DNA of 43,312 nucleotides from a virus (lineage: Duplodnaviria > Heunggongvirae > Uroviricota > Caudoviricetes), in the IMG/VR virus record IMGVR_UViG_2565956616_000006, positions 1-43,312 of that record; one strand, 5' to 3'. Shown here piece by piece: positions 1 through 43,312 of this stretch. The position numbers were made by a program, and so were the translations under genes. Below the pieces are notes generated by a model that saw nothing but the letters and a program-made list of their open reading frames with translations, was not told the origin of the DNA and made no database searches. Numbering within the stretch: the first letter of the stretch is position 1; each line of letters begins with the position of its first letter.

Positions 1-102
1 GAGCCAGAGCCAGAGCCAGAGCCAGAGCCAGAAGAAAAACAGCGTAAAAAGCCTGGTCGAAAACCTAAGGCGGCAGCAGATGAACCTGACAACGAAGGGT
101 GA
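1..102 (+). CDS. 3' end of an upstream phage gene (5'-truncated by window edge) with a C-terminal (Glu-Pro)5 repeat
   Basis: Open frame from position 1 to TGA at 100-102; five tandem GAGCCA hexamers encode [10 protein letters not shown]; overlaps the next gene start by 23 nt. Confidence 0.4.
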
Positions 103-580
103 TTTAGTTCTTGCGGCATTACGTAAGCTCGGTGTGGCATCAAATGCCACGTTAACCGATGTCGAACCGCAGTCTATGGAAGACGGCGTCAACGACCTTG
201 AAATGATGATGGCTGAATGGCTTGGCGGTGATGTGTCACCTGGCATCAACGTTGGCTACATTTTCGCTGATGCAGATGTCGCTCCAGATCCGGGCGATGA
301 GCACGGTTTATCAAATAACGCTATCAATGCCGTCATTTTCAACCTTGCCTGCCGCATTGCTCCGGATTATGCGCTGGAAGCGTCTGCAAAACTTATAACC
401 ACTGCCAGATACGGGAAAGAGCGACTCGTCAAACTGTCTGCAATGGACAGAGCAAAAGCCGCTAAATGTAAGTCCGGTTATCCAAACCGTATGCCTGTTG
501 GTAGCGGTAACCAGTTGGCGAAGTGGAATGGTTGGAATTACTTCCACCGAAAGGAACCTTGCGATAACGGGAGCGAATAA
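80..580 (+). CDS. gp4: P22 gp4-like head completion / portal-closure protein (166 aa)
   Basis: 166-aa ORF; length and sequence ([25 protein letters not shown]...) match my recollection of P22 gp4; position at start of gp4-gp10-gp26 block. Confidence 0.75.
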
Positions 581-1998
581 TGCCGATTCAGCAACTTCCG
601 CTTATGAAAGGTGTAGGCAAAGACTTCCGAAACGCCGACTATATCGACTATCTGCCAGTGAATATGCTGGCTACACCCAAAGAAATCCTGAACAGCAGCG
701 GATATCTTCGCTCATTCCCGGGAATTGCCAAACGTTCTGATGTGAACGGTGTATCGCGCGGCGTCGAGTACAACATGGCGCAGAATGCTGTTTATCGCGT
801 GTGTGGCGGCAAGCTGTACAAAGGAGAAAGTGAAGTCGGTGATGTTGCCGGAAGTGGTCGCGTATCAATGGCGCATGGTCGGACATCGCAGGCGGTAGGC
901 GTTAATGGTCAACTTTTCGAGTATCGCTATGATGGCACGGTTAAAACCGTCTCAAACTGGCCTACAGACAGCGGATTCACACAGTACGAGTTAGGTTCAG
1001 TTCGCGACATTACGCGCTTACGTGGGCGTTATGCGTGGTCAAAAGACGGAACTGATTCATGGTTTATCACTGACCTTGAAGACGAATCGCACCCTGACCG
1101 ATACAGCGCACAATATCGCGCAGAATCGCAGCCAGACGGCATCATCGGCATAGGTACATGGCGAGATTTCATCGTCTGCTTTGGTTCATCGACGATTGAA
1201 TATTTCTCCCTGACTGGTGCAACCACCGTTGGTGCTGCTTTGTATGTCGCACAGCCATCACTGATGGTGCAGAAAGGCATTGCCGGGACTTACTGCAAAA
1301 CGCCGTTTGCTGATTCCTATGCGTTTATCAGCAATCCGGCAACGGGTGCGCCGTCTGTATACATTATCGGCTCCGGTCAGGTATCACCAATCGCCAGCGC
1401 GAGCATTGAGAAAATCCTCCGCTCTTACACTGCTGATGAACTGGCTGATGGCGTGATGGAATCTCTGCGATTTGATGCGCATGAGCTTCTGATTATCCAT
1501 CTTCCGCGCCATGTTCTGGTGTACGACGCATCTTCAAGCGCCAATGGTCCGCAATGGTGTGTGTTGAAAACTGGCTTGTATGACGATGTGTACCGCGCTA
1601 TCGACTTCATTTACGAAGGCAATCAGATAACGTGCGGCGATAAGCTGGAATCTGTTACCGGGAAACTGCAATTCGACATCAGCAGCCAGTACGACAAGCA
1701 ACAGGAACACCTGCTGTTTACTCCGTTGTTCAAAGCGGATAACGCCAGAGTTTTCGACCTTGAAGTTGAATCGTCAACTGGCGTTGCGCAGTACGCCGAC
1801 CGCCTTTTTCTCTCTGCAACCACTGACGGCATCAATTACGGACGTGAGCAGATGATTGAGCAGAATGAACCGTTCGTTTACGACAAACGCGTTTTGTGGA
1901 AGCGAGTTGGGCGCATCAGGAAAAATGTCGGCTTCAAATTGCGTGTTATCACTAAGTCACCTGTCACTCTGTCAGGCTGCCAGACAAGGATCGAGTAA
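580..1998 (+). CDS. gp10: P22 gp10-like tail accessory factor (472 aa)
   Basis: 472-aa ORF with start overlapping gp4 stop; length identical to P22 gp10 and conserved gene order. Confidence 0.75.
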
Positions 1999-2699
1999 TG
2001 GCTGATTCGAATCTCAATGAGCCGGTAATCATTCAGGCTACACGACTCGATACATCAATCCTTCCACGCAATATATTCAGCCAGTCTTACCTGCTGTATG
2101 TCATAAATCAGGGAGCTGATGTCGGCGCAATTGCCGGGAAAGCAAATCAGGCTGGTCAGGGCGCTTACGATGCTCAGGTGAAAAACGATGAACAGGACGT
2201 CGAACTGGCTGATCACGATGCAAGAATCACCGCAAACACAAAAGCGATAAATCTACTTGAGGTCAGGTTAACAACTGCCGAAGGGAAGATAGTCGTACTG
2301 CGTAGCGATGTTGATTACTTGCTGGATGAGGTTATCGATATTCAGGCGCATCTGGTCACTGTTGACCAAAGACTGGATGGCGTAGAAAGCGATGTATCTG
2401 ACATTAAGAGTGATTACGTATCGAAAACTGTAACCGAATCGCAGTCTCTTGCGTCACCGCTGGATGTAAAAACATCATATTCAGTTGATGGAATTCAGGT
2501 CGTTGGAGCAAGGCAGACCGGATGGACTGCAGCCACAGGTACGCCACTTCTTGGCTCATTCAACGCTAACCAGTCATACACGGTCGGCACTACGTACACA
2601 CAATCCGAAGTCGCGGCTCTCGCTACAGGTTTGCAGCAGGCGCGGCAGCGTATTCTGGCGCTTGAAACGGCACTTAGATTACATGGGCTGATTGACTGA
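1998..2699 (+). CDS. gp26: P22 gp26-like tail needle (233 aa)
   Basis: 233-aa ORF, central heptad-repeat coiled-coil region, translationally coupled to gp10; size and order as in P22. Confidence 0.75.
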
Positions 2700-3154
2700 T
2701 GATTACATTCAAACCAACGCGAAACATCGACCTGATCGAAGCAGTCGGAAATCACCCTGACATTATCGCTGGTAGCAACAACGGTGATGGATACGACTAC
2801 AAACCTGAATGCCGTTACTTTGAGGTGAACGTGCACGGGCAGTTCGGCGGCATTGTTTACTATCAGGAGATTCAGCCGCTGACATTCGATTGCCACGCCA
2901 TGTACCTGCCAGAGGTTCGTGGATTCAGCAAGGAAATCGGGCTGGCGTTCTGGCGATACATTCTGACTAACACCACCGTTCAGTGCGTCACATCGTTCGC
3001 CGCGCGCAAATTCCGCCACGGTCAGATGTACTGCGCAATGATTGGCCTTAAGCGTGTAGGAACCATCAAGAAATACTTCAAAGGCGTGGATGACGTGACG
3101 TTTTACAGCGCCACACGCGAAGAACTAATCGACTTCCTGAATCACGGGAGATAG
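2699..3154 (+). CDS. gp14: P22 gp14-like protein (151 aa)
   Basis: 151-aa ORF between tail needle and ejection protein genes, as in P22 late operon. Confidence 0.7.
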   Translation: MITFKPTRNIDLIEAVGNHPDIIAGSNNGDGYDYKPECRYFEVNVHGQFGGIVYYQEIQPLTFDCHAMYLPEVRGFSKEIGLAFWRYILTNTTVQCVTSFAARKFRHGQMYCAMIGLKRVGTIKKYFKGVDDVTFYSATREELIDFLNHGR

Positions 3155-3156
3155 CC

Positions 3157-3852
3157 ATGTTATATGCATTTAAGCTGGGCAGAAAACTGCGCGGCGAGGA
3201 ACCTTATTGCCCTGAAAAAGGCGGGAAAGGTGGCAGCTCTGATAAAAGCGCAAAGTATGCAGCAGAAGCTCAGAAGTATGCCGCAGACCTGCAAAATCAG
3301 CAGTTCAACACCATCATGAACAACCTGAAACCGTTTACTCCTCTGGCTGAGAAGTATGTCGGCAGCCTCGAGAACTTATCGTCTCTGGAGGGGCAAGGTC
3401 AGGCGCTTAACCAGTATTACAACTCTCAGCAGTACAAAGACCTTGCAAGTCAGGCGCGCTATCAGAGTCTGGCGGCAGCGGAAGCAACAGGTGGATTAGG
3501 TTCCACCGCAACCAGTAATCAGTTAGCAACAATCGCACCAACGCTTGGTCAGCAATGGCTATCTGGTCAGATGAACAACTACCAGAATCTGGCAAATATT
3601 GGTCTTGGCGCACTGCAAGGTCAGGCAAACGCCGGGCAAACATATGCCAACAACATGAGTCAGATTTCGCAGCAAAGTGCGGCTCTTGCAGCGGCAAATG
3701 CCAACAGACCATCAGCAATGCAATCTGCTATTGGCGGAGGTGCGTCTGGTGCTATTGCTGGGGCTGGACTTGCGAAATTAATTGGTTCATCAACTCCGTG
3801 GGGTGCTGGTATCGGTGCTGGTATCGGTCTGCTTGGTTCACTGCTTTATTAA
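3157..3852 (+). CDS. gp7: Ejection (E) protein gp7-like (231 aa)
   Basis: 231-aa ORF, Gln/Ala-rich with Gly-rich hydrophobic C-terminus (GAGIGAGIGLLGSLLY); position after gp14. Confidence 0.8.
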   Translation: MLYAFKLGRKLRGEEPYCPEKGGKGGSSDKSAKYAAEAQKYAADLQNQQFNTIMNNLKPFTPLAEKYVGSLENLSSLEGQGQALNQYYNSQQYKDLASQARYQSLAAAEATGGLGSTATSNQLATIAPTLGQQWLSGQMNNYQNLANIGLGALQGQANAGQTYANNMSQISQQSAALAAANANRPSAMQSAIGGGASGAIAGAGLAKLIGSSTPWGAGIGAGIGLLGSLLY

Positions 3853-3862
3853 GGGGTAATCA

Positions 3863-5278
3863 ATGGCTACGTGGCAACAGGGTATTAATTCTGGTAGTTT
3901 TCTGGCTGGCATCGGTACGCAAAATGAGAATGCGCCAAAGGCAAGCGACATTAACGCAACGCTTGGTCTGATCCGCGAAAACAATGAACTGGCTCGCTCA
4001 GGTGCAAATAACGTTGGCCTGACCGCGTTACGTGGTCTGGCTGGAGTTGCTGATATTTACAATCAGGAACAGCAACAGAAAGCTATTAGTGCGTTCAATA
4101 AGGTTCACGCTGATGCATGGGCTTCTGGTGATCCATCGGGACTATTTAAGTTTGCCCAGGAAAATCCAGCGTTTGTTGCACAGGCACAACAGGCGTTTTC
4201 TGGTCTTAATGATCAGCAACGCAACGATATGGGCGATTTAGCCATGATGGCTAACGTCGCTCTTTCTCAGGGGCCGGAAGCCTACAGTAAATTCATTACT
4301 GACAACAAGGACAGGTTAAATCGCGTTGGTGCTAATGCTGACTGGATGATTCAGACAGGTATCCAGAATCCAGAGCAGTTATCACACATGCTGACTACTA
4401 TGTCTCTCGGTGCACTTGGGCCAGAAAAGGCGTTTGCTGTTCAGGACAAGATGGCTGGTCGTGAAATTGACAGAGGCAGGCTGGCAGAGACAATCCGCAG
4501 CAATCAGGCTGGTGAAGCACTTCAGGCGAGAGGGCAAAACCTTTCCTATCAATCAGCAATGACTGGGCACAATATCGCAGCACAACGCTTGGCTCTGGAT
4601 CAGCAAGAGTTCGGGTTTAAAATGCAGCAAGCGCAGGAAAAGGCTCAGCAGTTGATTAGCGAAGCACCTAAGCTGTCAGTAAACATGGAAAAAGGCATCG
4701 AGACGGCTGTAAACAATGCTACAGCATCATCAAACTCAGCCAATTCTATGAGTGCGCTTGCTCAACAGTTCAGAGCAGAAAAACCAACGACAGGTTTGTT
4801 CGGTAACGCACAGAACATGTTCGCAAAACTTACCGGAAGCGATACAACATTGCGTGATTTGCGCATTCGCCAAAATGCCCTTGTTAACAGTCAGGTTCTT
4901 AAATTCCTACCTCCCGGCCCAGCAACGGATAAAGACGTTGAGATCGTTCGACAGGGTGCTCCAACTGACATGGATAACCCTGAGACGGTCGCAAGATGGC
5001 TTGATGCAATGGCAAACCTTGAGCGACGAAACGCGCAGTTTAATGAGTTTAAAGCCGAGTGGATGAGCGCGAATGGCAACCCTGGACAATCGCGTAATGG
5101 CGGTCAGATATTGGGGTTGGATGTTAAAAAAGGTGAATCATTGGGGAGTGCCGTTAAGCGGTATATGTCAATGAATACTGACGCAGCGCCAGCACAAGAT
5201 TCGACACCTTCAGGAGAACCACGGAATCAGGTTGGATCATATACCTCAAAATCAGGCATTCAATTTACGGTGGAATGA
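3863..5278 (+). CDS. gp20: Ejection (E) protein gp20-like (471 aa)
   Basis: 471-aa ORF following gp7; same length as P22 gp20. Confidence 0.8.
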
Positions 5279-7116
5279 TGAAAGTAACTGCAAACGGTAA
5301 GACATTTACCTTTCCTGATGGTACGAGCACCGAAGATATTGGCACCGCCATTGATGAGTATTTTGCTGGTCAGGCTGTTCAGCAACAAACAGTTAATCAG
5401 GCCAATAATGCACCAACACGGGAAGAACCATCATTGATGCAACAAGCTGGCGATTGGCTCACTGGTGGTCAAAGTGCAGGGCAAATTGCAGAACAGGCTG
5501 GTCGTGGTCTGGTAAACATACCATTTGACGTATTGCAGGGCGGCGCAAGTCTGATTAATGCAATCAGCCAGGGGCTTGGTGGGCCAAAAGTATTGGATGA
5601 TGTTTATCGTCCAGTAGACAAACCGACAGACCCATACGCACAAGCCGGTGAAACAATTGGTGGGTATTTAGTTCCAGGAGTTGGAACGGCAGGAAGCATG
5701 GCTATTGGATCGCTGGCAGAGGCCGCAAATCAGAAAGGTGATTTCGCACAAAATGCAGCTAAAAATGCCGGAGTTAACCTTGCCGCTCAGGGTGTTCTTT
5801 CCGCAGCAGCAAAGGGAATAGGGCGTGGAATAACGGCTATAAAAGGTGATATTGCGCCAGAAGTGGCGAAGAAAATTGCCACATCAGAATCGATGGGCGT
5901 GACACCAATGACATCTGATGTTATCCCGCCGAAAAATGCTTTCACTCGCGGACTTACTCAGGATGCTGAGGGGGCTTTGCTCGGGACAGGCTCAAAGCGA
6001 GCGGAGCAATATGCAACGCGTAGTAAGCTGGTAAGCAATTATTTTGACCGTTTTGGTGAGTACAACCCTGATGATGTGGTGAAATCTCTGACCACCACGT
6101 TAAGGGGACGGAAGGATGCCGCTGGCGCTGTTATCAATGACGTCACCAATAAAATGGGTAATGCCGCAGTTGATACCACAAATACCATGAATGCTCTGAA
6201 TACAGCGATCGCAAGACAGGAACGGCTTGGGACGTCTGCCAATCAAAGCCTGCTTACATCCTTGCGTAACCTACGTGAAGAATTAGCAAACCCTGCAACT
6301 GATTTGGATGTTACGTTTGATCTCTTGCGTCAGCACAGAACAGCATTTAGATCCAATGTTCAGGGAGATGCTATGGTCTTCCCCAACCAGGCAAAAGCAG
6401 CTACCAATATGGTAGAGAATGCAATGTCAAAAGACCTTCGTAACGCAGTTGCTAAAAACCTCGGTGCATCAGACGCAGCAAAATACCTTAAAGCAAATTC
6501 CGATTATGCAAACGTTTATAATAAGGTGCTTAATAAAAACATTGCCAACAAGCTCAACAAGGCAAGCAGTGAAGCCAGTCCTGAACTTATAAATACCGTT
6601 GTATTAAGCAGAAAACCATCTGACGTGAAACGAATCTGGAGCGCACTGGATGATAAGGGAAAAGATGCTATGCGTGCAGCTTACGTCAGCAAAATAGCGG
6701 AAAAGGCCGGGGACTCTCCAGCCAAGTTCATCACTGAAGTTAATAAGCTGAAATCTCAGTCAGGCGGTGAAATTTACAACACTATTTTTTCTGGAAAGCA
6801 CATGAAAGAGCTTGATGCTCTTCATGAAGTTCTACAGCAAACAGCAAGGTCAGACACCGCAAATGTAGTAACTCAGACGGGGCAATCGCAAGCCAACAGG
6901 ATAAGGACGATTGGCGCAACTGCGACCCTTGGCGTATCAATGGGGCTTGAGGCTGGTTTTGGTGCAATGATGCGCTTGTATGAGTCAAAAGCAGCAAGGA
7001 ATGCTCTCTTACGTTTGGCAAACACCAAAGCAGGAACACCAGCCTATGAAAGAGCGATAAATAACGCTGCGAATGCCATCAGACCGCTGTTTGCTACTGA
7101 GGCAACACAGCAGTAA
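5275..7116 (+). CDS. gp16: Ejection (E) protein gp16-like (613 aa)
   Basis: 613-aa ORF overlapping gp20 stop; order 14-7-20-16 as in P22. Confidence 0.8.
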
Positions 7117-7140
7117 CGTATGGGAAATTGGATTCAATCG

Positions 7141-7530
7141 CTAACATTTTCTTTTTACTTTTCCAACAAAAGCTTTGGTTGAATCCATATTTCCATAACC
7201 GGAAATGGTTTTTGACATTAAAACTGTTCCAGTAGGATGTATTACCCATGAGTCGATAACGCGTTGAGTTTCGCCATTCGCGCCGATTCCTATGATGGAG
7301 TTTTTAGACAATGCTTTGTAAGCCATGCCGCCCGCATCTGTCCCAGAATATGTGATGCTGGCATCTTCACCGTTTGTCTTAATGATGAATGTTCCACTAA
7401 AACCATCTTCTTCCGGATGGAAATTATTTCGTTCTGAATAGCTTATTCCGCGCATATCTCCAACGACCCAGCACTCTGCTGTAGCCCCAAAAGATATGAA
7501 TAAGAACATAGCAGTAAGAAATTGCTTCAC
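7141..7530 (-). CDS. Secreted hypothetical protein (129 aa) with N-terminal signal peptide; moron at the position where P22 carries sieA
   Basis: ORF with MKQFLTAMFLFISFGATA signal-like N-terminus; opposite strand to late operon. Confidence 0.55.
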   Translation of the reverse strand: MKQFLTAMFLFISFGATAECWVVGDMRGISYSERNNFHPEEDGFSGTFIIKTNGEDASITYSGTDAGGMAYKALSKNSIIGIGANGETQRVIDSWVIHPTGTVLMSKTISGYGNMDSTKAFVGKVKRKC

Positions 7531-7647
7531 GCCAACCTCCTTAGTTTTGAGCAGGATACCATGAAAAAAGTAAACATCTTTTGCCTACTTCACATTTGAA
7601 TGGTTTGTCATTAGGATGTTTCCGGTTTTTTAAATATGGAAATTGAT

Positions 7648-8067
7648 ATGAAGAGGATTATTGGCGTCGTTGCTGGCGCTATATTGTTATCTGGGTGCGC
7701 AACTATTGTTGGTGACGAAACGCAGCTTGTGCAAGTGAACAGCAATCCTTCCGGTGCGAGCTTTAAGGTAAAAGACGAATCAGGCGTGATTGTTGCGCAA
7801 GGCAAGACCCCGCAAGGAGTAACTCTTGCCAAGTCAGATGGTAGTTATTTTGGCAAAAAGAGCTACCAGCTCACTATGGAAAAGGATGGGTACGAACCAG
7901 TCACCCTGCCAATCAAAGCCAATGCTAATGGTTGGTATATTGGTGGAAACCTTGTGTTTGGTGGGTTAATTGGTTGGCTTGCTGTAGATCCTTTTAATGG
8001 TGGGATGTATACCTTGAAGCCAAAAGAGGCAAACGCATCTCTTATACCATCAACAAAGCAAGACTAA
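7648..8067 (+). CDS. Lipoprotein (lipobox LLSGC), possibly PEGA-like fold; moron
   Basis: MKRIIGVVAGAILLSGC signal/lipobox; ORF could start at 7636; followed by strong terminator. Confidence 0.6.
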   Translation: MKRIIGVVAGAILLSGCATIVGDETQLVQVNSNPSGASFKVKDESGVIVAQGKTPQGVTLAKSDGSYFGKKSYQLTMEKDGYEPVTLPIKANANGWYIGGNLVFGGLIGWLAVDPFNGGMYTLKPKEANASLIPSTKQD

Positions 8068-8075
8068 TAAATAGG

Positions 8076-8098
8076 ACCCACCTTCAGGTGGGTTTTTT
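8076..8098 (+). terminator. Rho-independent terminator
   Basis: ACCCACC-ttca-GGTGGGT stem-loop followed by T6 run, directly after lipoprotein stop. Confidence 0.7.
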
Positions 8099-8335
8099 GT
8101 ACAAATCCTTCAGCGTATCAAACACCATCTTCTTAACAAGCTCTGACTGCTCATCAGCGAGTCGTTCTGCATCGTCGCGATATCCAGTCACAGGCGATGG
8201 TTTTGATAGAGCATCTTGGACGATTTGTAACAACTCGGAGTTCATTGATCTCCCATTCGCCTCCGCCCTGAATTTTAATTTCTCCCTTACTTCCATAGGC
8301 ATACGGAAGTTAAAGTGCGGATCATCTCTAGCCAT
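8084..8335 (-). CDS. mnt: Mnt repressor (83 aa)
   Basis: Protein MARDDPHFNFRMPMEVREKLKFRAEANGRSMNSELLQIVQDAL... matches P22 Mnt essentially throughout as I recall it. Confidence 0.9.
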   Translation of the reverse strand: MARDDPHFNFRMPMEVREKLKFRAEANGRSMNSELLQIVQDALSKPSPVTGYRDDAERLADEQSELVKKMVFDTLKDLYKKPT

Positions 8336-8357
8336 GCCATCACTCCAAGTTAGTGTA

Positions 8358-8409
8358 TTGACATGATAGAAGCACTCTACTATATTCTCAATAGGTCCAC
8401 GGTGGACCT
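8358..8409. promoter_or_regulatory. Pant promoter region with Arc operator and Mnt operator
   Basis: TTGACA (8358-8363), 17-bp spacer, TATATT (8381-8386); Arc operator ATGATAGAAGCACTCTACTAT (8363-8383); Mnt operator palindrome AGGTCCACGGTGGACCT (8393-8409). Confidence 0.8.
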
Positions 8410-8425
8410 ATATTGTGAGGTGAAT

Positions 8426-8587
8426 ATGAAAGGAATGAGCAAGATGCCGCAGTTCAATTTGCGGTGGCCTAAAGAAGTATTGGATTTGGTACGCAAGGTG
8501 GCGGAAGAGAATGGTCGGTCTGTTAACTCTGAGATTTATCAGAGAGTAATGGAAAGCTTTAAGAAGGAAGGGCGCATTGGCGCGTAA
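8426..8587 (+). CDS. arc: Arc repressor (53 aa)
   Basis: [53 protein letters not shown], near-identical to P22 Arc; the longer ORF from 8363 is an upstream extension. Confidence 0.9.
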
Positions 8588-8655
8588 AGTTGAAGCCCCA
8601 ACTGCGGGAACAGTCAGGGCTTCGGTATCAACAAATCGGATTAGGAAATATTGAC

Positions 8656-9534
8656 ATGAAAAGTATAGCAAAGGCACAAAACGATTTCACCATCTTCAAA
8701 TTCGGCGACAGTGAAATCCGCGTCATCAACAAATGCGGTGAGCCGTGGTTTGTAGCAAAAGATGTTTGTGATGCTTTAACCCTGACTAACTCACGCAAGG
8801 CGCTTACTGCACTTGATGACGATGAAAAGGGAGTAACTTTAAGTTACACCCTTGGTGGTGAGCAGAATCTAAGCATTGTTAGCGAATCAGGTATGTATAC
8901 ATTGGTTCTGCGCTGCCGCGATGCTGTCAATAAAGGTTCGGTACCGCACAAATTCCGCAAGTGGGTAACAGCAGAAGTTCTACCTTCAATTCGCAAACAT
9001 GGCGAGTATGTGAAAGGCAAGAAAACCACTGTTGAGGAAAGAACGCCGCTACGCGATGCAGTAAACATGCTGGTAGGAAAGAAAGGACTTCGCTATGACG
9101 ATGCATACAATATGGTTCATCAGCGTTTTGGTATTGACAGCATTGATGAACTTTCAATTGAACAAATCCCGCTGGCCGTAGAGTACATCCACAGGGTAGT
9201 GCTTGAAGGCGAGTTTATCGGCAAGCAAGAGAAGAAAGCAAACGAGCTTTCTGCAAAAGAAGCAAACAGCCTTGTATGGCTATGGGATTATGCTAACCGT
9301 TCACAGGCATTATTCCGCGAACTGTATCCGGCATTAAAACAAATTCAATCGAACTATTCCGGAAGATGCTACGACTACGGTCATGAATTCTCGTATGTTA
9401 TCGGAATGGCGAGAGACGTTTTAATAAACCACACACGAGATGTTGATATTAATGAGCCAGACGGACCAATGAATCTTTCCGCATGGATGAGACTTAAGAA
9501 TAAAGAATTACCTCCTTCAGTACATAACTACTGA
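8656..9534 (+). CDS. ant: Antirepressor Ant (293 aa from ATG 8656)
   Basis: Immediately downstream of arc; ATG at 8656 preceded by AGGAAA; the 8590 start in the ORF track is a TTG. Confidence 0.75.
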
Positions 9535-9552
9535 CAGATAACCAACGCAACG

Positions 9553-9577
9553 ACCCAGCCTCGGCTGGGTTTTTTTA
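9553..9577 (+). terminator. Rho-independent terminator after ant
   Basis: ACCCAGCC/GGCTGGGT stem followed by T7. Confidence 0.7.
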
Positions 9578-9634
9578 TGCCCAAAATTCACCGTAGCCAT
9601 GCTGCGGCCATTCCTTGTATCTGGAGCAAATTAA

Positions 9635-11440
9635 ATGACAGATTCAATAAATGCCAATGTTGTAGTGAGCATGCCTTCTCAACTCTTCACTATGGCGCGT
9701 TCTTTTAAAGCGGTTGCCAATGGCAAAATTTATATCGGAAAAATTGACACTGACCCGGTAAATCCTGAAAACCAGATTCAGGTTTATGTGGAGAACGAAG
9801 ACGGCTCTCACGTTCCTGTTTCGCAACCAATCATTATTAACGCTGCCGGATATCCGGTATATAACGGACAGATTGCCAAGTTCGTAACTGTGCAAGGCCA
9901 TTCCATGGCTGTTTATGATGCATATGGTTCTCTGCAGTTCAATTTCCCGAATGTGCTGAAATATGATCCTGATCAGCTTCGCCAGGAAATAACATCGACT
10001 GGAGATGGAAAGGGGGCTGACATGATACCCCTAACACAAGGAGGAACAATTCAGAATGCTGTGTTCGCAGTAACACCTCAGGCTTATGGCGCAACATGCG
10101 ATGGTGTGGCTGATGACTCAGATGCTGTTGAAGAAATGATGGCAGCCTATCCAAATCATTTGATTATTACAATCCCACCTGGTTCAGTGCTTACAATTAA
10201 ACGAAAGCTCGTATATGGAGGTAGGCGCTTTGAGGTTCGTGGATATTCTGGAGATATGACTAATAAGGTTATAGGAGCAGAGTCAAGTCAATTATATTGT
10301 GACGTTCCTGGGGACTATGCTATTCAATGCGAAAATTCGGATGTTTTTTTATCTGATGTCATTGTAAAGGGAATCCCACAGTATGGAAACGGTACTATCG
10401 GTACGAATAAAGGAATATCGACATTAAATGGTAATATTAAAACAAACCGCACTTCTTGGCTTGGGTTTGACGTTCCATGTCAAGGTATCAATTCTTTTTA
10501 CGTAACATTTATAGATACAGATTGGCTTGCAATTAAAAATGGCCCAGATATACAGCGGGCATATAACATTAAGTTTATAGGCGGAAGATCTGTTGATTTT
10601 GATACATTTTTCAAAATGTCAGCCGCTGCTGGTAATGGTCCGATTAATTTTATTGCCATGGCGTTTGAACGGTGGACGAATTACGTTGTTGGTACTGATT
10701 CTGCTGCACTTATTCGACCGCAAAATATAGCGTTTAAATTTTGTTACTTTGAAAATATGGATGACCAATCTATTTATAACGGTCTTACTGGACGGGCAGG
10801 CGCTGCGACTCCAGGTGATGCATTTTATAAAAAGTATGCTTATGCCCGCATACTGGTCGGTACGCCAACGTCTTTCAGCATGGACGAAACTAACACTGTA
10901 TATGCTAAAGGGCTTGAAAACGGATGTATAGCAATTGATTCTTGGGGTATACGGGATCTTGTGTTCAAGCCTAAAATTGTTACTCCAGCAGACTCATGGA
11001 ATAGTAACCAGAGGCCATTAAGCATGGTTAGGGCAACCTATCTTGACCATGTCGATGTTTTTAATAATAACACCTCACCAGATGGTGACTTAGGGTTTCC
11101 ATTTATATCATCTGATAACTCTACACTGTTACCAACAATAAGATCAGGCGTTGGTGTATCCCATGGGAAAACAGTATTGTTTAATGGTTTCTACAATCAG
11201 ACTATAACATTCCAAGATGTTCCAGCAGGTGTCAATGTATATCAAGATATAACAACAACAGAAAAGTTAGACATGGTAAATGCAAGTGTTAAGATAACAT
11301 CAAGAAGTGCAGCTTCTGCTATTGCCACAACTCAATTGCAGGTGTTATCTTCAAATAAAATTCGCGTACACATAACAAATGGTCACAGTAACCCTGTAAC
11401 ATTTTCTGTGGCAATTGTAATTCCATATTTATTCAAATAA
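9635..11440 (+). CDS. gp9: Tailspike protein (601 aa): P22-type N-terminal head-binding domain fused to a different receptor-binding domain
   Basis: First ~110 aa (MTD...[36 protein letters not shown]...[12 protein letters not shown]...NVLKYDPDQ) match P22 tailspike N-terminus as recalled; remainder differs in sequence and length. Confidence 0.8.
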
Positions 11441-11446
11441 TCTAAA

Positions 11447-11468
11447 AGCCCATTACTGGGCTTTTTTA
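11447..11468 (+). terminator. Rho-independent terminator after tailspike
   Basis: AGCCCA-ttac-TGGGCT stem followed by T6. Confidence 0.7.
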
Positions 11469-11804
11469 TTTTCAGCACACCAATCGAGGCGTGCTTTGCA
11501 AATAGCTTTAACATTTCTTCTATCAGCTAATAATCAAAGGCATGAAGTCTATCATCCAAGTCTCAATCGATCGATACTTGCGGTAGTTGATGAAGAAAAA
11601 CTCTGGTACACAAAGCTTTGCACTGGATTGCAAGGCTTTGTGCTCTTCTGTGGATGTGTGGCTACATGTTTGAAGATCGTTGTGCCGTATTTGTGACATA
11701 TACATGACAACATCATGCATCAACTTTCTGTTTGTGCCATCAACTATAGCTTAGTGAATGCGGTTAATGCTTGCTAAAACAGATAGTTATGATTGGTGCT
11801 ACAG

Positions 11805-11850
11805 ATTCGTAATGCGAAGGTCGTAGGTTCGACTCCTATTATCGGCACCA
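11805..11850 (+). tRNA. 3'-terminal 46 nt of tRNA-Thr(CGU) (anticodon loop to CCA); att core, not a complete tRNA gene
   Basis: ATTCGTAATGCGAAGGTCGTAGGTTCGACTCCTATTATCGGCACCA matches the 3' part of enterobacterial thrW as recalled; upstream 30 nt do not match the tRNA 5' half. Confidence 0.75.
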
Positions 11851-11852
11851 TT
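11833..11852 (+). repeat. att direct repeat copy A (CTCCTATTATCGGCACCATT)
   Basis: 18-nt core TCCTATTATCGGCACCAT recurs at 30355-30372 and 42759-42776 in the same orientation. Confidence 0.85.
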
Positions 11853-12015
11853 CAAACATCTCCCCAAGTCTACTAAAGTCTTTCAAAACCCCTTATAATC
11901 CGCGTATTAAAGCCCCGCTCGTCTTTTGACGTCTACTAAAGTCCCTCAAAATCTACGGTCAGATGGGGGTACTTATGGGGGTATTTGCTGTTCGGTTTAG
12001 TGGAGGTACCCCCAA

Positions 12016-13230
12016 GTGAAACTCAATGCCCGTCAAATAGACACAGCCAAGCCAAAAGAGAAGGCTTACAAGCTGGCCGATGGTGGCGGTTTGTATCTCT
12101 TGGTAAAACCTAATGGAGGTAAATACTGGCGACTTAAATATCGTGTAGCTGGTAAAGAGAAGCTATTGGCACTAGGTGTTTATCCTGAGGTTACTCTAGC
12201 CGATGCTCGGGCAAAACGTGAAGATGCGAAAAGAGGTATCGCTGGTGGTATCGATCCGATGGAAGCGAAACGAGAGGAAAAGATTGCCCGGGAAACGCAG
12301 TTAAACAACACCTTCAAAGATATTGCCATTGAGTGGCACAGCAGCAAATTAAAAAAATGGTCTGCTGGTTATGCTTCAGACATCCTCGAAGCCTTCAACA
12401 AAGATGTGTTCCCTTACATTGGCAAAAAACCCATCGCCGAAATCAAACCACTTGAACTTCTGAATGTGCTGCGTCGCATCGAGGGGCGCGGTGCTACAGA
12501 AAAAGCCAAAAAAGTGAGGCAACGGTGCGGGGAAGTTTTCCGCTATGCAATAGTCACTGGTCGCGCAGAGTATAACCCTGCACCAGACCTTACTAGCGCG
12601 ATGCAAGGCCATGAATCTAATCATTACCCTTTCCTTACAGCCAAAGAATTACCTGATTTTTTCAAGGCATTGTCCAGTTACTCAGGAAGCGCATTGGTTG
12701 TTATGGCGGCTCGTCTACTGATTATCACCGGCTTGCGGACTGGCGAACTACGTGGCGCATTATGGGATGAAATTGATTTCAACAAGGCTATCTGGGAGAT
12801 ACCCGCTTCACGTATGAAAATGCGGCGGACTCATATTGTGCCATTGTCTGAGCAGGCTCTTTCGCTTATTGGGAAGATTAGAGAAATAACAGGCAATTAC
12901 CCTCTTATGTTTCCCGGGCGCAATGATCCAAGGAAAACAATGAGCGAGGCCAGCATAAACCAAGTGTTTAAGCGCATTGGCTACGCTGGACGTGTAACTG
13001 GTCATGGGTTCCGGCACACTATGAGTACGATTTTGCATGAGCAGGGCTATAACACCGCGTGGATAGAAACGCAGCTCGCTCACGTTGATAAGAACTCAAT
13101 TCGTGGCACATACAACCATGCGCAATATCTGGATGGAAGGCGGGAGATGCTTCAATGGTATGCCGACTATATGGATTCTCTCGAGCATGGCGGAAATGTG
13201 GTGCATATGGTGTTTGAAAAACACGCATGA
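12016..13230 (+). CDS. int: Tyrosine integrase, P4/CP4-57 (IntA) family
   Basis: 404 aa; N-terminus KPKEKAYKLADGGGLYLLVKPNGGKYWRLKYR typical of P4-like integrase arm-binding domain; C-terminal HGFRHT and Y-containing catalytic motifs; GTG start with GGAGG RBS; immediately downstream of tRNA 3' core. Confidence 0.85.
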   Translation: MKLNARQIDTAKPKEKAYKLADGGGLYLLVKPNGGKYWRLKYRVAGKEKLLALGVYPEVTLADARAKREDAKRGIAGGIDPMEAKREEKIARETQLNNTFKDIAIEWHSSKLKKWSAGYASDILEAFNKDVFPYIGKKPIAEIKPLELLNVLRRIEGRGATEKAKKVRQRCGEVFRYAIVTGRAEYNPAPDLTSAMQGHESNHYPFLTAKELPDFFKALSSYSGSALVVMAARLLIITGLRTGELRGALWDEIDFNKAIWEIPASRMKMRRTHIVPLSEQALSLIGKIREITGNYPLMFPGRNDPRKTMSEASINQVFKRIGYAGRVTGHGFRHTMSTILHEQGYNTAWIETQLAHVDKNSIRGTYNHAQYLDGRREMLQWYADYMDSLEHGGNVVHMVFEKHA

Positions 13231-13373
13231 AACAACTGGACAAGTATACAGAGGTTTACTAAAGTATAGGGGAGTAGATTGATAAAAACTCACAGAGGAT
13301 TGCTATTTAACAGTTAGCCCTGGAGAAGGGCAATCGCTCTTTTATAAACGAAGGTGTATTGAGCCTTCTACGT

Positions 13374-13436
13374 CGCTGACAAAGCGGAATGTTCTTTAAC
13401 AGGCTTTGGCGCTGACAAAGCGCAATTGTTCTTTAA
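13374..13436. repeat. Two ~26-bp direct repeats (CGCTGACAAAGCG.AATGTTCTTTAA) 36 bp apart
   Basis: Seen directly between int and alpA; candidate integrase arm sites or operator. Confidence 0.5.
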
Positions 13437-13658
13437 AACTACTGGATGTCACGCCTAATAGCGTGATCCTGCCGAAATGCAGGGTAGCTCTACCCTTGTG
13501 GAGCAAACAAACCAAAACAATCTGACTATCTTTTATAAAAGACCGCAATATGTTTTTCATATTGTGGTCTTTGGCGTATTCGACATTTGACGCAAATAAA
13601 ACTCTCGCCATTCGTTGCAGGAGGGAGTTATTGCGTCATTAGTACAGGATATTAATAA

Positions 13659-13862
13659 ATGGCTAATTACAATTCATTAATTCGTCTCTCTGAAGTTCAA
13701 AGGCGAACTGGTTATAGCAAAGCATGGATTTATCGTCTTATTAGTCAGGGGAGGTTCCCTAAACAGGTAAAAATTGGAAGTCGGGCAATTGCTTTTGTTG
13801 AGTCTGAAATAGATGAATGGATTGAGAAGTGTATATTAGAATCTAGAGACGAGGTGGCCTGA
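13659..13862 (+). CDS. alpA: AlpA-family DNA-binding protein (excisionase/regulator-like)
   Basis: 67 aa; LIRLSEVQRRTGYSKAWIYRLISQGRFPKQVKIGSRAIAFVESEIDEWI resembles the AlpA/prophage CP4-57 regulatory protein HTH. Confidence 0.75.
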   Translation: MANYNSLIRLSEVQRRTGYSKAWIYRLISQGRFPKQVKIGSRAIAFVESEIDEWIEKCILESRDEVA

Positions 13863-14293
13863 TGGAAAAGAAAAACCGCCCATTACAGGCGGCTAATTCA
13901 GATATTCGTGTATCTGATGTTACGCCCCTTACAAAATCCCTTCAAGCACCAAAGCGCACACCGAAAAAGCATCGTGCCAGAGTCTATATGCTGCGTACTG
14001 GTATAGAGGGATGGACAGAAAATGACATTCTTCGCTACTGCCGTCTGTCTTCTGGTCGTAACTATGCAACAGAGTTAGAACGCCAGCTTGGAATCACTCT
14101 GGAGCGTATCGACGAAAAGAATCCTGATGGTATCGGAACACACCTTCGCTACCGTTTCTCCTGCCGTGGTGATGTTCTGAAAGTGATCACTCATATTAAC
14201 CATCTTGCGAACATAAATGATCACAACGGACTTTCTCAGCAGGAAATTGCCGACATTCTGAAACTCTACCCGGACGCGTTTAACGCCGCCTAA
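13862..14293 (+). CDS. Hypothetical protein (143 aa)
   Basis: ORF translationally coupled to alpA. Confidence 0.5.
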   Translation: MEKKNRPLQAANSDIRVSDVTPLTKSLQAPKRTPKKHRARVYMLRTGIEGWTENDILRYCRLSSGRNYATELERQLGITLERIDEKNPDGIGTHLRYRFSCRGDVLKVITHINHLANINDHNGLSQQEIADILKLYPDAFNAA

Positions 14294-14305
14294 CGGAGAC
14301 TGAAA

Positions 14306-15139
14306 ATGAACATCGAAAAAAGCAGATTAATTTCTGAGGCCGCCCCTCATCTGAACGCCTCTCTGGGCACAATTAACGGTAATGAATTTGCCGCAATTGT
14401 CCCGGTTATTCCTGGTCATATCGGTGGGCGTGAAACCAATATTGTTAGCGCAAAAGCGTTACACAAAGCGTTGGGCGTGGGAAAAGACTTCTCTACATGG
14501 ATCACTGATCGCATCTCTGAATATGACTTCACCATTGGGCACGATTACTCAGTCCATAAAACAATTTCCCCAAATTTGGGGAAAAGCCCGAATGGCGCGG
14601 CTTACAGCAAGATAAAGCACTCTGGCAGACCCGGCAAAGACTATCTGTTAAGTGTCGGAATGGCGAAAGAACTGGCAATGATCGAACGCAATGATCAGGG
14701 TCGCGCTATCCGCCGTTATTTCATCCAGTGCGAGGAAGAATTACAGCGTAGCGTGCCTGAAATCGCCGCCCGCTATCGTCGCCAGCTAAAAGCCCGTCTC
14801 AGTGCCGCAAACAACTTTAAGCCAATGTGCGATGCGCTGAATATGGCCCGTGCCGAGATGGGTAAAACGACGCAGCAACACCACTACACAAACGAGAGCA
14901 ATATGATTTCTCGTATCGTTCTTGGTGGGCTAACTGCTAAGCAGTGGGCGCGGATAAATGGCTATTCTGGCGAACCTCGCGACCATATGAACGCAGAACA
15001 GCTTGAGCACCTCTCATATCTCGAAAGCACCAATATCACGTTAATTGATATGGGCATGGAATATGAGCAGCGCAAAGGAGAACTCACCCGCCTGTCGCAA
15101 CGCTGGCTCGCCAAGCGTCTGGAGGTGGTCAATGTCTAA
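14306..15139 (+). CDS. Hypothetical protein, possibly antirepressor-like (KilAC-type C-terminal motif)
   Basis: 277 aa; segment DYLLSVGMAKELAMIERNDQGRAIRRYFIQCEEE resembles phage antirepressor/KilAC domains (weak, from memory). Confidence 0.45.
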   Translation: MNIEKSRLISEAAPHLNASLGTINGNEFAAIVPVIPGHIGGRETNIVSAKALHKALGVGKDFSTWITDRISEYDFTIGHDYSVHKTISPNLGKSPNGAAYSKIKHSGRPGKDYLLSVGMAKELAMIERNDQGRAIRRYFIQCEEELQRSVPEIAARYRRQLKARLSAANNFKPMCDALNMARAEMGKTTQQHHYTNESNMISRIVLGGLTAKQWARINGYSGEPRDHMNAEQLEHLSYLESTNITLIDMGMEYEQRKGELTRLSQRWLAKRLEVVNV

Positions 15140-15314
15140 GCCAACAGGAACACCACAACCACAAAAACGCTACAAAGATGCCCACGGAGCACTCGTTACT
15201 GTCGAAAGCGTGTCTCACAACCGAGTGACGTTTTATCGCGACGGGTATCAATCGCCATGCGTACAACCGCTGGCGCGTTTCATGAAGGAGTTCGCGGAGG
15301 TTAACAAATGCTAA
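15132..15314 (+). CDS. Small hypothetical protein (60 aa)
   Basis: ATG at 15132 with GGAGGTGG RBS; inside longer ORF 15045-15314. Confidence 0.4.
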   Translation: MSKPTGTPQPQKRYKDAHGALVTVESVSHNRVTFYRDGYQSPCVQPLARFMKEFAEVNKC

Positions 15315-16375
15315 CCGTCCAGAAGAAGACATTTTCACTGGCTGGTATGTCGCCAAAATCCAGCAATATGACGGCAAAGTCAGGCATTAATACCGCAGAT
15401 ACAAGCAAAGTTTATCATTTGCTGGTGGTCGGAACGGATGCCTTAACCATATCAGAAATCTCGGGCGATGATATTAGCATTGAGAAGGTCAGCGGCTGCG
15501 CCAGAAAATTTCTGGTCGTAGATGATGTCTTCCGCTCGTGTAGTGACTCCACAAAAACATTCGTCCACGCGCGTGACGTTAACGAAATGAGCGCGATGTA
15601 CTGTGCATCTGGTGCTTCCAATAGCGAGTTTTCGGAGTCCATAAAAAAGAGCTTGCCGTTATGCGGCAACACGGTTTATGGTTATAAGGCACCTCATAAA
15701 ACGGGTGCCGGGATTGGCGTCCTGGTAAATCGAATGGCGACATATGACGCGCCGAGCGTCTTTTTTTATGTCGTAGGTCTGACTCACCCATTTTTTGGGC
15801 GTTGGTGTATAATCCAGCGCCTTTGTCAATCAATGGTGGCTCAGGCAGGGGCTTCTTCGGAAGCGCCGGTATCCATTCGAGCCGGTTACGCCAACCCTGT
15901 CTGGGCTACCACCAGCGAAATTGGCGTTTCCGGTGGTAGCGTTACATGCTATCGAATGGAGGCTGCCACATGCTGGCTACTACCCCTACCCAAAAACCGC
16001 AATTTATCTGGATTATCGCCGCAGTTCGCCGCGATTGCCCGACAATTACCGCCAAAATTCATCATATTGCTGCCGAGTCTGAACGCGATGCTCGCCGTTC
16101 TCTGGTGCGCGATCACGTCTGCTTTTTTGCTGGTCGTATCCGCATGGAGGTGGCTCATGATTAAAACCTACGATGTGCATATGGATCCCCTCGAACGCAC
16201 AAGCCAGATCATCACACTGACAGAAGTGATTAACGACATTCTGGTGAGCAACTCTCCCTCACGAGACGAAAGACTGAAGGCGTTACTCGCGATATTGGAT
16301 CTCGCCGTTCGTGACGTTCATTTCCTGCTGGAAGGTGGCGAAATGCCAGGAAAAACGGGGGCAACCAATGAATAA
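15308..16375 (+). CDS. Hypothetical ORF (355 aa); gene model uncertain
   Basis: ATG with GGAGG RBS 9 nt upstream, but low-complexity translation; internal RBS-supported starts at 15970 (other frame, 64 aa, ends 16164) and 16157 (same frame, 72 aa) suggest several small genes may occupy this interval. Confidence 0.3.
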
Positions 16376-16562
16376 CTCAATTAATACCCCTCGCCTTACG
16401 TCCGCACTTCAATTAATCGAGCAAGCAGCGGCTGTCCTGGTTGCTGTCAGTCTTTCGGCTGAAGAAATGGACGCTGCTGATGTCGTGGATGCGATTAAAG
16501 CGTGCTCATCTTTGGTTAACGATGCCCGTGCCGAGCTGGTAATTCTTGGGGGTGAAAAATGA
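16368..16562 (+). CDS. Small hypothetical protein
   Basis: ATG start MNNSINTPR within ORF 16311-16562. Confidence 0.4.
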   Translation: MNNSINTPRLTSALQLIEQAAAVLVAVSLSAEEMDAADVVDAIKACSSLVNDARAELVILGGEK

Positions 16563-16822
16563 ATATCAACTTAATTTATCGTCATCCGTGTGAGCTGGAA
16601 ATTGAATCATTGCTGGGGCGTGAAGAGCCATATCCAGACACATTCACTCCCGCAGATTGCGCGACTGAACGGCTTACCAGAGCGCGCACAGGTCTGGTTC
16701 ATGTGATGAATGAGATTGTTCCCTCGGTGGGAGGGGAACAGGCGACAGTAATCAATAGCTGGCTACAAAAAGTTACCTCCCTGATAGATATCGGTTTAAT
16801 CGATGTGGAGAGTGCGAAATGA
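16559..16822 (+). CDS. Hypothetical protein (87 aa)
   Basis: ORF with overlapping stop/start coupling to neighbours. Confidence 0.45.
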   Translation: MNINLIYRHPCELEIESLLGREEPYPDTFTPADCATERLTRARTGLVHVMNEIVPSVGGEQATVINSWLQKVTSLIDIGLIDVESAK

Positions 16823-17040
16823 CCAACATCCAGCTCATTGAAGCGCAATGTCGCATCGAACAGGTTCAGACTGTTTTAGGGTTCTGGCTTGAAGGGGCCA
16901 GCCCCAGCAACAGAGACAAGTTAATGATTGGCGCGGTTATGTCACTGCTTAATGGCGTACCAGAAGCTATTCAGGAAGCGGACGAATTGTTGGGCAAATA
17001 TGAGTTACAGAATCATTCAGGCGAGGCGAAACATGAATAA
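16819..17040 (+). CDS. Hypothetical protein (73 aa)
   Basis: ORF, translationally coupled. Confidence 0.45.
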   Translation: MTNIQLIEAQCRIEQVQTVLGFWLEGASPSNRDKLMIGAVMSLLNGVPEAIQEADELLGKYELQNHSGEAKHE

Positions 17041-17635
17041 TTTCTTAACTTTCCATGCAGAAGCAACGCCTGACGGCGTAAACATCATGTACCGCAGCAA
17101 CGATGGCATGACAGAACGCGTTGAGGCCATCTCATATATTGATGCCGTAAATCGTCTGGATGCCGGGGATTATGACGATAAACCAGATGAAGGTATGTCA
17201 ATACATCTCGCTATTGCCGATGGCGGCAACCAGGGATATTTCGATTACACATCACAGCATAACGTCATTATGTGGAGATGGCTGATCGCAACAGTATTCA
17301 TGCTGGAAATGAGAGAGGAAAACGGCACTGTCAGCATCATTGATGATACTGGCAATCCTTCCGAAGTGGCTGTTTATTCCAACGGCATCGTCGCCATGCC
17401 GCTGTATCCAGTAGCAGAGCGCCTCGCTATGGCAAACAACATTGAGGGCGCGATGATAGAACGTTTTGGCATCGAGTCTGGCACAGAACGCGCCATCATT
17501 TTCTACAGAGCCATGATGGATGTGGAACAAGGAGCACTGACTCCATTTGGTCGTGAAACGCTTGCTGAACTTCACAACAGCTTTATAGCTGAACTGAATG
17601 AAAACGGCATGCCAGCGGAACCAGTGACGCACTGA
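17033..17635 (+). CDS. Hypothetical protein (200 aa)
   Basis: ATG at 17033 (MNNFLTFHAEA) within ORF 16928-17635. Confidence 0.5.
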   Translation: MNNFLTFHAEATPDGVNIMYRSNDGMTERVEAISYIDAVNRLDAGDYDDKPDEGMSIHLAIADGGNQGYFDYTSQHNVIMWRWLIATVFMLEMREENGTVSIIDDTGNPSEVAVYSNGIVAMPLYPVAERLAMANNIEGAMIERFGIESGTERAIIFYRAMMDVEQGALTPFGRETLAELHNSFIAELNENGMPAEPVTH

Positions 17636-17645
17636 GGATGGAGCC

Positions 17646-17987
17646 ATGATTACTAAAAATTTCCGACTGAATGCGCTGGCAAATAAGTATGCGTCGGCAC
17701 TGTATAACCACATTACCTCCACCAGCGGCGGGGACTATTTCATGGTTGATGCGGACGGCGAGGCCGTCCGTGTGGAAATCGTCAATGGAGTAAAAGGCGT
17801 TCGCAGCCTGATCGATAGCTACACACTGGCAGCCATGAAAGTGTTCTACCCGCAGTGGGAAACCGTGGGGATCGAGCTTCTTGAACGTTGCGTCACTAAG
17901 GACGGATTGACTGACGTCGGGCGTGAGATATGGCAAAGCATGGTTAATGACATGGGCGCAACTGTAGCGGGAGGTTCTCATGCGTGA
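17646..17987 (+). CDS. Hypothetical protein (113 aa)
   Basis: ORF in co-directional small-gene cluster upstream of primase. Confidence 0.5.
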   Translation: MITKNFRLNALANKYASALYNHITSTSGGDYFMVDADGEAVRVEIVNGVKGVRSLIDSYTLAAMKVFYPQWETVGIELLERCVTKDGLTDVGREIWQSMVNDMGATVAGGSHA

Positions 17988-18351
17988 AAATGCAGAAATG
18001 GCGCTTAGCTCAGCAATCGGAGAGCAGGTGGCAAAGATTGCTGGTGCTGTGTGGATTCATAACCTTCATTCTACTGGTGAAGAGAAAATGGTAATTCAGA
18101 CGCCAGAGGGACGCACCATTACTACATCTCTGAAGCCGTCAGATGTTTGTGATCTGATTTGCGCATTCATGTACCCAGCAATGAGGACTGTCCACGGCGA
18201 TAAGTGGAAACTTGCGACAACCGCTGAATTTGATATGTGGCTAAACAATGATGGCATGCTGACTGATTACGGAATAACCAAGTGGCAGATGCTGGTTAGC
18301 CATATCGCAAACGCTATAGACCACGTGGGGTACGGTGATGCGAAACATTGA
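17980..18351 (+). CDS. Hypothetical protein (123 aa)
   Basis: ORF overlapping neighbours by a few nt. Confidence 0.5.
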   Translation: MRENAEMALSSAIGEQVAKIAGAVWIHNLHSTGEEKMVIQTPEGRTITTSLKPSDVCDLICAFMYPAMRTVHGDKWKLATTAEFDMWLNNDGMLTDYGITKWQMLVSHIANAIDHVGYGDAKH

Positions 18352-21094
18352 TCTTATCCGTCAGGTTATCAGTGCGTCTGAAAACAACTGGCCTCATGTG
18401 CTGGGCTGCCTGAACATAAATGTCCCTGACTCTCCGCGCCGTCATGCTCCCTGCCCTGCATGTGGGGGCAAAGATCGATTCCGGTTCGATGACAACGGGC
18501 GCGGTAGCTTCATCTGTAATCAGTGCGGCGCTGGTGATGGGCTGGATTTAATTAAACGCGTAAATAACTGCGACACAACAGAGGCGGCGCTTCTTGCCGC
18601 TGATGTTCTGGGTATTGATTACCGGACAACGGAAACACCAGAAGCCACCAGCCAGAAACGGGAACAACTGGAAACCGAGCGCCAGCGACGCGAACAGGAG
18701 CGCCTGAAAAGGGCAGAGAAGGACGAACAACAAAGACGGGATACGTTTTCCCGTCAGTTTGATGACATGCGCAGAAAGGCTGTAAACGGCAAATCTGATT
18801 ATCTGGTTGCGAAAGGGGTAGGTGATTTTACATTCCCCGTGTTGCCCGATGGATCTCTGTTGCTGGCGCTGGTGGATAAATCCGGCGCAGTAACAGCAGC
18901 ACAGACTATTACCTCACATGGTGAAAAAAGACTCCTGACAGGTTCAGCAAAGCGGGGGGCATATCACGCCATAAACGCACCAGAAACAACACAGAGCATC
19001 TTAATCGCAGAAGGTCTGGCAACGGCATTATCTGCCCATTTAATTCGTCCAGAGGCGCTGACAGTGGCGGCGATTGATGCCGGGAACCTGTTATATGTCG
19101 CCCAGGTACTGCGGGATAAATTTCCTTCAGCACAAATCATCATTGCTGCGGATAACGACCACAGCGAAGGAAGACAAAACACGGGGAGAATAGCAGCAGA
19201 AAAAGCAGCTTTATCTGTTTCTGGATGGGTGGCATTACCCCCGACAGATCACAAAGCAGACTGGAATGATTACCACCAAAAACACGGCATTAAATGCGCC
19301 ACAGAAGCGTTCAATAAGTCAATGTACCAACCACAGGGTAATGGCGTGAAACAGGAGCCACAGACCATTGAGGGAAGCGATTTTAAGGTTATGGATACCG
19401 ACCCACTGAAACCAAGAATAGAAAGCCGCGAGGATGGTATTTATTGGGTATCTCCGAGAGCTGACAGCCAGAGTGGAGAAATCATCAATAACGAAAGCTG
19501 GTTATGTTCTCCGTTAAGCGTTATCGGTACTGGCAGAGACGATAAAGACCAGTATCTCATTCTTCGCTGGCTGTCGTTTGGTTCTGAAACGCCGACAACC
19601 GCTGCCATTCCACTGGCTGATATTGGTGAACGTGAAGGATGGCGCACACTTAAAGCTGGTGGGGTAAATGTCACGACCAAAAGCAGCCTCAGAGCAATAC
19701 TGGCAGACTGGCTACAACGCAGTGGCTCTCGTGAATTGTGGCGTGTTGCTCATGCCACTGGCTGGCAATGCGGAGCGTACATCATGCCTGATGGGGAAAT
19801 CATCGGAACACCTGAAAATCCTGTGCTGTTCAGCGGGAGAAGCTCAGCCGCAGCCGGATATACCGTCTCAGGGAGCGCGAAAAGCTGGCGTGATAACGTG
19901 GCGCGTCTGGCCTTTGGTAACTATTCAATGATGACCGGGATCGGCGCAGCACTGGCAGCGCCATTGATTGGGCTGGTGGGCGCTGACGGGTTCGGCATTC
20001 ATTTCTATGAGCAGTCGAGCGCAGGTAAGACCACCACGGCAAACGTGGCGAGCAGCTTATACGGCAACCCTGATTTACTGCGGCTGACGTGGTACGGAAC
20101 CGCGCTGGGGCTGGCAAATGAGGCCGCCGCCCACAATGACGGACTAATGCCGCTTGATGAAGTTGGTCAGGGCGCTGATCCTGTCAGCGTTTCACAGTCT
20201 GCCTATGCGTTATTTAACGGTGTAGGGAAACTGCAAGGCGCTAAAGATGGTGGAAACCGGGATCTAAAACGCTGGCGTACAGTGGCAATCAGCACCGGAG
20301 AAATGGATTTAGAAACATTTATCGCTACTTCCGGGCGAAAAACCAAAGCCGGGCAACTGGTGCGACTGCTGAATATTCCGTTGAGTAAAGCAGTACGCTT
20401 TCACGATTACCAGAACGGAAAACAGCACGCAGACGCACTGAAAGACGCTTACCAGCATCACCACGGCGCGTCCGGGCGTGAGTGGATTAAATGGCTGGCA
20501 CACCACCAGCAACAGGCTATTAAAACCGTTCGTGATTGCGAAAGCAGATGGAGAAGCCTGATCCCATCCGATTATGGTGAGCAGGTTCACCGTGTAGCCG
20601 CGCGATTTGCCATTCTAGAGGCCGCATTGTTGTTAGGCGAGGTTGTAACAGGCTGGGATGCTCAGACATGCCGTGATGCGATACAGCACAGCTATAACGC
20701 ATGGTTGCGCGAGTTCGGCACAGGTAACAAAGAGCATCAGCAGATTATTGAACAAACGGAGGCATTTCTTAATGCCTATGGGCTTAGCCGTTTTGCACCA
20801 TTTCCATACAGCCCGGCAGATTTGCCCATCAAAGATTTAGCCGGATACCGTCAGCGTGGAGAACATGACGAAAGCCCAATGATTTTCTACACATTCCCGG
20901 CCACATTTGAAAAGGAGATCGCATGTGGTTTCAACGCAAAACAGTTTGCTGAAGTGTTGAAAAAAGCCGGGATGCTAACCCCACCAAACAGCGGTCGTGG
21001 ATACCAAAGAAAATCACCACGTATTCAGGGACGACAAATAAACGTTTATGTACTCAATTACCAGCCAGGAGATTATAACTCATCTGAAGAATGA
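18335..21094 (+). CDS. Primase-helicase (P4 alpha-like: zinc-ribbon + TOPRIM primase + P-loop helicase domain)
   Basis: 919 aa; CPACGGKDRFRFDD...CNQCG zinc-binding motif, TOPRIM-like ILIAEGLATA and IIIAADNDH, Walker A-like SSAGKTT; followed by iteron cluster. Confidence 0.85.
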   Translation: MMRNIDLIRQVISASENNWPHVLGCLNINVPDSPRRHAPCPACGGKDRFRFDDNGRGSFICNQCGAGDGLDLIKRVNNCDTTEAALLAADVLGIDYRTTETPEATSQKREQLETERQRREQERLKRAEKDEQQRRDTFSRQFDDMRRKAVNGKSDYLVAKGVGDFTFPVLPDGSLLLALVDKSGAVTAAQTITSHGEKRLLTGSAKRGAYHAINAPETTQSILIAEGLATALSAHLIRPEALTVAAIDAGNLLYVAQVLRDKFPSAQIIIAADNDHSEGRQNTGRIAAEKAALSVSGWVALPPTDHKADWNDYHQKHGIKCATEAFNKSMYQPQGNGVKQEPQTIEGSDFKVMDTDPLKPRIESREDGIYWVSPRADSQSGEIINNESWLCSPLSVIGTGRDDKDQYLILRWLSFGSETPTTAAIPLADIGEREGWRTLKAGGVNVTTKSSLRAILADWLQRSGSRELWRVAHATGWQCGAYIMPDGEIIGTPENPVLFSGRSSAAAGYTVSGSAKSWRDNVARLAFGNYSMMTGIGAALAAPLIGLVGADGFGIHFYEQSSAGKTTTANVASSLYGNPDLLRLTWYGTALGLANEAAAHNDGLMPLDEVGQGADPVSVSQSAYALFNGVGKLQGAKDGGNRDLKRWRTVAISTGEMDLETFIATSGRKTKAGQLVRLLNIPLSKAVRFHDYQNGKQHADALKDAYQHHHGASGREWIKWLAHHQQQAIKTVRDCESRWRSLIPSDYGEQVHRVAARFAILEAALLLGEVVTGWDAQTCRDAIQHSYNAWLREFGTGNKEHQQIIEQTEAFLNAYGLSRFAPFPYSPADLPIKDLAGYRQRGEHDESPMIFYTFPATFEKEIACGFNAKQFAEVLKKAGMLTPPNSGRGYQRKSPRIQGRQINVYVLNYQPGDYNSSEE

Positions 21095-21112
21095 GCTTCT
21101 TCATGTGCGTAG

Positions 21113-21233
21113 AAAAGGTGTTGGTTCAGTTGGTTCAGTTGGTTCAATTTGTAAAGTGTATTGTTTTATAAGGATTTTATTCTTTTTATTGAACCAACAC
21201 TGAACCAACAACACGGTATTTTGAACCAACACA
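21113..21233. repeat. ori-like iteron cluster 1: 3x TTGGTTCA(G) direct, AT-rich spacer, 3x TGAACCAAC inverted
   Basis: Seen directly, immediately downstream of primase-helicase stop. Confidence 0.7.
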
Positions 21234-21280
21234 ATGTGACTGAATTGATGCGCACAACACCTGGCTGGCATCAGAGAGTG

Positions 21281-21356
21281 TTTTACGAGACTTTCGTAAA
21301 ATCCTGTGTACAAGGGCGTGACGTTTTTGAAAGTGAGCACTACGAAATTTTCGTAG
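21281..21356. promoter_or_regulatory. Two related palindromes (TTTTACGA-gactt-TCGTAAAA and CTACGAAA-t-TTTCGTAG), candidate operators
   Basis: Perfect 8-bp-arm inverted repeats about 60 bp apart in a non-coding stretch. Confidence 0.4.
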
Positions 21357-21551
21357 TTCAAAAAACAGCCTCTGAGAAGTTGTTATGCCTGTTCAGCAAA
21401 CCATCCGCATAGCTGATCGCGAATCAAATTACCAATGGAGCCAGAAGCAAGGGCAGAACTGAAAAGCGCCTGCCGTGAAGAGTAATGCGACACCATAAAT
21501 ATAGTTTTTAGAGTCCATAAAAAACCTGTCAAAACCTGACACACAGAACGA

Positions 21552-21583
21552 TGCCACCAGCTACTGAGCGGTGGCATTTTTTT
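21552..21583 (+). terminator. Rho-independent terminator
   Basis: TGCCACC-11 nt loop-GGTGGCA stem followed by T7; closes a ~330-nt ORF-poor stretch downstream of ori 1. Confidence 0.65.
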
Positions 21584-21678
21584 GTGCTATTTGTTTCATA
21601 TTTTGCAATTACTATGATGAATATTGCGATTTGTGAAACTATAATAACTGTTGTTTTATACAGTTCTAAGGGGGCGTT

Positions 21679-21840
21679 ATGGCTATTTCAGTAAAGCCGG
21701 TATTGATAAGTGAGAAGCAAATGGAAGCGATAAAGAAAATTCAGGAAGAGCAGCGTAAAAAATCAGGAATTGGAGTAGCGCCAACTCTGCATGAAATTGC
21801 ACGAGGGTTAATAGATAAGGCGCTGGCAGGCTGTATGTGA
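21679..21840 (+). CDS. Small hypothetical protein (53 aa), first gene of cargo operon
   Basis: ATG with AAGGGGGCG RBS; below the 60-aa cutoff of the ORF track; translated by hand (MAISVKPVLISEKQMEAIKK...). Confidence 0.4.
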   Translation: MAISVKPVLISEKQMEAIKKIQEEQRKKSGIGVAPTLHEIARGLIDKALAGCM

Positions 21841-21856
21841 AAATGGATGGCATCGC

Positions 21857-22318
21857 ATGGAACTAAAATTTATTGATAACCCTGTGCGATTACAGGCCTT
21901 TCTTAACGAGCCAGGCAATACCGAAAATATTGTTGAGCCGGGGCACACGTACTACATCAAGCCTGATGCGGTATATCTCGGCATCTACGAAGGATTGGTG
22001 CTGGCTGGCGTTCATGAAGTGCGTAACTTCTGGCATAGCATTGTTGAATGCCATGCGGTGTACGACCCCGGATTCCGTGGTGAATATGCACTGCAAGGGC
22101 ATCGATTATTCTGCAAATGGCTTCTCGAAAACTCACCATTCCTTAACAGCATTACCATGGTTCCTGACACCACCAAATACGGACGGGCAATTATCCGTTT
22201 GCTTGGCGCTACCCGTGTTGGTCACCTTGATGATGCTTATATCAGATGTGGTAAACCCGTCGGCGTAACGCTTTATCAGTTAACTCGGCAACAATATAAG
22301 GAATTCAGCGAATGTTAA
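21857..22318 (+). CDS. gp14-like protein, island copy (153 aa)
   Basis: Weak but colinear similarity to the prophage gp14 at 2699-3154 (e.g. FDCHAMYLPEVRG vs VECHAVYDPGFRG; VTFYSATREE vs VTLYQLTRQQ); same size; precedes gp7-like gene. Confidence 0.55.
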   Translation: MELKFIDNPVRLQAFLNEPGNTENIVEPGHTYYIKPDAVYLGIYEGLVLAGVHEVRNFWHSIVECHAVYDPGFRGEYALQGHRLFCKWLLENSPFLNSITMVPDTTKYGRAIIRLLGATRVGHLDDAYIRCGKPVGVTLYQLTRQQYKEFSEC

Positions 22319-22989
22319 TTACCCACATAGCTCATAAACATCTCAATCGTGCCGTATACGAAAAAGGCGGTGATGGTGGTGCCTCTAAAGCTCAGGCGAA
22401 GGCCCAGCAGCAGGCAATTGATTTGCAGCGCGAGCAGTGGAATACGGTGATGAATAATCTCAAGCCGTATGCAGAAGTCGGATTGCCTGCTTTACAACAA
22501 CTACAAGGACTGATGACTCTGGAAGGGCAGAATAAAGCCGCGAATGATTTCTTTGGTTCTGGTTTATATAAAACACAGGCAGATCAGGCCCGTTATCAGA
22601 ACCTTGTCTCAGCAGAAGCTACCGGGGGGCTTGGCTCAACAGCTACCAGTAACCAGTTATCTTCCATTGCGCCCATGCTTTATAACAATTGGCTTAGTGG
22701 GCAAATGCAAAATTATGGAAACCTGCTAAATGTCGGGATGAATGCGGCATCAGGGCAGGCAACAGCAGGGCAAAACTACGCCAATAATACCGGGCAACTC
22801 TTGCAGGGGCTTGGCGCTATTCGTGCAGGTCAGGCGCAGCAGCCATCCAGTCTTGCGCGTGGTATTGGTGGGGCGGCATCAGGCGCTTTAGCGGGTGCGC
22901 AACTTGGTTCCGTTGTTCCGGGTATAGGTAATGTCGCCGGGGCTATTGGTGGTGGGCTTATTGGTCTTGTTGGGGGGCTTGGATTCTAA
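22312..22989 (+). CDS. Ejection protein gp7-like, island copy (225 aa)
   Basis: Clear similarity to prophage gp7 at 3157-3852 (NT.MNNLKP..., ARYQ.L..AEATGGLGSTATSNQL..IAP...WLSGQM.NY.NL, Gly-rich C-terminus). Confidence 0.75.
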   Translation: MLITHIAHKHLNRAVYEKGGDGGASKAQAKAQQQAIDLQREQWNTVMNNLKPYAEVGLPALQQLQGLMTLEGQNKAANDFFGSGLYKTQADQARYQNLVSAEATGGLGSTATSNQLSSIAPMLYNNWLSGQMQNYGNLLNVGMNAASGQATAGQNYANNTGQLLQGLGAIRAGQAQQPSSLARGIGGAASGALAGAQLGSVVPGIGNVAGAIGGGLIGLVGGLGF

Positions 22990-24410
22990 TGGCGACATGG
23001 CAACTTGGCGGGCTGCCTAGCATGGCACCGCAAAATGATAATGCTCCTCGTTCTTCCGTTCCTCAGCCTGTGCAGTATCAGCAGCAGCCAAACGTAGGTT
23101 TAATGGCGCTACAGGGGCTAAGAGGCGTTGCTGAGATTAATCAGCAGGCACGTCAACAACAGCGTAAAGCAGAGTTTCAGAAAGCATATGCCGGGGCTTT
23201 TGAGTCTGGAGACAGAAACAAAATGCGCAGTCTTATTTCTGAGTATCCAGAAGAATTTGAAAGCGTTCAGAAAGGGATGGGCTTTATTGATGACGACCAG
23301 AGAAATTCTATTGGTCATCTTGCGACTAGTGCTCAAATCGCATCTTCGCTCGGAACTGGGGCATTTGGAAAATTCATAGCAGATAACGAAGATGAAATGC
23401 GTCGCTTGGGAATTTCTCCTGAGTCTGTTGCCGAAATGCATGTTAATGATCCACAGGGATTCCAGCGGCTTGCTGGTAGTATGGCACTGTTTTCTCTCGG
23501 TCATGAGAAGTATTTCGATATCAAAGATCAAATGGAAGGTCGGGATATTGAGCGTGGCAAGTTGGCAGAAACAATCCGCAGCAATCAGGCTGGCGAAGCA
23601 CTTCAGGCGAGAGGGCAGGATATTAGCCGAGCAAATGCGTTAACGTCAGCATATGCACCAACAGCAGCAATGCAGAATTACAATCAGTACGCTCAAATGT
23701 TAAAGGAGGATCCAGAGGGGGCGGCGGCATTTGCGGCAGCGGCTGGAATTAATACAAACGCCAAAAAATTAATGAGTGTTAGAGAAAACGATGATGGCAC
23801 TGTCACAAAATACTACACAGACGGAAGTGAAGAGCAGGGAAAACTAAACCAGCCAATATCTGGAGATGGGTTTCGTCCAATAGCTTTGCCAACAGCCCAA
23901 AAGATCATGGAAAAGTCGCCAGAAGGGGCTAAAAAAGCTGCTGGATTTGCATACAGGGTTAGGGATGCTCTTGATTCAATAGATACACTGAAAGACCAGC
24001 TTAGCCCACAGCGAGTGGCGATCATTAATAATGCTTTGGGTAATGGGACGCTGGCTAACTTAACGCTCAGCCCAACAGAGCAGCAATACGTTGTTAATGC
24101 TAATGACGCAATAATGGCAATACTCCGTCAGGAAACAGGGGCAGCTATCGTACCTGCTGAAATGTCAAAATATTATCAAATGTATTTCCCTCAGCCTGGC
24201 GACTCCACAAAAACCATTGATACCAAGCGCCGGAAGATGGAAAACCAGTTCAATTCGCTGAAAGCTGCTTCTGGTCGAGCTTATGATGCTTTGCGGGTTA
24301 TTTCAGCAGTTGACAGAGGAACTTCTTCTTCGTCGCAGACATTGCCGCAATCTGAGCAGGTATCACAGCCAGCAGCCAGCAGTAACTTTTCTTCACTATG
24401 GGGTGATTAA
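22989..24410 (+). CDS. Ejection protein gp20-like, island copy (473 aa)
   Basis: Starts MATWQ like prophage gp20; shared block [22 protein letters not shown]; similar length. Confidence 0.75.
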   Translation: MATWQLGGLPSMAPQNDNAPRSSVPQPVQYQQQPNVGLMALQGLRGVAEINQQARQQQRKAEFQKAYAGAFESGDRNKMRSLISEYPEEFESVQKGMGFIDDDQRNSIGHLATSAQIASSLGTGAFGKFIADNEDEMRRLGISPESVAEMHVNDPQGFQRLAGSMALFSLGHEKYFDIKDQMEGRDIERGKLAETIRSNQAGEALQARGQDISRANALTSAYAPTAAMQNYNQYAQMLKEDPEGAAAFAAAAGINTNAKKLMSVRENDDGTVTKYYTDGSEEQGKLNQPISGDGFRPIALPTAQKIMEKSPEGAKKAAGFAYRVRDALDSIDTLKDQLSPQRVAIINNALGNGTLANLTLSPTEQQYVVNANDAIMAILRQETGAAIVPAEMSKYYQMYFPQPGDSTKTIDTKRRKMENQFNSLKAASGRAYDALRVISAVDRGTSSSSQTLPQSEQVSQPAASSNFSSLWGD

Positions 24411-26515
24411 TGGCTAAAGCATGGAAAGATGTTATCGCCTCTCCACAGTATCAGGCGTTAGCACCAGAACAAAAAGCGCAGGCTCAGGAGCAATACTTCA
24501 ATGAAGTCGTTGCCCCGCAAGCCGGAGAAAGTGTAGAGCAGGCTAAGCAGGCTTTTTATGCTGCCTATCCACTACCATCAACGAATGAAATAGACCGAGC
24601 CCAATCAGCAACTCAAAATATTCAACATACATCATCTGATAATTCTCTTGCGTCAGGGTATGCAAAGTTAGCTACTCAGCAAAGAGAGGGGCTTGAGCGT
24701 TCAGCAGAACAGGGAGCCAGCCTTGGGGCTGCGATGCGCGATGCTATAACAGGCGAAAGCCGAATGACTCCAGAGATGGAGAGACTGCAAAATGTCGACC
24801 TTGCCCCAGAGTTAACCTCACTCAGCATGGATGCTCTAAAAGCTCGATGGTCTCAACTTTTCGGCTCTGACGCATCTCAGGAAAAGATTCTTCAGAGCAT
24901 GGGAGCGAAATTAAGGCAGGATGAGAAGGGTAACACTATCGTTTCCCTGCCATCCGGTGATTATGCTCTGAACAAGCCGGGTTTATCGCCGCAAGACGTG
25001 GCATCGTTTCTGGCTAATGCGCTGGCGTTTACACCAGCGGGCAGGGCCGGAACGGTGCTGGGGGCCATAGGGAAATCAGCAGCTACAGATTTAGCACTAC
25101 AGGGAGCCACCAGCCTCGCTGGTGGAGAAGATATTGATCCGTTACAAACGGTAATTTCTGCTGGCATTGGTGGTATTGGTAAGGGGCTGGAAAATACAGC
25201 GAGTGCGGTTTCGAGGGCTGTTCGTGGTGATATGTCGCCTGAAGCAAAGGCTGCTGTCGACTTTGCATCGGAAAGAAATCTGCCGTTAATGACCAGTGAC
25301 ATGCTGAAAGATAAAACCTTTATGCAGAGTCAGGCTCAGACATTAGGCGAAAGAGTTCCTTTTTTTGGAACCGGTAAGAATCGGCTGAATCAACAACAAG
25401 CACGAGAAAATTTAGTCAGAACATTTAGCGATGGTCTGGGTGGCATTTCTGATAAACAGCTTTATGAATCTGCGACTAAAGGGCAACAAAAATTCATTGA
25501 GGCAGCAGGAAAGCGATATAACCGCATAATTGACGCTATGGGGGATACCCCTGTCGATCTCTCAAACACGGTAAAAGCTATCGACAATCAGATTGCTGTG
25601 TTAAGCCGCCCGGGTAAATCTCAGGATAGAGCCGCGGTAAAAGTCTTGCAGCAATTTAAAGACGATATCACCAGCGGACCAAATGACCTGCGTCTGGCGA
25701 GGGAAAACAGAACCGATCTTCGAAAGCGGTTTATGGCGTCATCTGACACTGTTGATAAAGATACGCTCCAGAAAGCCAGCGATATTATCTACAAGGCATA
25801 TACGGCGGATATGAAAAAAGCCGTAGCCAAAAATCTTGGAGCAGACGAAGCCATTAATATGGCAAGGGTTGATCGCTCATGGTCTAAATTCAATGACATG
25901 ATGGGAAGAACGCGCGTTCAAAAGGCAATAGCCAGCGGCAAGGCCACGCCTGAGGATGTAACAAAACTCGTTTTTAGCCAAAGCCCATCAGAACGTTCTC
26001 AGCTTTACAGGCTTCTGGATGACAATGGTAGGCAAAACGCACGAGCAGCCATAGTTCAGAATGCTGTAGATAAGGCGACTGATCCGTCTGGAAATATCAG
26101 TGTTGAGAAGTTTATTAATGCGTTACACCGGAACAGGAAGCAATCAGCAACTTTCTTTAAAGGCGTACATGGAAAGGAACTGGACGGCGTTATTAAATAC
26201 CTCAACGATACAAGACACGCGGCAAAAGCGAACGTTCAAAACTTAAATGGTCAGCAGCTTTATGGATTGTTAGTTGGTGGTGGCATCATAAACGCAGCAG
26301 TATTAGCGGGGATGCTAAAAACGGCTGCGTTTGTTGTTCCTGCTGCTGGTGCCGTAGGCGGAGCCGCGAAGGCATACGAAAGCCCTGTTATACGAAATGC
26401 CTTGTTACGTTTGGCAAATACGCCAAAAGGTAGCACAGCATATGACAGAGCGATCAGTACGGTCACACAATCGCTCACCAGAGTCGCACAGGCATCACAA
26501 AAAGAAGCTCAATAA
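24410..26515 (+). CDS. Ejection protein gp16-like, island copy (701 aa)
   Basis: Colinear similarity to prophage gp16 (AVAKNLGA...; C-terminal [16 protein letters not shown]); position after gp20-like. Confidence 0.7.
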   Translation: MAKAWKDVIASPQYQALAPEQKAQAQEQYFNEVVAPQAGESVEQAKQAFYAAYPLPSTNEIDRAQSATQNIQHTSSDNSLASGYAKLATQQREGLERSAEQGASLGAAMRDAITGESRMTPEMERLQNVDLAPELTSLSMDALKARWSQLFGSDASQEKILQSMGAKLRQDEKGNTIVSLPSGDYALNKPGLSPQDVASFLANALAFTPAGRAGTVLGAIGKSAATDLALQGATSLAGGEDIDPLQTVISAGIGGIGKGLENTASAVSRAVRGDMSPEAKAAVDFASERNLPLMTSDMLKDKTFMQSQAQTLGERVPFFGTGKNRLNQQQARENLVRTFSDGLGGISDKQLYESATKGQQKFIEAAGKRYNRIIDAMGDTPVDLSNTVKAIDNQIAVLSRPGKSQDRAAVKVLQQFKDDITSGPNDLRLARENRTDLRKRFMASSDTVDKDTLQKASDIIYKAYTADMKKAVAKNLGADEAINMARVDRSWSKFNDMMGRTRVQKAIASGKATPEDVTKLVFSQSPSERSQLYRLLDDNGRQNARAAIVQNAVDKATDPSGNISVEKFINALHRNRKQSATFFKGVHGKELDGVIKYLNDTRHAAKANVQNLNGQQLYGLLVGGGIINAAVLAGMLKTAAFVVPAAGAVGGAAKAYESPVIRNALLRLANTPKGSTAYDRAISTVTQSLTRVAQASQKEAQ

Positions 26516-26533
26516 CTGGTAGCCATGGATGGC

Positions 26534-27148
26534 TTAGATATCTCTGCTGTCTCCATTAGGAAATAAAAGATAATATGGATTTGCCTTTCTTGCTCTCCTT
26601 GCTTCACCTGGATACCTGTTAGTCAGTAGTTTGCATAATGAGCAGAGAACAACACTCAAGAAAATTCCGAATGAGAAGATCAATATCTCACCAAAAATCA
26701 ATGGCGATATTAAATTTTCAGGATTTAATGATAAGTCAATGTTAAAAACATATTGAGCAATACCAGTAAGTATCAATAATATAATCCCTATGGAATACAT
26801 TGCTGTTTCCCAAACATCAGACAGTCTATTTTTGAATTGTTCGCTGGAGTAGTAGTTTGTTATAAAGTCAGAAAAATCACTCTCATATGCATCATCTTTA
26901 GGTGATGTTAGAAATCCTCTGTCTCTCCATACCTTCTCCCAATTAGTCGATTCTTTTTTTAAGGAAAAATAAATATGTATTGCCAAAAGGATAGCCAAAA
27001 TTGGTGTTAGCTCTAAAAAATAGAATGTTATGGAATAAATAATACTGCCATGTTCAAACTCATCTGGGACTATCATGTATGCACAAAAATAAATTGAAAA
27101 GTACACCATGCAGATAGTTAGCAATTCTTTAGTATCTTTTCTGCTCAC
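26534..27148 (-). CDS. Low-GC integral membrane protein (about 4 TM helices), candidate exclusion/abortive-infection factor
   Basis: 204 aa, hydrophobic segments, AT-rich codon usage unlike neighbours; convergent with gp16-like gene, in the position where P22 carries sieA. Confidence 0.5.
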   Translation of the reverse strand: MSRKDTKELLTICMVYFSIYFCAYMIVPDEFEHGSIIYSITFYFLELTPILAILLAIHIYFSLKKESTNWEKVWRDRGFLTSPKDDAYESDFSDFITNYYSSEQFKNRLSDVWETAMYSIGIILLILTGIAQYVFNIDLSLNPENLISPLIFGEILIFSFGIFLSVVLCSLCKLLTNRYPGEARRARKANPYYLLFPNGDSRDI

Positions 27149-28017
27149 ACCAACCCCCTTTAGCGTTGTTTAGAATGGCAATCATCATATATCCAAGACA
27201 TGGCATTTGGTACATAGCTTGGGTCGGGATTTCAAATCCGATCCCCGTTGATGGGGCCGTTACAGTACGCGCATATCCGCTTTATGTGAAACAGGAAGAT
27301 TTTTCTGATATCACTGCCACAGCAAAACACCAATTTCGTGACCAGTACGCGCGCGAGGGGTATCAGTTGCAAAAATTTTGCAACTACGTCCGACCAGTAC
27401 GCACACGATGGCGGGGGATACCATGAAACTGTTCTCTACACGAGACAGAGTGGTGGTGATGTGTTGATTATCGGCGTATATGCGCACAGGACGCGCTATG
27501 ACGATGTTTTATGCGGGTACACCAATCACATGTATCTGATGTGATAAATCGTGTTACATGACATCTCATGTTGTGCTGGTGGTTATCACGACGTTCTGAA
27601 TCTGGCCTTTGCCTGATATTTTGCGACAAGTACGCGCGCGTAGCATCGAAATTATCGGATGGCGTATGCTGCTGGCAATATGAAGACCGATAGTATTAAC
27701 CGAAAAGCGATTAAGGAGTGCCAACTTTTCAGTAGAGAAACTAGCCAGCATAGGAAAATGTAGAAATTACCCAATTAATAGGTAAAAGTTATTGACACAG
27801 CCTGTAGTGGATAACGATATGAATAAAAACCACATATAGTGGTTTTTCGTGAGTGATGATAGTATCTATGTTAGTTTCCTAAGTAACTGTGCATTGACAT
27901 GTGGATAACTTCGGATAGAGTTACAGGCAACCGAGCCCGATCCTCTGTTTCTCCGCCGCCGATTTCAGGCATGTGAGTTTCACGGTCGGGCCTTTTATTA
28001 TCTTTTGTTTCGCCACT

Positions 28018-28995
28018 ATGATTGCCGCAAAGCCTCATAAGGACTATCACGAATTGCTAGGATTGCTACTTGAACGTGGCATGATTATCAATGATCGAAA
28101 TCGTGCGATACGTAAGCTGTCGCAGGTTGGATATTATCGATTGTCAGGTTTTTGGTACCCATCAAGAATTATTGCGACAACAGATAAAGGTCTTTCGTAC
28201 AGAACAGACCGATTTCTTGCTGGTACCAGTTTCGAGAAGACGTACGATCTATATCTTTTTGACAAAAAACTGCGTCTTTTGATGATTGATGCTATCGAAA
28301 GAATAGAGATTCATGTTCGTTCAGTCATCGCGCATGAGGTTGGTCGCAATGATCCACTTGCCTACATGTCATCAAAATACATTAATCCAAAATTCTCATC
28401 TGCCTTCGAGCATTGGGTGTATAAGCAAAAAGTAAAATTAGACGAAAGCAGAGATGACTGTATTGAATGGCATCGAAGCCAAGGCAAGGAGATTCCATTT
28501 TGGGTGGCGGTGGAGACCTGGGATTTTGGTCAGATGTCTAAATATTATGCGATGCTTAATGGTCATATGCAGGGGAAAATTATACGTCGTTTTGGCATTG
28601 ATAATAAGCAGACATTTGCAAAATGGTTGAAGTGCCTTAATCTCATAAGGAATCGTTGCGCTCACCATTCCAGAATATGGAATAGAAAGCATCCCCGAGT
28701 TCCAGTACCGGATAATGAATACTTTGACGGACTTAATCTCCATCCAGAGAGTTGCGAGAGGATTTTTAGCGCGATCTGTATTATCTGGTACTTAGTTAAA
28801 CGACTTGGTCCGGGATCAACATGGCTTCGGCAAATTGCAGACCTTATTGACTCTAAACCAAATGTTCCCGGATGTGGATATGATTCAATGGGTTTACCTG
28901 CTAAAGGATTCCCACGAGAGAGATTCTCTCAGGACTTAGGTTTTGTTATCGCCGACAACGACCCTGTAGCTGAAGGGCGGAAAGGGAGCGATTGA
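28018..28995 (+). CDS. Abortive infection protein, Abi_2 (AbiD/AbiF-like) family
   Basis: N-terminal motif KPHKDYHELLGLLLERGMIIND...VGYYRLSGFWYP typical of AbiD/AbiF-like proteins; ORF track start 27973 is GTG, ATG at 28018 preferred. Confidence 0.65.
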   Translation: MIAAKPHKDYHELLGLLLERGMIINDRNRAIRKLSQVGYYRLSGFWYPSRIIATTDKGLSYRTDRFLAGTSFEKTYDLYLFDKKLRLLMIDAIERIEIHVRSVIAHEVGRNDPLAYMSSKYINPKFSSAFEHWVYKQKVKLDESRDDCIEWHRSQGKEIPFWVAVETWDFGQMSKYYAMLNGHMQGKIIRRFGIDNKQTFAKWLKCLNLIRNRCAHHSRIWNRKHPRVPVPDNEYFDGLNLHPESCERIFSAICIIWYLVKRLGPGSTWLRQIADLIDSKPNVPGCGYDSMGLPAKGFPRERFSQDLGFVIADNDPVAEGRKGSD

Positions 28996-29024
28996 GCGAT
29001 AAATATCATTTATACACTGATCAA

Positions 29025-29453
29025 TTACTGAAGCAGCGTATTGATTCTTTTAATATTGTTACCCTGACGCTTCCACGCGCTGTAAATGTCTTTATCCCAC
29101 GCTTTACCAGCTTTTGTTTGGTAGCCTGCTTCATTGAGCCGTTCCGCTATCACACGCCCATTATCAAATCCCTGTCGGATGGTATCGGCAATGATCTTTA
29201 TAACTGCCGTTTCGTTATATGGCTTTGGTGGGATGTTCGGCTTTCCGGCAATAAGCGACGCAGCGGCTTTTTCCATGCGCTCCACCAGCCCAAGCATTCG
29301 TGAATCAATAGACTTTTCCGGCTGTCCCAGCTTCATGCGAATCGCATCAACAAGCCAGGAGGTTTTATCCCCTCCAGAAGCGAGAACAGACCGATTAAAC
29401 TCATCCTGCAATTCAGATGGGATGCGGAACGCGACCAGATTAGATTTGCTCAT
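29025..29453 (-). CDS. Putative transcriptional regulator with ribbon-helix-helix N-terminus
   Basis: MSKSNLVAFRIPSELQDEFNRSVLASGGDKTSWLVDAIRMKL resembles Arc/CopG-type RHH; start taken at internal ATG 29453. Confidence 0.45.
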   Translation of the reverse strand: MSKSNLVAFRIPSELQDEFNRSVLASGGDKTSWLVDAIRMKLGQPEKSIDSRMLGLVERMEKAAASLIAGKPNIPPKPYNETAVIKIIADTIRQGFDNGRVIAERLNEAGYQTKAGKAWDKDIYSAWKRQGNNIKRINTLLQ

Positions 29454-29562
29454 TGCAAAGACCATATCAGTGAGTAATATCCATACAGTATACCACTGTA
29501 TAACACTGTTATACGCTCAAATATCAGCCAGAAAATAACGGACCAATCACAAAGCTATCGCT

Positions 29563-29696
29563 GTGTTGTTGGTTCAGAGCTGGGCTGTGTTGGTTCAAAA
29601 TGAGTTGATGTTGGTTCAATATTTCAGAAAAAACACAATAAAAACAACGATCTTTACAAATTGAACCAACTGAACCAACTGAACCAACACCTTTTT
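29563..29696. repeat. ori-like iteron cluster 2, inverted copy of cluster 1
   Basis: Reverse complement of 29652-29695 is identical to 21113-21156 (44 bp); same TTGGTTCA/TGAACCAAC content in mirrored order. Confidence 0.7.
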
Positions 29697-29724
29697 GCTT
29701 ATCTATATAATCTGAGAGGCAGAA

Positions 29725-30012
29725 ATGATAAGGGACAGGAAAGCTGAAGAACTGGAGTCAAAAGGGCTATACCGGAGAGCTGCCGCACGATGGGCAGAAG
29801 TCATGATGCTGGCAGATGGCGATAAAGAACGTGAACATGCAGCAAACAGACGCTCTGAATGTATCCGTAAGGCGGCACGCCCACCAGCAACTACAGACAG
29901 ATTCGGAGATTTAAGACAGGCAGTTAAGCGGACTCATTCGGCTCTTGGTATGGATGAGGAAGCGAGAGGGTATTTCAGGCGTTATCGCGATAAAGATTGC
30001 CAGAGACAGTAA
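29725..30012 (+). CDS. PerC-family-like transcriptional activator (95 aa)
   Basis: N-terminus MIRDRKAEELESKGLYRRAAARW resembles PerC-like proteins (from memory). Confidence 0.45.
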   Translation: MIRDRKAEELESKGLYRRAAARWAEVMMLADGDKEREHAANRRSECIRKAARPPATTDRFGDLRQAVKRTHSALGMDEEARGYFRRYRDKDCQRQ

Positions 30013-30354
30013 TGCTCTCTCTGTTTTGGCAAATTACCCCTCACTTTGAAGGGATCGGAGCTATAAAAATGGTGTTATCCGGCTTCCTGCATTGCAGGTT
30101 TTCGAAAGAATCAATGGGTTAGGTTATCGTGCAAATTTGCACTCTGCCAGCCAACGCAATTTCTCGTTGGCGGAAATATCAGGTATTTACTGAACGAACG
30201 GTCTACCCGCCTGTTCAACTACCAGTTGTACATGGCTGCTTTATGTGCAAATGGTGGTGAGAGAAAATTGTTTGGGGGTACTTTTGGGGGTATCTCCAAA
30301 GATGTAACTGGAAAATGTCTTTATATATCAATGTATTTTTATTGTTTGTTTTGT

Positions 30355-30372
30355 TCCTATTATCGGCACCAT
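30355..30372 (+). repeat. att direct repeat copy B (TCCTATTATCGGCACCAT)
   Basis: Exact 18-nt copy of the tRNA 3' core. Confidence 0.8.
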
Positions 30373-30975
30373 CAAGAAAATCAATAACTTAGCTTAACTT
30401 CTCTAAGAAATTGTATCTTCTGTTATCACTTACAAACGCCTATACGTTGTTATGGGCTTTGGTAGTGTAACACGTATGGGCGAGTAGTTCCCAGGCTCAA
30501 CCTCGTAACAAGTTCCTTTGAAGCTGGAAGACGTGCCACCGTCTCTAAACCTTCTACCAAAACTCTTAGCAAGATGTTCCACACCTGGCGCGGTGTCCAA
30601 TGATGCCACACGTCGTGAGACGTTGCAGAGGATAAACAGGCTAAATGATGGGAAGAGTTTTAAGTGCAATAGTGGATTAAAGCCCACCTCTTCAAAACCT
30701 AACTTGATCGGGAAAGAATCAAGCTCTAGCACGGTTTCGTCCACCGGAGTACAACGGGTGCCTGATAAGAGAAGAACTGCTAAGACTTCATAGCTTTTGT
30801 GAAAAAGCCCTTTTAGTGGATACGCCTACGGCGCTTATTTTTTGGTATAACCATCAAAGGCGCTTTATGGCTCCTATTGTCTTGAAAATGTATCTTTACT
30901 TGTATTGTGTTTTATGCGTAGTCTCCCTGTGTAGTATGTAACTTGTTAATTTTCATATGAATACAGAGGCACACG

Positions 30976-31134
30976 ATGAAAAACATTGCAGCTATCAAAC
31001 GTAATAACCGCAAGATTCACGCTCGTAAGTTCCTGTCTACGCCAGAAGGAAAAGCCTGGCTAGAGCGTAAACAGAGAGAGAACGAAGAAAGAAAACTCCT
31101 TAGTGAGTTGAAATGGCTTAGAGAGGATTTCTGA
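30976..31134 (+). CDS. Small basic hypothetical protein (52 aa)
   Basis: ATG with GAGG RBS; hand translation MKNIAAIKRNNRKIHARKFLSTPEGKAWLERKQRENEERKLLSELKWLREDF. Confidence 0.3.
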   Translation: MKNIAAIKRNNRKIHARKFLSTPEGKAWLERKQRENEERKLLSELKWLREDF

Positions 31135-31299
31135 AAATCTCCAGAACGCAACAGGGCGCATTCTAACGCTGTTTTCATTGCTCGGTATAGGGATGTATAG
31201 GTGATGTGTGTTTAATGCGTCTGTGAGCTTGTTTTATGTCTTATTTTGCATTTTCATAATGCAGGAGAGAACACGGAAAGCCTTAAAATTAATTATTGG

Positions 31300-31340
31300 G
31301 GTATTTAAGGCTATTTTTAGGGTATTTAAGGGTATTAAAC
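31300..31340. repeat. Direct repeats of GGTATTTAAGG (2 full + 1 partial), followed by phased TAAATA A-tracts to about 31460
   Basis: Seen directly; AT-rich, ORF-free. Confidence 0.5.
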
Positions 31341-31478
31341 TTGATTTAATTGATTAAAATATAAACAGATAATTATGTATCTTATTGATTTATAAGGTTA
31401 TTTTTAAATAAAGGTAAATAAAAAATAAATAGCCATAAATAGCTATAAATACATCTAAATACCTATATCCCTTCCCTT

Positions 31479-31886
31479 ATGGCTAGATTGCGAGAGGTGC
31501 TTAACGCGATTTTTAGCGCCCCCCGATCTGGAAAATCCAGAATCCCCAAATATCAGCAAGGAATTTTCTTGCGTAATCAACATCGTTTTTACCTATTAAA
31601 TCATTACACAGAAAGCCTTTCTGTAATGTCTCTCACTAAACTTTCACTAAACACGAGAATGATCGGTTTTATGTCGGATCAGATGCTAGAAACAGCACCA
31701 CGTCTCACAAGGGCTGTAAGCGATGAAACCAGTGTTTATGCGGGTGCAGGTCAAAATATAGGCCAAAGTCCATTTAACATAATAAACGTAATATGCACTA
31801 AGGAACACATAGAACGCCTTGAGTTGATGTATAAGGGGAAAAGTGGTGGATTTTTTTACGTAGGAGCACGAGAGGGCTTCTATTGA
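31479..31886 (+). CDS. Hypothetical protein (135 aa; real start may be internal)
   Basis: ORF in AT-rich region, no clear RBS. Confidence 0.3.
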   Translation: MARLREVLNAIFSAPRSGKSRIPKYQQGIFLRNQHRFYLLNHYTESLSVMSLTKLSLNTRMIGFMSDQMLETAPRLTRAVSDETSVYAGAGQNIGQSPFNIINVICTKEHIERLELMYKGKSGGFFYVGAREGFY

Positions 31887-32266
31887 CTTTTGTATGCTAT
31901 GAAATATAATAGAAGGTTTTTATTTTTATGTTGATAGTGATTGCACATTAAAGATTGAAAGCAAATTTAAACATAAATTTTCAACACGTGAAAGAACTTG
32001 TTCGACAAATGATAGAACGTTTATTGAGCAACAATTTTGCAGTGATGCGCTATATGCCGCATAACATAAGGCTTTGCTGATGATGACGCAAAAGTGAAGA
32101 AAGCTAACATTGCACTTTTTAAGCTACTTTTCATTGGATTTTTACGTAGGAATTACACAGGGATTAATCATCAATTACATTGAATTTAAGCCTGTTTTAG
32201 ATGTTTAATTTTGGTAGCAAGAAACACTTTTAGAAGATCATTGCACAGATGTTATGTGATAAATGG

Positions 32267-32426
32267 ATGTAACGATGGGTTACATTCAGCTATCTGAAAT
32301 ACTCTCTGTAAGAAATTTGGTAGTAACGATTCGTTACATAGACTAATTATTGAATGTAACGATATTACACATCGGTAGTAACGATTCGTTACATCGGCAG
32401 ATGATTGGTTGTAACGAAAGGTTACA
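32267..32426. promoter_or_regulatory. Array of five palindromic sites, consensus (T)GTAAC-N5-GTTAC(A), spaced about 56, 32, 22 and 33 bp
   Basis: Sites at about 32267, 32323, 32355, 32377 and 32410; two copies are identical (GTAACGATTCGTTAC). Confidence 0.55.
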
Positions 32427-33149
32427 CAATAAGACTAACATCTATAATACTAATAATAAAACTAACTATTAAACTATATAATATAATTCTTTTTTATCTT
32501 TATAAGAATAATTATAGGGATACCCGTTAGGGAGTCTAACGACTATCCCTTAATCTATTGGCATTCGCCAGAACCTTGCACAAGTTAGAGTGTTAGTCGT
32601 TAGACTGATACTTCTCATAACACATAGTTTTTTGTTTGTTGATGTTAGTTAGTAGATCTATGTTCGCTAATGCCGCTCACAACGAATATGTAATCTACTA
32701 TGTGCAAATAGCCTACGGCTTGCGTAAGGCTAAATAGTCTATGCGCTGTGCGCTTCAATAGTTCCATTGATGAGGCTTACGCCAATCTAACGATCATCAA
32801 TCTATTTAAGAGAAAATCTATTGTGCAATACTCTGACGAGTGCAATAACCTTGTGTGCTACGCGTTAGCGATGTTAGCACATAGACACAGACAACAACCA
32901 ACAACAAACAAAAAAGAAAGAATGGTTTTAGTAGTTGAAGGTTAAATAAGATTCTACCGCTTAAATCAAGCCTCTGGCGAGCTAAACAACCTCTACATAA
33001 GGGAATGTATTGTTTTTATCAAATACCTCGTTAGAACGCGTTTTAGAGCGTTTTAGAGAATAAGGAAGAATAGGAGCACTCGTAAGAGCACGAATTGCTA
33101 AGAAAAATTATAACACACTGAAAATGATCAATATTTTTATGGCCAGGGG

Positions 33150-33178
33150 TTGACAAAAGCTTTTAGTTATGGTAAAGT
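33150..33178 (+). promoter_or_regulatory. Sigma70-type promoter (TTGACA-17 bp-TAAAGT)
   Basis: Consensus -35 at 33150-33155, 17-bp spacer, -10 at 33173-33178, upstream of the island-2 small-gene cluster. Confidence 0.5.
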
Positions 33179-33301
33179 AATATTAGGGACAGGAAAACAT
33201 TCCTATCCTCTAAATAATTAAACCAATGCACCGCACTTTGAAGCCCAAGAGGCTTGCAAGGTGTCTTTTTCTTTTAACCAAATAGAATAGGAGGTTAATT
33301 A

Positions 33302-33484
33302 GTGAAGTATTTCACTTCTCAAGATGTAGTTGAAGCCTGGAAACGTGGTGAGATCAACCGCTTTAGGGTAAGAATGAATAGGAACACAGCGCGACGCTGT
33401 GGTTATCCAGAGCGTGAAAAATGTTTTGACGATGCACTGAAAATTATTGATGAACTGCGTAAGGCAGGAGCAGAGAAAGAATAA
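33302..33484 (+). CDS. Small hypothetical protein (60 aa)
   Basis: GTG start with AGGAGG RBS 7 nt upstream. Confidence 0.45.
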   Translation: MKYFTSQDVVEAWKRGEINRFRVRMNRNTARRCGYPEREKCFDDALKIIDELRKAGAEKE

Positions 33485-33505
33485 TAACAGGAGAAGGAGA
33501 AAACT

Positions 33506-33673
33506 ATGAGCGAAACCAAGAAACCAATTCCACGCACTTACCTACACGTTGACCCTGAAATTTTCAAGATTTTATTTGCTGAAGCCAAGAAAAGGCAAAT
33601 TATGGTCAGTGATTTGATGTTAGAAATCATTACTGAAGCAGCAGAGAACATCAAACAAAAAAAGGGTAAGTGA
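33506..33673 (+). CDS. Small hypothetical protein (55 aa), possible RHH/partition-like DNA binder
   Basis: ATG with GGAGAAGGAGA RBS; hand translation MSETKKPIPRTYLHVDPEIFKILFAEAKKRQIMVSDLMLEIITEAAENIKQKKGK. Confidence 0.45.
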   Translation: MSETKKPIPRTYLHVDPEIFKILFAEAKKRQIMVSDLMLEIITEAAENIKQKKGK

Positions 33674-33726
33674 TCCTCATTCACTTTAGTAGCGCATTAA
33701 GCGTGATTTATAAGGAGATAATTCTA

Positions 33727-34407
33727 ATGTCTAAAATTAAATTGATTCGTGAAAAATACCAGTATGTTGATCAACAAACAGGAGAAATTAAAGACCGAAC
33801 TTTGAATATACCACACTACTTTTGTGAGATTGAATTCATCTACTCCTCAAATATTGAGGATGGAAAAGCGAAGTTTAGTGCAGAAATGCAAAAATTATAT
33901 TGCTATGTTTCAGATTGGGAGAAATCAGGGGGGATATGTTTTGAAACACAAACGAAGTTAAGTAAAGTTTGTGGCTGTAGCCGTAAGACAGTTAATGAAT
34001 TGATTGGTCTTATGATTAAAATCGGTCTTTTAGAAGAGGTCGGAGAACGAATCCCAAAACGTCCATTAAAATTACGTGCGCTACCTCTCACAGATGCACA
34101 TATTACCCCCCCTAGAGAGTCATCACTACCTGATCCTTCTGAGAAAGAAAACGAATCTAATGAAATATTGAATGTTTCAGAAATCATCGTTGAAGAAGAA
34201 ATACAGGAATCAGAGTTCCCTGAGCGGCCCGAAATTTTTACTTGGCTTCTTTCCCTTGATAAGAAGAAACCACCGCACGAAGAAACAGAAGATTTTGTAA
34301 AACGAGCATTAGATTCAAAGAATATCTATCTTTGTGAAAATGATTTTGACTCTTTGATAATTGATCTCAAAAGTGAGAGCACAATATATGATTCACTACC
34401 CTTTTAA
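33727..34407 (+). CDS. Hypothetical protein with predicted helix-turn-helix (possible replication initiator/regulator)
   Basis: ATG with AAGGAG RBS; segment TQTKLSKVCGCSRKTVNELIGLMIKIGLLEE is HTH-like; acidic C-terminus. Confidence 0.45.
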   Translation: MSKIKLIREKYQYVDQQTGEIKDRTLNIPHYFCEIEFIYSSNIEDGKAKFSAEMQKLYCYVSDWEKSGGICFETQTKLSKVCGCSRKTVNELIGLMIKIGLLEEVGERIPKRPLKLRALPLTDAHITPPRESSLPDPSEKENESNEILNVSEIIVEEEIQESEFPERPEIFTWLLSLDKKKPPHEETEDFVKRALDSKNIYLCENDFDSLIIDLKSESTIYDSLPF

Positions 34408-34416
34408 GGAGAATAA

Positions 34417-34686
34417 ATGGCTTATAACATCACTATAGGAAACAAAACTATTGAAATAACTGAGAGCGGATACCACATTTTAAAAGCTATTTTGGAAATA
34501 GAGTTCTCACCGCCGACAGTGGTTAGCTTTTGTAGTTTAGGCGGCTACAGCGCACAACACGTGAATCATTGGTTAAACCATTTTACATCGTTCGGTGTGC
34601 TGGATTATGAAGGGATTAACCACACTACATTTCGTCTTTTGAAATTAAACAAAGATTTTGAATTGTTTATCACAAACAATCAATAA
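34417..34686 (+). CDS. Hypothetical protein (89 aa)
   Basis: ORF with AAGGAG RBS. Confidence 0.45.
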   Translation: MAYNITIGNKTIEITESGYHILKAILEIEFSPPTVVSFCSLGGYSAQHVNHWLNHFTSFGVLDYEGINHTTFRLLKLNKDFELFITNNQ

Positions 34687-34782
34687 CAACAGATCGGGCA
34701 ATACATATGGCAAATGCATTTATGGCGATATTCATCGTAACTATGGCATTAAGTTTTTATAATCCACATAAAAAGAGGGAAA

Positions 34783-35169
34783 ATGGGAAAAAAGAAACGT
34801 AATAACTTAAAACGTATTGAAAAAAACAGTAACTTCAATTCAACAAGACAACGTCCACCGACACATACCAATAACGAAATTCCAGGGGAAGAGATAATCT
34901 TCATTTTAGAATCTAACAGCCCACCACTTACAAACGAAGAATTAGAAATTATTCAATCAATGGGTGATGGTGTGTATTTCAAACCCAGAACAAGAAAGAC
35001 AACGATTATAGAACCTGGCACATTAAAGAAATGGCAGCTGTTAAATTTTACCAGCTACAGGCACTATATCGGTTTTAATAGTTTCAACAATCAGGTAGGC
35101 GGCGTTACAGAAACAGATCTGATGCAGCACCTGATCGACACTCTCGCATCTAACAAACGTTCAAACTAA
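34783..35169 (+). CDS. Hypothetical protein (128 aa)
   Basis: ORF with AGAGGGAAA RBS. Confidence 0.45.
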   Translation: MGKKKRNNLKRIEKNSNFNSTRQRPPTHTNNEIPGEEIIFILESNSPPLTNEELEIIQSMGDGVYFKPRTRKTTIIEPGTLKKWQLLNFTSYRHYIGFNSFNNQVGGVTETDLMQHLIDTLASNKRSN

Positions 35170-35186
35170 AAATAAAAGGAACAACA

Positions 35187-35390
35187 ATGATCGACCATAT
35201 ACAGGAAACACAATTATTTCAGATGATCCTGTCTGATGCAAAAAACTATGCTGAGTTAATTCGGCTGGCAAAAGAAACAGAAGACTACGAAGCATTAGAG
35301 CGTTATCGTGATGAAGTGCTGACGCTCAAGACACCTTTTAACATCGTATTGAATATGATTAATGATGCATTACAAGGAGAAGCCGCATAA
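35187..35390 (+). CDS. Hypothetical protein (67 aa)
   Basis: ORF with AAAGGA RBS. Confidence 0.4.
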   Translation: MIDHIQETQLFQMILSDAKNYAELIRLAKETEDYEALERYRDEVLTLKTPFNIVLNMINDALQGEAA

Positions 35391-35698
35391 TGGAAGAAGA
35401 TATTAGCAATGCAATGGAACAACTTTTAGATCTGACTATCTCACTACAAACAAGAATAAATCAAGCCTATTCAGATTTATGCGATTACACGCTCTCTCAA
35501 TGCGTTATTAGCTTAATGAAGGTGAATGTAAGCCTTGACGATTTTATCTCTCTGGGGAGCGGTTTAGAGCTATCAGAGGACAATGCCAGGCTGTGCACTC
35601 AAATCATCACAGACACCGCAAGCACGTTAAAGGCTGCAAGTGAAGAGATTCAGCAATTAGTAAATGATTTAGCAAAAAGTGCTATTTCTTCTAAGTGA
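35390..35698 (+). CDS. Hypothetical protein (102 aa)
   Basis: ORF with AAGGAGAAG RBS, coupled to previous gene. Confidence 0.45.
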   Translation: MEEDISNAMEQLLDLTISLQTRINQAYSDLCDYTLSQCVISLMKVNVSLDDFISLGSGLELSEDNARLCTQIITDTASTLKAASEEIQQLVNDLAKSAISSK

Positions 35699-36683
35699 TA
35701 ATGAAAATCATTTGCATTTATAACAATTTCATTATATAATGAAATTAGGGGTAGATAAAAAGGTTTTGACTGGTGTTAATCCTTCTACTGTCATAAATCC
35801 CTGCATATGGAAGGTGATAGCCTCAAAGGTTGAGTGGCATTAACCTCTAACAAATATTACCTTCCATCTCTCAAGAAGTTTTAGAATAATCATAACTCCC
35901 TCTTTGATTGTTGATTGTTTCTACGTTGTGTTGATGAATGTTGTTAGGCATTGTGCTTAATTTTGATAAAAGCGGGTAGGTGTTATCTCCTTGCCCTTCC
36001 CGCTATTATTTTTCATCTATGCTTATCCTAAAGCTCCTTATTTTGTCCGAAAACATTAAAGAGCCTTACACTGATAGTTATATTTTATAACTATTTACTA
36101 ACATCATTAAACTCTTATTTAATGACGGAAGTTAGTAACAGAATAATCTATTAAGTTGTTGTCAAAAAACTATCATCTGCATAGCGTTAGCCGCAAGTAG
36201 AGAGAGTTTAGTTAAGAATGGTGCAATAAACTTTGGAAATATTGATAGCAAAACTAGTTTTATAGAATGCGGATCTATAATCTTTGGTTGTAAAAACGAT
36301 TTTCTGAAACGGTAGATTACTGTTGGTGTAGTTAATCATTATTAAAAATTTAATCTGTGAGTAGATTGGAATAGTGATTCCTTAAAATCTGACTGGTGCA
36401 TCCACACCATGAAAGATAGCGGTTGGCCACCGCGCCCCGAATAGATATTCCTGATTGATTCCGCATGTTTTCCTAAGAGCATGTTTTCAGGAGTATCTAT
36501 TCACCCTTTAAGCATATCATCAAGTATATTTAAAAAGTGTATTTGCTGATATGTTTAATCCTCTTATAGTTTAACTTATCAATTATGTAATTGCCCGCAC
36601 GTTAAAGCCCCTTTGCTGGTCAGAATTAACCTCTTACGGCATTGGGGCTTTTTATTTGTCTGGCACTAACAGGAACGTTATTT

Positions 36684-36881
36684 ATGAAACAAGAAATGAT
36701 TATCAGCAAAGACGGGGAAACGATGATTGTTAGTGATGAAAACCTCATTAAGGTTGCCGCACTGTTGGGAGTTACTCCCGAAAGTCTTCGTTCTACCACT
36801 GCTCAATTATTTAAATCGGCTGATGCGGTTAGTCTTGCTGATGCCCTTAAATCTAAAATTAAACAACTGAAAGGAAAATAA
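36684..36881 (+). CDS. Small hypothetical protein
   Basis: Internal ATG (MKQEMIIS) of ORF 36642-36881. Confidence 0.35.
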   Translation: MKQEMIISKDGETMIVSDENLIKVAALLGVTPESLRSTTAQLFKSADAVSLADALKSKIKQLKGK

Positions 36882-36885
36882 TCTT

Positions 36886-37269
36886 ATGGCTAACCCATAT
36901 GGAAAATTAAAAGCAGTGAATGCGGATAACTCCCGTTCACGCTGTAAGGTAGTAGCTTACGCTGCTGATCCAGTGCTGCAAGATCGCCTCGTCAAACTGG
37001 CTTCACCTCTCACTGACGATCTTATTGTCGGGGCTTTGCTGAAAGCCGATGGCACCAAAGCAACAACCGCATCTGATATTGCTCACGTAGTAGTTGAACC
37101 GGCTTATGAAGGACAGGAAAGCGTAGTGGTTGCACATCCTACTTTCGTTATTCTGGCTGAAGATGGGATTGAATTTAACAGCATGGAAAAGGCAAGTGTT
37201 ATTGCAAAACTGCAATCTCTCGGCTTTGTAATTGCTGGTTATGAAGAACTTGCGATCCCTACGACTTAA
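36886..37269 (+). CDS. Hypothetical protein (127 aa)
   Basis: ORF with AAAGGAAAA RBS. Confidence 0.5.
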   Translation: MANPYGKLKAVNADNSRSRCKVVAYAADPVLQDRLVKLASPLTDDLIVGALLKADGTKATTASDIAHVVVEPAYEGQESVVVAHPTFVILAEDGIEFNSMEKASVIAKLQSLGFVIAGYEELAIPTT

Positions 37270-37283
37270 CAAGGAAAATAATA

Positions 37284-38315
37284 ATGAATGATTTATCAAC
37301 ATATTTTGGCGTTAATACTGCGGTAGTAACTCCATTTGCTTATGAGAATGCACTTAATACCCTGATTACTAATCTCGATCTGTTCGATGTGCAATATCAT
37401 ACAGAAAACAGCATTCTTCTTACCGACCTGATTGATCAGTTTGTGCAGGTAGCTGGGGAAACCTCGCCTTACGCTCAAAGCGACTGGAACGCCTCTAAAC
37501 GTCAGGAATGGTCAAACAAACTTTTCCAGATGAAACACGTCGGCAGTATTAACGCTGTTACTTCTCGTGACCTGGAACAATACAGCCGCCAATATCCAAA
37601 CCGTTCTGATGCTATGCTGGTAGCGGTTAATGATTTCTCTGAGGCTCATTACCGTTCACACGCAAACCGTGTTGAAGTGGATCTGATTACCGCGCTGCTG
37701 GGCCTGAAAGTTGAATCTGAATATGCCGGACAAGGTGATCTCGACTTCCTCGACGGTCAGGCTAAAACCACGGTACCCGCTATCGACTTTGCATCGACTA
37801 CTGTTAACCCGTTCCTTGCTATTCGTAAAGCGGTGCGCTTACAGAGTGAAAAGCTGGGGTCTGGTCTTGCTGCAAAGCGAACTGGTGTAATTATCTTTGC
37901 TGCTGGCACTGCTGCTGATGGTTTGTCATCTAACCCGCTGATCAGTGACATGGTGAAATATGCAGGCGATGCGAGTGCTACGGCCCTGTTTACCCGTATG
38001 GTTGATTCTAACCCAGCCTATGACTCTTTCCAGATTGGTGGGATCACTGTTATTGATGTGTCAATGTTTCCTGAGATTGTTGCTCACATCGGAGAGAACG
38101 GTTTCGCAATTGTTCCGGTAATGGATAAAGCGGCACAGTGTTACCAGCTTCATAGCGGCGTTGGTGTGCGTCATGCTGAGTTAGGTCAAGATGCCGTGTT
38201 GCATCACCAATATCTAATCAAGGATGAATTCCAATTCCCATCTGTGGTTACTGAGACATCTTATCTGCCAGTAAACAACATTCCGCAAGCTATCATCTTC
38301 GGATCTGCTGCGTAA
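37284..38315 (+). CDS. Hypothetical protein (343 aa), possibly structural
   Basis: Long ORF with AAGGAAAA RBS; no recognised catalytic motifs. Confidence 0.5.
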   Translation: MNDLSTYFGVNTAVVTPFAYENALNTLITNLDLFDVQYHTENSILLTDLIDQFVQVAGETSPYAQSDWNASKRQEWSNKLFQMKHVGSINAVTSRDLEQYSRQYPNRSDAMLVAVNDFSEAHYRSHANRVEVDLITALLGLKVESEYAGQGDLDFLDGQAKTTVPAIDFASTTVNPFLAIRKAVRLQSEKLGSGLAAKRTGVIIFAAGTAADGLSSNPLISDMVKYAGDASATALFTRMVDSNPAYDSFQIGGITVIDVSMFPEIVAHIGENGFAIVPVMDKAAQCYQLHSGVGVRHAELGQDAVLHHQYLIKDEFQFPSVVTETSYLPVNNIPQAIIFGSAA

Positions 38316-38466
38316 TAAAGCGTTAATAGACGATTCCCCATCGGGGCAATAAGGGTAAAGGGATTAACTAACCTGTAGGCGCAAATACAGTAACGAATCT
38401 CTTTGCCCTTTTTGTTTTTCTACTGTCTACAAACCCAAATAAAAATATATATGTGAGAGAAAACCA

Positions 38467-38679
38467 ATGAATACAGAAAACCCACAATCCTTTATTCTTA
38501 AGGCTGTAAAAGAACTGGCAGCTATTAGCGAGGAATCAGTTATAAACACATCGGCGCTTTGCCGCCTTTTAGAAATTGATGCAAATAATGTGCGCCAGCG
38601 TGTCTTTCAGACTGGGTGCAGCACTTTCGAAGCAATTCAATACTATTGCTCTAAAAACAATAATAAACAACAATCATAA
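38467..38679 (+). CDS. Small hypothetical protein (70 aa)
   Basis: ORF with GAGAGAAAA RBS. Confidence 0.4.
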   Translation: MNTENPQSFILKAVKELAAISEESVINTSALCRLLEIDANNVRQRVFQTGCSTFEAIQYYCSKNNNKQQS

Positions 38680-38697
38680 TACAGGGAAACAATTAGC

Positions 38698-40539
38698 ATG
38701 TTAGACCTTACCGTCAGCCGCTTATCAAACGTTGTCACCTTCCAGGTTGATCGACCATCATTAGAGAAAGCAAAAGCAGAAGTAGAAAAACTTCGTAAAC
38801 AAATGGCGGCTGTGAAAGATATAGAATTGCGTGTTAAGACACATAAACAATCAACCGCTAAAGCAAAAAAAGACGTAGACGATATTGCTAAAAAGCAAGC
38901 ACAGGCTGATAAAGCTAATGCTAAAGCACAATTAGCCGCTCAACGTGTAGTTGCAAGAGAACAAAAAGCCCTGGCAGCACGCAAAGAGAAGGCAGAATTA
39001 AAGCTTTTAGACGTTGGATCAAGCATTAGTGCAATGCACCGTCTTTCTGTAGCGGAACAATATAAAGCTATTGCACAGGCTAGAGAAATTGCCCTCCAAT
39101 ATGAAAGAGGCGCTATTAGTCTGGCACGTATGAATAGCCAAATGAAACGCCTACAACAGCAACAACGTAAGATTAATGGCAATCGTAACGCTCACGCTAA
39201 AGCCTATGCACCTGTTAAGGGTAGCGGGAGTATTGGCGGCGGTGCTGCGGCTGTTATGCTGGGTGGCTTAGGCGCTGGCGCTGCATATATGGCTATGAGC
39301 AAAGCCTCTGAATTTGTTACTAACAGCTTTGCCAGTGCTGAAACGCTGGGAGAATTGTATAGCCGTGCGAAGCTGGGCGGTGTAGACGTTAACCAGATGA
39401 ACAATATTGAGCAATGGGCCTACAAAAACGGCGTTGATTCAATGATGGGGGATCAAGGTAAACGTAAGTATCTCGATCAGATGAAAGATGTACGGGAGAA
39501 GGCTACTAAATCTTATGATGAGGCTGAATATGTAGTTGATAAGAAAACTGGTAAAGGAGAATGGAAGGGCGGCGATAGCGGCATCAATACTTTAATGAAT
39601 GAAGGATTCTTAACTAAAAAGGATCTAAAAGACTTTGCTGATAATCCGGCTGGTCTGGTTAGTAAAGCAGTTCAGGGAATGGTGAAGAAAGGCTATTCAG
39701 ATGCACAAATCGGTAGTCGTCTGGAAGATCTGGCTGATGATTTGATGCTCACCTCTAAATACTGGACACGCTCCGCTAAAGAAGTGGAACAATCAGCACG
39801 AGAACAACGAGAATCAGGGCGCTGGGTAACACAGGCACAACAGGAAAGCGTTATTAAATTCCGTGAACTGAATAATGCACTTAGTGGGCTTTCTGACTCA
39901 CAAGGGATCGCCTTTGTTGATGGCTTTATGAAATCTCTTGATCCGAAAGTGATTGAAGAGTTTAAAAAGAGCATGGTTGCAATGCTGCCAATGTTTACCA
40001 AATTAGGCGAGGCTATCGGCGGATTGGTTAACGCTGTAATGAAAGCAATCAACTGGCTGATGAAAAACGACGAGAAGACGGCAGCTATTCAGAAGAATTT
40101 AGGTGATGCACCGCCACTATCTAACGAAGGAATGAAGCAGAATCTTTCTAATCTCACTCCTGATCAATATAAAGGCGCTGGCACCGGAACAATTAAGCCA
40201 GATAACAGCAATTCCCTGGTTAACACTATTAAAAGCTGGTTTATGCCAGAAGAAACGGTAGGTGGGGCGCAGGCTGTAAATCAATACAGTCTCGAAGGAC
40301 AAAACATTGCAAATCTGAAACAGAGTGCAGCACAACAAGCTTTCAAGGCTCCTTCTTACACCTTTGCGCCTGTTATCCACTTCAATCCAGAATTACAAGT
40401 AAATGCAGAAGTGCCGCTAACTATCGAATCAGACACCGGACGATTGAGCGAATTTATCGACTTCAAATCAAAGGCATCCTCCGCTGAGTTTAGCAAGCTA
40501 TTAACGCTGGGTGTTATGTCAGGCGGGTCAACCTATTAA
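38698..40539 (+). CDS. Hypothetical protein (613 aa): N-terminal Lys/Ala/Gln-rich coiled coil plus Gly-rich hydrophobic segment; tape-measure-like or ejection/pilot-like
   Basis: Residues about 20-165 strongly coiled-coil-like; GSGSIGGGAAAVMLGGLGAGAAYMAMS segment resembles membrane-active segments of tape measure and E proteins. Confidence 0.55.
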   Translation: MLDLTVSRLSNVVTFQVDRPSLEKAKAEVEKLRKQMAAVKDIELRVKTHKQSTAKAKKDVDDIAKKQAQADKANAKAQLAAQRVVAREQKALAARKEKAELKLLDVGSSISAMHRLSVAEQYKAIAQAREIALQYERGAISLARMNSQMKRLQQQQRKINGNRNAHAKAYAPVKGSGSIGGGAAAVMLGGLGAGAAYMAMSKASEFVTNSFASAETLGELYSRAKLGGVDVNQMNNIEQWAYKNGVDSMMGDQGKRKYLDQMKDVREKATKSYDEAEYVVDKKTGKGEWKGGDSGINTLMNEGFLTKKDLKDFADNPAGLVSKAVQGMVKKGYSDAQIGSRLEDLADDLMLTSKYWTRSAKEVEQSAREQRESGRWVTQAQQESVIKFRELNNALSGLSDSQGIAFVDGFMKSLDPKVIEEFKKSMVAMLPMFTKLGEAIGGLVNAVMKAINWLMKNDEKTAAIQKNLGDAPPLSNEGMKQNLSNLTPDQYKGAGTGTIKPDNSNSLVNTIKSWFMPEETVGGAQAVNQYSLEGQNIANLKQSAAQQAFKAPSYTFAPVIHFNPELQVNAEVPLTIESDTGRLSEFIDFKSKASSAEFSKLLTLGVMSGGSTY

Positions 40540-40586
40540 TCATCACTGTGGGGCTGTTTAGCCCCCTTAAATAAGGATTACAAATT

Positions 40587-41255
40587 ATGGCAATGGGTCC
40601 GTTAACCATTGGTCGCCCGACTGAGGCGAAAATCAACAGCACAAGCAACGATAGAACAACCAAAGGGGGTAACGGCTTTGCGATCATTACCTCTAACCTC
40701 GGCAGTGGTGCAAATGCTGCTTACAATGACTACCAGGCATTATCATTTGATAGCGTGGAATCGACGAAAGTTAGCCGAAATGCAGACGTTACAAGCTATG
40801 CCGTCGAATCAGGATCAGAAGTTAGTGATCATGTTCAAATACGGAATAACAAGTTCACATTACAGGGGCGTATCTCTGAAACCGTATTGAAGCTCAATCC
40901 CGATATGATTAAGAATGCGGGAATTAACGGCAATCGACGTATGCTTATGCTTGAATACCTAAATCAGTTGATGGACAGTCGCCAACCTTTCCTACTTGTC
41001 ACTGAGTTAAAAAATTATGACAACGTTGTGTTAGTTGGCATGTCTTATGAAGAAGAAGCAAGCGAAAGTCTATTGTTTACTCTTGATTTTGAGCAAATCC
41101 GTCTTGTCTCTAAAGCAACTACAAGCGCAATTGCGGTAAAAACAGCACCAAATAAATCTGTAGGGGGACAGGTTAAAATGCAGGTAAATACAACAGAACA
41201 GAAAAATCAAAAAAGCCCAGGGCAAGACGTTGTAACGCCAGTATTTAAACAATAG
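40587..41255 (+). CDS. Hypothetical protein (222 aa)
   Basis: ORF with AAGGA RBS, downstream of a stem-loop. Confidence 0.5.
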   Translation: MAMGPLTIGRPTEAKINSTSNDRTTKGGNGFAIITSNLGSGANAAYNDYQALSFDSVESTKVSRNADVTSYAVESGSEVSDHVQIRNNKFTLQGRISETVLKLNPDMIKNAGINGNRRMLMLEYLNQLMDSRQPFLLVTELKNYDNVVLVGMSYEEEASESLLFTLDFEQIRLVSKATTSAIAVKTAPNKSVGGQVKMQVNTTEQKNQKSPGQDVVTPVFKQ

Positions 41256-41336
41256 CCTTAAACGCCTATGAAACGCTCTGTAACGATGTAATTATAAAAG
41301 AGGCCACCAATCTATGTTGAAGCCTCTTTATTGCGC

Positions 41337-42701
41337 CTATGGCGTTGTTTTGCGCCTTAAATTTGATTTTTTATTGATTGATAAGCCTTTCTCTATTTCA
41401 GGGTAGCGTAGAAGCTCAATATAGTTTTTAAGCTCTACTGGAGAAGCTGCATTCTTGCTATATGTGCGGAATGTCTCTGTATTGCCGCGTGTATGGCCCA
41501 GGAGAAGGGCGATCCTGTCTTCTGGAATTTGATTTCGATCAAGAAGCTGTGCTACTCCGTGTCTCAGAGAATGAAACACTTTCCTTTCTGTTCCCTTTTC
41601 CCCTAAAGCCTTTCGTTTAGCTCTTGTAAATCGTTGTGTATGCCACGTAGAGCGTTTACCGTCAGCACGCTCTGTAATGCTGGCGTGATAGAACAAAAAG
41701 CCATTGTGAGGCTTTTCACGAAGAGATAACACCAATGGAGTGATAAGGCTATGCACAGGCACAAGACGTGCCGCAGCTTTCGTCTTTCCCTGTGTGATTT
41801 CAAAACACAGCACACCTTCGATCTCTTTCACATCGTCTATTGTGAGACTTGCTATCTCATTGATCCGCATACCTGTATATAAACCGATAAGACACAAAGC
41901 CATCATTTCTTTGTTTTCTGCTGAATTACCGGAAAATACTTGCAACACCTGCAATAACTCTTTGTTAGAAAATGCCTCGTAGCTCTCTCTACTTTGTGCC
42001 ACATCAAGCCTATGCCCTCGCCAGGGGGAGAGCGCCCTTTCTGGCGCATCGTGGTAACGTGATGAAGCTAACTCCCATAGCTGGGCCATTGGGCTGATAT
42101 AATTTGCAATTGATTGTTGTGAAAGGGTTTTTTGCATGTGTTCAATCCAGCCTGTAACAGTGGTGCGGCTTACATCTTGCAATGCAATATCAGGCTTTTT
42201 ACGGTAGGAGAGAAACATCTCTACCGCTTTTCTTGCCTTAGCTAAAGTGGCTGGCTTCTTCTTCGTGCTGTTAATTGTCAGGTAGATTTCAAGAATTTTA
42301 AGCAATGACGGACACGAAGACGCTGTATCTTGCATTCTGGTAGCTGTTTTGGCGTATTTAGCCTTACTGCGTAACAGTTCCAGCGTGTTTTCTATTGTGC
42401 TGTTTACAGGGGCAACACTCTCCCGTAAGCAATGGTATTCATCTGCAATCTGATCACGCTTTCTACGTGCAACACGAAGATTACTTGTGTGCAGACTTCT
42501 GACAAACGTCCTTTTTCCTTCAAAAAAGGGCTGCATATACACAGGCAGCGTGATCCTTAAATAGTAGTTACCGTAAGAATCACAGATTAAGTATTGGTTA
42601 GGCTTGTATCTCATAAAATCTCCGGCTAAAGTGTCGGAGCGTTTGTAATGTGAAAATTGATTGTGACGCATAGAAAATGATGATTTTTCTATAAGATTCA
42701 A
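41337..42701 (-). CDS. int: Tyrosine recombinase/integrase of island 2 (probable start at 42614)
   Basis: C-terminal catalytic motifs (FHSLRHG; LLGHTRGNTETFRTYS); unrelated in sequence to the island-1 integrase; internal ATG (MRYKPNQ) has a GGAG RBS. Confidence 0.8.
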   Translation of the reverse strand: MNLIEKSSFSMRHNQFSHYKRSDTLAGDFMRYKPNQYLICDSYGNYYLRITLPVYMQPFFEGKRTFVRSLHTSNLRVARRKRDQIADEYHCLRESVAPVNSTIENTLELLRSKAKYAKTATRMQDTASSCPSLLKILEIYLTINSTKKKPATLAKARKAVEMFLSYRKKPDIALQDVSRTTVTGWIEHMQKTLSQQSIANYISPMAQLWELASSRYHDAPERALSPWRGHRLDVAQSRESYEAFSNKELLQVLQVFSGNSAENKEMMALCLIGLYTGMRINEIASLTIDDVKEIEGVLCFEITQGKTKAAARLVPVHSLITPLVLSLREKPHNGFLFYHASITERADGKRSTWHTQRFTRAKRKALGEKGTERKVFHSLRHGVAQLLDRNQIPEDRIALLLGHTRGNTETFRTYSKNAASPVELKNYIELLRYPEIEKGLSINKKSNLRRKTTP

Positions 42702-42758
42702 TCAATTAGTAATGGTCGTAGGTGATGGCATTAACACGAGATTAATCGAGTGTTTTAC

Positions 42759-42776
42759 TCCTATTATCGGCACCAT
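42759..42776 (+). repeat. att direct repeat copy C (TCCTATTATCGGCACCAT)
   Basis: Exact 18-nt copy; 20 of 20 with copy A when flanks are included. Confidence 0.8.
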
Positions 42777-42901
42777 TAAAATCAAAGAGTTACCCCATAT
42801 TTAAATACACCACGTTTCCTCCTGTGCCGCATTTGTGCCATTGTAACCCTGGCAATTCATCAAAATACTGTTCTGACATCAGGCAGTGCAGGTGCAGCTA
42901 T

Positions 42902-43312
42902 TTAAACCAATTGCTGCCGCCATTCTTTGACGTAGTCAATCAGGGCGCGGAGCTTTGGTGCAATATTGCGACGCTGTGGGAAATACAGATAGAAGCCCGG
43001 AAATTGTGGAAGAAAGTCATCAAGCAGCGATACAAGCTTACCGCTTTCAATATATGGCCTGAAAGTTTCCTGAGTGGCAATTGTTATTCCTCCGCCGGCA
43101 AGAGCCAGCCTCAACATCAGACGCAGATCATTAGTCGTAATCTGCGGTTCAATCGCAAGGTCGAAAGTTCTCCCGTTTTCTTCAAATGGCCAGCGATAAG
43201 GCGCAACCTCCGGGGACTGACGCCAGCCGATACACTTATGGGTATTTCCCCCGGAGGCGAGAAAGCGCTCTCCACGCCCGGCCGCAAGGATCAGGACGAC
43301 GGGGGCAGGCAT
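42902..43312 (-). CDS. LysR-family transcriptional regulator, C-terminal part (5' end outside window)
   Basis: C-terminal substrate-binding-domain-like sequence; the frame is open to the window end, so the apparent ATG at 43310-43312 is probably internal. Confidence 0.55.
   Translation of the reverse strand: MPAPVVLILAAGRGERFLASGGNTHKCIGWRQSPEVAPYRWPFEENGRTFDLAIEPQITTNDLRLMLRLALAGGGITIATQETFRPYIESGKLVSLLDDFLPQFPGFYLYFPQRRNIAPKLRALIDYVKEWRQQLV

Follow-up and report, generated by a model that had tools for sequence, protein, structure and literature searches.

A window of 43,312 nucleotides, recorded as a Caudoviricetes virus in IMG/VR (IMGVR_UViG_2565956616_000006), contains a run of genes that the first-pass annotation described as a late cluster of unrecognised proteins. 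What do these genes encode, and what kind of element carries them? The five co-directional + strand ORFs of 127, 343, 70, 613, and 222 aa were confirmed at those sizes. The start proposed for the block, 36642, does coincide with a TTG that opens a 79-aa ORF, but RefSeq and the sequence favor an ATG at 36684, which yields a 65-aa product. This ATG lies directly 3' of a terminator-like hairpin (AAAGCCCC...GGGGCTTTTTATTT, 36606–36655) that closes a gene-free region. The block and the region preceding it are as follows.

35699–36683, + strand: 985-bp gene-free region before the late block, with no ORF longer than 46 aa
36684–36881, + strand: 65-aa protein, first late-block gene (RefSeq CDS in strain E2)
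36886–37269, + strand: 127-aa capsid decoration (cement) protein, gpD/SHP-like by the fold of its AF2 model
37284–38315, + strand: 343-aa major capsid protein (MCP) with the HK97 fold, by family HMM and model
38467–38679, + strand: 70-aa HTH protein between the MCP and tape measure genes, a placement conserved throughout the family
38698–40539, + strand: 613-aa tail tape measure protein (TMP), matching phrog_16051 (1.3e-31)
40587–41255, + strand: 222-aa Dit-like baseplate/tail protein, matching Pfam PF21821 (Dit_like, 1.7e-27)

The family matches show that not all of the proteins are unrecognised, and the earlier claim that other head or tail genes are absent is incorrect, as the 127-, 343-, and 222-aa products are head or tail proteins. 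The predicted fold marks the 127-aa protein as a capsid decoration protein of the gpD/SHP type: its AF2 model (pLDDT 78) gave matches to the corresponding proteins of Bas63, phiTE, and Sf14 (E ~1e-5, probability 1.0), as well as to SHP and gpD. Its size and position agree with those of phi92 gp123, to which it has weak sequence similarity only. Profile and model together identify the 343-aa protein as a divergent lambda-E-family MCP with the HK97 fold. The family HMM gave full-length matches to the MCPs of phAPEC8 and phi92 (1.6e-9 and 6.8e-8; 311 ORFs), and all PDB matches of the model were HK97 MCPs (phiTE, 1.5e-9; ICP1, 3.6e-9). Homologues carry a precomputed PF03864 annotation; the protein itself scored 18.3 bits against this family, below the gathering score of 22.9 bits. 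The island and helper MCPs are very distant: aligned as a pair, they show a 20-aa N-terminal motif and nothing more. Structure prediction, a check proposed with the original annotation, returned a decoration fold and an HK97 fold.

The suggestion that the 613-aa protein resembles a tape measure was correct. Along its full length it is homologous to the phi92/phAPEC8 tape measure, aligning end to end with phi92 gp134 (2e-26); the family HMM matched phage TMPs at 1e-116 and 1e-104, and identity between island and phage is 26 to 30%. Homologues numbered 134 in 50,697 phage records, all of them Stephanstirmvirinae-type, and a Klebsiella island TMP used as the query likewise retrieved Stephanstirmvirinae-type proteins only. 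Island TMPs are 3 to 7% (20 to 49 aa) shorter than those of the phages (613 to 642 aa vs 659 to 662 aa). The charged and Gly-rich features noted earlier are present: residues 1 to 174 are 32% charged and 18% Ala, and an uncharged Gly/Ala-rich segment, GSGSIGGGAAAVMLGGLGAGAAYMAMS, occupies residues 175 to 201 (window 39220–39300). This segment could enter a membrane, as would be expected were the locus a membrane-active or secretion-like system centered on the 613-aa protein. Yet the segment, like the whole protein, aligns with the phage tape measure, in which the Gly-rich hydrophobic stretch is also conserved; the neighboring genes encode capsid and baseplate proteins; and Pfam and PHROG scans found no secretion or membrane families. 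The idea of a novel membrane-active system is therefore unsupported, and we regard it as scarcely credible.

The 222-aa Dit-like protein is 49% identical to phi92 gp135 (3e-62) and 53% identical to a Phapecoctavirus protein, and one DNA stretch of its gene is 83% identical to phAPEC8. Among the islands, this gene is confined to those of E. coli and Phytobacter. In the phages, the homologue is encoded directly after the tape measure, and the island order of decoration protein and MCP, then a small gene, TMP, and Dit-like gene mirrors that of phi92 and phAPEC8. Four island proteins thus have homologues, in the same order, in phi92 gp123, gp124, gp134, and gp135. However, the island versions are highly diverged, with the MCP likeness seen by profile only, and their setting is a 12-kb integrative element, not a 148-kb virulent genome. 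The 65-aa late protein, whose sole family match was a faint HTH_3, is possibly an HTH protein. The 70-aa protein gave generic HTH matches only and no similarity to phi92 gp133; packaging specificity, excision, and late regulation are candidate roles. An Rfam search of 35699–36683 returned no match.

What carries these genes is a satellite-like integrated element of 12,404 bp (window 30355–42776), bounded by 18-bp thrW repeats.

30355–30372, unstranded: attL core, TCCTATTATCGGCACCAT, direct repeat with 42759–42776, 12,404 bp apart
42759–42776, unstranded: attR core, TCCTATTATCGGCACCAT, direct repeat with 30355–30372
41337–42701, − strand: tyrosine integrase (DUF6538 + Phage_integrase) by Pfam and PHROG matches, adjoining attR
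30976–31134, + strand: basic 52-aa protein near attL, 76 to 78% identical in Citrobacter, Kluyvera, and Raoultella islands

The repeats correspond to the 3' end of thrW (tRNA-Thr), and both copies are intact. attL is a partial thrW copy left behind by the neighboring element; in strain E2, an intact tRNA-Thr(CGT) ends at the attL position. Homology to other islands ends at the attR edge (42776/42777). With the RefSeq start, the integrase is 425 aa (41337–42614), and its gene occupies this position throughout the family. Sister elements in other genera are integrated at tRNA-Thr(CGT) or tRNA-Gly(CCC). A family search with the 52-aa protein gave no match.

Conservation of the cluster as a unit was also checked and holds: the late unit and integrase are conserved in at least 10 genera, the islands having been found in Yersinia and, within the Enterobacteriaceae, in Escherichia, Klebsiella, Citrobacter, Enterobacter, Kluyvera, Kosakonia, Phytobacter, Raoultella, Buttiauxella, and Scandinavium, with protein identities down to 29 to 48% and at different tRNA sites. 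A size of 12 to 14 kb, the integrase, and a Rep/iteron replicon are retained in every lineage. All late ORFs are intact, and late-gene dN/dS values of 0.08 to 0.33 relative to a diverged E. coli sister island indicate purifying selection.

These data bear on whether the locus is a decayed cryptic prophage, in which structural leftovers of a complete temperate phi92-like relative were kept by chance beside an integrase. The thrW/intF site, at which E. coli K-12 carries the cryptic prophage CP4-6, would suit such an origin, as would the only partial virion gene set and the annotation of most element genes as hypothetical. Portal, terminase, scaffold, sheath, and tube genes were absent from all island ORFs scanned with Pfam and PHROG. 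However, the retained genes form a noncontiguous subset (decoration protein, MCP, small HTH protein, and TMP, with or without Dit) that is found with the integrase, in the same order, in at least 10 genera. Since this subset recurs at different tRNA sites and at identities down to 29 to 48%, random decay is an unlikely source. The intact att repeats and the intact late ORFs under purifying selection point the same way, and the phage relatives are, to our knowledge, strictly virulent, with genomes of 145 to 150 kb and no integrase. A cryptic prophage is thus quite improbable.

A mobile satellite, in contrast, would be expected to maintain its own replicon, and the left half of the element appears to encode one.

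32259–32417, unstranded: iteron cluster with five palindromes of the type GTAAC-N5-GTTAC; an AT-rich stretch follows, reaching ~32520
33150–33178, + strand: sigma-70-like promoter, TTGACA-17-TAAAGT, upstream of the early genes (consensus scan)
33302–33673, + strand: early genes of 60 aa (33302–33484) and 55 aa (33506–33673), conserved in related islands
33727–34407, + strand: Rep-like protein whose N terminus is a wHTH (HTH_36, lambda-O-like) and whose C-terminal part is acidic
34417–35698, + strand: four early/middle genes (89, 128, 67, and 102 aa) from the ORF list

The iteron cluster and AT-rich stretch form a putative origin of replication; GTAACGA occurs seven times in the cluster vs 3.45 copies expected over the whole window. 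Weak profile hits (PHROG replication-initiation families, best 1e-5; HTH_36, 1.4e-4) suggest that the product of 33727–34407 is a Rep-like initiator. The iteron cluster and the Rep N-terminal allele were exchanged together in all nine of nine E. coli variants, and other family members carry different palindromic iterons at the same location. The candidate promoter, a pattern match only, has 10 of 12 consensus positions and an extended TG. Both early genes are kept in Klebsiella, E. coli type 2, and Raoultella islands, and the 55-aa gene has 95 to 97% nucleotide identity to genes of phages inny and muut. Family scans of the 89-, 128-, 67-, and 102-aa proteins gave no informative match; the 128-aa protein is conserved in eight genera at 33 to 47% identity.

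Contact between these islands and the phages is also recorded in the phage genomes. The island and inny have 625 bp in common at 95.4% identity, and the N terminus of inny gp184 is 88% identical to the N-terminal 140 aa (the DNA-binding domain) of the island Rep. In gp184, this island-type domain is fused to a MUG113/T5orf172 GIY-YIG-type domain, which scored 22.3 bits against MUG113, exactly the cutoff, and 15.5 bits against T5orf172 (cutoff, 20). The chimeric nuclease gene was found in a few of these phages. ICP1 Odn, which joins the Rep DNA-binding domain of the satellite to T5orf172, cuts the PLE origin (PMC8263062), and gp184 has the same architecture as this ICP1 protein directed against PLE.

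The element also carries a sequence resembling a phage genome end.

31130–31994, unstranded: swappable cassette with helper terminal-repeat-boundary sequence, exchanged in E. coli sister islands
31488–31527, − strand: mimic of the inner boundary of the phi92 direct terminal repeat (DTR), identical at 39 of 40 positions to phi92 318–357

Positions 318–357 of phi92 span the annotated DTR end at 343|344, and the phi92 genome end falls at window 31502, inside the 40-bp copy. The conserved boundary element reaches on to CAAATATC at 31547–31554; TTAACG and CAAATATC are invariant in every aligned island and phage, including the Klebsiella version. Searches for the remainder of the phi92 repeat and for its outer boundary gave no match, that is, one DTR boundary only is copied. 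In sister E. coli islands, a different segment of ~1.35 kb replaces the cassette while the remainder, late genes included, is 96 to 99% identical, and there the cassette instead matches the corresponding Phapecoctavirus sequence, which lies near the genome terminus and is present twice. The version described here is present in 428 of 5,426 complete E. coli genomes (roughly 8%). We regard 31488–31527 as a candidate terminase recognition or cut site.

The same features could alternatively belong to an anti-phage defense island that poisons assembly. Divergent capsid, cement, TMP, and baseplate copies would coassemble with those of the phage to give dead particles, the terminal-repeat copy would be a terminase decoy, and the element would be neither packaged nor transferred. 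The island proteins are homologues of exactly those components by which assembly is nucleated or templated, terminase could be titrated by a cloned copy of its site, and the phages appear to counter with the Rep-domain nuclease. Furthermore, a packaged or excised form was sought and none was found; the attP junction did not appear in the metagenome and viral contig collections searched. Matches to the element in IMG/VR were mostly prophage calls in isolate genomes, the others being two metagenome contigs and one phi92-sized contig (149.5 kb). Known satellites interfere with their helpers as well, so the two explanations overlap. Nevertheless, the integrase with its intact att repeats, the Rep/iteron replicon, and the 12- to 14-kb size, all kept everywhere, exceed the needs of a decoy and fit a mobilized element; the two tRNA sites, many genera, and mosaic cassette exchange argue for horizontal movement; and a pure decoy has no need for a matched MCP-cement pair under purifying selection. 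We consider this explanation rather unlikely.

With a probability of roughly 0.7, we therefore interpret 36684–41255 as the late (virion) module of a 12.4-kb integrative satellite at thrW whose helpers are virulent Stephanstirmvirinae myoviruses. A second satellite with a virion-modifying module had been one of the first suggestions for this locus, and it gains support from the att repeats, integrase, and Rep/iterons as well as from the DTR-boundary copy and a partial virion gene set homologous to one phage subfamily. The helper of this copy is most likely a phi92-like Justusliebigvirus. We infer induction, excision, packaging, capsid size, incorporation of the TMP and Dit-like protein, and helper interference, and the cycle might proceed as follows. 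The element would reside integrated in the chromosome until helper infection led to excision by its own integrase and to replication from the iteron origin by its own Rep-like initiator. Upon expression of the late block, the satellite's HK97 MCP and gpD-like cement would form a shell on the helper portal and scaffold, compatibility being assumed. This shell is presumably smaller than the helper's, since a 12.4-kb genome falls in the size class of satellites with T=4 capsids. The helper terminase would recognize the terminal-repeat-boundary copy and package satellite DNA, and the satellite TMP, with the Dit-like ring protein in E. coli lineages, would replace its helper counterparts in the core of helper-built tails.

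The element looks like a member of a new, undescribed family of satellites on large virulent coliphages of the phi92/phAPEC8 type, and its features are distributed among several known systems. P4, the satellite of P2, is of similar size (11.6 kb vs 12.4 kb), integrates at a tRNA, and carries both a helper packaging site and a satellite-encoded cement/decoration function (Psu). However, P4 uses the P2 MCP with the external scaffold Sid, encodes a primase-helicase, has no MCP, tape measure, or Dit of its own, and its marker families were not found in scans of the island ORFs. The cf-PICIs of Proteobacteria encode an HK97 MCP and depend on helper tails, as the island would; their head module is complete (small and large terminase, portal, protease, MCP, and head-tail connectors), and they are not known to carry tail genes. 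The island, in contrast, has MCP and cement as its only head genes, with no portal, protease, or terminase, possesses tail-core genes (TMP, with or without Dit), and has presumed helpers that are virulent rather than temperate. In SaPIbov5-type islands, the satellite-borne Ccm, an MCP homologue of the helper, gives satellite-sized capsids, and packaging proceeds through a cos/pac-type site of the helper that is present on the island. The combination of an MCP homologue and a putative helper packaging site on the satellite is alike; SaPIbov5-type islands are Gram-positive, have temperate cos siphovirus helpers, and are not known to carry a cement protein or tail genes.

PLE, the ICP1 satellite of Vibrio cholerae, is likewise integrated, of similar size, and dependent on a virulent myovirus. 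Its own Rep and iteron origin are exchanged as a module, and its helper answers with a chimeric nuclease bearing the satellite Rep DNA-binding domain (Odn, as inny gp184 here). Unlike the island, PLE encodes no capsid protein, the external scaffold TcaP reshaping the ICP1 coat protein, and no tape measure or baseplate protein; its hosts and helpers are unrelated, and none of our searches revealed sequence homology between the two. The ICP1 MCP in PLE small capsids (8g1r) was nonetheless one of the top structural hits for the island MCP.

The 12,404-bp island is read most simply, and in a way that accounts for all of the observations, as a phage satellite of virulent Stephanstirmvirinae, the subfamily of its presumed helpers phi92 (a Justusliebigvirus) and phAPEC8 (a Phapecoctavirus). 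Its frame consists of 18-bp direct repeats, TCCTATTATCGGCACCAT, corresponding to the 3' end of the tRNA-Thr gene thrW, at 30355-30372 and 42759-42776, with a spacing of 12,404 bp. In strain E2, the left repeat is an intact tRNA, while in the window a second element (14000-30376) lies in tandem on the left side of the island. The features of the late block, together with the integrase, are as follows.

Features of the late block and the integrase of the island (window positions, strand, assignment, and basis)
36684 (ATG start), plus strand: small gene opening the block, 65 aa; RefSeq and sequence; directly after a terminator-like hairpin
36886-37269, plus strand: predicted decoration protein, 127 aa; predicted fold
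37284-38315, plus strand: predicted major capsid protein (MCP), 343 aa; family profile and HK97 fold
38467-38679, plus strand: small helix-turn-helix (HTH) protein, 70 aa; generic HTH
38698-40539, plus strand: putative tape measure protein, 613 aa; phrog_16051 and alignment with phi92 gp134
40587-41255, plus strand: Dit-like tail protein, 222 aa; PF21821
41337-42701, minus strand: tyrosine integrase; adjoins attR

All five open reading frames (ORFs) that the first-pass annotation had placed in this block are present on the plus strand at exactly the lengths it gave. The start that it assigned to the block, 36642, does exist as a TTG ORF start, but RefSeq and the sequence both prefer the ATG at 36684. 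It was wrong in seeing the 613-aa protein as unaccompanied by other head or tail genes, as the block also encodes putative MCP, decoration, and Dit-like proteins. The 222-aa protein carries the Dit_like domain PF21821 (Pfam E=1.7e-27; 96.5 bits against a threshold of 24.2), which Pfam also places in phi92 gp135. It is 49% identical to gp135 and 53% identical to the Phapecoctavirus counterpart, and one DNA stretch of its gene is 83% identical to phAPEC8.

The 613-aa protein matched the PHROG tape measure family phrog_16051 (1.3e-31) and aligned by BLASTP with phi92 gp134 over residues 1-33 and 84-612, the Gly-rich hydrophobic segment included, while an HMM of the island tape measure family matched the phage tape measures at 1e-116 and 1e-104. 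Consistent with the charged and Gly-rich regions described for it earlier, its N-terminal 174 aa are charged and Ala rich and are followed by an uncharged Gly/Ala-rich segment at residues 175-201. Homologues were found in only 134 of 50,697 phage records, all of them phi92/phAPEC8-type phages. The protein is a full-length homologue of the phi92 gp134-type tape measure, comprising the N-terminal motif, coiled coil, Gly-rich segment, and C terminus, with the tape measure role of gp134 itself being a prediction in the phi92 record.

Assignment of the 343-aa protein took a family profile and a fold search, because a direct Pfam scan returned no match and tblastn against all phages gave just marginal matches to Aeromonas MCPs. 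Its homologues from other enterobacteria bear the annotation major capsid protein E (precomputed PF03864, Phage_cap_E), and one of these, P0009, scored 18.3 bits against PF03864, under the gathering score of 22.9 bits; phi92 gp124 matches the same family at 1.8e-39. A profile built from 13 family members gave full-length matches to the MCPs of phAPEC8 (1.6e-9) and phi92 (6.8e-8), the sole significant ones among 311 phage ORFs. An AlphaFold2 model of moderate quality (pLDDT 58, pTM 0.59) had 18 PDB matches at E<=1e-3, all of them phage MCPs, among which were those of phiTE (1.5e-9), ICP1 (3.6e-9), Bas63, Sf14, Chi, P1, and others. The 343-aa protein is therefore predicted to be an HK97-fold MCP, with the moderate confidence that the model allows.

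Structure prediction likewise decided the identity of the 127-aa protein, since tests based on its sequence were weak (hhalign E=0.035 with a probability of 1.5%; PHROG 0.068). Similarity to phi92 gp123 was faint, with a BLASTP match of 1e-3 over 23 aa and an HMM E value of 0.12, which was nevertheless the top match. Its AlphaFold2 model (pLDDT 78, pTM 0.70) matched the decoration chains of Bas63, phiTE, and Sf14 at about 1e-5, as well as SHP and gpD, and 15 bp separate its gene from that of the MCP downstream, an arrangement also seen in phi92. These results point to a gpD/SHP-like decoration (cement) protein.

In both phi92 and phAPEC8, the decoration gene (130-132 aa) is followed by that for the MCP (333 aa); eight genes further on come a small gene (72-75 aa), the tape measure gene (659-662 aa), and the Dit-like gene (233-236 aa). 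The island retains this order but only this subset. Neither phi92 nor phAPEC8 has a counterpart of the 70-aa product, a small HTH protein of generic type, and a correspondence to phi92 gp133, the small gene preceding the phage tape measure, was considered and rejected because similarity was absent. Nothing among these assignments supports the novel membrane-active system that the first-pass annotation had offered as its second option.

In the left half, the island encodes a 226-aa protein that has a winged helix resembling that of lambda O and gives weak matches to replication initiator families. Upstream of this Rep-like gene, five GTAAC-N5-GTTAC palindromes lie within 160 bp and are followed by an AT-rich stretch. 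In each of nine E. coli variants, the iteron cluster and the N-terminal half of the Rep-like protein were either kept together or replaced together; elsewhere in the family, this position is taken by other palindromic iterons. The island thus has its own integrase, att sites, and, with the Rep assignment resting on weak profile matches, its own replicon, as is general for satellites. When all island ORFs were scanned against Pfam and PHROG, the only virion genes to emerge were those for MCP, decoration, tape measure, and Dit, with no portal, terminase, protease/scaffold, sheath, tube, or fiber genes; with a virion gene set that appears this incomplete, a satellite would be unable to make particles alone.

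The early genes are separated from the late block by 985 bp (35699-36683) that contain no ORF of >46 aa, have no Rfam match, and are not conserved at the DNA level in the diverged type 2 E. coli island. This stretch ends in a long-looped terminator-like hairpin (36606-36655) and may be a regulatory RNA or antitermination region; an Rfam search at a relaxed threshold across 29500-43312, including both gene-free stretches, returned no RNA family. The terminator tail and the bases after it form an 18-nt sequence, GGGGCTTTTTATTTGTCT (36643-36660), upstream of the first late gene. The same 18 nt recur in the terminator tail that precedes phi92 gp135 (L002:22600-22625), and the island segment GTCTGGCACTAACAGG resembles GTCCCACTAACAATG upstream of phi92 gp125, likenesses that could be due to chance or to shared regulatory signals. 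A search for late promoter motifs shared by island and phage found just sigma-70-like promoters in the phage intergenic regions, in addition to the 18-nt terminator tail identity. At the other end of the island, the first 300 bp inside attL (30355-30656) are 72 to 79% identical in Citrobacter and Raoultella islands and have no convincing ORF; they probably hold arm-binding sites for the integrase or an excisionase, or a small RNA.

Gene content is conserved as a unit made up of small early genes, the Rep-like gene, the gene-free stretch, decoration, MCP, small HTH, tape measure, with or without Dit, and integrase. This unit was found in Klebsiella (L003-L005), in a second E. coli type at tRNA-Gly (L006), and in Citrobacter, Buttiauxella, Kosakonia, Phytobacter, Kluyvera, Scandinavium, and Raoultella, with a more distant form in Yersinia (genes of 115, 347, 65, and 600 aa and then an integrase). 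The tape measures of the islands are 613 to 642 aa long (600 aa in Yersinia), and that of the Klebsiella island matches the same 134 phages with identities of up to 40%. The Dit gene is limited to E. coli and Phytobacter islands. At 90% identity, the decoration family falls into 138 clusters, every one of which comes from bacterial contigs and carries a hypothetical annotation, and the version of the island with the phi92-type cassette was by itself present in 428 of 5,426 complete E. coli genomes, every time on the chromosome. Between the two E. coli types, dN/dS was 0.08 to 0.33 for all five late genes. A cryptic prophage remnant of the CP4-6 type would also carry a partial set of virion genes; we reject this explanation because one and the same noncontiguous gene subset recurs across genera under purifying selection.

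A further tie to the presumed helpers is found near the left end of the island, where 31488-31527 is identical at 39 of 40 positions to phi92 318-357. The inner end (343|344) annotated for the 343-bp direct terminal repeat (DTR) falls within this phage sequence, and the alignment with the physical right terminus of the phi92 genome runs as far as window position 31502. About 60 phi92-type phages have the sequence at 90 to 97% identity. In E. coli sister islands whose late genes are 96 to 99% identical to those of the window, 31130-31994 is exchanged for another cassette, which has an 83-bp core 81% identical to noncoding sequence in 65 Phapecoctavirus records; there, the match lies about 270 to 350 bp from the genome ends and occurs in two copies where a record includes both repeats. 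Alignment of island and phage sequences, that of the Klebsiella island included, showed TTAACG, which holds the phi92 end, and CAAATATC to be invariant. We infer from these alignments that the copied boundary may be the recognition and cut region of the helper terminase, swapped as a cassette to fit the helper genus. A single boundary is copied, as searches of the island found neither a second copy nor the outer DTR boundary. A 135-aa ORF (31479-31886) overlaps the boundary sequence and is probably not a gene, because its homologues are confined to identical islands and it has no family match.

Searches of metagenome and viral contigs for mobilized forms were negative. The excised or circular attP junction had zero matches in metagenome contigs with a 48-mer and zero in metagenome and viral contigs with a 37-mer. 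IMG/VR loci with the MCP or the DTR-like site were mostly prophage calls in isolate genomes, plus a phi92-like phage, and showed no virome sign of packaging.

The island also shares DNA with phages within its replication region. A 625-bp segment (33494-34118) is 95.4% identical to phage inny and, in part, to phage muut. Within inny, this DNA encodes the N-terminal 140 aa of the 367-aa product gp184 (L029:3233-4336), a part that is 88% identical to the DNA-binding domain of the island Rep, followed by a second HTH_36 domain and then a MUG113/T5orf172 GIY-YIG-type domain. Scores for the nuclease domain are marginal, with MUG113 at 22.3 bits, equal to its cutoff, and T5orf172 at 15.5 bits against a cutoff of 20, and this C-terminal domain is common to the putative homing endonucleases of many phages. 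Most of the chimera was found in only four records, inny and Phapecoctavirus Mt1B1_P17 among them. The Odn nuclease of ICP1 joins the DNA-binding domain of PLE RepA to a T5orf172 nuclease; its target is the PLE origin, which it cleaves at the iterons (PMC8263062). Given that gp184 shares this architecture of a Rep DNA-binding domain and a T5orf172-type domain, it is a candidate for an origin-directed antisatellite nuclease analogous to Odn, and would be the second such case. In a Klebsiella island (L003:5956-6001), 46 bp upstream of the early genes are 87.5% identical to about 27 T5-like Salmonella phages, and in one of these phage records the counterpart lies under an annotated repeat region.

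Helper infection would trigger excision and replication of the island, after which the island MCP and cement protein would build a satellite-specific capsid, presumably small, on the helper portal and scaffold. Satellite DNA would be packaged by the helper terminase acting at the copied boundary, and helper tails would take up the tape measure and Dit of the island. A length of 12.4 kb falls in the size range of T=4 satellite genomes (P4, SaPI, and PLE). Possible roles for the satellite tape measure include nucleating extra or slightly shorter tails, providing a satellite-adapted ejection apparatus, and interfering with helper tail assembly. Alternatively, the island could be a defense island that poisons phage assembly and is never transferred, an explanation that accords with the homologies and overlaps with normal satellite interference but leaves the conserved integrase, att sites, replicon, and horizontal distribution unaccounted for.

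The satellite reading invites comparison with known families. In cf-PICIs, the capsid and packaging genes form a complete module (TerS/TerL, portal, protease, MCP, and connectors) and tail genes are lacking, whereas the island has tail genes (tape measure and Dit) and none of the terminase, portal, or protease families; like cf-PICIs and Ccm-type SaPIs, however, it has its own capsid protein. P4-like satellites are marked by Psu, Sid, Delta, the alpha primase-helicase, and a P2-type cos site; their marker families did not appear when the island ORFs were scanned against Pfam and PHROG, and the TOPRIM/DUF927 primase in the window belongs to the neighboring element. PLE, found in Vibrio, is marked by RepA_N, the TcaP scaffold, and further genes of its own; no similarity to it was found. 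The likeness to PLE is architectural only, yet PLE/ICP1 is the closest parallel to the proposed mode of action, with a presumed virulent myovirus helper, a Rep/iteron module, and a candidate Odn-like phage countermeasure. Because the defining features of the cf-PICI, P4-like, classical PICI, and PLE families are thus missing from the island and the literature searched gave no precedent, we class it as a new family of phage satellite. Specifically, that literature contained no satellite of phi92, phAPEC8, or Stephanstirmvirinae and none that encodes a tape measure, a report elsewhere being possible.

We give a probability of roughly 55% to the full proposal, in which the island is the founding member of an undescribed satellite family that is widespread in Enterobacteriaceae, occurs in about 8% of complete E. 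coli genomes, and parasitizes virulent phi92/phAPEC8-type myoviruses. It would be the first to supply a capsid shell (MCP and cement) and a tail core (tape measure with or without Dit), with the helper giving portal, terminase, sheath, tube, and fibers; helper genus would be switched by swapping the boundary cassette, and phages would counter with Odn-like nucleases derived from the satellite Rep domain.

To our knowledge, the E. coli satellites described so far have temperate helpers, namely, P2 for P4 and lambdoid phages for PICIs and cf-PICIs. If it is true that large virulent coliphages have so common a satellite, the best-studied bacterium would be the scene of an arms race like that of PLE and ICP1. 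Relatives of phi92/phAPEC8-type phages have been isolated against avian-pathogenic, uropathogenic, and ESBL-producing E. coli, as the titles of papers indicate, and are used in therapy and biocontrol collections; resident satellites could reduce the efficacy of such phages and spread by transduction. We know of no P4, classical PICI/SaPI, cf-PICI, or PLE element that combines its own capsid-cement pair with its own tape measure, a repertoire that opens tests of capsid T number control, of a foreign MCP on another virus's portal and scaffold, and of a tape measure role beyond length. The copied 40-bp sequence is, in addition, a concrete candidate for the terminase cut and recognition site of DTR-type Stephanstirmvirinae.

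The flanks of the island hold further features. The LysR-type gene right of attR (42902-43312; L001:17903-18241) is a pseudogene fragment in RefSeq and lies beside paoD. The left tandem element at thrW, called Island 1 in the first-pass annotation and annotated via locus L033, ends at the partial tRNA copy at 30355-30372. It encodes ash-family, antirepressor, 919-aa TOPRIM/DUF927 primase, DUF2824, and P22-type "phage DNA ejection" proteins, along with a 701-aa hypothetical protein, an Abi protein, and PerC, and with its primase and ejection protein genes it may be another satellite with a virion-modifying module. Farther left, 80-7116 holds codirectional ORFs of 166, 472, 233, 151, 231, 471, and 613 aa, the sizes of which partly resemble those of the DUF2824/ejection protein run at 21857-26515.
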